Source: Lama glama (taxonomy: Eukaryota). From it: a stretch of DNA of 64,000 nucleotides. The stretch lies in the NCBI GenBank assembly GCA_028534125.1, contig CM052816.1, positions 10,046,001 through 10,110,000 of the forward strand. The letters run 5' to 3'. Below, piece after piece: positions 1 through 64,000 of the stretch. The notes under the pieces were generated by a model. The model ran no database searches and was not told the origin of the DNA. It worked only from the letters and a program-made list of their open reading frames with translations. How positions within the stretch are numbered: the stretch's first letter is position 1; each line of letters begins with the position of its first letter. Made by a program: the position numbers and the translations under genes.

Positions 1-294
1 TACATGGAACAGAGTCAGTCTGAAGTACCTGGAGGATGTCCAGACTGTCAAGAAGGCGCTTAATATCCGGTCTGAAGCTCAGAGGAGAGATCTAGGAAAA
101 AAGATAACATGTATTTTGGAAATAAATAAATGTGTGTATAAATATGTATTATCTGATATCTTTTATAATTATTTGATTACTTTTTCATGGCCTGTCTCCC
201 CCAACCAAAATGCAATGGAAACTCCACAAGGGCAGGAGCTGTCATTTTTATTCACTGTTACATACCCAGAGGTGAGGACAGTTTTTGGCACACG

Positions 295-767
295 GTAAGA
301 CCTGGGAGGGTCTAGGATTTTACCCTCTTTGGAAGCTGACAGGTCAGCCTGCCACAGTTAAAGGGATGCCAGCAGAAGACACAGCCTCCTGAGTCAGAGG
401 AATGAGATGCAACCATTCAATAGCACGTCAGAGTGTCAGCATTCGCTCTGGTTCTCCAGAACCAGTCTCCCTAGGGGCACTGAGGAGGGCTCGGGGTACC
501 TGCACCGGAAGGCCAGTGTGCCACAAGGGAAGGAGGCCAAGCTTTTAAAAACCCCCTATCTTTTTAAAAGGGCACTAGGCCCGCCCTGGTGAGAGATTAT
601 CTTACTATAACCAACGGTAAACAAACCTCCCCTTTACTTCAGGCTTTCTAAGGCTGTTTATTGTACAAACGCTCTTGAGAAAATTGATTGAAACACAGGC
701 AGTCAGTGTCTTTATCCACAAGACGGGCAGAAACACGAGAGAGAGTGAAGAATTGCCTCCCCAAGCA
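295..767 (-). mobile_element. Old solo LTR, MER74-like (ERVL), inserted next to an L2 3' remnant
   Basis: Ends GTAAGACCTGGGAGGGTCTAGGATTTTACCCT and GAATTGCCTCCCCAAGCA resemble the reverse complement of MER74-family termini (recognition only). Confidence 0.65.
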
Positions 768-1299
768 ACACATAGCGAACACAATATGTATTTTGAATGA
801 AAGATTAACACTCTGAGGGAGGTCCTAGTATTATTTCTGTTCTTAGATAAACAAATTGAGGCACAGCTGAAGTGAACTTCTTGTAAAAGAACCTGGAACT
901 ATTATGTGTCTCTAGTGAGCCCACGCCAGCCCCCGAGCACACGTACTCTTTAGGGAACTGAGTCCTCCCTGCCTCTAACCTGCCCCTCTGTTAGCCACTT
1001 TGGGCTTTTGAATGGGTGATAGAAAAAGAGAGAAATGAGACAGAGAATAAAAAAGGGGAGCTTAAGAATGGAGAAGGTTTTTTAGATATCCACACCTGTT
1101 CACACATCCAGAACTACAGAGTGCAAGGAACTCCGAGTTCACCTTACAGATGAGAAAACCAGGCCTCGAGGGAAACAAAGGGGGCCTTTCAGTGGTCACA
1201 GAGGAAGTTAGGGGGAGAACCAACTAACTAACCACGAGTGATCTCTTCCTGACAGTCCTTACCTGGCATATCTCTGGCCCAGCTATTCCTCTTATCTTT

Positions 1300-1501
1300 C
1301 TGACACAGGTGACATGCCCCAAACCTGGGGGCAGGCTAGGCTACAGAGTCAATCAATAACCAAGGGGATCTGGGCCACAGGGCAGCAGGTGGAGCCTGGC
1401 ATCCTATGCAGCCTATATGACCCCTCCAGTCTCAGGGTTCTGGAGACAAGTGGCAAGTTTAGAGCAGTTTTCGACTGAGCTCTGGACATAGAACTTCAGC
1501 C
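1300..1501 (+). promoter_or_regulatory. SPINK1: SPINK1 proximal promoter and 5' UTR: HNF1-type site, E-box, TATA-like box
   Basis: GTCAATCAATAAC at 1348-1360 (HNF1 consensus GTTAATNATTAAC), at about c.-150 where human SPINK1 has its HNF1 site. CAGGTG E-box at 1386-1391 (candidate PTF1 component). TATATGA at 1414-1420. Confidence 0.75.
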
Positions 1502-1556
1502 ATGAAGATAGCAAGCATCTTTCTTCTCAGTGCCTTGGCCCTGTTGAGTTCATCTG
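1502..1556 (+). CDS. SPINK1: SPINK1 coding exon 1 (signal peptide)
   Basis: gccATG Kozak context; encodes [18 protein letters not shown](G); donor GTAGGT at 1557. Confidence 0.97.
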
Positions 1557-4500
1557 GTAGGTGTCTTGGCATATTTTTCTAATTTGTGTGAGACCTTTTT
1601 GACCTGTTACTTTACTGAGCACATTACCGTCTAGATTTAGAGTTTAATCTTGGTCAGCTCTTTTGATCCTAATAAGATGAAATAAGACCAGTGGATGAAA
1701 ATTTTACATAGAAAAAGGGATTGTAACATCACACAAGGAAAACAATGTTACTAGTGGGAAGTGCCCGGAGGCGAAATGGTTTTCCCCAGGCAATAAGCCT
1801 GACCCTTTGTCAGAGATACGGCAGAAAAAAGAAGGGATTATTTCAATCTCAAGTACCTTTTTAACTCTGTAAATGGTTAAGGCCAGTTTACAAATTTTAA
1901 GTTCTCATGGAACCACATAAATAGATAACAATGGTTTACTAAAGGCAGAGTTTGATTCAAAATTTTGACCTACAGATTATTTCCAGAAAAATATTCTTGA
2001 ATAGATGGTGTGTGTATAACCCCCAAATGGCTTGACAACTTTGACAATCTGAAACCACAGGATAGAGATCAGCTTCCTTTTTGCCACTGGAAACGATGAA
2101 CACTTTTAACTTCTTATCAGATCCAGCAAACACACCTGCTGACAGGCAACTCGGCACTTTGAGAAGAAGACAAGCAATATTGTTTGTTGTATTTGCTAAA
2201 TATTTATGGGGGCAATAGTCCCTTTTCCCCATCTCATGCGTATTTATTAATACAGATGGACACCTGTAGTGACCACCTGCTCATCCATTTTCAGACTCAA
2301 CTAGATTCTGAAATTCTGCTGGGACCTTCTTCTCCAAGCCCATAGGTGTCTCATTATTTTTCAAGACATTTAGCTAGGAAGAACTACCTCCTTACCCAGA
2401 TCACCTCAGAGATTGTTAATATCAAAACCAAATCTCACCAGCATTTCTTCCTTTGGATACTATCAGATTAGTTCCCCTTTCCTGAAATGAGCTCACCCAC
2501 AATCACCATTCTCTACATGATGTCAGCAAGACCTGCTATTTTCTGGGGAATGAAGCATGGCAACTTTAAGCATCTACTATAAGTTCAAGAAATGTGAATT
2601 GTACTAATAGTGTAATGCAATGGAGGGAAAGAGCTCCATTTTGTAACATTCCTTACAAAAGAAGACACATGTAATTGCTAAAAGTTAGTTTTGTATCAGA
2701 ACACCTGGTTAATGCTAGTGGTAACTGTTTCACAGCTAGTCATACAAACTCTCCATAGCTTCATGGATAAACTGAGATCAAGATACTTTTAACTTTCCAC
2801 ATTACTAACTGTGAGATCAACAGTCTGGTAACTGGTCGTTACTAGTGGGCATTCAGAAGACATTTGCTCGGCGCCTGATACATTTCAAGCAGTAAGTACA
2901 TCATTTCTATTTTCAAGCAAATGGAAATTGAGATACTTTGGTCACAATCAAATTTTTGCATAACTTTTTGAGGTTTCAGCATGCAGGGAGTAGATACCAA
3001 TGAGATGTCCTTGAAAAAAAGGCAAAATAAGAAGGAGCGGGTAGCGACCAGCAGAGAATTCACAGATTTAAATGGAAGCAGAAAATTCTGAATGACCCAA
3101 CCTCACCTATCTGATTTATGTTTTCTAGGTAACACTAATGCTAACTTCCTGGGAAGAGAGGTAAATACAATTTTGTAATTTCTTATCTCTGGGGCTAGGA
3201 CTGTTTGTTCCAACCAAAGCACAGTCTGTCACCTTTTACTTTAGCCTGAACTTAATACGAGGAGTATAAATGCTGGCAAGGCTTAACCTATAAATGTGGG
3301 TAATAACTGTAGTTCCCCCACAGGCGTTTATGCTGAAGGACAAATTCACCAATACCTAAACAGTTTCTATGCAGTCAATTAATGCTTGTTATAAAGGGGT
3401 TTTTATATATACTAGGGCACTCTGGTAGGGCAAGGATGTTCAGTGGAAGCCTTAATATAACTCCACGTTGCCCTTCCTCCTTACAGCCAGTTTGACTACG
3501 TTGGCATAAAGTTCTCCCCATCAACAAGATGAAGCTCTAATTTATAATGAGCAAAAATAGTAATAAACTCGGTTCTTTCTCTAGAAGTATATTCTGTATC
3601 TAACTTTTCCATTTTTCTTGAAATTACCATTTATAATGTAAATTTCAGTAACGTTGGAGACCAAAGGAAGAAGTGTCCCTCTCTCATTACATTTATATCT
3701 AGTGGGAAGGCAGATGACAAACCAAAAGTACGAGTAAAATAAATTATTATATCTGTGATATGTTCTAAAGAAGTTTTGGTACCATTAGAAACCTAGCTTA
3801 GTTAGCTCAGGGAAGGTGCCCTAAAGTCGGTGAGCTTTATTTTCAGCCATGAAGGATAAGTGGGTGTTACCAACATATCACCAGCGGGGAGAAGCAGTAG
3901 CATGAGGCGGTTAGGAGCTAAAGCTCAGGACCTAGACTGCCTGGGCTTGAGTCCCAGATCCAGGAATCATCAGGTGTGTGGCCCTGGAGGATTCAGTCTT
4001 TCTGTCACACTGTCTTCACCAGAAGAAGAGTACAGTACAACGCTCCCAGAACAGTTGTACAGTTTAAATATAACACAAAAAAGCACTTAGGACAATGTCT
4101 GGCCTCTAACAGTCTGTCGATAATTACTAATTCTTACTGATGGTAGAGGAAACAGGCTGTGCAAAGACTGCAAGGGTGGAAGGAAGCACCTTGCGTCTTT
4201 AAGTGATCTGAAGACCAGGGAGGTGGGACTATCGTGTGCTGGGATGAACATGCCCGCCGGCGTGGCTGACCAGACCGACGGGAGCCAGCCCCTGCAGTAA
4301 TTGTCAACTTGAACATTAACCCACTCGCCTCATTCACACCTCACAACACTGTGGGCCAGATGGGTGGGGGAAAAGACAGCATCATTGCCATTCTGCAGAT
4401 GAAGTGACTGTGGTTCAGACACGCCAACAGATTTATAAATGTCACACAACTTGTAAATAGCAGAGGCATTACTTCAAACCAGGGTTTCTGACTCCAAATC

Positions 4501-7500
4501 TCGGATTCTTCCTCTTGAACACTCAGTATCACTCTCCCAGTTATCATCATGCTTCCATCTTTAAATCGATCGACTCCAGGAAGGTTTTAGAAATTTTGCT
4601 ATAAAGTCAAAGAAGGAAGAATGATAGAAAGTGACTCTGTTTCATTCCATTTTTAGGCTAAATGTAGCAATGAAGTGAGTGGATGTTCCAAGATTTATAA
4701 CCCTGTCTGTGGGACTGATGGAGTTACTTATTCTAATGAATGCATGTTATGTATTGAAAATACGTGAGTATACACTTTAATTTCTTTTAAAATATATATT
4801 TTAAGCTAGATGTATTCCAATATTTACATATATTATTCCTCTAAGCCCCAGTGAATATACCAATAACATTAATCTTACCATGAGAGAAACAAAGTATCTA
4901 GTTTTCTTCAAAACAACTCTTGATCTCTTTTTCTCCTTATTACATATCTGTTATGATCATATATAGAGGTGTGAGAGTGTGTGTGTGTACTTGGATAGAA
5001 AATAGTATTTACTATGTCAATCATTGTGTGAGGCACTTAATTTTCACAATGACTCCATGAGGTAAATAATTCCAGGCTTATTATACACAGGAAGAAATTG
5101 AAACACAGTTTAAATAACTTGCTCAAGATCACCCAGCAATGAGTGGCAGATTAGGGACAGAATCCTTGTTCTTTCCACTACCAGACTAAGCATTTCCAAG
5201 ATCCAGGAGAAAATCTAACAAGTGTTGTCTCCCAGCTTGGGTACACTCAAGGCTGCCACCGTGTGGCCGATGGTGGTATAAGCAACTTTTGAAAGAACTA
5301 ATTCTGCCTGCTGAGATTTGGAGACGTCTGGAGGCTTTCTCTAGGCCATAAAGGAGACAGACGCATTCCAGTAGGAAGGAAAAACTGAACAAAAGTGAGA
5401 AAGGAATTAATGGTATGGTATCAAAGATGCTAAGGAAAGGACAATGGAACAGAGGATGAAAAGCGTTTGAATGGTTCTCGCGATTTTTAAAAAATCATTT
5501 CTATGATAAAAACCTAAGTAAGCTTTTATAGCAGACAGTAGGTAGTCTGGATTTTTTTTTAACCCATACACCCAAAATACCTTTGAACTTCAAACATTTT
5601 CCTTGGTGACAGCAAAGACTGTGTTTCCTAAAGCCCTCAAGTATGCAAACCCAAATTATCTGGATTAGGGACCAGAAATGTACTTTTATAACACGTTAGC
5701 ATATGGATGTGAGAGCCAGCCTCAGTGGAGTTTCTGACCTGACAGTAGGTGGGCAGGTGATGGAAACCAGACTCAGGAACTCAGAGACATAGATTCGCCA
5801 CAGATTTTTTATCTTAGCCAGCTACTGAACACTTACGTGCCAAGCATTCTGCTATCTCCTCTGCTTTCTTTGTGGCTATAACTAAGAAAATAGTACAAAT
5901 AAGGTAGCTTCTTGGAACTTATGACAAATGCCATCACATGAGGTGTGAGCAACATGACACAGCAGTGAAGGAGAGACACAGATTGCTTGCTATTGAAAGG
6001 GTTAAGAAAGGATTCATGAAAAGGATGTCACTTAAACAGGGGTCTGCATTTTGATAGTATCACAAAAACATCCCAGGTTAAATAAAGGTGTAGAATGGTC
6101 AAAACCAATAAGAGATTCCACAAGTGACCCAGAGAACTCTAACTTATCCTGGAAATGACTTGGTATTAAGACCTTGATTTAGGCTCAAATAACTGCATAC
6201 ATTTTCACTACTCCACTGCTTAAATTCCCTACACCATGAACCCTCTTCCTGTCTGCTTTAAATCATTTCAGAAAATCCTCAGTACTTAACAAGAATTGTG
6301 GAAAGATGTCCCCAGGGAGACAAATCTAATATCCTGAACTTTAAGGCCCCCCAAACATTAGGTGTTTTGCTTTTTAAAAAATTTTCCACATTAAAGACTT
6401 GTAAAAGGAACCTGAAACCACTTGTTAATTTTCTCATGGCCTATATTGTTGACATTAAAGTCAAACATTGCCATCTAAGGGGAGGAGAAAGCAACAGAAC
6501 AGCCTTGAGACTTGGGCAACTTCCAAGTGCCAAGATCAAAAGGCCCAATACATAGAGTGAAACACTGGAAAATATGAGCACAGAGCTGGGACACCCTGTT
6601 TCCTTAGCCTTTAAAACCTACCAGCCCAACCAGCTCCTTCTGTTCTTTCAAACATATGTAAATATGTGAGCAACATTTGAATAACAGAAAATGTAACTTC
6701 TCTTCCCATATTTCCCTGATAAGAGAACAGGTCTAGAGAGAAAATGTGGCTTTTTCAAATGCAACATATTGTCAAATGTATCATCTTGCCTTTCTCTCTA
6801 CTGCCTATTAAAAGCTCCAAATAATATAGTAAACTAGAGCCAGGCTCTAACGCTAGCTGTTGGGTTCTGAGACAGGACAAACAAGGACCTGAATCACCTT
6901 GATCCTTATGTACTTGGCAGATATATTCAGCAAGGGCTTTTTTCCTAATTCTTCTACGTCTTCTTAGGGGATCTATACTGACAAATTCTTTTCTATAGAT
7001 GAGCATTTTCCCGTAGAAATTTCTGCAGTGATGGAAATGCTGTCCAACATGGAGTCCTCTCGCCATGGCACTAGCACTTAAATGTGGCTACTACAACTGA
7101 AAAGCTGGATTTTTAATATTAATTAAGTTTAACTGATTTAAAGTTAAATAGCTATATGTGGATACTGTCAGCTATCGTAAACAGCGCAGCTGCAGAAAAC
7201 GGGTCAACCCGTGGGCTCTGTTTAGTTGTTAACTATAGCAGGTATCATATGGGGTAAGGATAAGATATCCTTTTGCAACATCTCACAGATGTGAATATCC
7301 AGAGTTCTAAGGCAAAAGATAAATCAATTAGAAGGTCCTGAAGTAGCCTGGGCACCAGCTAAGATGGAAACCTGGTGGCTAGGACAACGACACCAGAAGT
7401 AAAAGAAGCAACCATGGATTAAAGATGAATTTCAGAGGGTTATTACAATGCCCCACTAGATCTGGAAACTCTGCAAGGACAGCATTTTCCCCTTCTGTTG

Positions 7501-7756
7501 TATTCCTAGTGTATGTAATGGTTCTGTATCAGTTATTTGATGAATTAATGAATAAGTGAGTAAGTAAATGAGTAAGAGAAATTGAAATGGGAATAAACCT
7601 CAAACTTCTCTATTTTACATAAAGCTAATCTTTTATCCTTGTCTTTCTCCCATAGTCACATTTTTGTCAGCAAAGTTTAAGCTGATTTTTTTTCCCATTC
7701 TCTTCTACAGGAAGCGCCAGGTTCCTGTCCTCATTCAAAAATCTGGGCCTTGCTGA
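1502..7756 (+). CDS. SPINK1: SPINK1, pancreatic secretory trypsin inhibitor (Kazal type 1); spliced CDS join(1502..1556,3129..3160,4657..4763,7711..7756), 79 aa
   Basis: Manual splicing gives [79 protein letters not shown]. It has a signal peptide, six Kazal cysteines, the PVCGTDG-TY-NEC motif and a K-I reactive site. Coding exons are 55/32/107/46 nt and all introns are GT-AG, matching the known SPINK1 structure. Confidence 0.98.
3129..3160 (+). CDS. SPINK1: SPINK1 exon 2
   Basis: Acceptor ttttctAG; 32 nt encoding (G)[10 protein letters not shown]; donor GTAAAT at 3161. Confidence 0.96.
4330..4530 (-). mobile_element. MIR SINE in SPINK1 intron 2
   Basis: MIR-core-like run: cctcacaacactgtg...ccattctgcagatgaagtgactgtggttcaga...gtcacacaacttgtaaatagcagag...tctgactccaaa. 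Confidence 0.65.
4657..4763 (+). CDS. SPINK1: SPINK1 exon 3 (Kazal domain core)
   Basis: Acceptor tttttAG; 107 nt encoding [35 protein letters not shown](T); donor GTGAGT at 4764. Confidence 0.98.
7000..7192. mobile_element. MER3-like hAT-Charlie DNA transposon remnant in SPINK1 intron 3
   Basis: tagaaatttctgcagtgatggaaatg...gcacttaaatgtggcta...ttaaatagctatatgtgg...acagcgcag resembles MER3. Confidence 0.6.
7711..7756 (+). CDS. SPINK1: SPINK1 exon 4 coding part
   Basis: Polypyrimidine tract plus tacAG acceptor; encodes [14 protein letters not shown] then TGA at 7754-7756. Confidence 0.97.
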
Positions 7757-7814
7757 GAATCAAGGTTCTGAAATCCCGTCAGAATACTATGACGTGTGGC
7801 TGGCCTGATTGTTG

Positions 7815-7820
7815 AATAAA
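7815..7820 (+). terminator. SPINK1: SPINK1 polyadenylation signal AATAAA
   Basis: First AATAAA after the stop codon, 58 nt downstream, followed by T/GT-rich sequence. Confidence 0.85.
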
Positions 7821-9773
7821 TAATTCCTGTTGCATCTAAATACTTCCTGTTGCTCCCATATGCTTTTATGATTTTACCTCAAAGGCATGTTTGATTGTAC
7901 TGAGGACAGAGAATGGAGGCAAACTCAGAATAAACCAAGTTTCCCAAAACACAGCAATTCGATAGTTTTGGACAGGGTTTCATGATGCTTTTTCCTTCCC
8001 CATCTTCCTGACGTTCTGAGGACTCTGTCTCAGGGAATGTGATTGCAGATATTAAGTGACAGGACACAACTGATCATGAATACATGTAATCCCATGGACT
8101 GGCATTTTAAGAAATAGTTGGGAAACCCTCAGTGTAGGAACATGTTGCCCATCACCTTTCACCAACTGAAATAATCCCTTTTGGTTTCCTTGGGATTTAA
8201 TTGAGCATCTGTTGTGCCTGGCACTGGTCTAGGTACAGAGACATATGATTTCAAAATGTTACCTGTCTGATAGAATAGAGTTTAGTCTTAAGGTTTTTCC
8301 ATGTATCTTAGGATGTAGATTTCAGGTTAGACACAATTTTCTCAAAGAGGCTCTGAATCATTGAGGAAATGAAAAAAGCTACATTTTCTCAACTATGCTG
8401 TGGAGGAGCCTCCGTATTCAGTCTTCATTCTCCTCCAGCAGAGGCCACTCCCCAATAGTTACCGAGGTGAGTAGCAATGGTATAGAGCTGCCTGCTCTCC
8501 CTGGTAGCCTGAGGACTGCATCTAGGGCTTGACCTGGAGATCTGCTTCTTTGAGCCTGACAGGTTTGTGCTGAGATAACCAGAGGAACAAAGACCTGCTT
8601 CTGAACTAACTTTTACCACCAAACCAACCCCAGATGATCTGCCATGAAAGGAAGGGACTATAGACCAGAGGAACTGACTATGAGGCCTTTGTGCAGTTCA
8701 CTTTGCTTTACACATGGGCCACAATAACTCTGAAAGGTTATCCTTATCTTGTGAGTAAACTTGGAAAAGTTAAGTAACCCAACTAATAACACCAGCAAAT
8801 AAGGTGGTAAAGTTAGGCTTTTAATTCTGGGCTGCCTCCAAATCTAATGCTTTTTAGTCTAAACCACATTCATTTAGGGAGGACTTTTCCTTTCCAATTT
8901 CTTCCATAAGAATATTAAGCACCATCCTCATACTGAATGGTCTATGTGTTTACAGGCAGGGACAGCAAATAAGGTAGAAATAAGGAAGGGCCTCATAAGG
9001 AAAAGAAAGTATCTATAATCACTAATAAAGAGAAGGAAAAGCAGCTTGAATTCCTAAGTTCATACAAAGAAGTAGCCCTCAAGTAGCCCAGAACGGAGAA
9101 GTGGACAGAGGAGGAAATGACCCTGAGATGTGTCAGGCTTCCTGATAAATAGTGGAGGATACATCACCGAGTGAACCAGAAGTAACCCATAAAATCTGTC
9201 CCACACTTGCAAAACACAGTTGCTTGACACTCTATGGTTTAAGTTAATTTCTTGTGATATTCAGAATATGTCTTGAGGTTTAAATCTGACCACTAGAGGA
9301 TGCTGTGGTCTGCCAAGTGATTCAGCCAAACCCACACCTGGCAGCTCACCAGATAAGTTAGGGATGCAAGATGGCTTCCAGCATCTTGTTTGTGCCGCCA
9401 GAGGACATTTCAAGGGCATCCCTAAGCTTAAGGAACTTTGCCACAGTAAACAGATTTAAACACTGAATGCTAGAAATTGTCTTGTCTAATCAGACCATTT
9501 TACAGTTCTGGAGAAAAAAGTTTTGGAGGTTATAGGTAGAGGCAACACATAAACCCAGACTGCCTTTTAATGGTTCTGCTGACCTGTTAAAAGATAAACT
9601 TATGCAACCCACATTTCTGTCTGGCCGTATTTTGGGGGCCCCCAACCTGACTGATGCCAAGCCAAATACTCAGGACACAAAACAAACAAGAAGGCAATAG
9701 CTGTCCCTAGGAGAGAAAGGATGGACAACCAATGGTACCAGAAAGCAAATTCACAAGTCACAATTCAAAGATC

Positions 9774-10326
9774 TGAAACTGAGCAGGACTCTGTGAGACC
9801 TGTCCCAGTACAAATCCTTTCCCTGTCCCCTGTTTCTTGTTTGCAGGAAAAAGGCTTCAGCCTCCTGGACCATCCTGAGTTCCAAAGGGAAGATTCAAAC
9901 AGTTGCAATGAGGGAAGTAAGGGAATGAAGAAACAATGGAGGAGGAATCAAGAATCTATAGAGCAGTGATTAAAGCGGGGTCCTGGCTCCTCCTCAGGGA
10001 ATATACATAATATCTTTGAGATCTTCTGCAGGAACTAAGGCCCCCACCCACTGGCGGAGGATGGCAACTTCAGGCTGAGCACAAGGTTCCTGGAGCACCG
10101 GCCTGTTACCTCACCACCAACCAGTCAGAAGAAAGTCACACAGCCTGCTGCCTTCACCCCAAATTTTGCCCATAAAACATCTTCCCTGAAAACCGTCAGG
10201 GACTCCGGGGTTTTTGAGCACGAGCCATTCATTCTCGCGTGGCCCTGCAAACTTTCTCTGCTCCAATCTCGACGTTTCAGTTTGGCCTCACTGTGTGTCA
10301 GGCACACGAACTTGTGTTGTGAAACA
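9774..10326 (+). mobile_element. Solo ERV1-type LTR nested in the internal region of the older provirus
   Basis: TGAAACTGAGCAGG...TGTGAAACA termini; TATA-like CATAAAA near 10171; resembles cetartiodactyl ERV1 LTRs. TSD is not clean (gatc vs gaat). Confidence 0.7.
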
Positions 10327-10760
10327 GAATTCTTACAAATGTTTTTTCCTGTCTATCTGAATTTGGAAAGGAAGGGACAAAATGAAATTTTACCTTCCTC
10401 TCTCTACCAGGCACCACAGATAGGGACTGAGACGGACGAGCTGACTTTGGTAAAGATTCTTACCCTTCGTCGACTTCTGCCAGAATTCAGAGAGATCCTG
10501 TATGCTGGCTTCAGAGAGAGTGGGGTGTCCCAGCTGGTCTCGTCCTGGTCATCAGGAACTTTAAAGAAGGAAAAATAATTTTCCATCCACCCTTCATGGT
10601 GAGTGGCTGAGACGCGCTTTTCTCCAGGGATCATCTAGGTTAAAAATCCTCCACTGTGGCCAACGTTATTCACCATTATCTTTGGTAAGGTTACTGCTTG
10701 TTCTCCCTTCAAACAATATTTTCATTCGCCCAAGGCCTCACGCTGCACCGAGAACAGCGG

Positions 10761-11650
10761 AAGTCGGCCCCAGTCTGACCTAGGACCCGGTCGGACCCGG
10801 GAACCGGTCTGGTTTCTAGGTCGGACCCGGCCTTATCCCCGGACCCAGTCTGACCCAGGACCCGGTCTGGTTTCTAGGTCGGACTCAGTCTGACCGCGGA
10901 CCCGGTCTGACCCCGGAACCGGTCTAGTTTCTAAGTCGGACCCAGTCTGACCACGGACTCGGTCTGACCCCAGAACCGGCCTGGTTTCTAAGTCGGACCA
11001 AGTCTGACACCGGAACCGGCCTGCCACTGGACCCAGTCTGACCCTGGACCCGGTCTGGTTTCTGAGTCGGACCCAGTCTGACCCCGGAACCGGCCTGACC
11101 CTGGACCCGGTCTGACCCCCGGAACCGGTCTGACCCCGGACCCAGTCTAGTTTCTAAGTCGGACCCAGTCTGACCGCGGACCCGGTCTGACCCCGGACCC
11201 GGTCTGGTTTCTAAGTCGGACCCTGTCTGACAGCGGACCAGTCTGACCCCGGACCCGGTCTGGTTTCTAAATCGAACCCAGTCTGACCGCAGAACCAGTC
11301 TGACACCGGAACCGGTCTGCCACTGGACCCTGTCTGACCCCGGAACCGGTCTGACCCTGGACCCGATCTGACCCCGGAACCAGTCCGACCCTGGACCCGG
11401 TGTGGTTTCTGAGTCGGACCCAGTCTGACCCCGGAACCGGCCTGACCTTGGACCCGGTCTGGTTTCTAAGTCGGGCCCGGTCTGACCGCAGACCCGGTCT
11501 GACCCTGGACCGGGTCTGGTTTCTAAGTCGGACCCAGTCTGACCGCAGAACCAGTCTGACACCGGAACCGGTCTGCCACTGGACCCGATCTGACCCCGGA
11601 ACCGGTCTGACCCTGGACCCGGTCTGGTTTCTAAGTCGGACCCAGTCCAC
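10761..11650. repeat. CpG-rich complex tandem array of 17-bp (GGACCCGGTCTGACCCC) and 23-bp (GGACCCGGTCTGGTTTCTAAGTC) monomers
   Basis: 12 copies of the 23-mer at spacings 58,57,57,74,92,57,56,142,57,57,108 bp, i.e. about 23+17n with n=2,2,2,3,4,2,2,7,2,2,5. About 35 copies of the 17-mer. Confidence 0.97.
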
Positions 11651-11891
11651 CACCGGAAACAGACCAGTTTCTATGTCCCACGCAGCCCAGCTCCAGCTTG
11701 TTCTAGTTTCAGAACCTAAGCGGGAGAAAGAAATGCTCAATCTGAGAACTCTTAACACAGAAGCTGTGGATGGAGGATGGAGGGAACTTACCCACCAGCT
11801 CCAGGGGCGGCGAGAAAGCGACTCTCAGGGCTCTGCAGGTACCTTCCCTGCTGCTGGTCGTTGCTCCTGGGGGACCCGGGGGGACTCTGGG

Positions 11892-11909
11892 TTCCCTCTC
11901 CTGTCACCA
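11892..11909 (-). other. Retroviral primer-binding site, tRNA-Leu-like
   Basis: Minus strand reads TGGTGACAGGAGAGGGAA, 4 nt from the LTR end; 15/18 match to TGGTGTCAGGAGTGGGAT, the complement of a tRNA-Leu(CAG) 3' end. Splice donor G|GTAAGT lies on the minus strand at 11792-11786. Confidence 0.7.
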
Positions 11910-11913
11910 GACC

Positions 11914-12290
11914 TGTGAAAAGATACACTGAGGCATATTAAAAATTTTAAGAGTTTATTTGAGCAAAAATCTATTCGAATCAGGCAGCATCCAAACCAGC
12001 AGATAGGAAGGAGCTCCGGAGGAGCTGTGCAAAGTGCCCTTTACAGCCAGAAAGCAGGGAGACAACGTGCACTAGACAAAAAACAGGATATTTATTGCAG
12101 GGTCACTTTCCTTTAGGGGATGGCTGATACGTCAGGCTGGTTATTTAACTAATGCTGATTAGGCGATTTCTGATCGACTAGTTTAAGATTCCATTTCTGG
12201 GAGAGATGAAACTAAAATTAAGTCTTGGTTTGGTGACACAAGACTTAGCATAAACGACTCCATTTGGGGCCTGTTGTCTTATTTTTAACA
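11914..12290 (-). mobile_element. 5' LTR of the ERV1 remnant (377 bp)
   Basis: TG...CA termini (minus strand starts TGTTAAAAATAAG); minus-strand AATAAA at 11954-11959 near the LTR 3' end; PBS adjacent. Confidence 0.8.
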
Positions 12291-12739
12291 TGTCCATCAA
12301 AAAGCATGTAGATTACTGCCTTTGTGTCTGGTGGGTACATTTTTTAAAAGATACTTATAAACTGGAATGTGTTTAGAGAAGAGAGACTACCACAATAGAT
12401 AAGAATTTGAAAGTTTTGGTCCTATGATAGATGGCTGAAAGAAGTTTTCCTTTCCTTTGGTCTGAGGAAAGGAAACCCTTAGAAATCTGGGGAGTCTTTT
12501 CAAACAATTTAAGGGAGACAATGTTAACATCGTGAAAGCAGGAACTTTGTTCTTTTTTCACCGCTGTATTACAGGTGGGAAGACAGTATCTAACATCTAA
12601 GAGGTGCTCAATTAATATTCTTTTTGTTACATAAACGAATGAGAAGAAGAATTAACATGTTCTTATTGTCCCCAAAGGGTAGAATTTAGACTAAGTGGGT
12701 GTGGGATTAAAAGGAGATGGATTTGAGCTCAGTAGGAAA

Positions 12740-12950
12740 GCGTATAGTATAGTTACTAAAACCAGGGGCTCTGATACAGAGTGTCTGAGCTGGAATCTGA
12801 TTTTTCCCACTACCTAACCATGTGTTCCAAGTGAAGTCAGAGAATTTCTCAGTGTCAGTTCCCTAATATGGGTTAATAATAACAGTTCCTTCTTAGGGCA
12901 GTCAGCACAATGCCTGCCATACTGTAAGTGCTCTAATACACATTCACTAT
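12740..12950 (+). mobile_element. MIR SINE
   Basis: gcgtatagtatagttactaaa...ggctctg...ccactaccta...tctcagtgtcagttccc...cagcacaatgcctgccatactgtaagtgctc. Confidence 0.6.
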
Positions 12951-13855
12951 TATTGTTGTTGCTGTTATTTATCTCAGAACCCTTCGAGCTCACTAAAAAG
13001 GTTTCCTGGTACTTCTTCCTGATGGGAGGAGCTTTGCTGCTTTAGGTAACAATTCATGGCATTGTTGAATTGTCAGGGATTTAATGGAAAAGATTCCTCA
13101 ACTGGATACAAGGTTGGACTAAAATCTCTCTGCTTTTAACTGTAAAAAAAAAAAAAAAATTCCAGAATTATAAACCACACCCTCAAAAGAGGAACTCAAG
13201 AGTAGTGGCTGAGAATGAGTTTTGTGGATTAAGAAGGGTTTTGTGGGCCCCAGTAGAGAAGAGGGTAGTTAACCCAGCTCTCACTGTTAGTTCCTCATCG
13301 CTGGGTGAAAGTAAGGTCTGCAACACTCTAAAAATAAGAAACGCAGGATAGTTTCTTTTATTGGTTTCAGAGTATTTGAAATATAAAGTTATTGGACAAA
13401 AGAATATACCCAAAGTTTTTTTGTCACATTGGAGAAGCAACCTTGTTTGAAATTAAACATTTTTTAAAAATAAAGTATTTTTATAGTTGATGCGTATTTT
13501 TATAGTTTAGGAGCCTCCTGAGAAATAGGACCGTGAGAAACATTGAACTTTTATTTCCATTTCTCTGACCCAATTTATCCCCCGTTAACCTTTGCTTATT
13601 TCAACTAAGCAAAAATAAAATGTATCTGCATAATAAAGGAAGCAATTACATAAAAGGTGCCAAGCTCTTACCTTTCAAAGCCTTAGCACTGTCAACAATT
13701 TCCTTTGTTTTCTTTCATTATTTAAGCAGTACCTAACTGTTAGCTAAAAATAGGAAATACGTAGGTAATAAAATGATGTTCATGAAAAAGGAATAATATA
13801 CACTTTTACTTTTTAACAAGTCAGTATTCATTGGAAAACCAACAGACAAAAATAA

Positions 13856-13908
13856 AAAAGGCTGGTTGACGATCAGGTCAAAAGGCTGGTTGATGATCAG
13901 GTCAAAAG
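13856..13908. repeat. 24-bp tandem duplication (AAAAGGCTGGTTGAYGATCAGGTC x2.2)
   Basis: Two copies differing by a single C/T at a CpG. Confidence 0.9.
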
Positions 13909-16224
13909 ACACTTGGTTTGGTGGAGTGGTGTTTGTGGCCATGTGTTTTTTTTTAGGTGGTAATAGGTGACTATTCTACTTTTGCATGTGGAGTCATGAA
14001 TAAGGCATGTAAAATGAAATTAATACTATTTGAGGGAGAGGAGTTATTCTCTGTTGAAGGAAGAAAAAATGGCAGATTAGGAGTCACCAGTGAAACTGTT
14101 GTATTGGAAACAGAAAAGTAAACACAAAGAGAAAACTACTGAGAAAAGGAGAAAAATACATACCTGCAGAAGTTAGAGGGGCAAAAAGCAGAAGGAACCA
14201 TGTGTGCTATAAAAGTAAAAACAAATAATCAAAGAAAAAACAAATGAAAAACATAGAGCCATAGACACCTGAATAGAAGAAAAATGAGCAGAGAGAAAGA
14301 GTGCAAATTTAGAAAGTTTTATAGTGAATATGATTCCGGAAGGCCACAGTCACAGTACATTATTATATTTTGAACTGGGCATGCTAAATTTCAGGGTGTT
14401 TTTAAGTTCTTTTATTTACTGAAATATATGTACTTTTTTTAAAAAAAAAAACTTGCAGCTTTATTTTAGAAATGATTTTGGAGTTCTAGAGAACTTTAAA
14501 ATATTCAGAATTACAACTTAATATAAATTAACTTTCAAGCCTTAAAGATTTAAATTAGCACCAGGTGAAAGTTACTGAAAAATAATAGGAGTTAACCTGT
14601 ACTGGGTCACTAATTCTATGTGCTAGACCCCACATCAAATGCTTCCCTTGTGATGTTCTGCACAAGGACCCCGGAGATCCTCATTTTAGGAATGGGAAAA
14701 CAAATCCTCGCTTACTCAGGGTGAGCACTAGTCAAACTACAGAGCTCCTTGGCTCATCTCCCACATTAATGTGTCTGTCCATCTCTCACTCATAACTGCT
14801 CCTCTCTCTGCCTCCTGTAACAGCGTTCAGTAGCCTCTCCTTTAAAAATAATGACTCCAGGTTTCCTGCAACTGCCTCGCTCTCTGGTCCTTCTCTGACT
14901 GAGCTGTTTAACCTCCCCATAGCTCACATACACACATTCGTTATTCCCATGCACTCTGTCTAATTTTTTCTTGGCTTATCAGAATGAAGGTATGACCCCT
15001 GAGAACTCTTTCTTAGCACAACTCTTCTTAAGTGCCCCTGTTTTTACTCCTTTTTTGTGCTTGCTATTTTCTCAAACATCTTTCTGAGATCTCTGCCACT
15101 GCAGAAGCCCTGGTTTCCCCAAAGTTTTCTAACTTTTCCTCTTTTCTTGGTTTTCTAGGCATCCTCAACACTCTCAGATATTGGAGCCCCGTCAGTAAAT
15201 CTGTTTAACAGCTAAACACTACATCCCCTTCCCCAAACCATGCTCTCCAGAAAAATCAGTCGTGTCTAGTAGAGCTAAAAAGTGAAGACCAACAAAGTTT
15301 TCCATAGAACATGGACAATAGAATAATTCCTAAAACACACTGTCCAGTCCAACCCTCTTCTCTGCTTCCTCAAATATTGCCCCAAGCCCAGCATTACTCC
15401 TGATGTGACTTAGTGTAACTCACGGGCTGCTCTCCCTGTCCAAGGTTATTCAGCCTGTCTGCCCTCCAGCATATGCTCCTACTCTATACACTGAACAATG
15501 CCAGCCCTTCCTGAATCAGTAAATGCTTTTAAACCACAAAGTAGTTAAAGTAGTATTCTGATGAGAAAGCTGTAATGGCGATACCTTTTCTACTATAGAA
15601 AGCCCTAACTTCGCCTGGTGGTTTTAAACCCTTAGGAATTTGAAACCTCACATGTTCCTGCCTTCGCTAGGAATTCTTCCCGCCATACTGTCTTTCTGCA
15701 TTCCTTATTTACCTGTCACTTTTACCTATTTAATAAACGTCAGACAGACACACAAGTGCTATCACTTAAGGTAGTGCTTGTCAGACAGACTCCATAAGAA
15801 TCCCCTGGAGATCTTCTTTACGCTTTCAGTGGCCATGCGTCAATCGCCAGATATTTTAGGTCAGTTGATTTGGGGTGGAGCCCACTGATTTGTCATTGCT
15901 CTTAATGGTTAAGTCTCCCATGAATTTCTCCTGCCTTTCTAAACTGATATCGTTCAAATTCCCACAATAATTTGTTGGTTCCTCCCTTATTGTAACCACT
16001 GTCAACCTTGAAACACAAGAAAGTGTGTTAGTGTTTGTTTTTTAGTTTCCTAAGGGGAGTAATTGAGTCCTAAGTATCTCTGTATTCTGTACTATACAAT
16101 CGCAGCACATTCTCAGTCTACAGACTTAAGTTAATTTCATATCAAAAATCTGGTCTTGGGTAAGATTTTTAAAGAATTGGGATTCCTTTCATATTATGTG
16201 AAAATTCCTGTTTGAAAATTGATG

Positions 16225-16690
16225 TGTGGGGAAGGAAAACTTTTCCTCTTCCCAGTTAGATTCAGTGTCTGGGGGCCTGCAAATTAAATGGGCAAATAAC
16301 AGATTAACAGGAGAAAAACGGCTTATTCCTATGCATATGAAAGCTAACGAAGTCACCAGCTTACTAAATGGTTAAACTTAGAGGCGTGTACACCTAACTC
16401 AGTGGGGGAAAGGAGGGAGAAGAAAAGGCTTCTGTGGGAAGACAAATAGAGACAAATGGGTTCTTAGGAAAGCGGAAGATGGAAAAGTTTCTGACGATGT
16501 TTGTCTGTGCAGGTGTGGATGGTCTTTCTACCTAGTTCAGGGCCTTATTTCCATCCACAGTGGTTTACTCTTATTCTTGCTTCTCCCTGGAGACTCGTCC
16601 CAAAGAGGGAAATAACGGCAGCCTAATTTCCCAGAAGTTGCTTGTGTCTCTGGATGAGCTGTTCCTTCTGCTCAGTAGATAAAATTCTGC
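16225..16690 (-). mobile_element. MER34-like ERV1 LTR
   Basis: TGTGGGGAAGGAAAACTTTTCCTCT...GGGGCCTGCAAATTAAA...CAGATTAACAGGAGAAAA resembles the reverse complement of a MER34-family end. The right boundary is uncertain. Confidence 0.6.
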
Positions 16691-19600
16691 GCATACTAGG
16701 ATGGGAGAAAGGGCCACTGCCCAGGGAGAAAGACAGCAAGACCTTCACAGGAAGTAAGGTTGAGGGGCTGGGAGTTGCTGCCTGTCGCCCTCCCCACCTC
16801 CTGCTTTCAGTGTAGATGGTAATGAGAACAAGGCTTTGTAGCCGGGAGAGGAAAGAACATGTAAGGCACTGAGACACCCACCTAAGCATCAAGGCAAGTT
16901 ACTTTCAAGGAAAAGATGATCACTGTTCTCAGAGATATCATCCCCATGCTAGAGTTCTCACTCATTTCACACCCACACTACCAACACCCATCCAAACTCT
17001 GCCCCAGGGTAACTTACGCCCTTCCTTCTCTCATGCCCACCTTGTGTGTTCCTGCCTTTCCCTATCAGTCTTTACCACGTTTAACTAGAGTTCTGTTGGA
17101 ATAGAGGGACCGTGTCATCCCTAAAGATGTGTCTATAAGAGCAAAAATGGGTATTTTGCACACCTGACTAGGAAGCAGAGGTTTATTAATAGATGATTTT
17201 GGAAAGCAAGATAGAGTTTTCCTTTTAGACATTCAAAAAGTCAAAGCCAAAGGTTACTTACCTGATACAAAGTACTTCCAACAAACATAATTGAAAGAGA
17301 CTGGTAGCAGTGATGGTAAGTTCTGAAAGAGAGAAGAGGGCTAACTTGGCTTATTCTAAGGAATCTGCGTGAAATACTCCACTTGAGTGTTACTGGAGCA
17401 GAAGGAGACCGAGGCTGGGACACAGAGCAAAGTCCCCTAACACCCCAACAGCCCCTGTTTCTCCCGATAACATTGGCTAGAAGTCAGTTTCAGGTGGTAG
17501 GCAAGGAACTAAGAGAAAAATTCACCCCTGTCGCAGGACCCTTTTAGCAGTGACAGGTCTGTGCTCTGGTTCCGGGGAGGAAATTGTGAAATTCCCTAGA
17601 AGGGTTGGAAGGAGGAAGCAGGAGCAGGTAACTCTGCTCTCTCCACTCTGACCTGTGTGCCGGCAACAGTCCTGTATTGTCCGACCTAAGGTTCCTCATG
17701 GAACTCAATATACCCAGGTGGGAAGACCTGGAGGTATTTATAATCCCTGATGGGGCCCCGACACCTGCCAGTAAGGTTGCTGTGTGATTATCCACTCATC
17801 CTTTCAGAATGAAAGTTGCTGCAGAGGTCAGTTGTTTAAAAGGAAAACAGTGGGTCAGGCATCAGGTAGAAACGTCTGACTCTGTCCTCCTCAACTTCCG
17901 ATTTCCACCCTTCGGTAGTCACCAAATCCCCACCTATCTAATTCCCCTAAAAACACAAAACGTAGAGAGGGGTATATATTTCTGTTTCTTCCCTGTGACG
18001 TATCCATGTTACAGAAACCACTGAAGCATGTGCCGAGATAATCATTTGAAAGTAGCTTTGAGTGAGCAAGTTTCGGGAGGGTCGGTTACTCCCCCTGAAC
18101 TGGGAGGGAGCACTTTCAGTGTGAGGGCAGGAGAAGCACAGCTGTAAGGGACTTGCAGGGCAAGACTGGCCAAAATGCGTCAAGGAAGGAACAGAGCAAA
18201 ACCAAATCAAGCCTAAGAATAGGGTTTCTCGGGGCTCAGATCCTGTCCATATCAAAACGATTTTTAGGGTGCCTTTCCTTTCTTCCCAGCTAAGCTCTCC
18301 AGTTTACCAAGTCCCGTATCGACATAGCCCATCAGCTGACCCAGCTTCTAAATCTGATTTTTACCTGTTCATCCTACTGTGCTCTCAACACTTCAGCTGG
18401 ATGTATCTTGCCCCAGGCAGGTTCGGTGTAGGACATGTCCATCAGTCTCCAGAGATCAACTTACTTTAAATGGGCACATCTTCCTTGCTGCGAACAACAG
18501 GGGTTTTTATTGATGTTTCAGGAAAACTGGGATGGAGTCATTCTCCTAAGATAGAGCATTGCATTTACTTACTCAAAGCCACTGGGAAAGAATGATTGAT
18601 GAGCCAAGTTTGCATTTCACCAGTGTAACACAAGGAGTCTGTATTCAGTGTTGCTGTGTCCCTTGGTATGTAGTCAGTGGAAAATATATTTGATTGGAGC
18701 AGAAGAGAGCTGTTAAAGTGACCTCCTTTATTTTAGTATTAAAGTTAGGTTACAAATAAATCAGATCTTCTATATAAAAACTTGCATTTTCAAAGTCATT
18801 AAGTAAGTACAAAATTACTAATGTTCAGCTCTTAAACCAAGAATGATCTTTGTACTGAAGCACATGACAATTTTTAAAATCAGATAAACTGATTTGCTGG
18901 CCTGTGAGACTATTATAAATGCAAATGGGAGATTTCAACTAAAAGATTTCTCTGTAAAGATTTGTGTGACATTCTATGTATGATTATCTGGATCCTGCAG
19001 TAAACATGCCCTCACGTTGAACTCCCTCTTGTCCTGTCTGCTTAGCTTGACTTTCTGATTTGTTTTGCTCTGACTTTCCTTTTCACCTGGGATTTCTTTC
19101 CCAAATGCTTCATTGCACAGAGCCTCCTCCTGTTACAGAGAATATATTTCTAATGCTTTTTCCTGCAACATATTTGAGACATTTCCTTGTATCACAAACT
19201 GGCAGAAAGTCAAATCAGTGCCAGTGCGGCAAGATTTGTGAGGGAGGAGGATGGAGAAGGCAGAGTTCGGCTGTTTTTAAACTCCCTTATGTAAGCGGGC
19301 TCTACGCGGTGTTGGAACTCTACTTCCTTGAAGAATAATTGTGTGTATCATAAAATTGGTCAACCGTGAAAATTATTACTAGACCAGGGACAAGGCCAAG
19401 ATGATTCCCCAGATGTTCAGAAGCTCAAGGAGCACTCCTGTCATGTGAGAGCCATGGGGCAGAACCTCAGGAGCCAAAGGGAGGAGACAGAAGATTCCAC
19501 TTCATTCTACTTAGTTTAGAGCTTCTGTTTCACTCGTTTGCTCTAAACTAAGTCATTTGTTGTCTGGCGTCATTATCTTGGGAGAGTCAACTAACTGAGA

Positions 19601-21269
19601 GTCAAATAACTGAAGGAGAAGGAACATTTCATTGATATTTAGGACCCTCTTCAATCTAGAGCCTTGAGGGGCAAAGAAAAGTGATTTCCTGATCATGCCT
19701 AGTTATGTCAAAAATCTTGGCAAATTTAAGCAAGATAGTCCTATAGGAAGCCTTCAGGCATCTCCTTATTTAAGACTGGTTCAGTCTTCTGGAAGAGAAG
19801 GGGTAGCAGATGCCTATAAAGGTACCTGCTGTTTAAAAGTTTTGTGATTTCAGTGTCACTAGTGTACAACCAGGAAGACTGGTAGAGATTTTGGTGGGGG
19901 AAAGCAACTCAACTTGGGGCACAGAGTCAAATCCAAACATTCCACTGGTAATTGAGAAGGAAATAAGGTTTACACAGTATCTCTATGTTTGAGAAAACAG
20001 AGATTATTAGGGGCCAGAGAAAAGGAGAGAAAGGGTAGGAGGTACCTTCTCATGTTGTGATAGAAATGAAATGAATTATAAATGTCTGGGTTCAGAGACA
20101 TTGTGAAATAACAGTTTTCTAAGAAAGATAGACTAGAGGGAAATGTACCTTAAATATGTTTCCAGTGCTGGCTCAGAGATTGTCCTTAATGCAGGAAGCC
20201 TGTTCAAGGCAGCTCTTTGGAAGGGGAGATTTGATTTACTTAAGAGGACTGCCTGGAGGCAGAGGCCCAGAACACTGATGTAAACCACCTGCTGGGAGAG
20301 TCATTAACTCTGTGCATAAATGCAGAGGATGCTTCAAGCAGTTGAGCTGTGAAGACGAAGGAGAAAAAGATAACCAGTAATTATAACTGACTATAAGTCT
20401 CGACTTGAATTTTAGGTGAATATTGTTTGTTTCATTTTGCATCTCAGTGGCCTGACACGTTGGAGGCCCTCCCTACAGTAATGAAGAAATAACCATAAGA
20501 TTTGCTCCTTGAAGGAGCACTAGAGAAGGATCCAAAGAGGGGCACAGGAGTGAGTGTCCCATTGGACCCAAGTCCCACCATCAGCCTTGGTTTCTCAGAC
20601 AGGCTCTGGGCCCCAGAGACAACACATAGGCAGCACTGAGAGCTGCACAGAGGCTTCGTGATGCGCCTCCTTCCCTTGTCCTTCTAGTCCTCTCCTACCA
20701 GGTCCCTACACCAAGAAAGGGTCTGAAATGAACCCCAGCCTTCTGCTCTACCTCTCTCTGACTACGTTCAGGGTGAGACAAACTGGGGAGAATGGGAACA
20801 TGCACGGGAGGCACACAGGATACTGCGCTCCTCCTCATTCTACTTGCGTTGATCTGTTGCCCATGGGAGGCTGTGACCTACAGCACCTGTCCAGTAGTTG
20901 GGGCACTTAGGACAGACACTAGAGCAGGGACTTCTGAGCTCACATGCTTCTGGGTGCAAGAAAATGAAGACCTCGTTTCTGAATTATTTTTTTTCTGGGT
21001 CACAAAGACCCTTCTTAGACAGTTCTTGGGGCATAAGAAAAGGCTGCTTGAAACCATCATTCACTGGCATCCTCTCGTGTCTGCCTGTGGTCCTCTGCCA
21101 TGCAACCAAAGTACAGGAAACTCTGGGAGAGAGAATGGTCCTTCCTCTGTCCCTTTCTGGTTCACAGTGTGCAGTGACTTGAGCCTGAGTGGAGTCGTCT
21201 GGGAGAATGCAGAATGGTTACATATACAGCGTGAATCTTCATTTCTCCTCATTTCAGCTAATTTCTTCC

Positions 21270-21926
21270 TGATGCAGGAAAACGGATGTGGGGCATGAGG
21301 AGGGCGGAGTCCCAGGTCTTGGTTGAGTCCCTGGAACATGTCCCGCCAAGTGTGCATCCTTAGCTTCATGTAGGAAAGGATTCAAGTGCGAGCCATGGTT
21401 GAGTAAAGGTAGATTTATTTAAAGAGATACGAACTGCATAGAGTGTAAGGCAAGAGAAAGGCAAGGAAAGACGTGTGGGGATTGGGTGCTCGGGTTAAAG
21501 TAAAAGTAGGTACACACTCCACTGACAGAGTGCGGGCCGTCTCCAAAGAGGAGGGAGTGAAAAGGGCCACTAGGCATGGTGGTGTCAGTTTTTATAGGCT
21601 CAGTAGCTTCACACACCTACAGGTGGGACCATTCCAGCTGCCCTGGGGAAGGGGCTGGGATTCCCAGGAATTGGGCCACTGCCCATTCTTTGGCCTTTTG
21701 TGGTTAGCCTTGGGACTGTCATGGCACCTGTGGGCATGTTATTTGATCACGCTGTTACAATGAGCATATAATGATGCTCAAGTTCTGCTAGAAGTCAAAC
21801 CTCTTAATCCTCAAGGCCAACTAGTAGTTGAATCTTCCACCATTTTGCTGAATCTCCCACCATTTTGGTGTTAAATTGCTGTCATTCCTCGAGTGGCTGT
21901 GCCCTGCCCCCTTCCCTCCTGTCTTA
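21270..21926 (-). mobile_element. Solo ERV1 LTR (657 bp) with 4-bp TSD
   Basis: TG...TA termini (probably a mutated CA) flanked by TTCC (21266-21269 and 21927-21930). Minus-strand AATAAA near 21414-21419 and TATAAAAA near 21589-21596. Confidence 0.8.
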
Positions 21927-22916
21927 TTCCCATTGCTCTGACTTGTAAAGCATCTCCAAGGTTTTCATTGGAGAGACTTTGCATTCATGCTAAGAAGTTA
22001 GAACTAGCCCATCTAGGAGGAAGGGATAGAACTGGATACACTCTGAGTGTCCATGTGGAACTTGGGAGGCTCTGACTTGCCAATGCCACCCACAGCAGAG
22101 ATGATGTCTAAAGGAAAATTCGGCAGATGATGACAACCACAGTGATGGTGTATGATGCTCAGAGTCTGACAGGCTAATGTGCTTCCTTAAATTTAGCAAT
22201 GGAAAACCTGACGTAGATAGCTTCAAAAGTCTTCGTCACGGACTGGGTCTCTCATGCTAAGGACTGGCTTGTGAAGACCCTCCTGGACAGCTCTGACGGG
22301 CTTGGAGGAGGTTGCCAGAAGCAAGCCCTTCCCGGACGTCTCACGGACTCTGCGTTTCTCTGCTGTTGAGCATGGGTGTAAAATAGACAAGAATCTCAAG
22401 GACTAAGGATATTACTCGAGGCACAGAATCTTGTTTTTTCTTTCTCCACTAGATGTCAAGGGTTAAAACATTGGGGAAGAAACCTGAGAATTTAGGAAGA
22501 ACAGTAGAAGACTCAGTATGAAGCTTTATTCCTCCAATTCTACATCACTGAATTTGTTCCCAAACTGTAGTTGTAAAAGTCCACCCTCAATTCTGTGGTA
22601 TTAAACAGAGAGCAAACCACACAGCTCACTGATCTGCAATTTGATACTGTTCCAGAAGGCATGTTTAAAAAAATAAGAAAATAAACAAAGCCCTGAAGGT
22701 CAAATTTAGAGAGATCTGGTTATGCTATTGGGAGGAGAGACCCTGATGATGCAATGGAAGGATCTTACATCTCATGAAGGCTGGGGGAGAGAGGTTGATT
22801 ATCTTTAAATGTTCTTCCCTGGAGAAGGAACTCATAATAATCGATTCTCAACTAAGGTCCCAACACTAGTGAAAAACTTACTGAGAATTTCTAATCACAA
22901 GAATAAAGCATACTAA

Positions 22917-23001
22917 GGGGGAGGGGATAGCTCAGTGACAGAGTGCATGCTTAGCATGCATGAGGTCCTAAGTGCAATCCCCAGTACCTCTATTGAAAAA
23001 A
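22917..23001 (+). mobile_element. tRNA-derived SINE, camelid vic-1 type
   Basis: GGGGGAGGGGATAGCTCAGTGACAGAGTGCATGCTTAGCATGCATGAGGTCC...CAATCCCCAGTACCTC plus A tail. TSD aagaataaagcata (22899-22912) / aagaataaaacata (23002-23015). Confidence 0.88.
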
Positions 23002-23499
23002 AAGAATAAAACATATAGCTTACTTCTTATGAAATAGAAGTGCTCCCTTTAAGAAAATGACACTAGGAAATGTGAGCACTCGTGGGTCAGAGTTGTGCCT
23101 ACCTAAGAAGCAACATAAAGTTTCCTCTCCAAGGCTCTAACACTCAAGTATGTCATGAAGCCATCTCCTAGAAAGTTCTGAAGGGCTAAGAGACAAGGAA
23201 ACATTGTCTCTCAGCTTCAATTACACCCTTTAATACTTTGATTTACTGTATTAGGCTGGGACTATGCAAACCCCATTGCTGCTTGGCCAATCAGCCAACG
23301 CTGCCAATAATGGGTACCAGAGGGAGCCTAGAAGACTGCAGGAGGGGGAAGAGACTGGTTCTTTCCTATTTGCATCCTGTGTGATTGAGGTTCCTGTGGG
23401 CATCACCGCTGCAGCCCTGGGAGGACGAGGAAGGGTGGGGGAGAAAGAAAGAAAGAAAAGAGGGGAAAGAGAGGGAGGAAAAAGAAAACTTACTGAGAA

Positions 23500-24610
23500 A
23501 AATTCAGACATTATGTTCTTTCCCCTAAATTCTTTCCTAAAAACAAGGACAGTTTCTTTCACATCAAGAATTCAATTATCAAAATTAGGAAATTAACACT
23601 GATATAATCCTAACCTATACACCTTATTCAGACATTACCAATTATCCTGTTAATGTTCTTTACAGCAAGTTGTTTTGTTTTGGTTCCCCAGGGTCGAATC
23701 CAAGATTCCAAAGCATTAATACTCATGCCTCTAGTCTTCTTTAATCTAGATTTTCTCAGTCCTACTTTGCCTTTTGTTACCTTGACAAATGTTTAAGAGC
23801 TCAAGCCAGATAGTTTGTAGACCATCTCTCAGTTTGGGTTTATTTGCTCTTTCTCATGGATTAGAGCTGATAGACAATGCATTTGGCAGAGATTCTTCAG
23901 AAGGCGTGCTGTGCTCTTTTCAGTACATCATATAAGCAGACACCTGAGTTCTGTTTGTCCTACTGTTAACTTTAATCACTTGCTTAAAGAAATGCCAACC
24001 AACTTTCTCCACTGCAAAGTTACTATTTTTCCCTTTGTAATTAACAGGGACCTTGTGGGGAGATAGTTTGAGACTCTGTGAATGTCCTCTTCCTCCTGAA
24101 ACTTTTACTCATTACTTTTAGTATCCATTGATGATTCATGCCTAAAAATATTGTTATGATGTTTGCTAAATGATGATTTGCCAAATGATGGAATATTCCT
24201 TTTACAGTTGTTCATTGGCATTCTCCTGCAAAAGAGAACTTTCCCTTCTCCCCTATTAATTCCATTTTATTTATTTATTTGTGACATTATGGACTCATGG
24301 GAATCTAGTTTTCTTCTATATATTGTCTTCCATAACTGCCATTATTCATTCTGTTGCTTACACTTCCTCAGATTTTGCTGATGGGAGCCCTTTCGAGCTG
24401 GCTCCTTTGAATTTGAAATGTCCCCATCATTCTTTGAGTACTTCTTTACTTTTCGGCATGGCCAGATATTCCAGGCTCATCCTGTACTTTGCTTCCCCAG
24501 CCCTGGAATCAGTGATTTCTCCAAGGAGCTCTTGTTTCTTTTCTTTTAATGAAGTATGGGGTTTTGAGTTCATGATCTGGATACTGGTGTGGCACTGCTG
24601 CTAGGCTCTC
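23500..24610 (-). mobile_element. Old L1MC-type 3' UTR fragment
   Basis: ttcctaaaaacaaggac...tcaaaattaggaaattaacactgata...ctccactgcaaagttactattttt...caggctcatcctgtactttg...gatctggatact resembles the reverse strand of L1MC4/5. Confidence 0.65.
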
Positions 24611-27600
24611 TCAGCAGGCAGAGCTGTCAGACAGGTGTAAGAATTTGCTCTCTCTCCTCCATCTCACCACCAGTTTGCATTCACACAAGTAATGTGCAAG
24701 AGTTCTATTTTTACATAACCTCATCAACAGAAGCTGTTTTCAACATAATCTGATTTTATAAGACAGTTTCCTATGGTTTGTTCTAGTCATAAAAGCCAGA
24801 TTCACACGGTTCTGGGAAGGGGCATTTGTTCCCTGTGCCACTTCAAAGTGTATGCTGTATCCCAGCCTGGGGACACAGGGTGATTGGATGTCTCCAAAGG
24901 GCACCCATCAGTGTGACCGTCTGTGGCTGAAGTTCTGCCTGCAGCTCTCAGTAGAAGGCAGGCTAGGTATTTCTCAGTCATCCCTGTCCACCTGCTCCCT
25001 TGTGTGTGTGTGACACAGTAAGCATGATCACAAATCACAGGAAATGCACAGAACCCTGACTCAAAGGCTAGTCCCTGATATTAGACTTGGACTATTTAGA
25101 TTCCTGCTAATTCTGGAGTCTTCAGGGGTATCTCAGTGGAAAAAAAAATCCTCTCTTTTGACTTTAAAGGCTACATATAAAAACTGGCTACAAAGACAAT
25201 TAAGAGCAAAATGGAATATTGGGGAGACAGGTATAAGTCATAAAGCAAAGCATTCCATTTCTGCTCTTGGGCCTGCCCTCAATGCTAAGATTCTTGGCCA
25301 TAGTGGAAAGTGACTGAGAGCAGAAACAGGATAAAAGTGTTAACATGAAGCTCTATTCCACCTGTTTTGCCATAGCAAATTTGTTCACCAAAGTATACAT
25401 ATGAAAACCAACCTTGGGATATTTAACAGCATAAGATATGAGATGTACCCATGACTGCCCCACAGCTTAAATGAGGTCCTGCCAGAAGGAATGACTGGAA
25501 AAATGGCTTGAAGGCTAGACTTGACAAGTTCTGGGCATGGTCCTGGGAGGTGAGAGATTCAATGTTCTATCGATGAATTTTTAATCAAGCCAAGACTGGA
25601 GGAAGAGTTAAGTGAGATGTGTTCTAAAGGCTTTTCACTGGAAAAGGAAAGTACAATTCTTGTACTTTTTGCAACTGTATTTCCCATGCACAGCTACAAA
25701 GACTGAGAGTTTTGCAGGGACAGTCATGGACTCATTCTCCTATTGAGGGGCCGAGGTAGAGGGGAGATGTCCATACTAAATAAACACTAGGAATGTTGGT
25801 GACGCATCACTCAAATACTTGTTAAAGCAAATGGAAAGAAACAGCATCAGGGTTCCCCTTCAAGTTTCGATCTCTCAGACTAGGTTCTGAACAAAGAAAT
25901 TACTATCATGTACTTGGAATTGTTAGTCTCAGTTATCTTTATTTTCTCATCCTCTGTTTTATACATGAATCTCTGACCTGAAAATCGGGTGCCGAATGGA
26001 GGAAAGTAAGAGAATTGAGGACATTGCTTCACAATTCTGTGATATATTAGCTAAAGCTTAGATGAAAGAAATGTGGAAAGCCCAGGAGATGTGAGTAGGC
26101 AAAGTATGAAGCTGCTTTTCCTTTGTCTCAGGCCATCTGCTTCTAAAATCCTATTTACAGAGCCTTACCCAGGTTGATCTGAGAAACTGAGGCTCAAAAA
26201 CTAAATTTAATATCTACTACAGGCTTTGGTTCAAGAGACGGAAAAGATAGTCATTACGACCTACAAAAGACCAGGACTTTGACTTAGTCTAACTAGATCA
26301 CAGAAGCCACAATAAGGCATCAAATGTTGTTTCTAGGCTTGGTATCTCATACTGAGGTCTGGGACCTCCATTAGGAAGGTATGTGAAATAAGCCTGCTCT
26401 TGTTCTATAATATTTCCATACAGATCTGTATATAAAGTCAGATAGGACATTTTCCGGAAAATTCTGGAAAAATTGGACATGACATGATTCACAGCACTTT
26501 GCCCTTCCTCTTTGACATCCCCATGCTATTGTACATTAGAGCCAAAATAGAAGTGGTTGGAAAAATGGAGGAAACCTTAGGCACTCCATCACCTCTGATA
26601 CACTGTGGATTTTTTAATCCTACTAATTATGTATTAAAACAGATAGTCATTAGTCATTGCACTGTATCAAAAAAAAAAAAGGATACAGATCTAGTCTCAA
26701 TTATGAAGGGCAAACAAATCTTTAGAGTTACAGAGGGGTTTGCCTGAAGCACAGCATGCCCCATCTCCTTTTGCTCTTGTGTTTAAAAATTGTTCCCAGT
26801 TCCAGAGGCAGATTGCAGCTTGCTGGGAACCTAGGGGTCGTGAAGCACTGTGACCTCCTGCCTGGACCTCCAGTTATTCAGTGACCGAAGATAAAATAAA
26901 GAAGGCTTGGAGATTGCACTGTTTGGAGGTTTAGAAAGAATGGACATTTTTCTCACTCACTGTTAACTTGCTCCTGATGCAGTGACTTTTAAAGTCTCAC
27001 TTAGGACAACAGAGTCACCTGAAAGGGGAGGTTAAATTCACTACCATGGCGTTCTTACATCTCAGGCTTCTCAGGGGATGAGAGTCTGATCTAATACAGT
27101 ACCGTCTGGGATTCTACCACTAATACTTCACTCTCATGTTGAAGGCAAAACATCCCAAACTCTGGAGAAGGCCCTGGCCCAATTTCCCACATTACAACAT
27201 TAAGTCTAAATTTGCCTGGTGTTGGGATGATGTAATGACCCTAATTCATTGACTCTCTGCATTGCCCAGAAGCACAGCTATAACTCTATAGGGAACTGTG
27301 GCTACATGGTGTTAGGCTTTCTAAGAAGAGTTTCATTTGAAGGGGACGCTAAAGAAGTAGGGTCCACAGAGTTTACAGAGTGAGCAGAAGGAGAGGCGTG
27401 AAGTCCTTTCTCGGGGCTGAATGTCTCATCCTGGCACTGGGCTGTTGAGGCTTCCACCAGACACTAGATAAATCAAGGGAAACTCATGAAACAGAATTTC
27501 CTCTCTTCTCGTGCTTCCAAGAAATTCTCTTTCATAAAGACAAGCAGTGAGAGTCTCAGTGAATTTGGGCACGAGCAAATTGTGCAAATAAAAGTGTCTG

Positions 27601-28465
27601 TATTTTCTGTCCTGTACTCTGGTGTGGAGACAGCAAAGCATGAAGTCAGACATCTGACAGTGATGTAGCATGGTGCTGCACTGCGTTTCTGTAGCTCACT
27701 CTCTGTTTACTTGACTGAAAGGGAGATATAGGAGACTGGAGAAGGAACCTAAAAATAACTGTTGTTGTGTAACCAAAATATCCTGACCCCTAATTTGTCT
27801 GGGTGAACGAACGAGCCCCAACCTACTCACACTGGAAGGTCACATTCCTGCCAAATACTCCCTGTGCCCTCCGCATCCTCTGCTTCAGTAGTTCTCTGAA
27901 AGCCCCCAAGGGGGTTAGTATGTGAGTTCAAGAATCAGCACGGCAGCCTCCAGTCTTTGCTTCCCAGGACCAGGCCTTCCTCAGGGCCAGTAGACATGCA
28001 GACCCCGCTGCTTCCGGATGCCCCGCGCACATGGTCTCCTGTGCTTCTACACTCTGCACAAGCCCCGGTCTCCTCCACGCACAGGAGCTGACCAGTTCAC
28101 CCTGCCCACGGATGCCCTCCCTCCTTGTCAGGCAGGCGTGCTTGGCAAGGTGAGGAAAAGTCACTCTCAGCTCCATCTTTTGAGGAAGGAGAAAGCTCTT
28201 TCCCTTTACGTAAAGCTTTTTGAGTGAGATGAGAATAATTCTCTGCCTTCTTTCGAGTTGTCCAAGCAGGACTGCTTGGGCCCCCGTGTGTCATGGTGGT
28301 GAGTAGCAGGGCTCTCAGTGTCCACACAGAGCACAGCACGTCCAACGCCCGCCAGTGTGATGGGTCAAGATGATCCAAGCACCAGCGCCACAGTCTGCTG
28401 AAAACATTGTTTTCATCCATTCTCCTTTTTTTCCCCTCTATTTTCTGTTATTTATCTCTGCCATA

Positions 28466-28469
28466 ATTT

Positions 28470-28526
<57 letters not shown>

Positions 28527-28530
28527 AAAT
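28466..28530. repeat. Palindromic compound microsatellite ATTTT(GT)12A-tatat-T(AC)12AAAAT
   Basis: Perfect 30-bp inverted arms around a 5-nt spacer. Confidence 0.95.
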
Positions 28531-28774
28531 ACATATATTTTGACATATAGTCAGTTTACAATGCTGTGTCAATTTCTGGTGTACAGCATAATCCTTCAGT
28601 CATACATGAACATACGTATATTCATTTTCATATTCTTTTTCACCATAAATTACTACAAGATACTGAATATAGTTCCCTGTGCTATACAGTACAAACTTAT
28701 TGTTTATCTATTTTATGTATAGCAGTTAGTATCTGCAAATCTCGAACTCCCAGTTTATTCCTTCCCATCCCCTT
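28467..28774 (-). mobile_element. 5'-truncated young L1 3' end, with a microsatellite in its tail and a perfect 12-bp TSD
   Basis: L1 3' UTR reverse strand (tagtcagtttacaatg...gttccctgtgctatacag). TSD TCTCTGCCATAA at 28455-28466 and 28775-28786. Confidence 0.9.
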
Positions 28775-28835
28775 TCTCTGCCATAAATATTGTTGTAAAA
28801 TGGGAGGGTATTGTGAGAGATGAAGACATTGCATG

Positions 28836-29333
28836 TGTCGACTGAAATAAATGCACAGCCTAAAAATTGGGAGGTATGTTCTATTTGGCGGGCATTTCTG
28901 AGGACTCAAGCCCCTTCGAGCCCAGGATGACAGACAGCCTCTCATCTCTCTGAGGGACTGCTCCAAAGAGGTAGGGGAGGAGCTAGGATATATAGGAGTT
29001 TTACAGCAAAGACCAGGAAGTTGGAACATTAAAAGATTACTTGTTAAATAAAGAAAACCAGGCATCTCAAGTCAGAATTTAGTGCTTTTCTATGTGTGGG
29101 AGGAAACAAACATTTGAGCTCATTGAATTTATTCCTTTGACCAGCACCTAGCTATCTAGGGCCAGTATCCTGTCCTTTCTTATTCTGAGTGCCCTCAGGG
29201 TGCACCATTGAGAGAGGCTGCAGAGGCCGGGCTGCAGGTTTGTCCTCACTAGAGGGTGGCAGCAGCCACGGATGACTTGATGGTTTCAGCATTCTTTATT
29301 TACTGATATGGTTTGCAGAATTTTTCATTCACA
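28836..29333 (-). mobile_element. Solo ERV1 LTR, MER41-like cetartiodactyl family (498 bp)
   Basis: TG...CA termini with perfect TSD CATG (28832-28835 and 29334-29337); homologous to the reverse complement of 33962-34460. Confidence 0.88.
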
Positions 29334-30004
29334 CATGAAATGAGATCCCTCAGATTTTGGGCATGTTGTGATTCACTGGATGAAATTTAAAAATTATCTG
29401 ACAAGACCAAGGACATTTAGGAGAAAGGACACGAAACTCCATTTCTCCAGACCCTTGTGCCCTCATCATCCTGTGTAAGGTCTCTCCCAGGAACAAGAGA
29501 AGAGATTAATATTCATTCTATCTGTTGATTCAGGTGGTAAAAGGCCTGGCTGTTATGACCTACAAAAGATCAACCACTAGCTTAGTTTATTCATGGTCAT
29601 AAAGATCAACCCTGTGCATAAAATGTGCATCTCAAAGCTTGAAGCTCCAGCTGACTGCATAAGAAAAATCACTTTGTCCTTTCATTTGTATATTTTCTAT
29701 AAATATCTAGCTTCGCTAATGCTCTTTAGGCCAGTTTTAACAGGTCACAGGACCTCCGGTTAAATAAAGAAATAATAAATAACCAACACCATTGATGTGT
29801 GCACTTTGCATTTGCCTAAGGGTCCTGATTCTACCATTTTGAAAATTAAACTTCCATGAGAGTTGAGTTTACAGATTTACTTGAGAGATGGATTGGAGTT
29901 TCGTTAAGAATTGAGAAATTTATTAGAAGGAGAACTAGATGCCGGGAAAAGAGAAGGAATTTGGACTTAGGTTTAAAAAAAGAGGTTTAATAGAGTTAAA
30001 ATGT

Positions 30005-30141
30005 CTTGTAGTAACTTATGGTGAAAAAGAATATGAGACGAATATATGTATGTTCCTCCATGACTGAAGTATTGTTCTGTACACCAGAAATTGACACAAC
30101 ATTGTAAACTGACTATACTTCAATAAAAATGTATTTTTAAA
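30005..30141 (+). mobile_element. Short L1 3' end
   Basis: gtacaccagaaattgacacaacattgtaaactgactatacttcaataaaaa; probable TSD aatagagttaaaa / aatagaattaaaa. Confidence 0.85.
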
Positions 30142-31657
30142 AATAGAATTAAAAAGAGGAAAACTGCTTTCTTGAAATTTCATTCCCCTCTCTGGGTTTG
30201 GTCCAGCCTTCCTTCCATCATCCCTGTTCAGAATCAAACCCTCTTGGTCCACAGCAGTGGTCTCCAGCTTGCAGGAAAGACCTTTCAGCTTGTAGCAGGA
30301 GCTAGAGCCAGAGACACATTAAGCTGGAGTGCCCCGGGGAGAGGCAGTGGGCAGACGCAAGAGATCTCCAGGATTTCCTGGCAGAATCTTGTTGTTCTTG
30401 GTGGGGAGAGAAAAACCCCATGAAACTCAAATTTCTTCATTGTGCATTTTTTTTCTAGCATGGAAGTGTTGGCAAGCTCCAGGCTCCCAATTTCACACTT
30501 CAGATCAAATATAAGAAAAAAATCAAATAGTAATAAAATGTAAATGCAGGAATTAATATTTAAAGAAAGTTGTCTCATAAATATGTGAGACAGAGCATGA
30601 AATCTATAAGTTCTACTTTTAGACAAAGCTTTTCTCTCTTCATTCCCTCTGCACCTGGCCTGCCAGAGGAAAATAAGGACTCAGCCATTTAAAGGATCTA
30701 AGAAATAATATGGGGATCTTGAGGTAGGAGGTATTAGGGAAATTGTTCAAAAATTGAGGGGCTGAAAGGAAAAGGTTGGTGCTTGAAAAGCTGTAATAAG
30801 AAGGGTTCAGCTCTGGGGGAGGAGATGACAGGACAGCTGGAACTCATAGAGATCCTTCCACCTGCCAGGCATGTGCTAAGGTTTTTACAAACATAATTCA
30901 TTTAGACCTCCATTTAGTAAGCAAAGGCAATTTTCACCCTGGCTTCATAGACGAGGCACTGGAACTAAGAGAAGACATGGTTTCAAGGTCTCATCGTTAG
31001 AAAGAGGTCGAATCAAGACTGTAAGCCAGGAAGAAGTCAAACTGGTTATGGAAGAGAATGTGGTTTAGGGTGCTCTGAGCAGAGGAAGGCCACTTCCTGC
31101 TGGCAGTCCCCTTCTCAAGGCTTGGGGATTTTCTGAGTCAAAACCATGGGGTCCTTCCAGGCCTCGTCTATCCCTTCCAGCCAAGTTGCTTCCACTGTAG
31201 TTGTATCAGCTTAGTGATGATTTGCCCAATGAACCAACTGGTCATTAGCACCTAATTCTCAAGAGCACTAGGCTTGGGGAGGGAGGAGGGACCCCTGAAA
31301 GTTGGGCACTTGGATCTCCTTCAAGTTTCCCCACACTCTTTCAGAGCCAGAGCCCTGAGGCCTTTCATCCCCACAGAAAATAAAACCCAAGCCTCTTCCA
31401 TTTCTTCAAAGTGGAAGAGTTAATTGCTTCTTAGGAGTGGTCTTTGATATTTACCTCTTTCTCAGCCCCAGCTGCCAGTCCATCAGCAAGTCCTCACAGT
31501 GCCCTCTCTAAAATGTATTCATTTGACGTAGTCGAATTTTCTCCGTATCCACTGCCCCCACCCTTATCTAACCCCCATCATCTCTAGCCTAGGTGACCAC
31601 AGCATCCTAACTACATCCACTTTTGCCCACCACAAATTCATTCCCCACAATACTTTA

Positions 31658-32279
31658 TTCTTTTTTTTTATTGAATTACAGTCAATTTACAATGTGTCAA
31701 TTTCTGGTGTGCAGCATAGTGATTCATATATATCTATATGAATTCCCTTTCATATTCTTTTTCATTATAGGCCATTATAAGGTATTGAATGTAGTTCCCT
31801 GTGCTATACAGTAAGACTTTGTTGTTTATCTATTTTATATATAGTAGTTAGTATCTGGAAATCCCAAACTCCCAGTTTATCCCTCTCCACTGTCTTTTCC
31901 CCACTGGCAACTGTAAGTTTGTTTTCTATGTATGTGAGTCTGTCTCTGTTTTGTAAATAAGTTCTTTTGTGTCGTTTTTTTAGATTCCACATATGAGCGA
32001 TCTCATATGGCATTTTTCTTTCTCTTTCTGGCTTACTTCACTTAGTATGACAATCTCCAGGTACATCCATGTTGCTGCAAATGGCATTATTTTACTCTTT
32101 TTTTGGCTGAGCAGTATTTTATTGCATACATATACATACCGTAACTTCTTTATCCAGTCTTCTGTCGATGGACATTTAGGTTGTTTCCATGTCTTGGCTA
32201 TTGTAAATAGTGCTGTTATGAACACTGGGCTGCAGGTGTCATTTTGAATTAATTTCCTCTGGATGTATGTCCAGGAGTG
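31658..32279 (-). mobile_element. 5'-truncated L1 (ORF2 C-terminus plus 3' UTR) inserted in an L2 fragment
   Basis: ORF 31980-32282 translates to the L1 ORF2 C-terminus (FITALFTIAKTWKQPKCPSTEDWIKK...FAATWMYLEIVILSEVSQ). Poly-T tail at about 31661; degenerate TSD cattccccacaatacttta / catttcccatgatgcctta. Confidence 0.93.
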
Positions 32280-33961
32280 CATTTCCCATGATGCCTTAAA
32301 CCAAGTTTAAACTCTTTGGTGATGCTTCATTGCATTTAAGAAAAACTCCAATTGCTTGATATTGGGCTGCAAGGTGCTGCGTAATTGATTCCTGCCCACC
32401 TTCTCAACTTCCCCTCATGCTTCTTTACCCCATGGTCACCATATCCAGCTGTTCTGACCTTCAGAAAAATTCCTCCTCCTTGGTTTTTCCTCTCCTCAGA
32501 ACTCATCCTTCCATCAGAAACTCTCTTTCCTTTGCTCTTACAGGACTGGCCTGATCCTACTTCATCTCTCATACTTTCAGTGTCACCCCACAGTGAGTCA
32601 TTCCCTCTCTCCCCACCTCCTGTCCTCATCTTCCTTGGCACTTGTGAAGATGTGCTATTGTTTTAGCAGTTTGTTTTCTTGTTTTTTGGCCTCCCCACCC
32701 ACTAGACTCTAAGCTCCACCAGGACCAGAACTAAGTCTGTTTTGTTCACTGCAGGATGTGTGTGCTTACTGGACCTCCTGGCTCACGTCCTCTACTCTGA
32801 GTGCTGTAAGTCATAAAACACTGTGAGTTCCTAAGCTCTGTAAAAATCGTGACAATTATGGTGCCTCCCACAGTGAAAACCATATGAAAATTAAAACTTG
32901 CACGTATACCAAAATTAAACTAGCTTATTTATAGTTTTTCTGATTACAAAATTTTGGAAAAGTTCATGGAAACAGAGCTTTTCCCATTTCTTTAGTGTCC
33001 TTGATTTGCTGGTCACCTAGGCCCACGTGCTGTCTGCCTTTGGGTAATATGCAATTGCCCGGGACCTGAAAGGAAAAACTGCTTCTTGTTTCAACATCAG
33101 AGCAAAGGTGGTCTTATCACGTAAATCTGACTTAATAAATCTGTAATGGAGCAGTGGTCACTGTTCACATTACACCTCTTTTTCCACCGTTAAGAACAAC
33201 AATTAATCTTTTGGCTTCTCTTCATGCTTTCTCATCCCACACAGCCTATCAGCTCCTTAGCTACTGACAAACTCTAATCCGGCAAATAAATTAACAGAGG
33301 GAAAACAGGGAGGAGAGAACTTGGTCGATTATGTGTTAGGAGGAAGAGGAGACAGATTCTTTCAAAAAAAACACACGCGTGGCACACAGTGTGCACAGGT
33401 GCCACACTAGGTGTGAGCATCGAACAAAAACTGAGTAGCGTGCCACGTTCATCCACACCTCTGGACCAGCATACATTTCCTTCCCTTTGTCTGAAAACAC
33501 CTGCCCCCACCCTTCTCTGCAGTTCCACCAGTAGTAGCTCAAACTCAATTATACTCCCCTCCTTTACATGCTTTCAGAGCTGCCCGTAGTTCTCCGTCGT
33601 AGCCTCAGTGTCTTTCATTTAAGTAATTATGTGGCCCCTCTTTCCTTTGAGATTATAAACTCCGCGAAGAGAATTTACATGTTACCTTATTCACAGCTAC
33701 GTCTCTGGTACCTAGTACAGCACACAGGAGCAGCTAGCAATAAGTATCTGTTATATTAATGCATCAGTAAATGAATGGATGAACAGTATCCCTGACCTCA
33801 CAGCGTGTACAGTCAAGTAGGAGAAAAAGACAAAAAAGTATTTACCATTCAACAACGTGAGTGTAGTAAAAAAAAAAGATGTGACAAGGAACAATGGGTC
33901 ACTCAGTTCTAATGCGAATTTGATGCTAATCTGGTATCAGTGACGAGCCCCCTGAAGGAGA

Positions 33962-34460
33962 TGTGAATGAACAATACTGCTTGCCATATCAGTAAACAAA
34001 GGATTCTGTGGCCATCCAGTCACTGGCTACCTCTGACAGTGAGCAGAGGGAACTCAGGATGGAGACAAGTAGGCAGTCTGGCCTCTGCACCCACCCCCAA
34101 TGGTGCACCGGAGGGAACTCAGGATGGGAAGAACAGGACACTGGCCCTAGATAGCTAAGGTGCTACCAGAGGAATGATTTCAGTGAGCCCAGGCTTTTCA
34201 ACCTTCCCACACATAGAGAAGCACTTAATCCATTAACTTGTAATATCTGGTTTTCTTTAATTAACAGTAATCTTTTTGATGTTTTGATTACCTGGTCACT
34301 GTTGCAAAAACTCATATATATCCTGGCTTCTCCCCTGCCCCTTCAGAGCAGTCTCTTAGAGCTATCTGAAAGGCCACCTCCTGGGCTCGAGTCCTCAGAA
34401 AGTCTGCTGAATAAAACATGACTCTCAATTTTTAGGTTGTGCATATTTTTTCAGTCAACA
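33962..34460 (+). mobile_element. Solo ERV1 LTR, same MER41-like family as 28836-29333
   Basis: TGTGAATGAA...CAGTCAACA termini; TATATA box near 34316; AATAAA near 34410. No clean TSD. Confidence 0.85.
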
Positions 34461-35479
34461 GTTTTGATGGATAAATCTTGAAGGCTGAATAATCGGGTCA
34501 AAGGAGGGGCTTCCAGAGGACACAGGGTGAGCAAATGCAGAAGTGTCCACCTGTTATGTAGGGAGTCATCCAAGGGTGGTTGGCCCTAGGAGTACAGCGT
34601 TCGGGGGGAGTTCTTTTAATACCCTTGCTTCCTGCTAGTGATGATAAAGGACGTGCACTGAGGTCAGAATGATACCCTTACTCTCAATAACCTCAAGAAG
34701 ATCCTGACTGCTTACATTTAATGTTCTCTGTAAATAGACAGTATGTTAATAACCTCTTGCAGAGTAGACAGGGAATAAACAACAGCCACTTCTGACTCTA
34801 ATCCCTCATTTTTTGCCCCCTTTTGGGGGGGAAGTCAGGACATTGGCCTACCTCTGATATAAACATCTCCAGAATTCCTCGTAGTCTGCTGGTGGCTGGT
34901 CTGCTGTTATAACAGCAAGTTCTTAGAATAATCCGGAGTGGTCTGAGTGTTCCGTAAACACCCACAGTTCATAGTGCTATGCCTACCCCTGGTTATTAAA
35001 AATTATATTGATATTAGTCAACATTATTTATTTATTACATGCTGGCTCTTTGCACACATGATCTTTGATCAGTTCAAAGAAACTGAGGCACAGAGAAATT
35101 CAGCAACTTGCCCAAGGTCACTCAGAAAAAATAAAAATGGTAAAGCATGGCCTCAATCCAGGTAGCCTGTCTCCAGAGCCCACACTTTGTAGCTTCCTCC
35201 CATTATGCTGTGGTTTCTCCTGAAAATTTAATGTGGCTTTTGGAGCCAAAACCCTGTACTTTTTCAGACATCTCATAGAATTCAGGAGTCAGATTTGGAG
35301 AGGTCCCAGGAAAGGTGAACAATATAGTCACTATTAGCCTTTCTAGAGAAGATACTCTTAGACCAAAATCAGAGTTTCCCAAAGACTACCAGCAACATGC
35401 TAGATGACTCTGAATATGCATGGGCAAATGTTTCCACTTTAATAGCTATAGATTTTTTTTCGCCTCTTTTATTTATTAT

Positions 35480-35585
35480 TTTTTTTCTTTTTATTGAAGT
35501 ACAGTCAATTACAATGCGTTGATTTCTGGGGTACAGCACAATGTCCCAGTCATGCATACACATACCTGTATTTGTTTTCATGTGT
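35480..35585 (-). mobile_element. Short L1 3' end
   Basis: Poly-T followed by ttattgaagtacagtcaattacaatg...gtacagcacaatgtcccagtcatgcatac. Confidence 0.8.
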
Positions 35586-36819
35586 TTTAGGCTTTACAGG
35601 TATGCATTAGATATGTATTATGTTAATATGTATGTATGCTAAAAAGATAATTACTGCAACTATTTACTCTTAATTTCTAGGAATATTGAAAATATTTCTC
35701 TCGACGAATATTCTCTGGACAAATAATGTCCTAGTAATAACTTTTATAGCTGTGATTTGATGCAGAAGTTGTTGATATTCTATTTAATTGCTGGTTTGTT
35801 CACTCAACAAATATTTATTGAGCATCTAAGATGGGTCAGGTACAGTTCACAAATAAACATTCCTGCCCTTTCATAGCTTACATTCTAGTGGGGAGAAACA
35901 TAAAAATTTCAAGCGCAAGTAAATAACCTAGTTTATGAGAAGACAAGAGATACTATGGAAAAATAGAGCATGGTAAGAGAGGAAATGGAAATAGATGGAA
36001 TGAAATTTTAAATCTTATTTTTTTAACTAAAAATTATTATAGATAAATTTGAAGTCTCTGTTTAACTAAAAAAGAAAGAGAAAAGTATTGTTCTGCATGA
36101 AGTTCCTTTCTCTGGGAACATTCTCTTTACCAAGCCTAATTTCATTAATGTTCTACTGCAAATAAAGTAAATACAAAGAAATACCACATAATTAAATATC
36201 TAAAGAAAACTATTATTAAATAATGGTGACAGTGCTGCAGAGATATGGCAAAGAAAAGGAAGAGTACTATTTGAACGGTTAAATTAGGGAGTTGTTTAAA
36301 GAGAGAACACCAAACACTTTTCTCTCCTCCAGTTGACTCTGTCTGTGTTGACAGGAGGAGAGAAAACTAGAACCACTCACCCCAGCCAAGTCCGCTCAGG
36401 ATGAAACGCTTCCTCTCAAGGCCCGTGAGGAGGATTCTGTCACCTATAGCTTTTCCTCTATGCTTGGTTACATGACCATTTTTGTGGAGACAGCAGAAGA
36501 TGAAATACAGAGAACGCAAAAGAAGCTAGACTATCACCGCCCATTCCTTTATGTTACACGACTACACCTACATGACGCTGACGTGGAGGTGCGTGTAGAC
36601 TGTGTGATTGTTCAGATGCTGGTGGGAGGCAGGGGCACTAGGCACACAGAGCAGGATGCAGGCGTCCCCTGGGAGAGGACTCAACGCCAAGGGCTGAGGA
36701 TGAGTTGCAACCCCTTTCTTTGACCAGTTCTATTAGAATGAGGCCTTGGCATCAAGTGTGAGCCCATGCAGGAAAAAGTCCTCTCACATTTTCATGGTAA
36801 TGACTTAAGAATGTGTAAC

Positions 36820-37050
36820 ACAATCACAGCTAACATTTATTGAACACTTACTATGTGCTGGACACTGTGCTAATGCTCTGCTTGCATCATCCTATTTCAT
36901 CGTATTTGATTTTCACAATGACTCTGTGAGGTTCTCTGATTCTTTCCATTTCACAGAGAAAAAAACATAGCTTCAGGGAAGTTAATTAACATGTCCCCAG
37001 TTATACCTGGAGCAAATCAAGCTCAGGCTGTCTGACTCTGAACTCTGTAC
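36820..37050 (-). mobile_element. MIR SINE
   Basis: agctaacatttattgaacacttactatgtgctggacactgtgcta...ccatttcacagagaa...ggctgtctgactc. Confidence 0.75.
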
Positions 37051-37302
37051 TTACCCTATTTGAATCTGTAAATAACCCAATGGGTTGAGAAGAATGAGGA
37101 TCTTGGGTCCATGAAGGAGTGGCAGAAAATGTAATGGTCAGGAGAGCAAATGCTGATGTTCAAAGCATCAGAATTTTAATTCTGGCTCTGCCATGTTTAA
37201 GCTATGTGGACTTGAGAAATTTATTTAATTCCTTTAAGACTTACAACATATGCAATTATCACATTTTAGAGAAACTTTAATCTCTCAGGGCCTCGCTGTC
37301 TT

Positions 37303-37358
37303 TGTCATCATTGTCATTGCCATCATCACCATCACTATCACCATCATCATAGCTATCA
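37303..37358. repeat. Degenerate (CAT/TCA)n trinucleotide repeat
   Basis: tgtcatcattgtcattgccatcatcaccatcactatcaccatcatcatagctatcat. Confidence 0.8.
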
Positions 37359-38189
37359 TGTCTTAAGTGGCTTCTCACCTGAATTTTTTCCTGTGTCTGA
37401 AATTGCCATGCTGTTCCTTTAGTCCCTAGGATTAAGAAGTGGCTACAATGTACTATCACCACTACTAATAATAGTAGTTAAGAGTAAACATTTATTGTAT
37501 GCTAACTGCATGCCAAGTGCTTTTAATGCATTATCTCATTCGATCTTTACAACGACTGCCTGAGATAAACACTATTGTCATTTATAATTTATAGTCAGAA
37601 ACAGAACTTATCAAGAACTCAATACTGCTGGTTTCACATCCTTTTTTCCTACCTACCATCCTGACTACCAGCTGGCTTGGGGTCTCCTACAGGGCATTCA
37701 TGAAATGGCATAGAATTTCCTGCAGAAAACTGAACACTCCGGGAGTTTGACACTAGAAAGATTTGGAACTCAAGGAATTTCTCTTTCCTCTGTTCCAGCT
37801 TCCTTTTCCACAGAGGAGTGCCAAACAACTCTAGTCTTCTTCAGAGCGGGAGCTGGAAAAGCAGTAAGTAAAACCAAGTGACTCACCTGAGAAAAACAAG
37901 CACAGAGTAGAGCCAAGGAATCAGACTGACTCTCTTTATTGTGAAGTCCAGCTACTCATTTCCCTTGTTAACAACCTTGTGTGGCACTGAGTAAAAGATG
38001 CTATAAAGGACAAACATAAATGGAGTGATAATAATCTATTACACGACATAACTTTCTCCATATTTGTTATTAGTTTTTCTGATTGCAAATTTAATACATT
38101 GTATTGGGAAACCATAGAAAATGAACACAATAGTTAATGTTCTGTTAATGTTCTGTATGGTTCAGTCTAGATTTTGATTAAATTGGAAT

Positions 38190-38440
38190 TATTCTCTTCC
38201 CATGGCTACGGACCCATGCCCCATTTTTTAAAGACCTGGAGTCCAGAGTGGGAGAGACCAAGAGCATCTCAGAGGGCAGCGGCACAAATTCACTCCCCTC
38301 CAGCCCCTGCAGCTCTTTTCACCCATCTCCCCTCCCCCTTAGTCTGGTCGCTTACCATTGGTCGTTGCCGTGACAACCAGCAGCTGCCAGGGCAGGCAGC
38401 CTCTACCGCAGCAGGGGTGGGGCTTTGGGGGAGGGGGCAG
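38190..38440 (+). promoter_or_regulatory. JAKMIP2: Promoter of the downstream gene (probably JAKMIP2): inverted CCAAT, RFX X-box, E-box, G-rich tract
   Basis: ATTGG 38357-38361; GTTGCCGTGACAAC 38364-38377 (X-box consensus GTTGCCATGGCAAC); CAGCTG 38381-38386; second X-box-like CTTCCCATGGCTAC 38196-38209; local rise in GC and CpG. Confidence 0.7.
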
Positions 38441-38747
38441 GAGAGGAGGAGCCAGAGGAGGTGTCTGCTGCAAGTTCCTGGCTGCTTCTGAGCTCACCCC
38501 ATCCTCCGAGAGGGAGGAGGCCAAGTGGTGATGGTGCTGCTTCTGCTGCCTCGGCTGCTGATACTCTAGTGGGTCTGGAAGGGTGGTTCCTCTTCGCACC
38601 ATCGCCAACCAGAGAGGGAGGGGAAAAAAAATCCCGGCAGCCGCTGCTGATGTTGGGTTCGGAGGCTGCATCCGACTCGGTCGCAAGGAAAATGGATTCA
38701 GTTCGCATCTCTCCCTCCTTTCAACAGCTTCTCCGGGTCTCAGCATG
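38400..38747 (+). other. JAKMIP2: Non-coding first exon (5' UTR), probably of JAKMIP2; intron 1 starts at 38748 and would extend past the window end
   Basis: GC/CpG-rich segment ending in a consensus donor ATG|GTAAGT. In mammals JAKMIP2 lies downstream of SPINK1 on the same strand and has a non-coding first exon and a very long intron 1. The TSS is approximate, and no JAKMIP2 coding exon is in the window, so the name rests on synteny and recall. Confidence 0.75.
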
Positions 38748-40391
38748 GTAAGTAGCAGAGAGCGGGTTTATCCTCTCGGTTTAGCTGACTGTTAAATGAC
38801 CTGTGTGTGCATTTGTGGCCTGCACGTGAACAATGACTCCCTCAGAGGAGAGGAAGATGTGGAGACAGTGATGGGGATGAGAGAGAGGAAGGTTGCCAGC
38901 AGGAGAGAAGTAAGAAGGCATCTGCTTGTGTTGTTTTTAAAAAAATGGTGTTCTGGCTTTATCTCGAACTGGCTCAGAATGCAGACGGAGCCCTTGGGTT
39001 CCTTTCCTTCCAAGCTTAGCAACAGAATCGGAGGATGGAAAAAGAGCTCACAAGAAATGGGTGTTATTGAAAGGGATCATTTCATTTGTAGCTCTCACAT
39101 ACAGGGTTGGGCCTTCCTCAGAAACACATTTGGTGCCCCCCTAAGCTTCTCGGCCTAATTATAAGGTGATTTTGCTTATTTCCTTCATTGCTGAGAAGCG
39201 GTGGCCCCAGAATTTAGCATTCCGTTTCATATTCTAACACACTCTTGTTGAGAAACCATTTGCCAGGTTGTGGTACACAGATTCAATGGTGAATATACAA
39301 ATGAATACCCTGTGGATGTGCATATCATACATACCCTCATGTCACTTAGCACTGATAGTGCATTTATGAAACGTATTTATATGCAGAGTGTGCTTTGCAA
39401 TCATTTTAATGGGTTATAAATGTCCTTGCATGCTTAGAGGTAATTGCATATTTTTGAAACTATTCTTCTGGTTTATATTATTATTCATTGGCTTCATCTG
39501 GATTAATGCGAGATTTATTCTTGTTATTGTCCCTTAGTTTCATTGTGACCAATTAGAACAATCTGTACCATAGCTCTAGATGTGAATTCATAGCCTGCCT
39601 CTTTTCTTTATTTTTAATTGGATTTGTGGGGGGTTGATTTGAGAGCCCTGAATTTACAATGATAGGAAAGGGAGGTGCCTTGTGGTATCATTTTGTGTCC
39701 AGCATCTTGCCAAATAAATACTGAAACAAATCAGTTTTCTTGAAATTCTACCCCAGGCCTTTCTTGTTTGTGCCTTGTGTCCCAGGAAGCACAGAAGAGC
39801 TGGAAGGTGAAATGCATTCCTTTTATTTCATAGTGCTGCTGTTTGCTGTTCATTCCTTCAGTATCCAGGCACCATTTTACAGTTCCCGCAAATGTTGTAT
39901 CATGGGTCTACCTCTTTAACCTAGGTGGTTAAGTAGGAAAGTGGGATTGTTTTGAAAATCTACATGTTCCCAAGTACCCTAGCCATCTCCAAATCAGCCT
40001 GCTTATACAATGAAGTGAAATGAAACAAGAGAGTGAGCAAAGCTCAGCGGGTGAATGTGTGGCTGGTAGGCGAAATGGGGGGGCTATTGTAGTTTGCAAA
40101 TGCTTAGTGGGATCTGCTTGACCTTTTACTGTGTCACACACGGCTTTAAGGCAGCTCAGTGTACAAAAGATGACTGAGGTGAGTAGGGTACGGGGCTCCA
40201 TTACCTCCCAGGATAAGGGATTTCATTGAATTAAAGCCAGAAACATCCTTGCAGGTAAAACTGTTGGTAATACTACATTCATTGTGTGGACTGTTTGTAT
40301 CCATCTCTCTCTTTAACAGTATCACTGTCAGTGCAAACACTTTTTACAATGTAAAATAACAGCATTTTTGTTTTCATCTTGCATTTTATCT

Positions 40392-40493
40392 TATCCCTGC
40401 TCCTGGAATATAGTAAATGTAACTGTATCTCTGCTGCTGGAATATAGTAAATAGAACCATATCTTTGCTGCTGGGATATAGAAAATGTGAAAA
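40392..40493. repeat. Diverged 34-bp tandem repeat x3
   Basis: TATCYYTGCTSCTGGRATATAGWAAAT... starting at 40392, 40426 and 40460. Confidence 0.85.
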
Positions 40494-42476
40494 TAATGCA
40501 TTTGATTTTACACACTGCCCCTCTTCATTTATTTGAATCAGGTTTACAGTTTAATTTCTCTGAGAATAAATGTCCTGTTTGGTTTCTATAGGGGAAGGCT
40601 CTTCAGTGGGCTTAATGGGAGGAATGGAATTAATATGCTCATGGCATGTCATATATTACATAGATTCACAACTCTGTCAAGTCCTGCTACCGTGGACCTT
40701 ATTGTAACAACTCCATAAAGTAGCGTAGGGGAAGAGGTACTGGGCTTGTATGTCATATCCAAAATTTTGTAACATGCTGTGTACTGAATCTTTAATGATA
40801 ACTTTTGACTTGGACAAATTAAAATTTCAGATATATCTATAGTAAGCTCTAAGAAATTAAGAGATGTCATAGTTGGCCCTGTTTCATGCAATGAACACAG
40901 GTATCTTGGGCTTTGTTTTATTTCCTTTGTGTTGAGTTTTCATTAGGATGTGGTTTTATAGGTGAGGTTGGTACAGTTTGAGCAGAGGCAAATCACTAAG
41001 TCATGGGCATAGAGATGACTATGAGTAGCATGTTTCAGCTGTGTGGTCAGACCCTGATGGGAATACGGGTCTGGTTTTTGATTCTACAACTTGAGACAAT
41101 TATATGACCTTTGCTGATGGCCCACAGAAAATGAACTATGTTTAAAGGACCACAAGTTGAACTCTCTAAGAAGAGATAGATAAACCAGGATCATTTCACT
41201 TGAAGAAGAAAAAACTGAGAAATGACAATCATTTGCTTCAAAGAGCTGAGGATTTTACATAGGGCATTGCTTCTTGCTATTTTGGGGACCTAGAATAGGG
41301 TCAGTGGGCTTCAACTTCATTAGAAAGAATGAAGATTAGAAATACAAAATGAAGAACTTTCTGGGAGCAAATTTGAATTGTCAACTGTGTAACCAGATAA
41401 GGCAGTGCATCTTTTTTTCATCAAAACCTGTAAAAGTATGCCGTAAACATGCATTTATTTGGGATGGACTGGATTCTTTCTTAAGAACTTCTGTGGCTTT
41501 TTCTAGAGTAGACTGTCCATGTAAGAGTGTGCTTTAGTTGTTTAACATTCGGTGCTTCTAGACCTGGGACAGTAAGACTCCATTTTATAATGAGCTTCTA
41601 AATTACAGAATCTGGGTATTTTTAAAGAAATCAATTGACCATCTGCTTAGAGGAATATATATGTTGTCAGGATGCAGGGAATTGAACATTTTCCTCTTCG
41701 TAAGAATCCTTTCTCAGCAACTTTAAGGAATTTGATACCTAATAACCATATTAAAATTATTGCCTTTTGTGTGGCTAATTTTGAAAACTGAAATGAGGCT
41801 TAGTGGGGTCTAGATACAAAATAATACAAGAGCCATCACTTTGATGTCAGAAAAAAGCAAAATATGTGCGCGATACATACGTATTATTTAAATGTGCTGT
41901 TTAACAACAAACACATTTACTTATCTTTTTCTCAAATGCTATCTTGAAAATGTCATTCTTGTTGTCATATTAAATATTTTGACTGGTATTTAAACTTTAG
42001 GAAAACTTGTTTTAGTTGGAATGAACCACACTTCGTGGTAGGATGTTCCTTATTTCTTCAAGTGACCTCATAACATATTTCAATTTTATATACATGCTTC
42101 TCAAGTCCATCAGGGTGGTTGGAAAATATCTAGAGTGTCAAAACTGTTTACATTTCTCATAGATTCATAAAAACATTGTTGCTTTGTTTTCCATGGTTGG
42201 AACCTAAAAGAAAACCAGATTTATCTTGGAAGTTTCAACTTAAATTACTCAATTGGTTTTTACTAAAATAAACTAGATTTATACTTGGTGTCACTCTGAG
42301 AGGTCAGTTACAGTTCCCTGTATTTGCACATCCCAACTGTTATTCTACCAAGTGAAAATGAGTTTCAAACATGGTGAATTAATAATTGAAAAACACCTAT
42401 TTGTAGACCTCTTATATGACCAGCACAGTGTGCGTATGCTAGCAACGTAGAATTTCCTTGGTGGGGAGGATACAGG

Positions 42477-42976
42477 NNNNNNNNNNNNNNNNNNNNNNNN
42501 NNNNNNNNNNNNNNNNNNNNNNNNNNNNNNNNNNNNNNNNNNNNNNNNNNNNNNNNNNNNNNNNNNNNNNNNNNNNNNNNNNNNNNNNNNNNNNNNNNNN
42601 NNNNNNNNNNNNNNNNNNNNNNNNNNNNNNNNNNNNNNNNNNNNNNNNNNNNNNNNNNNNNNNNNNNNNNNNNNNNNNNNNNNNNNNNNNNNNNNNNNNN
42701 NNNNNNNNNNNNNNNNNNNNNNNNNNNNNNNNNNNNNNNNNNNNNNNNNNNNNNNNNNNNNNNNNNNNNNNNNNNNNNNNNNNNNNNNNNNNNNNNNNNN
42801 NNNNNNNNNNNNNNNNNNNNNNNNNNNNNNNNNNNNNNNNNNNNNNNNNNNNNNNNNNNNNNNNNNNNNNNNNNNNNNNNNNNNNNNNNNNNNNNNNNNN
42901 NNNNNNNNNNNNNNNNNNNNNNNNNNNNNNNNNNNNNNNNNNNNNNNNNNNNNNNNNNNNNNNNNNNNNNNNNNNN
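42477..42976. other. Assembly gap (exactly 500 N)
   Basis: Run of 500 N; the round number suggests a scaffolding placeholder of unknown true size. Confidence 0.99.
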
Positions 42977-44740
42977 TTTGAAATATCGAGAATCAAATAC
43001 TTTTCTCCAAAATATTCTAACTGTTTGGTGTCTCCCTTTCTTTACTGACACTGTAGGCATGTACCTTGTCTGACTGGTAATTCAGTGCTGGCCAAAGAGC
43101 AAATCATGCCATCTGAACTATTATTCCACATTTGTGAAATGTCCTTTATAAATAATTAGCCTGCAGTGCAAGTGAGATCCATCAAACATTTTTTACTTTA
43201 AATCAATATTCACCAGTACAATTAAATTTTCTTTTAATGGCTTTTTTTTTTACATTGAAAAAAAATATATCCTCATTGTGAGGGGAGAAAAAAGTGCAGA
43301 AATGTATAAAAAGCAAATCACCCAGAAACCTACCATCAAGAAGTCGTTACTGTTAGCACTTTGGAATATTTCTGTCTAGATTTTTTTCCCTATATGCCAG
43401 TATAAACAACTCAGATGTACAGTTTCATAAATGGGCCCATACTCTAAGCATTGTTTTATAGTTCTTTTACTTTATGTAAGGTGGCCATCTTCCCATGTTA
43501 ATGCAATATGCCTCTGCTAAATTTTTAATCTCAGGGTGCATTTTTCTTGATGATTCAAGATATTTTTTCCTCACTTTGGGGTCTTTACACTTTGCTTTAA
43601 AATACTTCTCATGATACAGGTAGATCTTGCTTGATTTACAGCAGCTGTGAGTCAAGCATTATTTCCAGGAAATATGAGATCTGTAATTCTGAGCTGCCTC
43701 TCCGTCTCACAATGGGCATTAAATTAACCTTGGTCATCCCTTGTCTGCTGATAATGAATGAGTTTTAAGCCCAAGTCAGTGTTTGAGTCACTAGGACTTT
43801 CACCAGGTGCACGTAAAGTGGAAATTTAAAAAATGAAACCAAACCAAATCTCTTCCAGATTCATGTTATTTTTCCTCAGTACAGTAGTGGCATCCTGTAG
43901 TCTTAACCTCTGTGACAACTTGAATCCTTCATGAAAACATTTAAACAACATACATTAACTGTCATATCACTCCTCAGACTAAACTGAGATACATTTTTGG
44001 CATCGGTGTATTTCTTAACCCTGTAGATAGTTTTTAAATGAAAGACCAGTCATCTGACTCTTCCCCTTTTAAAATGTGAATGGCTGGATTCTTCTTACAC
44101 TTTAAGTTTGAGCTTTGAATATAACTCCTTGGAGAGGTTTCCTTAAGTACATCTCCACTATTACTCTCTGGACCCTCTGTGTTTCCTTCGTAGCATTTGT
44201 TGAAGTTGTGATTATAAAGCTGTTTATTTGCTTACTTGATTTCCCCTACCCTTCGCCAGATGGTAAGCTCTCTGAGGGCAGAAAATGAAACTGTTAATTA
44301 ATACTGGTTGCCTTGGTGCAACATAGGTGCTCAATAAAGTCTGGTTGAACGAGCGAATAAATGGATGGCCCCCTGAAGGACCTCTGGCCTCCGACTGTAG
44401 AAGGGCTTTCCACTAGGCGTTCTTTACACTGTGACTCTCATCCTTTTATTTTGCCTGTAAAAACAAAATGGATTGTATTCATATAGGTGATATTCTCGGG
44501 ATTTTAAGATTTTGACAAAGGAAAAGCGAATTCTTAAAGGTAACAAATCACAGCATTTAACAATCCATCGTTAAAAATTGTTCACTATGTGCTATGACAT
44601 AAATAAGAAGCTATGAACATTTCTGTGGCTCCACTGATTCCCTTTCAAAACTGAATTGCAAGTCAGAAATAATGACACTATTCAGGGAGTACCTTTGTTT
44701 TCACTGTAATTTATTAAACTAAGTTAGTAATTTAATTATC

Positions 44741-45194
44741 TTTTTTTAATTGAAGTAGTCAGTTACAGTGCATCAATCTCTGGTGTACAGCATAATGCCC
44801 CAGTCATGCATATATATACATGTATTTGTTTTCATATTCTTTTTCATTAAAAGTTATTACAAGGCACCGAATATAATTCCCTGTGCTACAGTGAAGAAAT
44901 TTGGTTTTTTTAATCTATTTTTATATATAGTGGTAACATTTGCAAATCTCAAACTCCCAAATTTATCCCTTCCCACCCGCTTTCCCCCAGTAACCATAAG
45001 ATTGTTTATTATGTCTGCGAGTCTGTTTCTGTTTTACAGATGTGTTCATTAGTGTCCTCCTTTTTCCTTTTTTTTAGATCCCACATATGAATGATATATG
45101 GTATTTTTCTTTCTCTTTCTGGCTTACTTCACTTAGAATGATGATCTCTAGGTCCATCCATGTTGCTGCAGATGGCATTATTTTATTCTTTTTA
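44741..45194 (-). mobile_element. 5'-truncated L1 3' end
   Basis: Poly-T then aattgaagtagtcagttac...tctggtgtacagcataatg...ggcttacttcacttagaatg...catccatgttgctgcagatggc; same family as 31658-32279. Confidence 0.9.
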
Positions 45195-48100
45195 GCATCA
45201 AATTATATGATACACACTCAAAGCTATTTTGCTTTCTAGAAATACACTCTGCTAAATTCTGTCATAGACAAATCATTCCTTCATACCTATATCCCAAAAT
45301 TAGGCTGAAACAGAAACAGAGGCGATAATGATACTCAAAAGATAAATTAAGGCAAAAATCTTGCTTTCATGAAAGCTTTGAAATCAAAATGTGAAGAGTG
45401 ACCTGGAGCAGAGGGGTCTGCTTGGCAAACACAGAGAAGTGTCTTCAAGTTGCTGGTAGCAGCCATCTCTAGAGGTGCCTGACCTGCTGATGCACTGAAA
45501 CTTCAGTATGGGGAAAAAGTCTTCGTTCCCTTTCTTTATTTGGCATCTAAATCAAGATCATTTACCACAGGGCTTGAAATTCTGGAGTCAACTGAAGTTA
45601 AAATATAGATAGAAAACCAAATCTGACTAAGCTTAGTTAACACTGTTTCATCAGAAAAAAATTCATTGGTATTATTTTCAGGAAGGAAATTTTGCTGAAA
45701 TCATTATGACTCTAAAAAAGCCTTGTGAGCATGTGCTGAAGAAAAGAGCGTGATATCTTCATCATGCCTTCTGGTCCAAACTGGAAATGTTCCCCTGGAA
45801 AGTGTGACCCAGTATAACCACAATGAAAATGTAAACCAAGCGTTTTCTCACTCACGTTCCTCCTTCTGGTGCAACATTTCGTGGAGAGAGGTGCCTTCCA
45901 AAAGTAAGCTGAGCTCTTACTCCGTACTCCTAACTGATCCATATTTAAGGGCCTTAAACTATTCGTAGATCAGATGTACCTAATTTGAACATATTTTCCA
46001 AAACAAAAATTGTTTTTTAAATGCAAGAATACTGATGAAAACAGCTAGACAGAACATTTTAAGTGAGTACCATTCTGTAAAGTCTAGGATATCGTGTCAT
46101 TCTACCAGTAAGCCATTAAAGCCATTGAAAGGATTGCAAGACACTAATTTTTTTATAACAATAGCCAATCTAGAGAGTTGAAATTAAAAATTAACACTTT
46201 GAAGTCGTATGATAAGCCACAGACAATTATTCTGCTAATTGACAGTGGTAAGAGAGAGAGAGGGACTTAGGTGTTTTGAAGATATTATAGATCCCAAACT
46301 TGCTTTCTTATGAATTTCTTAGATAACTCCGTTTATGAAAATGGGAACTCTGGCATTACTGAAGTTTCTCCATTGTCTGCTCTGCTCTGGTTACCTGGAC
46401 CCAGAGGAGGGAAGTACTCCTGCTCCACTGGCTTAGTCTTTGTCTCCTGCATCTCCTAAGGAGGAATTTAAGTGGTTGTTAATTAGTTAATTAAGCAGAA
46501 TTTGTATTTCAGAGAATATATGATTGTTTGCTGTATTAAGGAAAATATTTGAATTATGACTTTTATTTTTAAAGCCTTTTGTTTACTAAAAGCGTCTACA
46601 CAATTTAGAATTTACAAGATTTTGAGCCAGATGCCTAAAACATTAGCAACCATTCAAAATAAACCCTCTCTTTTAGAAAGTATATTAACAAGGAACCCCT
46701 TACCCCTAGTTAATTTACACAGAAGGAGCATTTTAGCCATCCTGTTCTCTCCTCAGCTAGACTGTCCACATTTGAGGCTCCACAGGATGCAGTGCCACAC
46801 TCTGAAACAAGAGAAAGGAAACTGTCCGCCTGCAACAAGGGAAGTTGATTCTTCTACGACTGTGCGACCTTCCGGGTTTTATCCTCCGTAGATTGAAAAG
46901 AGCCCAGTCTGCAAACACATGCTTAAACATGCCCGATTCACACAAATGCTCGTTTCTGAACAGGTTTAGCTACACGTCTTGTCCAGTCTCTTTTAACTGT
47001 GGTGTGTGATTTTGTATTTTTCTCTTCACTCTATGGGTTTTGAAATCAAGTCTAAATGGCTTAGCCAAGACCCCTGGAAAGTGGTAAAGAGACAAGGTTA
47101 ATTTTTCTAGCCATTCACTGGCCATTTGCTTACTGAACTTTCACTAACATTTCTGTAGTTTGAAACCATCAGGTATCTTAATTTATTTTATATAATCCTT
47201 TGCTTTGAAACGTCAAGCTTTGTATATTTAACTGTAATCTAAGCAGAATTGATCCATTCCTAGTTCACATGGTGCTATCGCTAACCACTTTCTTGATGTC
47301 CTCAAATGGTGTTTGCCGAACGAAAGGCTCTTTATGACAGACAGTAGCTGATGAAATAGTAGAAAAGCATTTTGTTCAGGAGACAGGCTTTTGCAAAGAA
47401 GCACTCTCCCTTGGGTCAGTCTGAAAATTTTTTCAGACTTGATGCTGACTTATCTCTATTCTTTAGAAACATTGGGGACATGTAGAGTTTCGAATTTTGT
47501 TTATACTTCAAGTAAATCAATTTATTCCAACAACAAATGAGGTAGCCCTGACCCTCATAATAAAAAGGATATCTGACATGCTCTGAATGTAACTAGGATA
47601 AAAAGAAGAAAACAGAGCAACTTAACTTTCCTCTTTTTCCAGAAAAAGAGCTAAATTCTTGGAGTACCTATTATGTACTTATTATGCTGTTTTCGTCCAT
47701 GTCCATTTTTGCAGCCCGCACAACAGAGGCATTGTGCCTCCCACTTTGCAAGAGGGAAGTGAAGCTTGGGTGGGTTGAATTTCTTAGCCAAAGCCATTCA
47801 GTTAGTGAGCTGGGAGCTAAGACTGAAGTAAGATCCATCTGATTTTACAGCACAGTGGTTAAAAACTGGAGCCTTGCTGGGTGGACCCAGCTCAAGGGAG
47901 CATTTATAAACATATATAAAGTGTTTATAAGCAACAGTATATGCTCCCAGCACAATATTTTTAAAAACACACTTTTGTTCAAAATTTTATAATTTTGACA
48001 GTTTCAAAAAATATCTGAATACTTGCCTCCTCTTAGAAAATAAGAAAATCTGGCCTCACAAGGCCCACATCTCATGGCGGCACATCTGGGGTTGAGTGAT

Positions 48101-48605
48101 GGACGTTCCTCCTGGTGGTCCTGTGCTCATCAGCATGTGCTCCCTCGACACCCCATGCCCCCAACCCCCAGTTAATTCACATTAACTCTCTGGTCTTTGA
48201 AACAGTAGGGTTTTGACCCCTGTTTAGCCCATTTTCATTGCACCACACCATATACAATTTCCCAGTTAAGCATGATTTTTGTTCTTTAAAGAAACATTCA
48301 GGTTTCGTTAATATGGAAGCTGAAATGAATTTAACAGCAGATGAGCATTTGATTAAAATGAGGTATCTGTATGAAATTTAATGCTGTTGATCTGGTTTGG
48401 GGGCAATCCCAATGACATTTCAACTGGATAATTTGCAGCTTTTCAAGTTTCTCTTCTTATGCCCCATCAATTTTTTTTATCTCTTTCATAATCAGTAAGC
48501 AAAGGCATTTTTCACAGTAAGTAATGTGTTTAGTACTTTATTTTACAAGTTATGAAAGACTTTTGATACTTTAAGTTTTCACAAGCGTATAGGTAGAGAA
48601 GATAC

Positions 48606-48653
48606 TATATATTATGTTGTATTATATTATATTACATTACATTATGTTATGTT
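48606..48653. repeat. Degenerate pentanucleotide repeat (TTATA/TTACA/TTATG)
   Basis: tatatattatgttgtattatattatattacattacattatgttatgtt. Confidence 0.8.
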
Positions 48654-51060
48654 CTGTCACTTATAATCACCCTCCGGGTAAAGTTCAGAGTACCTACCTG
48701 TGTCCTGCATTACATAACCACTAAGTGAAATGTCTGGGATTCAAATCCGGATTTCTTTACTTCGAAATTTTTTTGTTCTACGAGATGTGGCCCCACACAA
48801 CCAAATGATCCATCAGTGATGTGAATCAGGGCCAGAGAATTAGGACATGATCTGACCTGCACGCTAAGTCCTAATTCAGGCACTAAGGTAACTTAGGCCA
48901 CTTGGTTGTCCTCACCAAGTCTTTCCTTTCATGTACAATCGATGAGCGTATAGTTGTGTATGGAAACTAAATAGACCAAGAGCTTTTGATGGGGATTTTG
49001 GGGGGTGGGGAAGAACAAACATAGTTCCCATATGTGTATTATCATCATCACCAATACCACAGAAGCCTAACTGAAGGTCCTCAAAATAGAAGGCATTCAT
49101 AGACTCCCATCATTATCCCTGGTCCCCGTCCGAAAGGAACTTCCCGTTTTTACAAGGAAAAGGGGCCAAATTTAAATAGAATATTAATATATGTAACATG
49201 TAGATGGAATAGGTAAATAGCACCAGAGTTTTCCACAGAAGTCTTTGTTTTTGTGAAGTGACCACGATGGCTTCTAGCTGACTGGCCTCAACGATTAACG
49301 CACGTGTTGACGAGGATGGTCTTGAATCAGTATTCAATCCTGTTTTACTTCTCCGAAGATAGATCTTTCATTTGATGAGCCAAATATAACTTTTGTTTAC
49401 AATAATAAATAGGGATTATGAGGCACGTTAATCTACTTTTTGGACTAAGTTAAAAGTCTCTGAGAAATTTGTTTCAAAACACATTTGACATTAATGTCGG
49501 TTGTTGTTGCGACGTTGGTTTGTGTTTGTTTTGCCACCCCTCCTTGAAGCTAGCGTTGCCCTGAAGTCATTGCACACATGCACTGACATGCTTTGAAGAA
49601 GGTAATGGTATCCCTATTTTATGCATAACTCAACTAAGATTTATTGAGGTAAAGCAGTTTACTGTTTAGTCAAGATTATCTAACTGATAACTGATGGTAC
49701 CAGATTCTGAACTCAAGTCTGCCTGACTCCAAGATGGTCTTAACTAATACACTAAGCCATTCCCCCCTTGTAGTGAAAACTTGATTGTGCTCCTGAAAAT
49801 TAAAAGGAGAGACAAATGTATTTTTAATGTTATTATTATTGTTAAATATTAATCAAGACCCAAAAGATAGCAACACTCTATTAAAGTGACGTTCAAGAAC
49901 AAAGCCCACACAACCAGTTTCCTCAGTCCTCAGTTTCCTCAGGACAGCAAGGAGCTGAAGGAATCCCAGTCTTCACATAAACCATTTGGAGATTTTTGTG
50001 TTTAAATAACCAATAGGAGGTCATTGGTGAGCTGTGTGCATTTGTACAATATAATCCAGGATTCCCTTTTTAAAATGAAAGATATTAAATATATTGTAAT
50101 AAAAGAAAATTACCTAGTTTTCCTTCCTACTTTTTTTTCAAGCAATAAAAAAGCAAGAAAACATTTTACACTGTATTTTCCACAATGCTGTAAACTATGG
50201 AAATTTTCTTTTTGTCTGAAGATTCAGAGAGCAGTTTTACAGAAACTTCATCTCTGGAGAAAATTCTCAATTGCACAATAGACTCAGCAGCATGAATTCC
50301 AGAACTCAATGCTATGGACAGTATAGTATCTGTGTTCTTATCGCTTCTGTGGTTCTAAATTCATGCAATGTAAGACTTTTTTGTTTCCTTTTTTTTTTTT
50401 TTTTTTTTTTTGCTTGTAGTGAATAGCAGGAGTTTTGACAAGTCAGGTTTGAGTGAGAAAAGGCTGAATCCTTGATTTGTCTGTCCATACATATAGATGA
50501 GGTATATATGATAAGTCAGTTGTGGCCTGTGCCAAACATAGAATATAAGAAAGCTCCAGTATTTTGTAGAAAAGGTTCAGTAACACAGAAAAATATGCAA
50601 GATATGTCTTTTCAGATAGAAAAAAAAAGTCAAAAATCAAAAAATTGGCTTTAATTCCAATTTTGTGAGAAAGGAAAAATTACACACACACATATTTTAA
50701 AGGACCCAAATACTGTAAATCAAAATATTAGCAGGAATTAATTCTGGGTGGTAACTTCATGAGAAATTTCTTCATTGACTTTTTTATGATTTCCAAATTT
50801 ACTAAAATAAAATTTACTTATTAATTAGCAAAATGTGGTGAATATTTTTAAATGAAAGATTTGGTCATCAAAATTTCTAAATTATTCAGAAATCAGGTAG
50901 TTGACTATCCAGAGTGACTCTGCAGGGCTTCTGGAAGGTAGAAGTTTTGCCCTTTGTGGATCAGAGGTTCCAAACTGTTTTCCATAGACAACCACAGTGT
51001 CCCTTGGTTGTGAGCTGGAGAGAGAAGGAAAAGACTGGGAGGTTAGGATCCAGGCTCTCT

Positions 51061-51084
51061 ACACACACACACACACACACACAC
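51061..51084. repeat. (AC)12 microsatellite
   Basis: Direct reading. Confidence 0.95.
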
Positions 51085-54000
51085 CCCCCTTTGAATGTCC
51101 TCCTAAAGTTTTGAGAAAAAAGATCCTTTCACAAAATTGTTTGAAAACCTTATGATATATAGCTGTAATTGATATTTTGTGTGCCAAAATATCTAATTTC
51201 TTTAAAAACTAAAGATTTTATTTTCATTTGGATAGTCATCATCTTATTTTCATCAGCCTCTAGTGGTTTTAGTCCACAGTGTTTACTGGAATCGATGTTA
51301 ATAAGACAGAACTCCAAGCTTACCACCATGTGACTTAGTCATAATTCATTTTCACTGAAGATCTCAAGCAAGGATTATGTAATGAGAGAACAACCCCCCC
51401 CCCCCGGGAAAGTCTTCAAAATTCTGACCTTTTCCCTTTAGGAAGTAGGCACGGTTATCTCCATCATGAAGGACCTGCTTATACTTTTGCCGCCCTCTGT
51501 GTAGTTCAGATGCAGTGAAATTTTTGATGATGACGGTGACAGTGATGCTATTGCCGATGACAGTTCACACTTTGACAGTAGGGTCTGGGGTTGCACAGCT
51601 CCGGGGAGGACTTTGAAGGATGCCTCCCAGAGCTGTGCTGTGGAGCAGCACCGAATGAGCACCTGCCGGATGCCCTGTGAGTTCTGAACACTTCACAAGC
51701 GTATGCCTTGGAAGTAGGTACCATGCTTCTTACTCCTTCAGCTGAGGAAACTAAGGCAGAGAATGTTCCATGAGCTAGTAAATGATTCACAGAGTGGTTC
51801 CTAAGTGCTTGTCTTTATACTAGGTGTATGAGATCAGAGCCCTCTTCTCAAAAGGCTTATAAAGTAGCAAAGGAGACAGGTCTATAAACAAGAGTTAATG
51901 ATAAAACATGCAATGTGTGGCCACCAAAACGTAATGCTGTGGCTTTCCCATTCAGCTGCCAAAGGACATGGCCTCTAACAAAAACAAGTACCTTAACATT
52001 TGCCATCAAGATACAGAGTTTTATTTTAGCTGAATTATATTTGATCTTTACTGAAGAAATAAAAACAGAATGTGAATGACTTCTTAGTGACCATTTCCTG
52101 TTGCTTTATATTACACATTGGAATACTACACATTAGCTCGTATATTGTAACGCTACCTGACCAAACCCATCTAATTTATGAGTCTTAAGATAACCCAGAT
52201 ATCTTATTTCTTATGTGAATGACTAACCAAAGGTTAGATTTTTCTCTTTATGACATCACCTGGGGAAGAAACTAGGGATATATTTGAACATTTTGAATTA
52301 AAAGAGAACTTCGGTATAATTCTTCAAACCACATACAAAAACGTATTCTTTGCATTTGTGGTCCTGATTTTAAAGGAAAATTATGTTTAAAAATAATTTA
52401 ACACCTACGATGTGTTCTTCTAAGGTGTATGTGTGGAGAAGTAGAGAGTGGGGAACATACAAAGATGAGTAAGACTCAATCCCAGTACAGTTAGCAGTAA
52501 GCGTTGAGGCACTGAAACTTTGCCAAGAGACATGGGGGCCTTTATCGGGACTGAAGAACATTGGCCAATTCGGTATCAAACATGTGAAAATCTATACAAG
52601 AAAACTGAAGAACATCAATCAACGAACATAAATGAAGAAAAAGAGTAAATTCGTGAAGATGGAAGATAGAGTTTACCACCTGAAAGTAGGGGAGGACACT
52701 GTAACCTGTCTGGCCTTAAAGTTAAAAAAGAATGTTAGAGTGACATGGAAGCAAGCCACTGATACCGCCTTTTTTGAGAATAATGCAGAATATGGATTTT
52801 TAAAACAAAACTGCACGAAGAGGTCATTTGGCGGCATGCATAGTTTGCTGTGCTCTGAATTTCAGTGTACTGGATGTGTATTAGAAAACAGACCTTAAGA
52901 CTGAAGTAAGGAATGACTATTAAATCCTAAAGAGCAAATTATGAATGGCTTCCTGCAGTTTTTTCCCCCTTGAACCTTCCCTGGTGTGTGAATGTAATGA
53001 GGCCACATGCACAGTAAGTATTGGAAAACATGTTAGATACATTGATTCCAGTTGCAGCCAAGGGACTCTTTCAGGATTATTTTTTCTGTATTTAATACAT
53101 ACACAGTAACCCAGAAAGTAAGAGAAAATATAAATCCGGAGGGGAAAAGGTAACTGAGTGTTTAATGAGCATATTGATCCTGCTCCGCCTGCCTTCGCCT
53201 TGGTGTTTTTCCCTCTTTGAGCTGTGATTATCAGTACTCCAGCCTCTGAATTAAATAATCGGTACACTCTCTGTGTCTCTGTGCGGTCAGGTGACGCTGA
53301 GGCAGAAACCTGTAAAGCCCGAGCAGATCTCTTAAACTCTCTATTTCCTTTTAAGTAAAAGGAAAGTCTTGGGCTAGTATATCTACAAGAAGGACCCTTC
53401 CAGCTGTAAATATGTTCATGACTCTGTGACTGTCATCACATTTTCCATCAGTCTTGTGTCATGATAAATACTTCCCAAGGTAATAGCAATGTTGGCTTTT
53501 TCATCACTGTTCTCTTTCAGTATGTATAAGTGTATGTGTTTGTCTGTTTGTAAGAAAGAGATGTTGCCTCAGTGTAGCAAAAACGTTATTCATTCATTCC
53601 AAACCATACATCTAAAAAGGCATACAGTGTGGTAGACTGCAGGGCTAATTAGTCAGTCCAATGAATAAAAGTATTGAGTTTACTTTTTCTTGGCTTCAGC
53701 CTAGATACTGCATCCATAAGCGCTCATGTTCAAGCAAGCACGTGACCGACTGATTGACAGAGGTATTAAGAGGTTTTCTAGTTTATTGAAGGGGCTGTAT
53801 TAGATTATATTCAAGGACTCTTTCCCCTCAACATGATGAACGTGTAGAAGCAGACCCCCAAGGCAGGAGCATTCTCTGCCCTATAAAATATTTGCTCTTG
53901 CACGTTCAGAAAGTCACTTCACAATTTCCCTTTTTAGAGGCCGTGTGGGGAGCCAGCTTGCCATATGTGTGATATTTTCATCAAAGTATGCACACATCTC

Positions 54001-55125
54001 TGCTTGATAGAAAAACATCAAATGAAAGGAGTCGAGATTGTCTTTTTCATTCTTTCCTATTTCTCAGGACAGGTTTTACTGTTGTATATCAGGTCAGTAG
54101 AATTTCTTGTAAAATCAGAGAACCCCTTGACTTGACAAGTATTCTTCTCCCACAGACTTCATCATGGAATAAGTTGACTTATTCTAGCTGCAGTTTTTTT
54201 AGGGTGAACGCGTGTGACCCAGTGTGAGGGCACACAACTGGAATTCAGAAATCCTAGGTTTAGTCTTTGTTCAGCCGTCAACCAGCTATATGACATGAGC
54301 AGGCCTCCTGTCCTTTCTTCTTTTTTTTCCTAGTGTCCTGTCCATTCTTGATTTTTTTGAAACTATAAAAGGAGAGAAAAAGATACAGCCTTTTCTTTTT
54401 TTCTCTCGTTGCTCCCCTTGAAAGGAAAAAAAAAAAGTAAATGTGTCTAGAAGGATCTTTTCATTCTTCTGCTATCAGATGTGTGGGCATATTTGCAAAC
54501 TGATGGAAGAAATCCTTTCTGAAATCCAGAGTCCTTTCATTTGCCTATAGTAGTGATTACAGTTACTTACGAACCTGGCTTATTTTTCCCATTAGCCTGA
54601 AATCTCCACAAGGGAAATGAGGTAGAGGGAGGTGGGGGGGGGGGGGAAGGAAAACACAATCTAAGGAGTAGACTAGAATCCAAGAAGGGGTGAGGGAATT
54701 GCAGATGGCTCAAAAATGCATATTAATTTAACCTTTCATTTGTAATAGCGAACTGTTAAAAATAAAATTGCATAAAATTACCTTGACTGGTTGGAATATA
54801 GTGAAAATACAGTGAAAGAACATTGCAGGAGGCATGCACTGTAAATGCTTTAAACACTATTACAGATTTTAAAAATTTAATGACATGGAAAGACATTTAG
54901 AATACATTCAGTGAAAAATCTAGATTTAAAAACACTATGTTGAAAATATGTTCACATATGCTTAGATAAAAAAGACATGAAGGCAGTAGAAAAATATAAA
55001 AAGTGTTTAGGTGGTAGAAATATATGAATTTTATTTATTTTAAAATTTTTGTTGATAAGGTTTTCTAGGTTTTTTTCCAATGGACATATATTACTTGGTT
55101 AAGACAAGAAGCAAACCAAAAAGAA

Positions 55126-56740
55126 TTTTTTTTTTGTATTCTTTGGTTTATTTTGCTCTTTTTTTCCCCTGGTTTCCTAATGTGAAAGCTCAGATTATTG
55201 GTTCAAGAAGTCTCTTTAAAAAATTGACATATAGTTGATTTACAATATTGTGCTAGTTTTAGGTGTATAGCAAAGTGATTCAGTTATATATATATTTTTT
55301 GGACTATTTTCCATTATAGGTTATTATAAGATATTGAACATAACCCCCTGTGCTATACAGTTAATCCTTGTTGCTTATTTATATGTATAGCAGTTTATGT
55401 CTCTAATCCTGTACTCCTAATTTATCCCTCCACCCCTCCCTTTCCCCTTCAGTAATCACAGATTTGTTTTCTATGTCTGGGGGTTTGATTCTGTTTTGTA
55501 TATAGATATTTTTGTATTCATTTTTAGATTCCACATGTAAGTGATACCTTATTTCTTTCTCTGTCTTACTTGACTTAGTATAGTATTCTTTAGGTCCATC
55601 CATATTGCTGCAAATGACAGTATTTCATTCTTTTTTATGCTGAGTAATATTCCATTGTATATATATATATATATATTCCACATCTTCTTTATCCATTCAT
55701 CTGTTGATGGACACTTAGGTTGTTTCTATGTCTTGGTTATTGTAAATAATGCTACTGTGAACATTGGGGTGCATGTATCTTTTTAGAGTTTTCATCTTTT
55801 CCAGATATATGCCCAGGAGTGGGATTGCTAGGTCATATGGTAGCTCTATTTTTAGTTTTTGAAGGAACCTCTATACTATTTTCCATAGTGACTGCACCAA
55901 TTTATATTCCCATCAACAGTGTAGGAAGGTTCCCTTTTCTCCATACTCTACAGCTTTTAATATCTGTAGACCTTTTGATGATGGCCATTCTGACTGGTGT
56001 AAAGTAATACCTCATTGTGGTTTTGATTTGCATTTCTGTAATAATTAGCAATGTGGAGCATCTTTTCATGTGCCTCTTGGCCATCTGTATGTCTTCTTTG
56101 GGGAAATGTCTATTTAAGTCTTTTGCCCACCTTTTGATTCGGTTGTTTGCTTTTTGGTATTGAGTTGTATGAATTGGTTAAATATTTTGGATATTAACCC
56201 CTTGGTGATTGCATCATTTGCAAATATTTTCCCCCATTTTGTAGGTTGTCTTCTTGTTTTGTTGATGGTTTCTTTTGCTGTGCAAAAGCTTTTAAGTTTG
56301 GTTAGATCCCATTTTTTATTTTTGCTTTTATGTCTATTGCCTTGGGAGATTAACCTAAGAAAACATTGCTATGATTCATGTCAGATAATGTTTTGCCTAT
56401 GTTCTCTTCTAGGAGTTTTATGGTGTCATGTCTTATACATAGGTCTTTAAACCATTTGAGTTTATTTTTGTATATAGTGTGAAGGAGGGTTCTAATTTAA
56501 TTGATTTACATGTAGCTGTCCAGCTTTCCCAGCACCACTTGTTGAAGAGACTTTTTCTCCATTGTGTGTTCTTGCCTTTGTTGTCATTAATTGACCTAAG
56601 TGTGTGGGTTTATTTCTGGGTTCTATTCAGCTCCATTGAGCTATATGTCTGTTTTTGTGCCAATACCACACTACTTTGATTATTTCAGCTTTGTAGCATA
56701 GTCTAAAGTCTGGAAAATTTATGCCTCCAGCTTTGTTCTT
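55126..56740 (-). mobile_element. 5'-truncated L1 (about 1.5 kb; degraded ORF2 C-terminal part plus 3' UTR) with a probable 3'-transduced tail
   Basis: ORF 55902-56084 translates to L1 ORF2 ([26 protein letters not shown]). The 3' UTR ends at about 55216. Candidate TSD at 55116-55130 / 56741-56755. Confidence 0.93.
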
Positions 56741-57815
56741 CCCAAAAGAACTTTTTAAGTTGCCTTTATCTGAACATTTTAGAAAGTTTCTGATGGATAT
56801 TTAGGGAAGGAAAAGCAGGCTTTATATTCTTTCACCATTAAGATAAATTATTTCATTATTCTAGTTTGTTTTTTTTAAAATCTGAATTAAAATAATGATC
56901 AATCATAAGTATATGTAAGAAATGAAAACCCTAGGATTTAGACAAGCCAAATGAAGACCAGCAATGCTCTCCTACCAGTTTTAAGCTGTTCTGATTCTGA
57001 AGGACAAGCCCCAAGGTCAATTTAAGCAAACCAGAGTGACTACATCATCACTGTCAGTAGAAAAAAGTGAGCTTTCTTGATGTTCTATCTACTAATAATT
57101 TTGCAAAGTAAGATCAGGGTTCTTTCTTTTCTGGAAAATATGACCAATTGGTTTTTATTCACTGATCTTTTTCTTAATTTACAAAATGAATTCTGATAAA
57201 CCCTGATTATTATCTGTTAGTATTTATTTATTACATCATCATACTGTAATCCTTCATAGTCATTCTAGTTATTTTTTTAATGTATGTGTTATGAGCATGA
57301 ATTGCTTTTTCCATAAATTATAAGTCAGTTGAAGAGTTTCATTTATCACTTTTGATTAATTTTATTTAATGTCCCTACCATTTATTTGTGTCTGCTCCAG
57401 CATCCCCCACCTCTCCCACCCCCTCTCAATATCCTCTTTCCTCCGTTTGCTTCTCTGTTAACTTATCCCGGACACCCAGTTTGGAGGACCCAACAGTTAG
57501 AAGCATCTCTCACTGGCAGTGTCCCATGCACTCAATTCTTCTTTTGTCTGAATTCCTATCATGCTTGTGATCACTACGGCACTGTTTACTGCATAATTGT
57601 TCTCCTTGTTTAAAATGTTCTCATTTTGTCTCCACAACTAGACTGAAAGGCTCTTGAAGAATTTGCAGTCCTCCTCCATTTCCCAGAAGTGGAAGGAAAC
57701 CTCTGTTTTACGTGTGCATTCTCTATGCCATGTACTGTCCTGGGTGTTTTGCTCGTTATCTCATTTAAGCCTGTTAACTCTTCTGTTAAGTCGGTATTAA
57801 CATCCTCATACGCTA

Positions 57816-58027
57816 TGGGAGGACACTAAATTCAGAGAGGTTGCTTACTTTCCTGAGGCCACACAGCTCATTAGTGACCCAGCTGTCTGCCTCTGGGTCC
57901 CTAATTGTTTTCCATTCCACCATGTTGTCTGGTTGATAACAGGTCACTTTAATGCGGTAGCTCATTTATAATTTTATTTAATTTTCTACTCTTGCTTTGT
58001 ATTTGACCTAACAGATAAAATGTTATG
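57816..58027 (+). repeat. Dispersed direct duplication, copy 1 (partner 62754-62971)
   Basis: About 212 bp; by hand alignment 11 substitutions and 2 small indels versus the partner. Confidence 0.95.
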
Positions 58028-58599
58028 GTAGAAACATTAAATATAATTAGGTCTTGGTTATTTGCTTTTAAATGGCCTTTCTTGTTCATGCCAAGTTTTC
58101 CTTCCTCTCTTGGTATCTTCCCCATTATATTTTTTTCCACTCTGCGAAATTACATTAAACCTCAAAGTGTCCAATTCATTAAAATGCTCCTGTATTCCAC
58201 GAACAATGTTAAAGACAATAATACATGGATTAGCTCTCTCTCTTCCCTGCATGAAAGAACCTACCTTGTCTCTATTTCAATTTGAGATTCCTGCCCCCTC
58301 TAAACTGGGGTATTCTACGGGTTGTGGAGGCAGCTCCCTTGAGACAAAAGGCAATGAAGAGGCGACAGTGATTCTGAACTTAAGTCCCTGCAGTACATCT
58401 AGGATATTCAGAAGCCTGGAGTAACCTGACCCCTGCAGGAGACAGCAGAGAGAGTGCTGAGTAGGGAAAGGCTCCCTTTCAACTGTGATAACTTACAGGA
58501 AGCTAGAGAAGTCAGCCTTCCAGCCTCCCCCGAGTTAACTAGCACATGCCCACACTTCTATCCTACCATGGTTCTGTTTGTCAGAGAGGACCTGGGTTT

Positions 58600-58720
58600 T
58601 TTTCTTCTTCTTCTTCTTTTCTTTTTTTTTTTTAATTGAAGGATAGTCAGTTACAATGTGTCAGTTTCTGGTGTACAGCATAATGCTTCAGTCATACACA
58701 TACATAATACATGTTTTTAT
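58600..58720 (-). mobile_element. Short L1 3' end with (CTT)n/poly-T tail
   Basis: ttttaattgaaggatagtcagttacaatgtgtcagtttctggtgtacagcataatg. Confidence 0.85.
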
Positions 58721-59242
58721 CTTCCTAATGCAGTGTGAAGAACTAAAAGGGGGTAATTTAAAACACAGACAGCAAAGATACTAAAAGAGACTCTCTGAAT
58801 ACATCAAGCCAGGCGCTTCTAACGCTGTGCCTTCCTCATGAAGTTCTCTCCAGAATTCAGATAGGATTGCAGGAGCAGAAGACTGACTGCTAGGGGTCTG
58901 GTCTTTGAAGCCATCACAGTCTGGGGCCACTTGCCCCACGACATAGGCAGTCAAGAATCAATGGCTTGAGCTGCTATTGAGGTGAGGGCTAGAAAATATT
59001 GCACATGGATTTCGTTCTTTAAAATGGTTGTGTTGTCATTCTCATAGTCTACCGGCAGAAGTTCCAAGGGAAAAACATTTCCAGAAAACAACTTGCAATT
59101 CATACCAAAAGCCTTAAAATGGCACACTCTTTGCCCTAGCAATTATGCTGATGGGAATAGATCCTAGAGAAATGCCTAGATGATAATCACCTTATCATTT
59201 ATCATCAATATGATGTGTACTACCAGAAAATTAGACACAGTC

Positions 59243-59627
59243 TGTTATGGGCTGAGTTCTGTGCCCCGCAAATTCATATGTTGAAGCCTGAACACCAGTG
59301 TGACTGTATTTGGAGATAGAGCTTTTTAAGAGGAAATTAGGGTTAAGTCAAGTCATAAGAGTGGGACCCTAATAAAATACAACTGGTGTTCTTATAAGAA
59401 GCAGAAGGCTACCCCAGGAATGTGCACAAACAGAGAGGAACAGCCCTGTGAGGACACAGTGAGAAGGCAGTTATCTGCAAGTCAAGAAGAAAGGCGTCAC
59501 CAGAAAACAACTTTGCTGGCACCTTGGTCTTGCACTTCCAGCCTTCAGAACTGTGAGAAAATAAATGTGTGCTGTCTAAGCCATCGGCCTCTGGGATTTT
59601 GTTTTGGCACCCCAGCGAACTAATACA
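59243..59627 (+). mobile_element. MLT1-type MaLR solo LTR inserted in an old L1M fragment
   Basis: TGTTATGGGCTGA...AAATTCATATGTTGAAG...CTTCCAGCCTTCAGAACTGTGAGAAAATAAAT...AACTAATACA, the typical MLT1A/B layout. Confidence 0.9.
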
Positions 59628-60299
59628 CAACCTTATCATCCAGTAATAGGAGAAAATTGCATGACAGAGTACAAGCCAACAATGGAATATAATGCAATCA
59701 CAGAAATAACGATTTATACCACGCTTGTTGATGTAGACAGTGCTCCCAGTATGGTTTTAGTTAGAAAAGAAGGTAACTAGAAAGCACACATAGTATGATC
59801 CTGTTTATATAAAAATGTGTTTCTCTGTGTGTGTGTTTGTGTGTACAGCATCTAGAATTATATGCAACAAACCTTCAAATCTTTTCCAGATTTGGTTTTC
59901 TTCCTCCTTCCCTCTCACCCTCCTTTCCTTCCTTCTTTCCTTTTTTTTCGCTTGTCTGTAAAGCTTATTTTTTCAAATGAACATTTTTAGAAATATTCAT
60001 ATAGGCATATATATTTTATCCTATATTTTTAAAGTGACTTTTATGTGGAATAAAATGTGTCCAGATTGTAAAATTCTTGAACTTAGTAATTACAACTGTC
60101 TTATAAACCCATGCATATTGTATCATTAAACATTGAATTAAGCTCATCATCACTTAATTTAATCTGTTTTTATCCTGTGATCAAAAAATTCCCTTTCTAC
60201 ACCACTCATCATATATATTTGGCATTTTTGATTGATGAGACGTCTAAGCTTCTTTCTTTGTCTGTTTTTAAAAGTTAATATAGTGTTAAGTGCTGAGAA

Positions 60300-60710
60300 T
60301 ACATACTTACAGAGAGAAAGATCCAGATTGAATGCTGGTCCAGCCACATGAACACTATAATCTTGAGGAAATTATTTAACCTTTCAAAGTCTCACTTTTC
60401 TTAGCTGTTAAATATATAATAATAATATACTTTTCTTAAAATTTTGTTGTAAAGATGAAATGAGATAACATATCCAAAGCTCAGCAGAGAGGTTCAGGGC
60501 AAGGATTCTGGCATCAGAGTGCTGGGGTTTGAATCTCAGCTCCTTGACTTGTTAGCTGTGTGATTCTGGACAAGTTACTTAACCTCTCTGTGCCTCAGAC
60601 TCCTTGTATGGGAATAATGATGCTACCTACATAGTCAGTGTTATTTTAGGCGTTGATATTTATAAAATTTTTACAACAGTATGGCGTATAGTAAGACTAT
60701 ACAGGCATTT
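60300..60710 (+). mobile_element. Two adjacent or nested MIR fragments
   Basis: Core motif ctgtgtgattctggacaagttacttaacctctctgtgcctcag at about 60557-60598, and a second diverged core at about 60355-60410. Confidence 0.75.
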
Positions 60711-61099
60711 ATTACTCTATGAAGAATTAATGCAGTGGTGGTATATAGTATTACCACCAAAAGCACCACATTGTTAAAATATAATAGCCAAGGTGTTTTT
60801 TATATATCAAAACAACTGTATATTCATCAAGTCTTTTCTTGCCATATAATTTGTGAGAACACTTTGATTTAGGAACTTTTTTGAGAATTTATTACTTAAA
60901 AAATTCTATTTATTATAAAAATATATTAAAAGACACAAGAAGGAGAAAGATTTCCCCTTAGTGTCCTCATTTAACTCTTCTAACACTCATATTTCCTGCC
61001 CACCTGGCTAATACAAATACGAGGCCATAGTTATCATTAGAGTGTATATTTGCGTGTGGGCCTCATACTTTTCATAGCGGAAGAGACTCCCCGTCCCCA

Positions 61100-62737
61100 T
61101 CAAAGCCAGAGGGGAGCCTGTGGGTTCTGGATCCCATCCCATTTCACCTTCTCAAGGTCTTTCCTCCTGCAATTGTATCCACTTCCCCCTGAATCATCCA
61201 TTTCTTCCTCTCAACTCGCTTACTCGCATCAGCATGTCATATGCTCTTGTATCTCAAATCTTAAAAAATTCCTCTTTTGACCTCAACACCCCCTTTAATC
61301 ACTGCCCCATTTATAGTCTGTGCAGGAACACCTGTTGAAAAAGCTGTTCCTCAGTTCATTCTACACCCATCACCACTTTCTCCTTAACCCACTCTGGACA
61401 GGCTTGCATTCCCATCACTCCCCTGAGACTCCAGATTCTGGTCGTTTAGTCCTTTTCTCATCTTGATCTTCTCTTGCCTTGACCTCTGTTGACCAGCCCC
61501 TTCACGGTTTCTACACTGTGCACTCCCTGACGTTCTCTTCTCTTTCACTGGCTCCCTCAACTCCATTCTTCTGGCTGGTCCCTTTTCTACTTTCCACCTC
61601 TAAGTATTTGAGTTCGCCAAGGCTCAGTCCCAGAATGTTTTAAGCTCTCTAGCTACACTCTCCTAGGTGATCTCATACATTCTCATCCAAAGTATGACAA
61701 CATCCATTTCCAGTCCTGCCTTCCCAGTGAGTCCAGACTCAGGGTTAGTCACCTATTCAACATTTCTGATAATATGCTTACTAGTCTTTCAGACTTAACT
61801 GGGACAGAGTAGAGCGCTTGACTTCCGTGCAAGTGACACCGAGCACGAGCTCACCCTTCCCCCGTCTCCGTCTTAGTAAATGGTGTGGATAGCCTCTAAG
61901 CTTTTTAAGCCAGTTTGTGGAACTGCCCTTGATTTCTTTCTTTCCCTGATATCCCGCATCCAATCTATTAACAGTCCTATTACTTTTCCCTCAAAACATT
62001 CCCTAAATTGGTCTACTTTTTCATCTCTGTTTCTACCTTCTAGTTAAAGCCGCCATCTTCCGCTGCCGGAACCACCTCAGTAACTTACTAGTGGGATTGC
62101 CTGCTTCAGTAGATTCTCCTCCCAGAAAACAGAGCAATCCTTTTAAACATAAATTGGATTACAACTTTCACTTCAAAATCATTTATTAAATACAACCTCC
62201 TTATCAAAGTTCACTAGTCCTACAAAGTGACCTTGCATACGTCTCTGATGTCCAGTTCTGGGGGAGGGTGCAGCTCAAACGGTAGAGCACATGCTTAGCA
62301 TGCATGAGATCCTGGGTTCAATCCCCGGCACTTCCTCTGAAATAAATAGGTAAGCCTAATTACCTCCCCCCGCACCCCTCCGCCCAAATTCTTCAGTTCT
62401 GCTAGTCTCTTCCGCGTGTGCTCCTCTTTCTGTACCTCACACACTCTTCTTGGAATACTCTTCTCTCTTACTTGAAGGAGTTGACTCCTTCTTCTCATTC
62501 AGATCCCAGCTCAAGTGTCTTCTTTTCAGAGAGGATCTCTCAGATCACCCAGTCTAGACACTCCCATCCCCTCGCTCCATCCTGACAATCTGTATGACGC
62601 TTGTCCCTGATGATATTTTGTGTAGTGACATGTTTGTGTTTTCACTGCCACCAGCACTTTATTTGTTCATTTCCATATCCCTTAAGTCTCACACAGTGCC
62701 TGAAGAGCAGGCACTCAAGTGTGTGTTGAGTGAATGC
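61100..62737 (+). mobile_element. L2 fragment (CT-rich ORF2 remnant and 3' end), interrupted by a SINE
   Basis: Pyrimidine-rich L2-like motifs (ctcctaggtgatctcat, catccaatctattaacagtcc, ctcattcagatcccagctcaagtgtc) ending in cacagtgcctg...gcactcaa...tgttgagtgaatg. Confidence 0.75.
62260..62390 (+). mobile_element. tRNA-derived SINE, camelid vic-1 type (longer form)
   Basis: GGGGGAGGGTGCAGCTCAAACGGTAGAGCACATGCTTAGCATGCATGAGATCCTGGGTTCAATCCCCGGCAC with A-box and B-box-like motifs; flanking direct repeat cagttctg. Confidence 0.88.
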
Positions 62738-62753
62738 TCTGGACTAGAGCTCG

Positions 62754-62971
62754 TGGGAGGAGACTAAGTTCAGAGAGGCTGCTCACTTTCCTGAGGCCAC
62801 ACAGCTCATTAGTGACCCAGCTATCTGCCTCTGGGTCCCTAATTGTTTTCCATTCCACCCACCATATTGTCTGGTTGATAACAGGTCGCTTTAATGCGGT
62901 AGCTCATTTCTAATTCTATTTAATTTTCTACTCTTGCTTTGTATTTGACCTAACTGAGGTAAAATGTCATG
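62754..62971 (+). repeat. Dispersed direct duplication, copy 2 (partner 57816-58027)
   Basis: Same sequence (ttcagagagg...cacacagctcattagtgacccagct...gtatttgacctaac) 4.9 kb downstream. Confidence 0.95.
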
Positions 62972-63882
62972 ACTGCATGGTCCACAAAGCTATCTTTAAA
63001 AAAATAATAAATCTAATTGATATGCCATCTCATAGGACATTCAGGGCATTTCCTTTTTCCTTTTTCCCTCCTCCTTTGATTTCCTCCTTCTCCCACTCTC
63101 TCCTTTCTTTCCTTTTTTAAAAAACAAATCCTCTGTACCTTCCTTCTGTTTTTTTTTTTCCTTTTGTTTTCCATGATTAGATAACACTGATATGAACATC
63201 TTTAGGTATGCAGTTTTATTCTTCTCAGTTATTTTCTGGGGATAATTTGCCTGTAAATGGAAATCAGATCAAAGAGTGACTTTGAAAGTCTGTTACCTCT
63301 CTCCCCAACCCTTGAGTCCTTTATCACCAAAAATGAGATGAGGCACAATGGTATTCAGAGATAGAGAGGTGTCCAAGAGTTAACAGAGTGGACAGTGAAC
63401 ACTTTCCAATATGCAGTAGAAGAATTAGTCAGTGTGTGAAAGACCTTAATGATGCACCAGAACTACACATAGCCTCATAAATTGTGCTCTTGTTTTCCTT
63501 TTTGTTTGTCTGTTTAGTTTTTGCATGCATGTATAGTGCCTTTCTGTGTGTTCTACAGGGATTTTCATTGTATAAAAATCTAAAGCTTTTATACTTAAAT
63601 CTGTTGGACTTTTTGTAAAATAGAGTTTCCATTTTTTCAAACTTTAGGAAGTTATTGAGCCTTTGAAGGTCTGATAGTCCATTTTAATTAGGCTTTTTTG
63701 AAAGTCATAGTTAACTTATTAAGCTTATTTGATGAAGCTTATTTTGATGTATGGTATAAACTGTAGGTTATCTTAGTTTTTTAAAAATATTTTTCTTTGC
63801 TCTATTTTATATTACATGTCTTTTTAACTAAGTTACCTTTACCTTTCCTAAAATTAGCTTTCATTTTTTTTTAAACCAAGGT

Positions 63883-64000
63883 ATTTTATTTATTTATTTA
63901 TTAACATTTTTTATTGATTTATAATCATTTTACAATGTTGTGTCAAATTCCAGTGTAGAGCACAACTTTTCGGTTATACATGAACATATATATATTCATT
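63883..64000 (-). mobile_element. Young L1 3' end, cut by the window edge
   Basis: (TTTA)n tail then ttttattgatttataatcattttacaatgttgtgtcaaattccagtgtagagcac. Confidence 0.85.

Follow-up and report, generated by a model that had tools for sequence, protein, structure and literature searches.

A two-monomer, CpG-rich minisatellite in the leader of a truncated LTR retroelement downstream of a SPINK1-like gene in the llama

Several kinds of retroelement carry or give rise to tandem arrays. The VNTR of SVA retrotransposons is built of CpG- and GC-rich units of 30-50 bp, has a higher-order structure and a CpG-island-like composition, and moves with every insertion. In plants, tandem repeats lying in untranslated regions of LTR retrotransposons reportedly gave rise to satellites (Macas et al. 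2009). A limited look at the literature on tandem repeats in the leaders of endogenous retroviruses gave plant review material only. Minisatellites that arise from LTR retrotransposons are listed in a review (PMC6947457, its references 103 and 104; Armour et al. 1989, Kelly 1994).

Here, we analyse an 890-bp array in a 64-kb stretch of llama DNA (the window, C1:10046001-10110000 of a 2.35-Gb assembly, which was searched for related sequences; positions below are those of the window). Like the SVA VNTR, it is a CpG- and GC-rich array inside a retroelement, with a higher-order arrangement and an island-like composition. However, the long VNTR of SVA resides in the mobile unit, whereas the expansion described here is tied to one locus, the other copies holding a short seed, and the host element lacks an Alu-like part, a SINE-R part and a poly(A) tail. 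It shares with the plant case the placement of a variable, expandable tandem repeat in non-coding sequence of an LTR element, but the plant repeats are said to lie in the 3' untranslated region and to have formed genome-wide satellites, whereas this one occupies the 5' leader at a single locus of a mammal. As in the LTR-retroelement minisatellites, as far as the listing in PMC6947457 goes, a short internal repeat of a dispersed element was amplified at one locus into a GC-rich array with units of 10-60 bp, and slippage or unequal exchange would be the amplifying process. Their seed is located in the LTR according to the same listing, whereas the seed in the window is in the leader, downstream of the primer binding site (PBS). 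Furthermore, the window array has two monomer types and a higher-order pattern, and the known examples are hypervariable, whereas the array described here is read from one assembly. Minisatellites born from LTR elements have long been known; what is new is an instance that combines two monomer types in a higher-order arrangement with the composition of a CpG island. It shows cleanly, and in a datable way, how a leader repeat can turn into a single-locus higher-order minisatellite of such a composition and, if animals differ in its length, it could serve as a VNTR marker beside a pancreatic trypsin-inhibitor gene.

The array occupies positions 10761..11650 and is read on the minus strand. Cutting at every occurrence of the head GGACCCGGTCTG with at most three mismatches yields 47 units between 10766 and 11637, namely 35 A monomers (nominally 17 nt) and 12 B monomers (23 nt, GGACCCGGTCTGGTTTCTAAGTC), all of which have the head GGA(C/A)CC(G/A)GTCTG in common. 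The A monomers are 17 nt long in 31 cases, 18 nt in two and 16 nt in one, and the remaining one is part of a 33-nt pair. The basic unit, B+2A, measures 57 bp. Behind successive B units, the runs of A number 2, 2, 2, 3, 4, 2, 2, 7, 2, 2 and 5, and an extra AA pair precedes the first B. Tandem Repeats Finder reported periods of 17, 57, 114 and 256 bp over 10761-11647: the 17-bp period spans 10880-11626 (40.8 copies), the 57-bp period spans 10761-11370 (10.9 copies, score 568) and 11359-11647 (score 368), and the 256-bp period spans 11069-11626 (2.2 copies, 90% matches, score 918). The 12-mer head, allowing one mismatch, occurs 32 times in the 64-kb window, every time at 10783-11626; in shuffled sequence 0.07 occurrences are expected, and none of 100 shuffles reached 32. 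As a head-to-tail array of units between 10 and 100 bp, it is a minisatellite.

The left third of the array (10766-10995) is a regular 57-bp AAB ladder, and the right two thirds consist of three larger blocks. In this block-duplicated region (10995..11637, minus strand), the three higher-order copies are marked by rare monomers ending in GACACC and GCCACT at 11005, 11301 and 11557, where the variant TGACACCGGAACCGG(T/C)CTGCCACTGG is matched exactly each time. The blocks differ by indels of A-pairs, with indels of 17 and 34 bp observed, and gapped alignment gave identities of 94%, 88% and 91%, the highest being that of 11251-11450 against 11507-11650, with one 34-bp indel. The initial annotation had proposed 17-mer and 23-mer monomers with a common head and a dominant 57-bp B+2A unit, which both the monomer parse and Tandem Repeats Finder bear out; the run order it listed is reproduced exactly by the parse. 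The variant monomers that it saw recurring near 11005, 11301 and 11557 are present at all three places, and the multi-unit duplications deduced from them are corroborated by the 256-bp period, the exact variant blocks and the block identities of 88-94%.

Upstream of the array on the plus strand lies a gene for a Kazal-type inhibitor, with a Kazal exon at 4657-4764 (Pfam Kazal_1, E 3.4e-15) and the last coding exon at 7709-7756, the stop codon ending at 7756 and AATAAA motifs following at 7815 and 7929. By similarity, this gene is presumably SPINK1. With the coding end at 7756, some 3 kb separate the SPINK1-like gene from the start of the array; the distance given previously is thus accurate, for a gene that is presumably SPINK1.

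The element that hosts the array is also read on the minus strand. Its 5' LTR (377 bp, 11914..12290) starts with TGTTAAAAATA and ends with ATCTTTTCACA, has TG...CA ends (TGTT at the start and CACA at the end) and an AATAAA motif about 45 nt before the end, and has homologues in the LTRs of 16 other copies. The LTR ends align across family copies, at an LTR p-distance of 0.26. Four nucleotides (GGTC) past the LTR end is a PBS-like 18-mer, TGGTGACAGGAGAGGGAA (11892..11909, minus strand). Scored against the first 18 nt of a tRNA-Leu(CAA) probe as printed in PMC7997516, the window 18-mer agrees with the tRNA complement in 14 of 18 positions, and another 21 family entries do so in 11-17 of 18. That probe, in the methods of the same paper, begins with the 17-mer TGGTGTCAGAAGTGGGA, which occurs in one family copy (L006); hence, going by the probe as printed, the 17-mer is the complement of the 3' end of that tRNA. 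In the whole assembly, we counted 20 exact 17-mers complementary to the tRNA-Leu(CAA) 3' end, compared to 0-2 for a reversed control, which suggests that further Leu-primed LTR elements may exist. The leader between the PBS and the array (11651..11891, minus strand) contains a splice-donor-like site, TGG/GTAAGT (GGTAAGT, 11786-11792, minus strand), the GT of which is kept in 11 of the 13 family copies that cover the site. The LTR, the PBS-like 18-mer and GGTAAGT confirm that, as initially stated, the array lies downstream of a PBS and splice donor on the minus strand.

Beyond the array, the non-coding internal region (10328..10760, 433 bp, minus strand) is homologous to 20 other copies, at p-distances of 0.23-0.25. 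It is followed by 553 bp of an unrelated repeat (9775..10327, no strand assigned) that is missing from all other copies: the flanking segments abut in all 27 loci that hold both of them (including L049, L050 and L053, which look like one locus on unplaced contigs), so that the insertion is private to the window. The inserted sequence is a dispersed repeat with a reverse-orientation match at another locus (L057, 71% identity), and its ends, which begin TGAGCAGG and close with GTGAAACA, suggest a putative solo LTR. A possible duplication of TGAAAC was noted at its edges. The internal region then continues for 172 bp (9603..9774, minus strand) and is cut off. Most family copies extend at least 900 bases past the point matching window 9603 (67-78% mutual identity), and the window lacks these bases; thus, the window copy is 3'-truncated. 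What is left of the 3' LTR is a remnant of about 18 nt (9585..9602, minus strand) that resembles the last bases of the LTR (GTTTATCTTTTAACA). A complete 3' LTR was not found, the comparison of the LTR with the 3' part scoring 24 against a shuffle maximum of 37. One family copy (L025) has LTR matches on both sides and, where the window has the 18-nt remnant, two others, L002 and L038, retain roughly the final 50-60 nt of the LTR. In these two (C1:12564575-12568033 and C8:16306084-16309508) and in the window (9585-9643), an early end of the internal region is joined to the last 18-60 nt of the LTR; the three junctions are similar but not identical, as would be seen with a deletion form that propagated or with recurrent deletion. 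The left flank of the element is TGACC and the right flank is TGTCC, identical at four of five positions, and L002 shows no target-site duplication.

The window copy was compared with its relatives by measuring from flank to flank. Among the 38 loci given, 18 have both flanks on one strand, and degenerate A and B units lie between the flanks in all 18, a typical decayed repeat reading AAGTCAGACCCAGTCTGACCCTGGACCCAGTCTGGTTTCTAAGTCAGACC. The presence of these units in every measured copy indicates that the B+2A architecture is a feature of the leader and is older than the spread of the family. The gaps between the flanks are short, 31-297 bp raw and -38 to 246 bp net of unaligned flank, and the arrays of the 18 copies mostly retain 0-3 CpGs, with 11 in L021 and 20 in L002. 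The latter is the sister copy of the window element, located 2.5 Mb away on the same chromosome (C1:12.566 Mb); the two differ by a p-distance of 0.118 in the internal part and 0.178 in the LTR, and each is about 0.25 from the other copies. The L002 array is 246 bp long, with the order AAB AAAB AAB AB, and lacks the GACACC and GCCACT monomers of the window. The window array, at 890 bp, is 3.6 times as long as this next net length. When 256 bp of the array were searched against the genome, no further long array turned up: besides the window and L002, only a few stretches of 46-180 bp matched, at 70-89% identity, the next matches being 140-180 bp long at 70-73%, and because the search skips very common words, the number of matches is a lower bound. 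A short sister array free of the variants, together with the lack of any other long array, indicates that the long array grew at this locus after the sister copies separated. Thus, the two-monomer motif is a family feature and, on comparison of the copies, the 890-bp length is a locus-specific expansion in which blocks were duplicated. The initial annotation had offered a feature of an ERV family and a local expansion as alternatives; both apply, the short motif (18/18 copies) belonging to the family and the length to the locus.

The array is therefore probably a minisatellite, expanded on the spot from a short leader repeat of an ancient, non-coding, tRNA-Leu-primed LTR family. The leader of the founding element would have contained one to three copies of the 57-bp unit (one 23-mer and two 17-mers) between its splice-donor-like site and the internal region, and one copy would have landed about 2 kb downstream of the stop codon of the SPINK1-like gene. 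There the seed would have been enlarged to 47 monomers; the array itself lies about 3 kb from the stop. We infer that growth proceeded by unequal exchange or replication slippage, in 57-bp steps at first and later in blocks of 250-350 bp. The blocks are 88-94% identical (6-12% divergence), too different for even the latest duplications to be very recent, although mutation is fast in CpG-rich sequence. The proposal of a recent locus-specific expansion therefore holds as to the locus, and as to age only in a relative sense. We predict that any consensus of the family would contain the short version of the repeat, with one to three 57-bp units. The array is an ordinary minisatellite derived from a transposable element, an outcome of repeat dynamics that shows no sign of function, and a function of its own is most unlikely.

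The composition of the array is unusual for its surroundings. Its 890 bp contain 68 CpGs at a GC content of 0.64 and a CpG observed/expected ratio (o/e) of 0.76, compared to 0.07 and 0.14 in the 1 kb on either side of the element, as expected from the earlier description of a CpG-rich array in CpG-poor surroundings. With thresholds of at least 500 bp, GC of at least 0.55 and CpG o/e of at least 0.65, 84 overlapping 500-bp windows pass, with starts at 10480-11340, and nowhere else in the 64 kb is there a CpG-island-like stretch; the island call made previously accordingly stands on formal composition. Each monomer carries up to two CpGs, so that the expansion produced a stretch of this composition. 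At the inner CpG site, the 47 monomers read CG in 28 cases, CA in 15 and CT in two; at the unit junction, they read CG in 30, TG in 10 and CA in four. Altogether, 37 of 94 potential CpG sites (about 40%) are no longer CG, and 31 of the 37 read TG or CA, which is the pattern that deamination of methylated CpG leaves, as judged from the letters at these sites. The array thus appears not to have been fully protected from methylation. Some of the non-CG states, such as CCTGG, are also present in old copies and may be ancestral. The parts of the window copy and of L002 outside the array have a CpG o/e of 0.35-0.54, compared to mostly 0-0.3 in old copies, and this greater retention of CpG fits a later origin of the two.

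Two observations count against a neutral account. First, the CpG o/e of the array (0.76) exceeds that of the element's own flanks (0.37-0.54), which could reflect either partial protection from methylation or amplification of monomers with intact CpGs. Second, identity between the window and L002 is 90% in the leader, compared to 79-88% in the LTR and internal parts. Together, they leave room for a putative partial hypomethylation of the array. Measured over 11651-11915, the leader identity is again 90%, and the LTRs and internal regions are 79% identical by BLAST and 82-88% by aligned-site distance. Gene conversion or lower CpG decay are possible causes of the better-kept leader.

These observations, the island-like composition that is unique in the 64 kb, and an enrichment of CCGGAA are what one would expect if the expanded array were a working CpG island, unmethylated in the germline and with promoter, enhancer or boundary activity near the SPINK1-like gene. 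CCGGAA, which we take to resemble an ETS core, occurs 10 times in the array and 0.08 times per kb elsewhere. We nevertheless consider a working island unlikely: CG is kept at only 28/47 inner and 30/47 junction sites, with losses to CA and TG in the pattern of methylated-CpG deamination, and L002 has the same CpG density in a much shorter array (20 CpGs in 246 bp), so that the density is independent of the expansion. A more specific version, in which amplification of the CpG-bearing leader motif made a new island that escaped germline methylation once past a density threshold and may now be a lineage-specific regulatory element or transcript start close behind the SPINK1-like gene, strikes us as distinctly unlikely. 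Such an escape would account for the better retention of CpGs and of sequence in the array and the adjoining leader than elsewhere in the element, and an unmethylated array would show a CpG island arising through tandem amplification.

Growth in place also has to be weighed against inheritance, that is, a sub-lineage of the element in which the leader repeat was already long and served, for example, as a packaging or dimerisation signal. The motif is found at the same place in all measured copies, which implies that the repeat was part of the leader of the active element. Furthermore, the monomers are quasi-palindromic (GACC.GGTC, ACCGGT) and the RNA of the array folds better than shuffled sequences (z -3.85). 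However, the opposite strand folds equally well or better (z -4.68), so that the fold carries no strand-specific signal, the closest relative has only the 246-bp array without the variant blocks of the window, and no other long array was found in the assembly; we regard an inherited long array as quite improbable. The array was considered as an RNA element on folding grounds and dropped, since both strands beat the shuffles, a property of the quasi-palindromic monomers. Comparison with RNA families returned only sub-threshold chance matches, the best being raiA with 27 bits against a cut-off of 101. G-quadruplex potential was likewise dropped, the sense strand having only one canonical motif. 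The junction of the B monomer had no match in metagenome contigs, and the A-A junction had none in viral contigs.

An assembly artefact in the array's length or order, through over-expansion or mis-joining, is highly improbable, because position-specific variants run throughout the array in a consistent higher-order pattern, there is no run of N near it (the only one in the window, 500 N, is at 42476-42975) and 14 DNA-like public runs under three organism labels contain most of the words of the stretch, although tandem arrays of such a kind are hard to assemble and even the best runs contain just 0.71-0.75 of the sampled words of 10100-12400. This range holds for all 14 DNA-like runs, and six RNA or possibly RNA runs contain 0.10-0.21; these shares show only that near-identical sequence is present in close relatives or in the source sample and have no bearing on expression, habitat or array length.

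We found no retroviral Pfam domain in 178 frames overall, comprising 131 stop-to-stop frames of at least 50 aa in window 1-20000, seven ORFs of 23-76 aa in the internal region (10328..10760), which had no Pfam match even at E <= 10, and 40 frames of a longer family copy (L088). A 6-kb extension of a longer family copy contained neither a retroviral domain nor a second LTR, and the 30 best Gag_MA loci of the genome had no DNA similarity to the element and no clusters of the monomers. A gammaretroviral matrix remnant downstream of the array, suggested by a faint likeness seen by eye, was dropped, Pfam finding nothing there. The only Pfam match at E <= 0.01 among the 131 frames of window 1-20000 was that of a 97-aa frame at 608-898 (minus strand) to DUF7807 (E 6.4e-4), sub-threshold at 19.9 bits against a cut-off of 27. 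The designation of the element as a provirus is thus contradicted by the absence of a retroviral domain in these frames, by the missing complete 3' LTR and by the truncated internal part. From its sequence, the element is evidently a truncated, non-coding relic of an old LTR retroelement family rather than an intact provirus.

The Leu-type PBS, the short LTR and the lack of coding capacity are reminiscent of ERV-L/MaLR-type (class III) elements, which we take as a lead only. The window element would resemble Leu-primed ERV-L/MaLR elements in its tRNA-Leu PBS, its 377-bp LTR, the absence of recognisable coding capacity, its age and its many copies; as to a putative membership in this group, the Leu-type PBS is the one pointer. 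Among LTR groups, ERVL-MaLR is the commonest in camelid genomes, and alpaca has many short LTR elements without ORFs, according to PMC8605555.

In the genome search, a query of the leader plus LTR gave 41 scored matches from 672 first-look candidates, and a query of the internal region gave 41 from 109. The pairwise p-distance among old copies is 0.234 in the internal part (19 copies) and 0.261 in the LTR (15 copies); since the copies differ pairwise by 23-26%, the family is old. At a neutral rate of some 1-2 x 10^-9 per site and year in mammals, this corresponds to several tens of millions of years per branch. The same differences speak against the suggestion of an undescribed camelid ERV family, if a young camelid family is meant. 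Just past the point matching window 9603, the internal region of five family copies (L006, L033, L037, L004 and L056) contains another small tandem duplication, whose unit, ATATGGC(T/C)(A/G)(A/G)ACAGAAA(A/T)GTGGGTT, occurs once or twice per copy.
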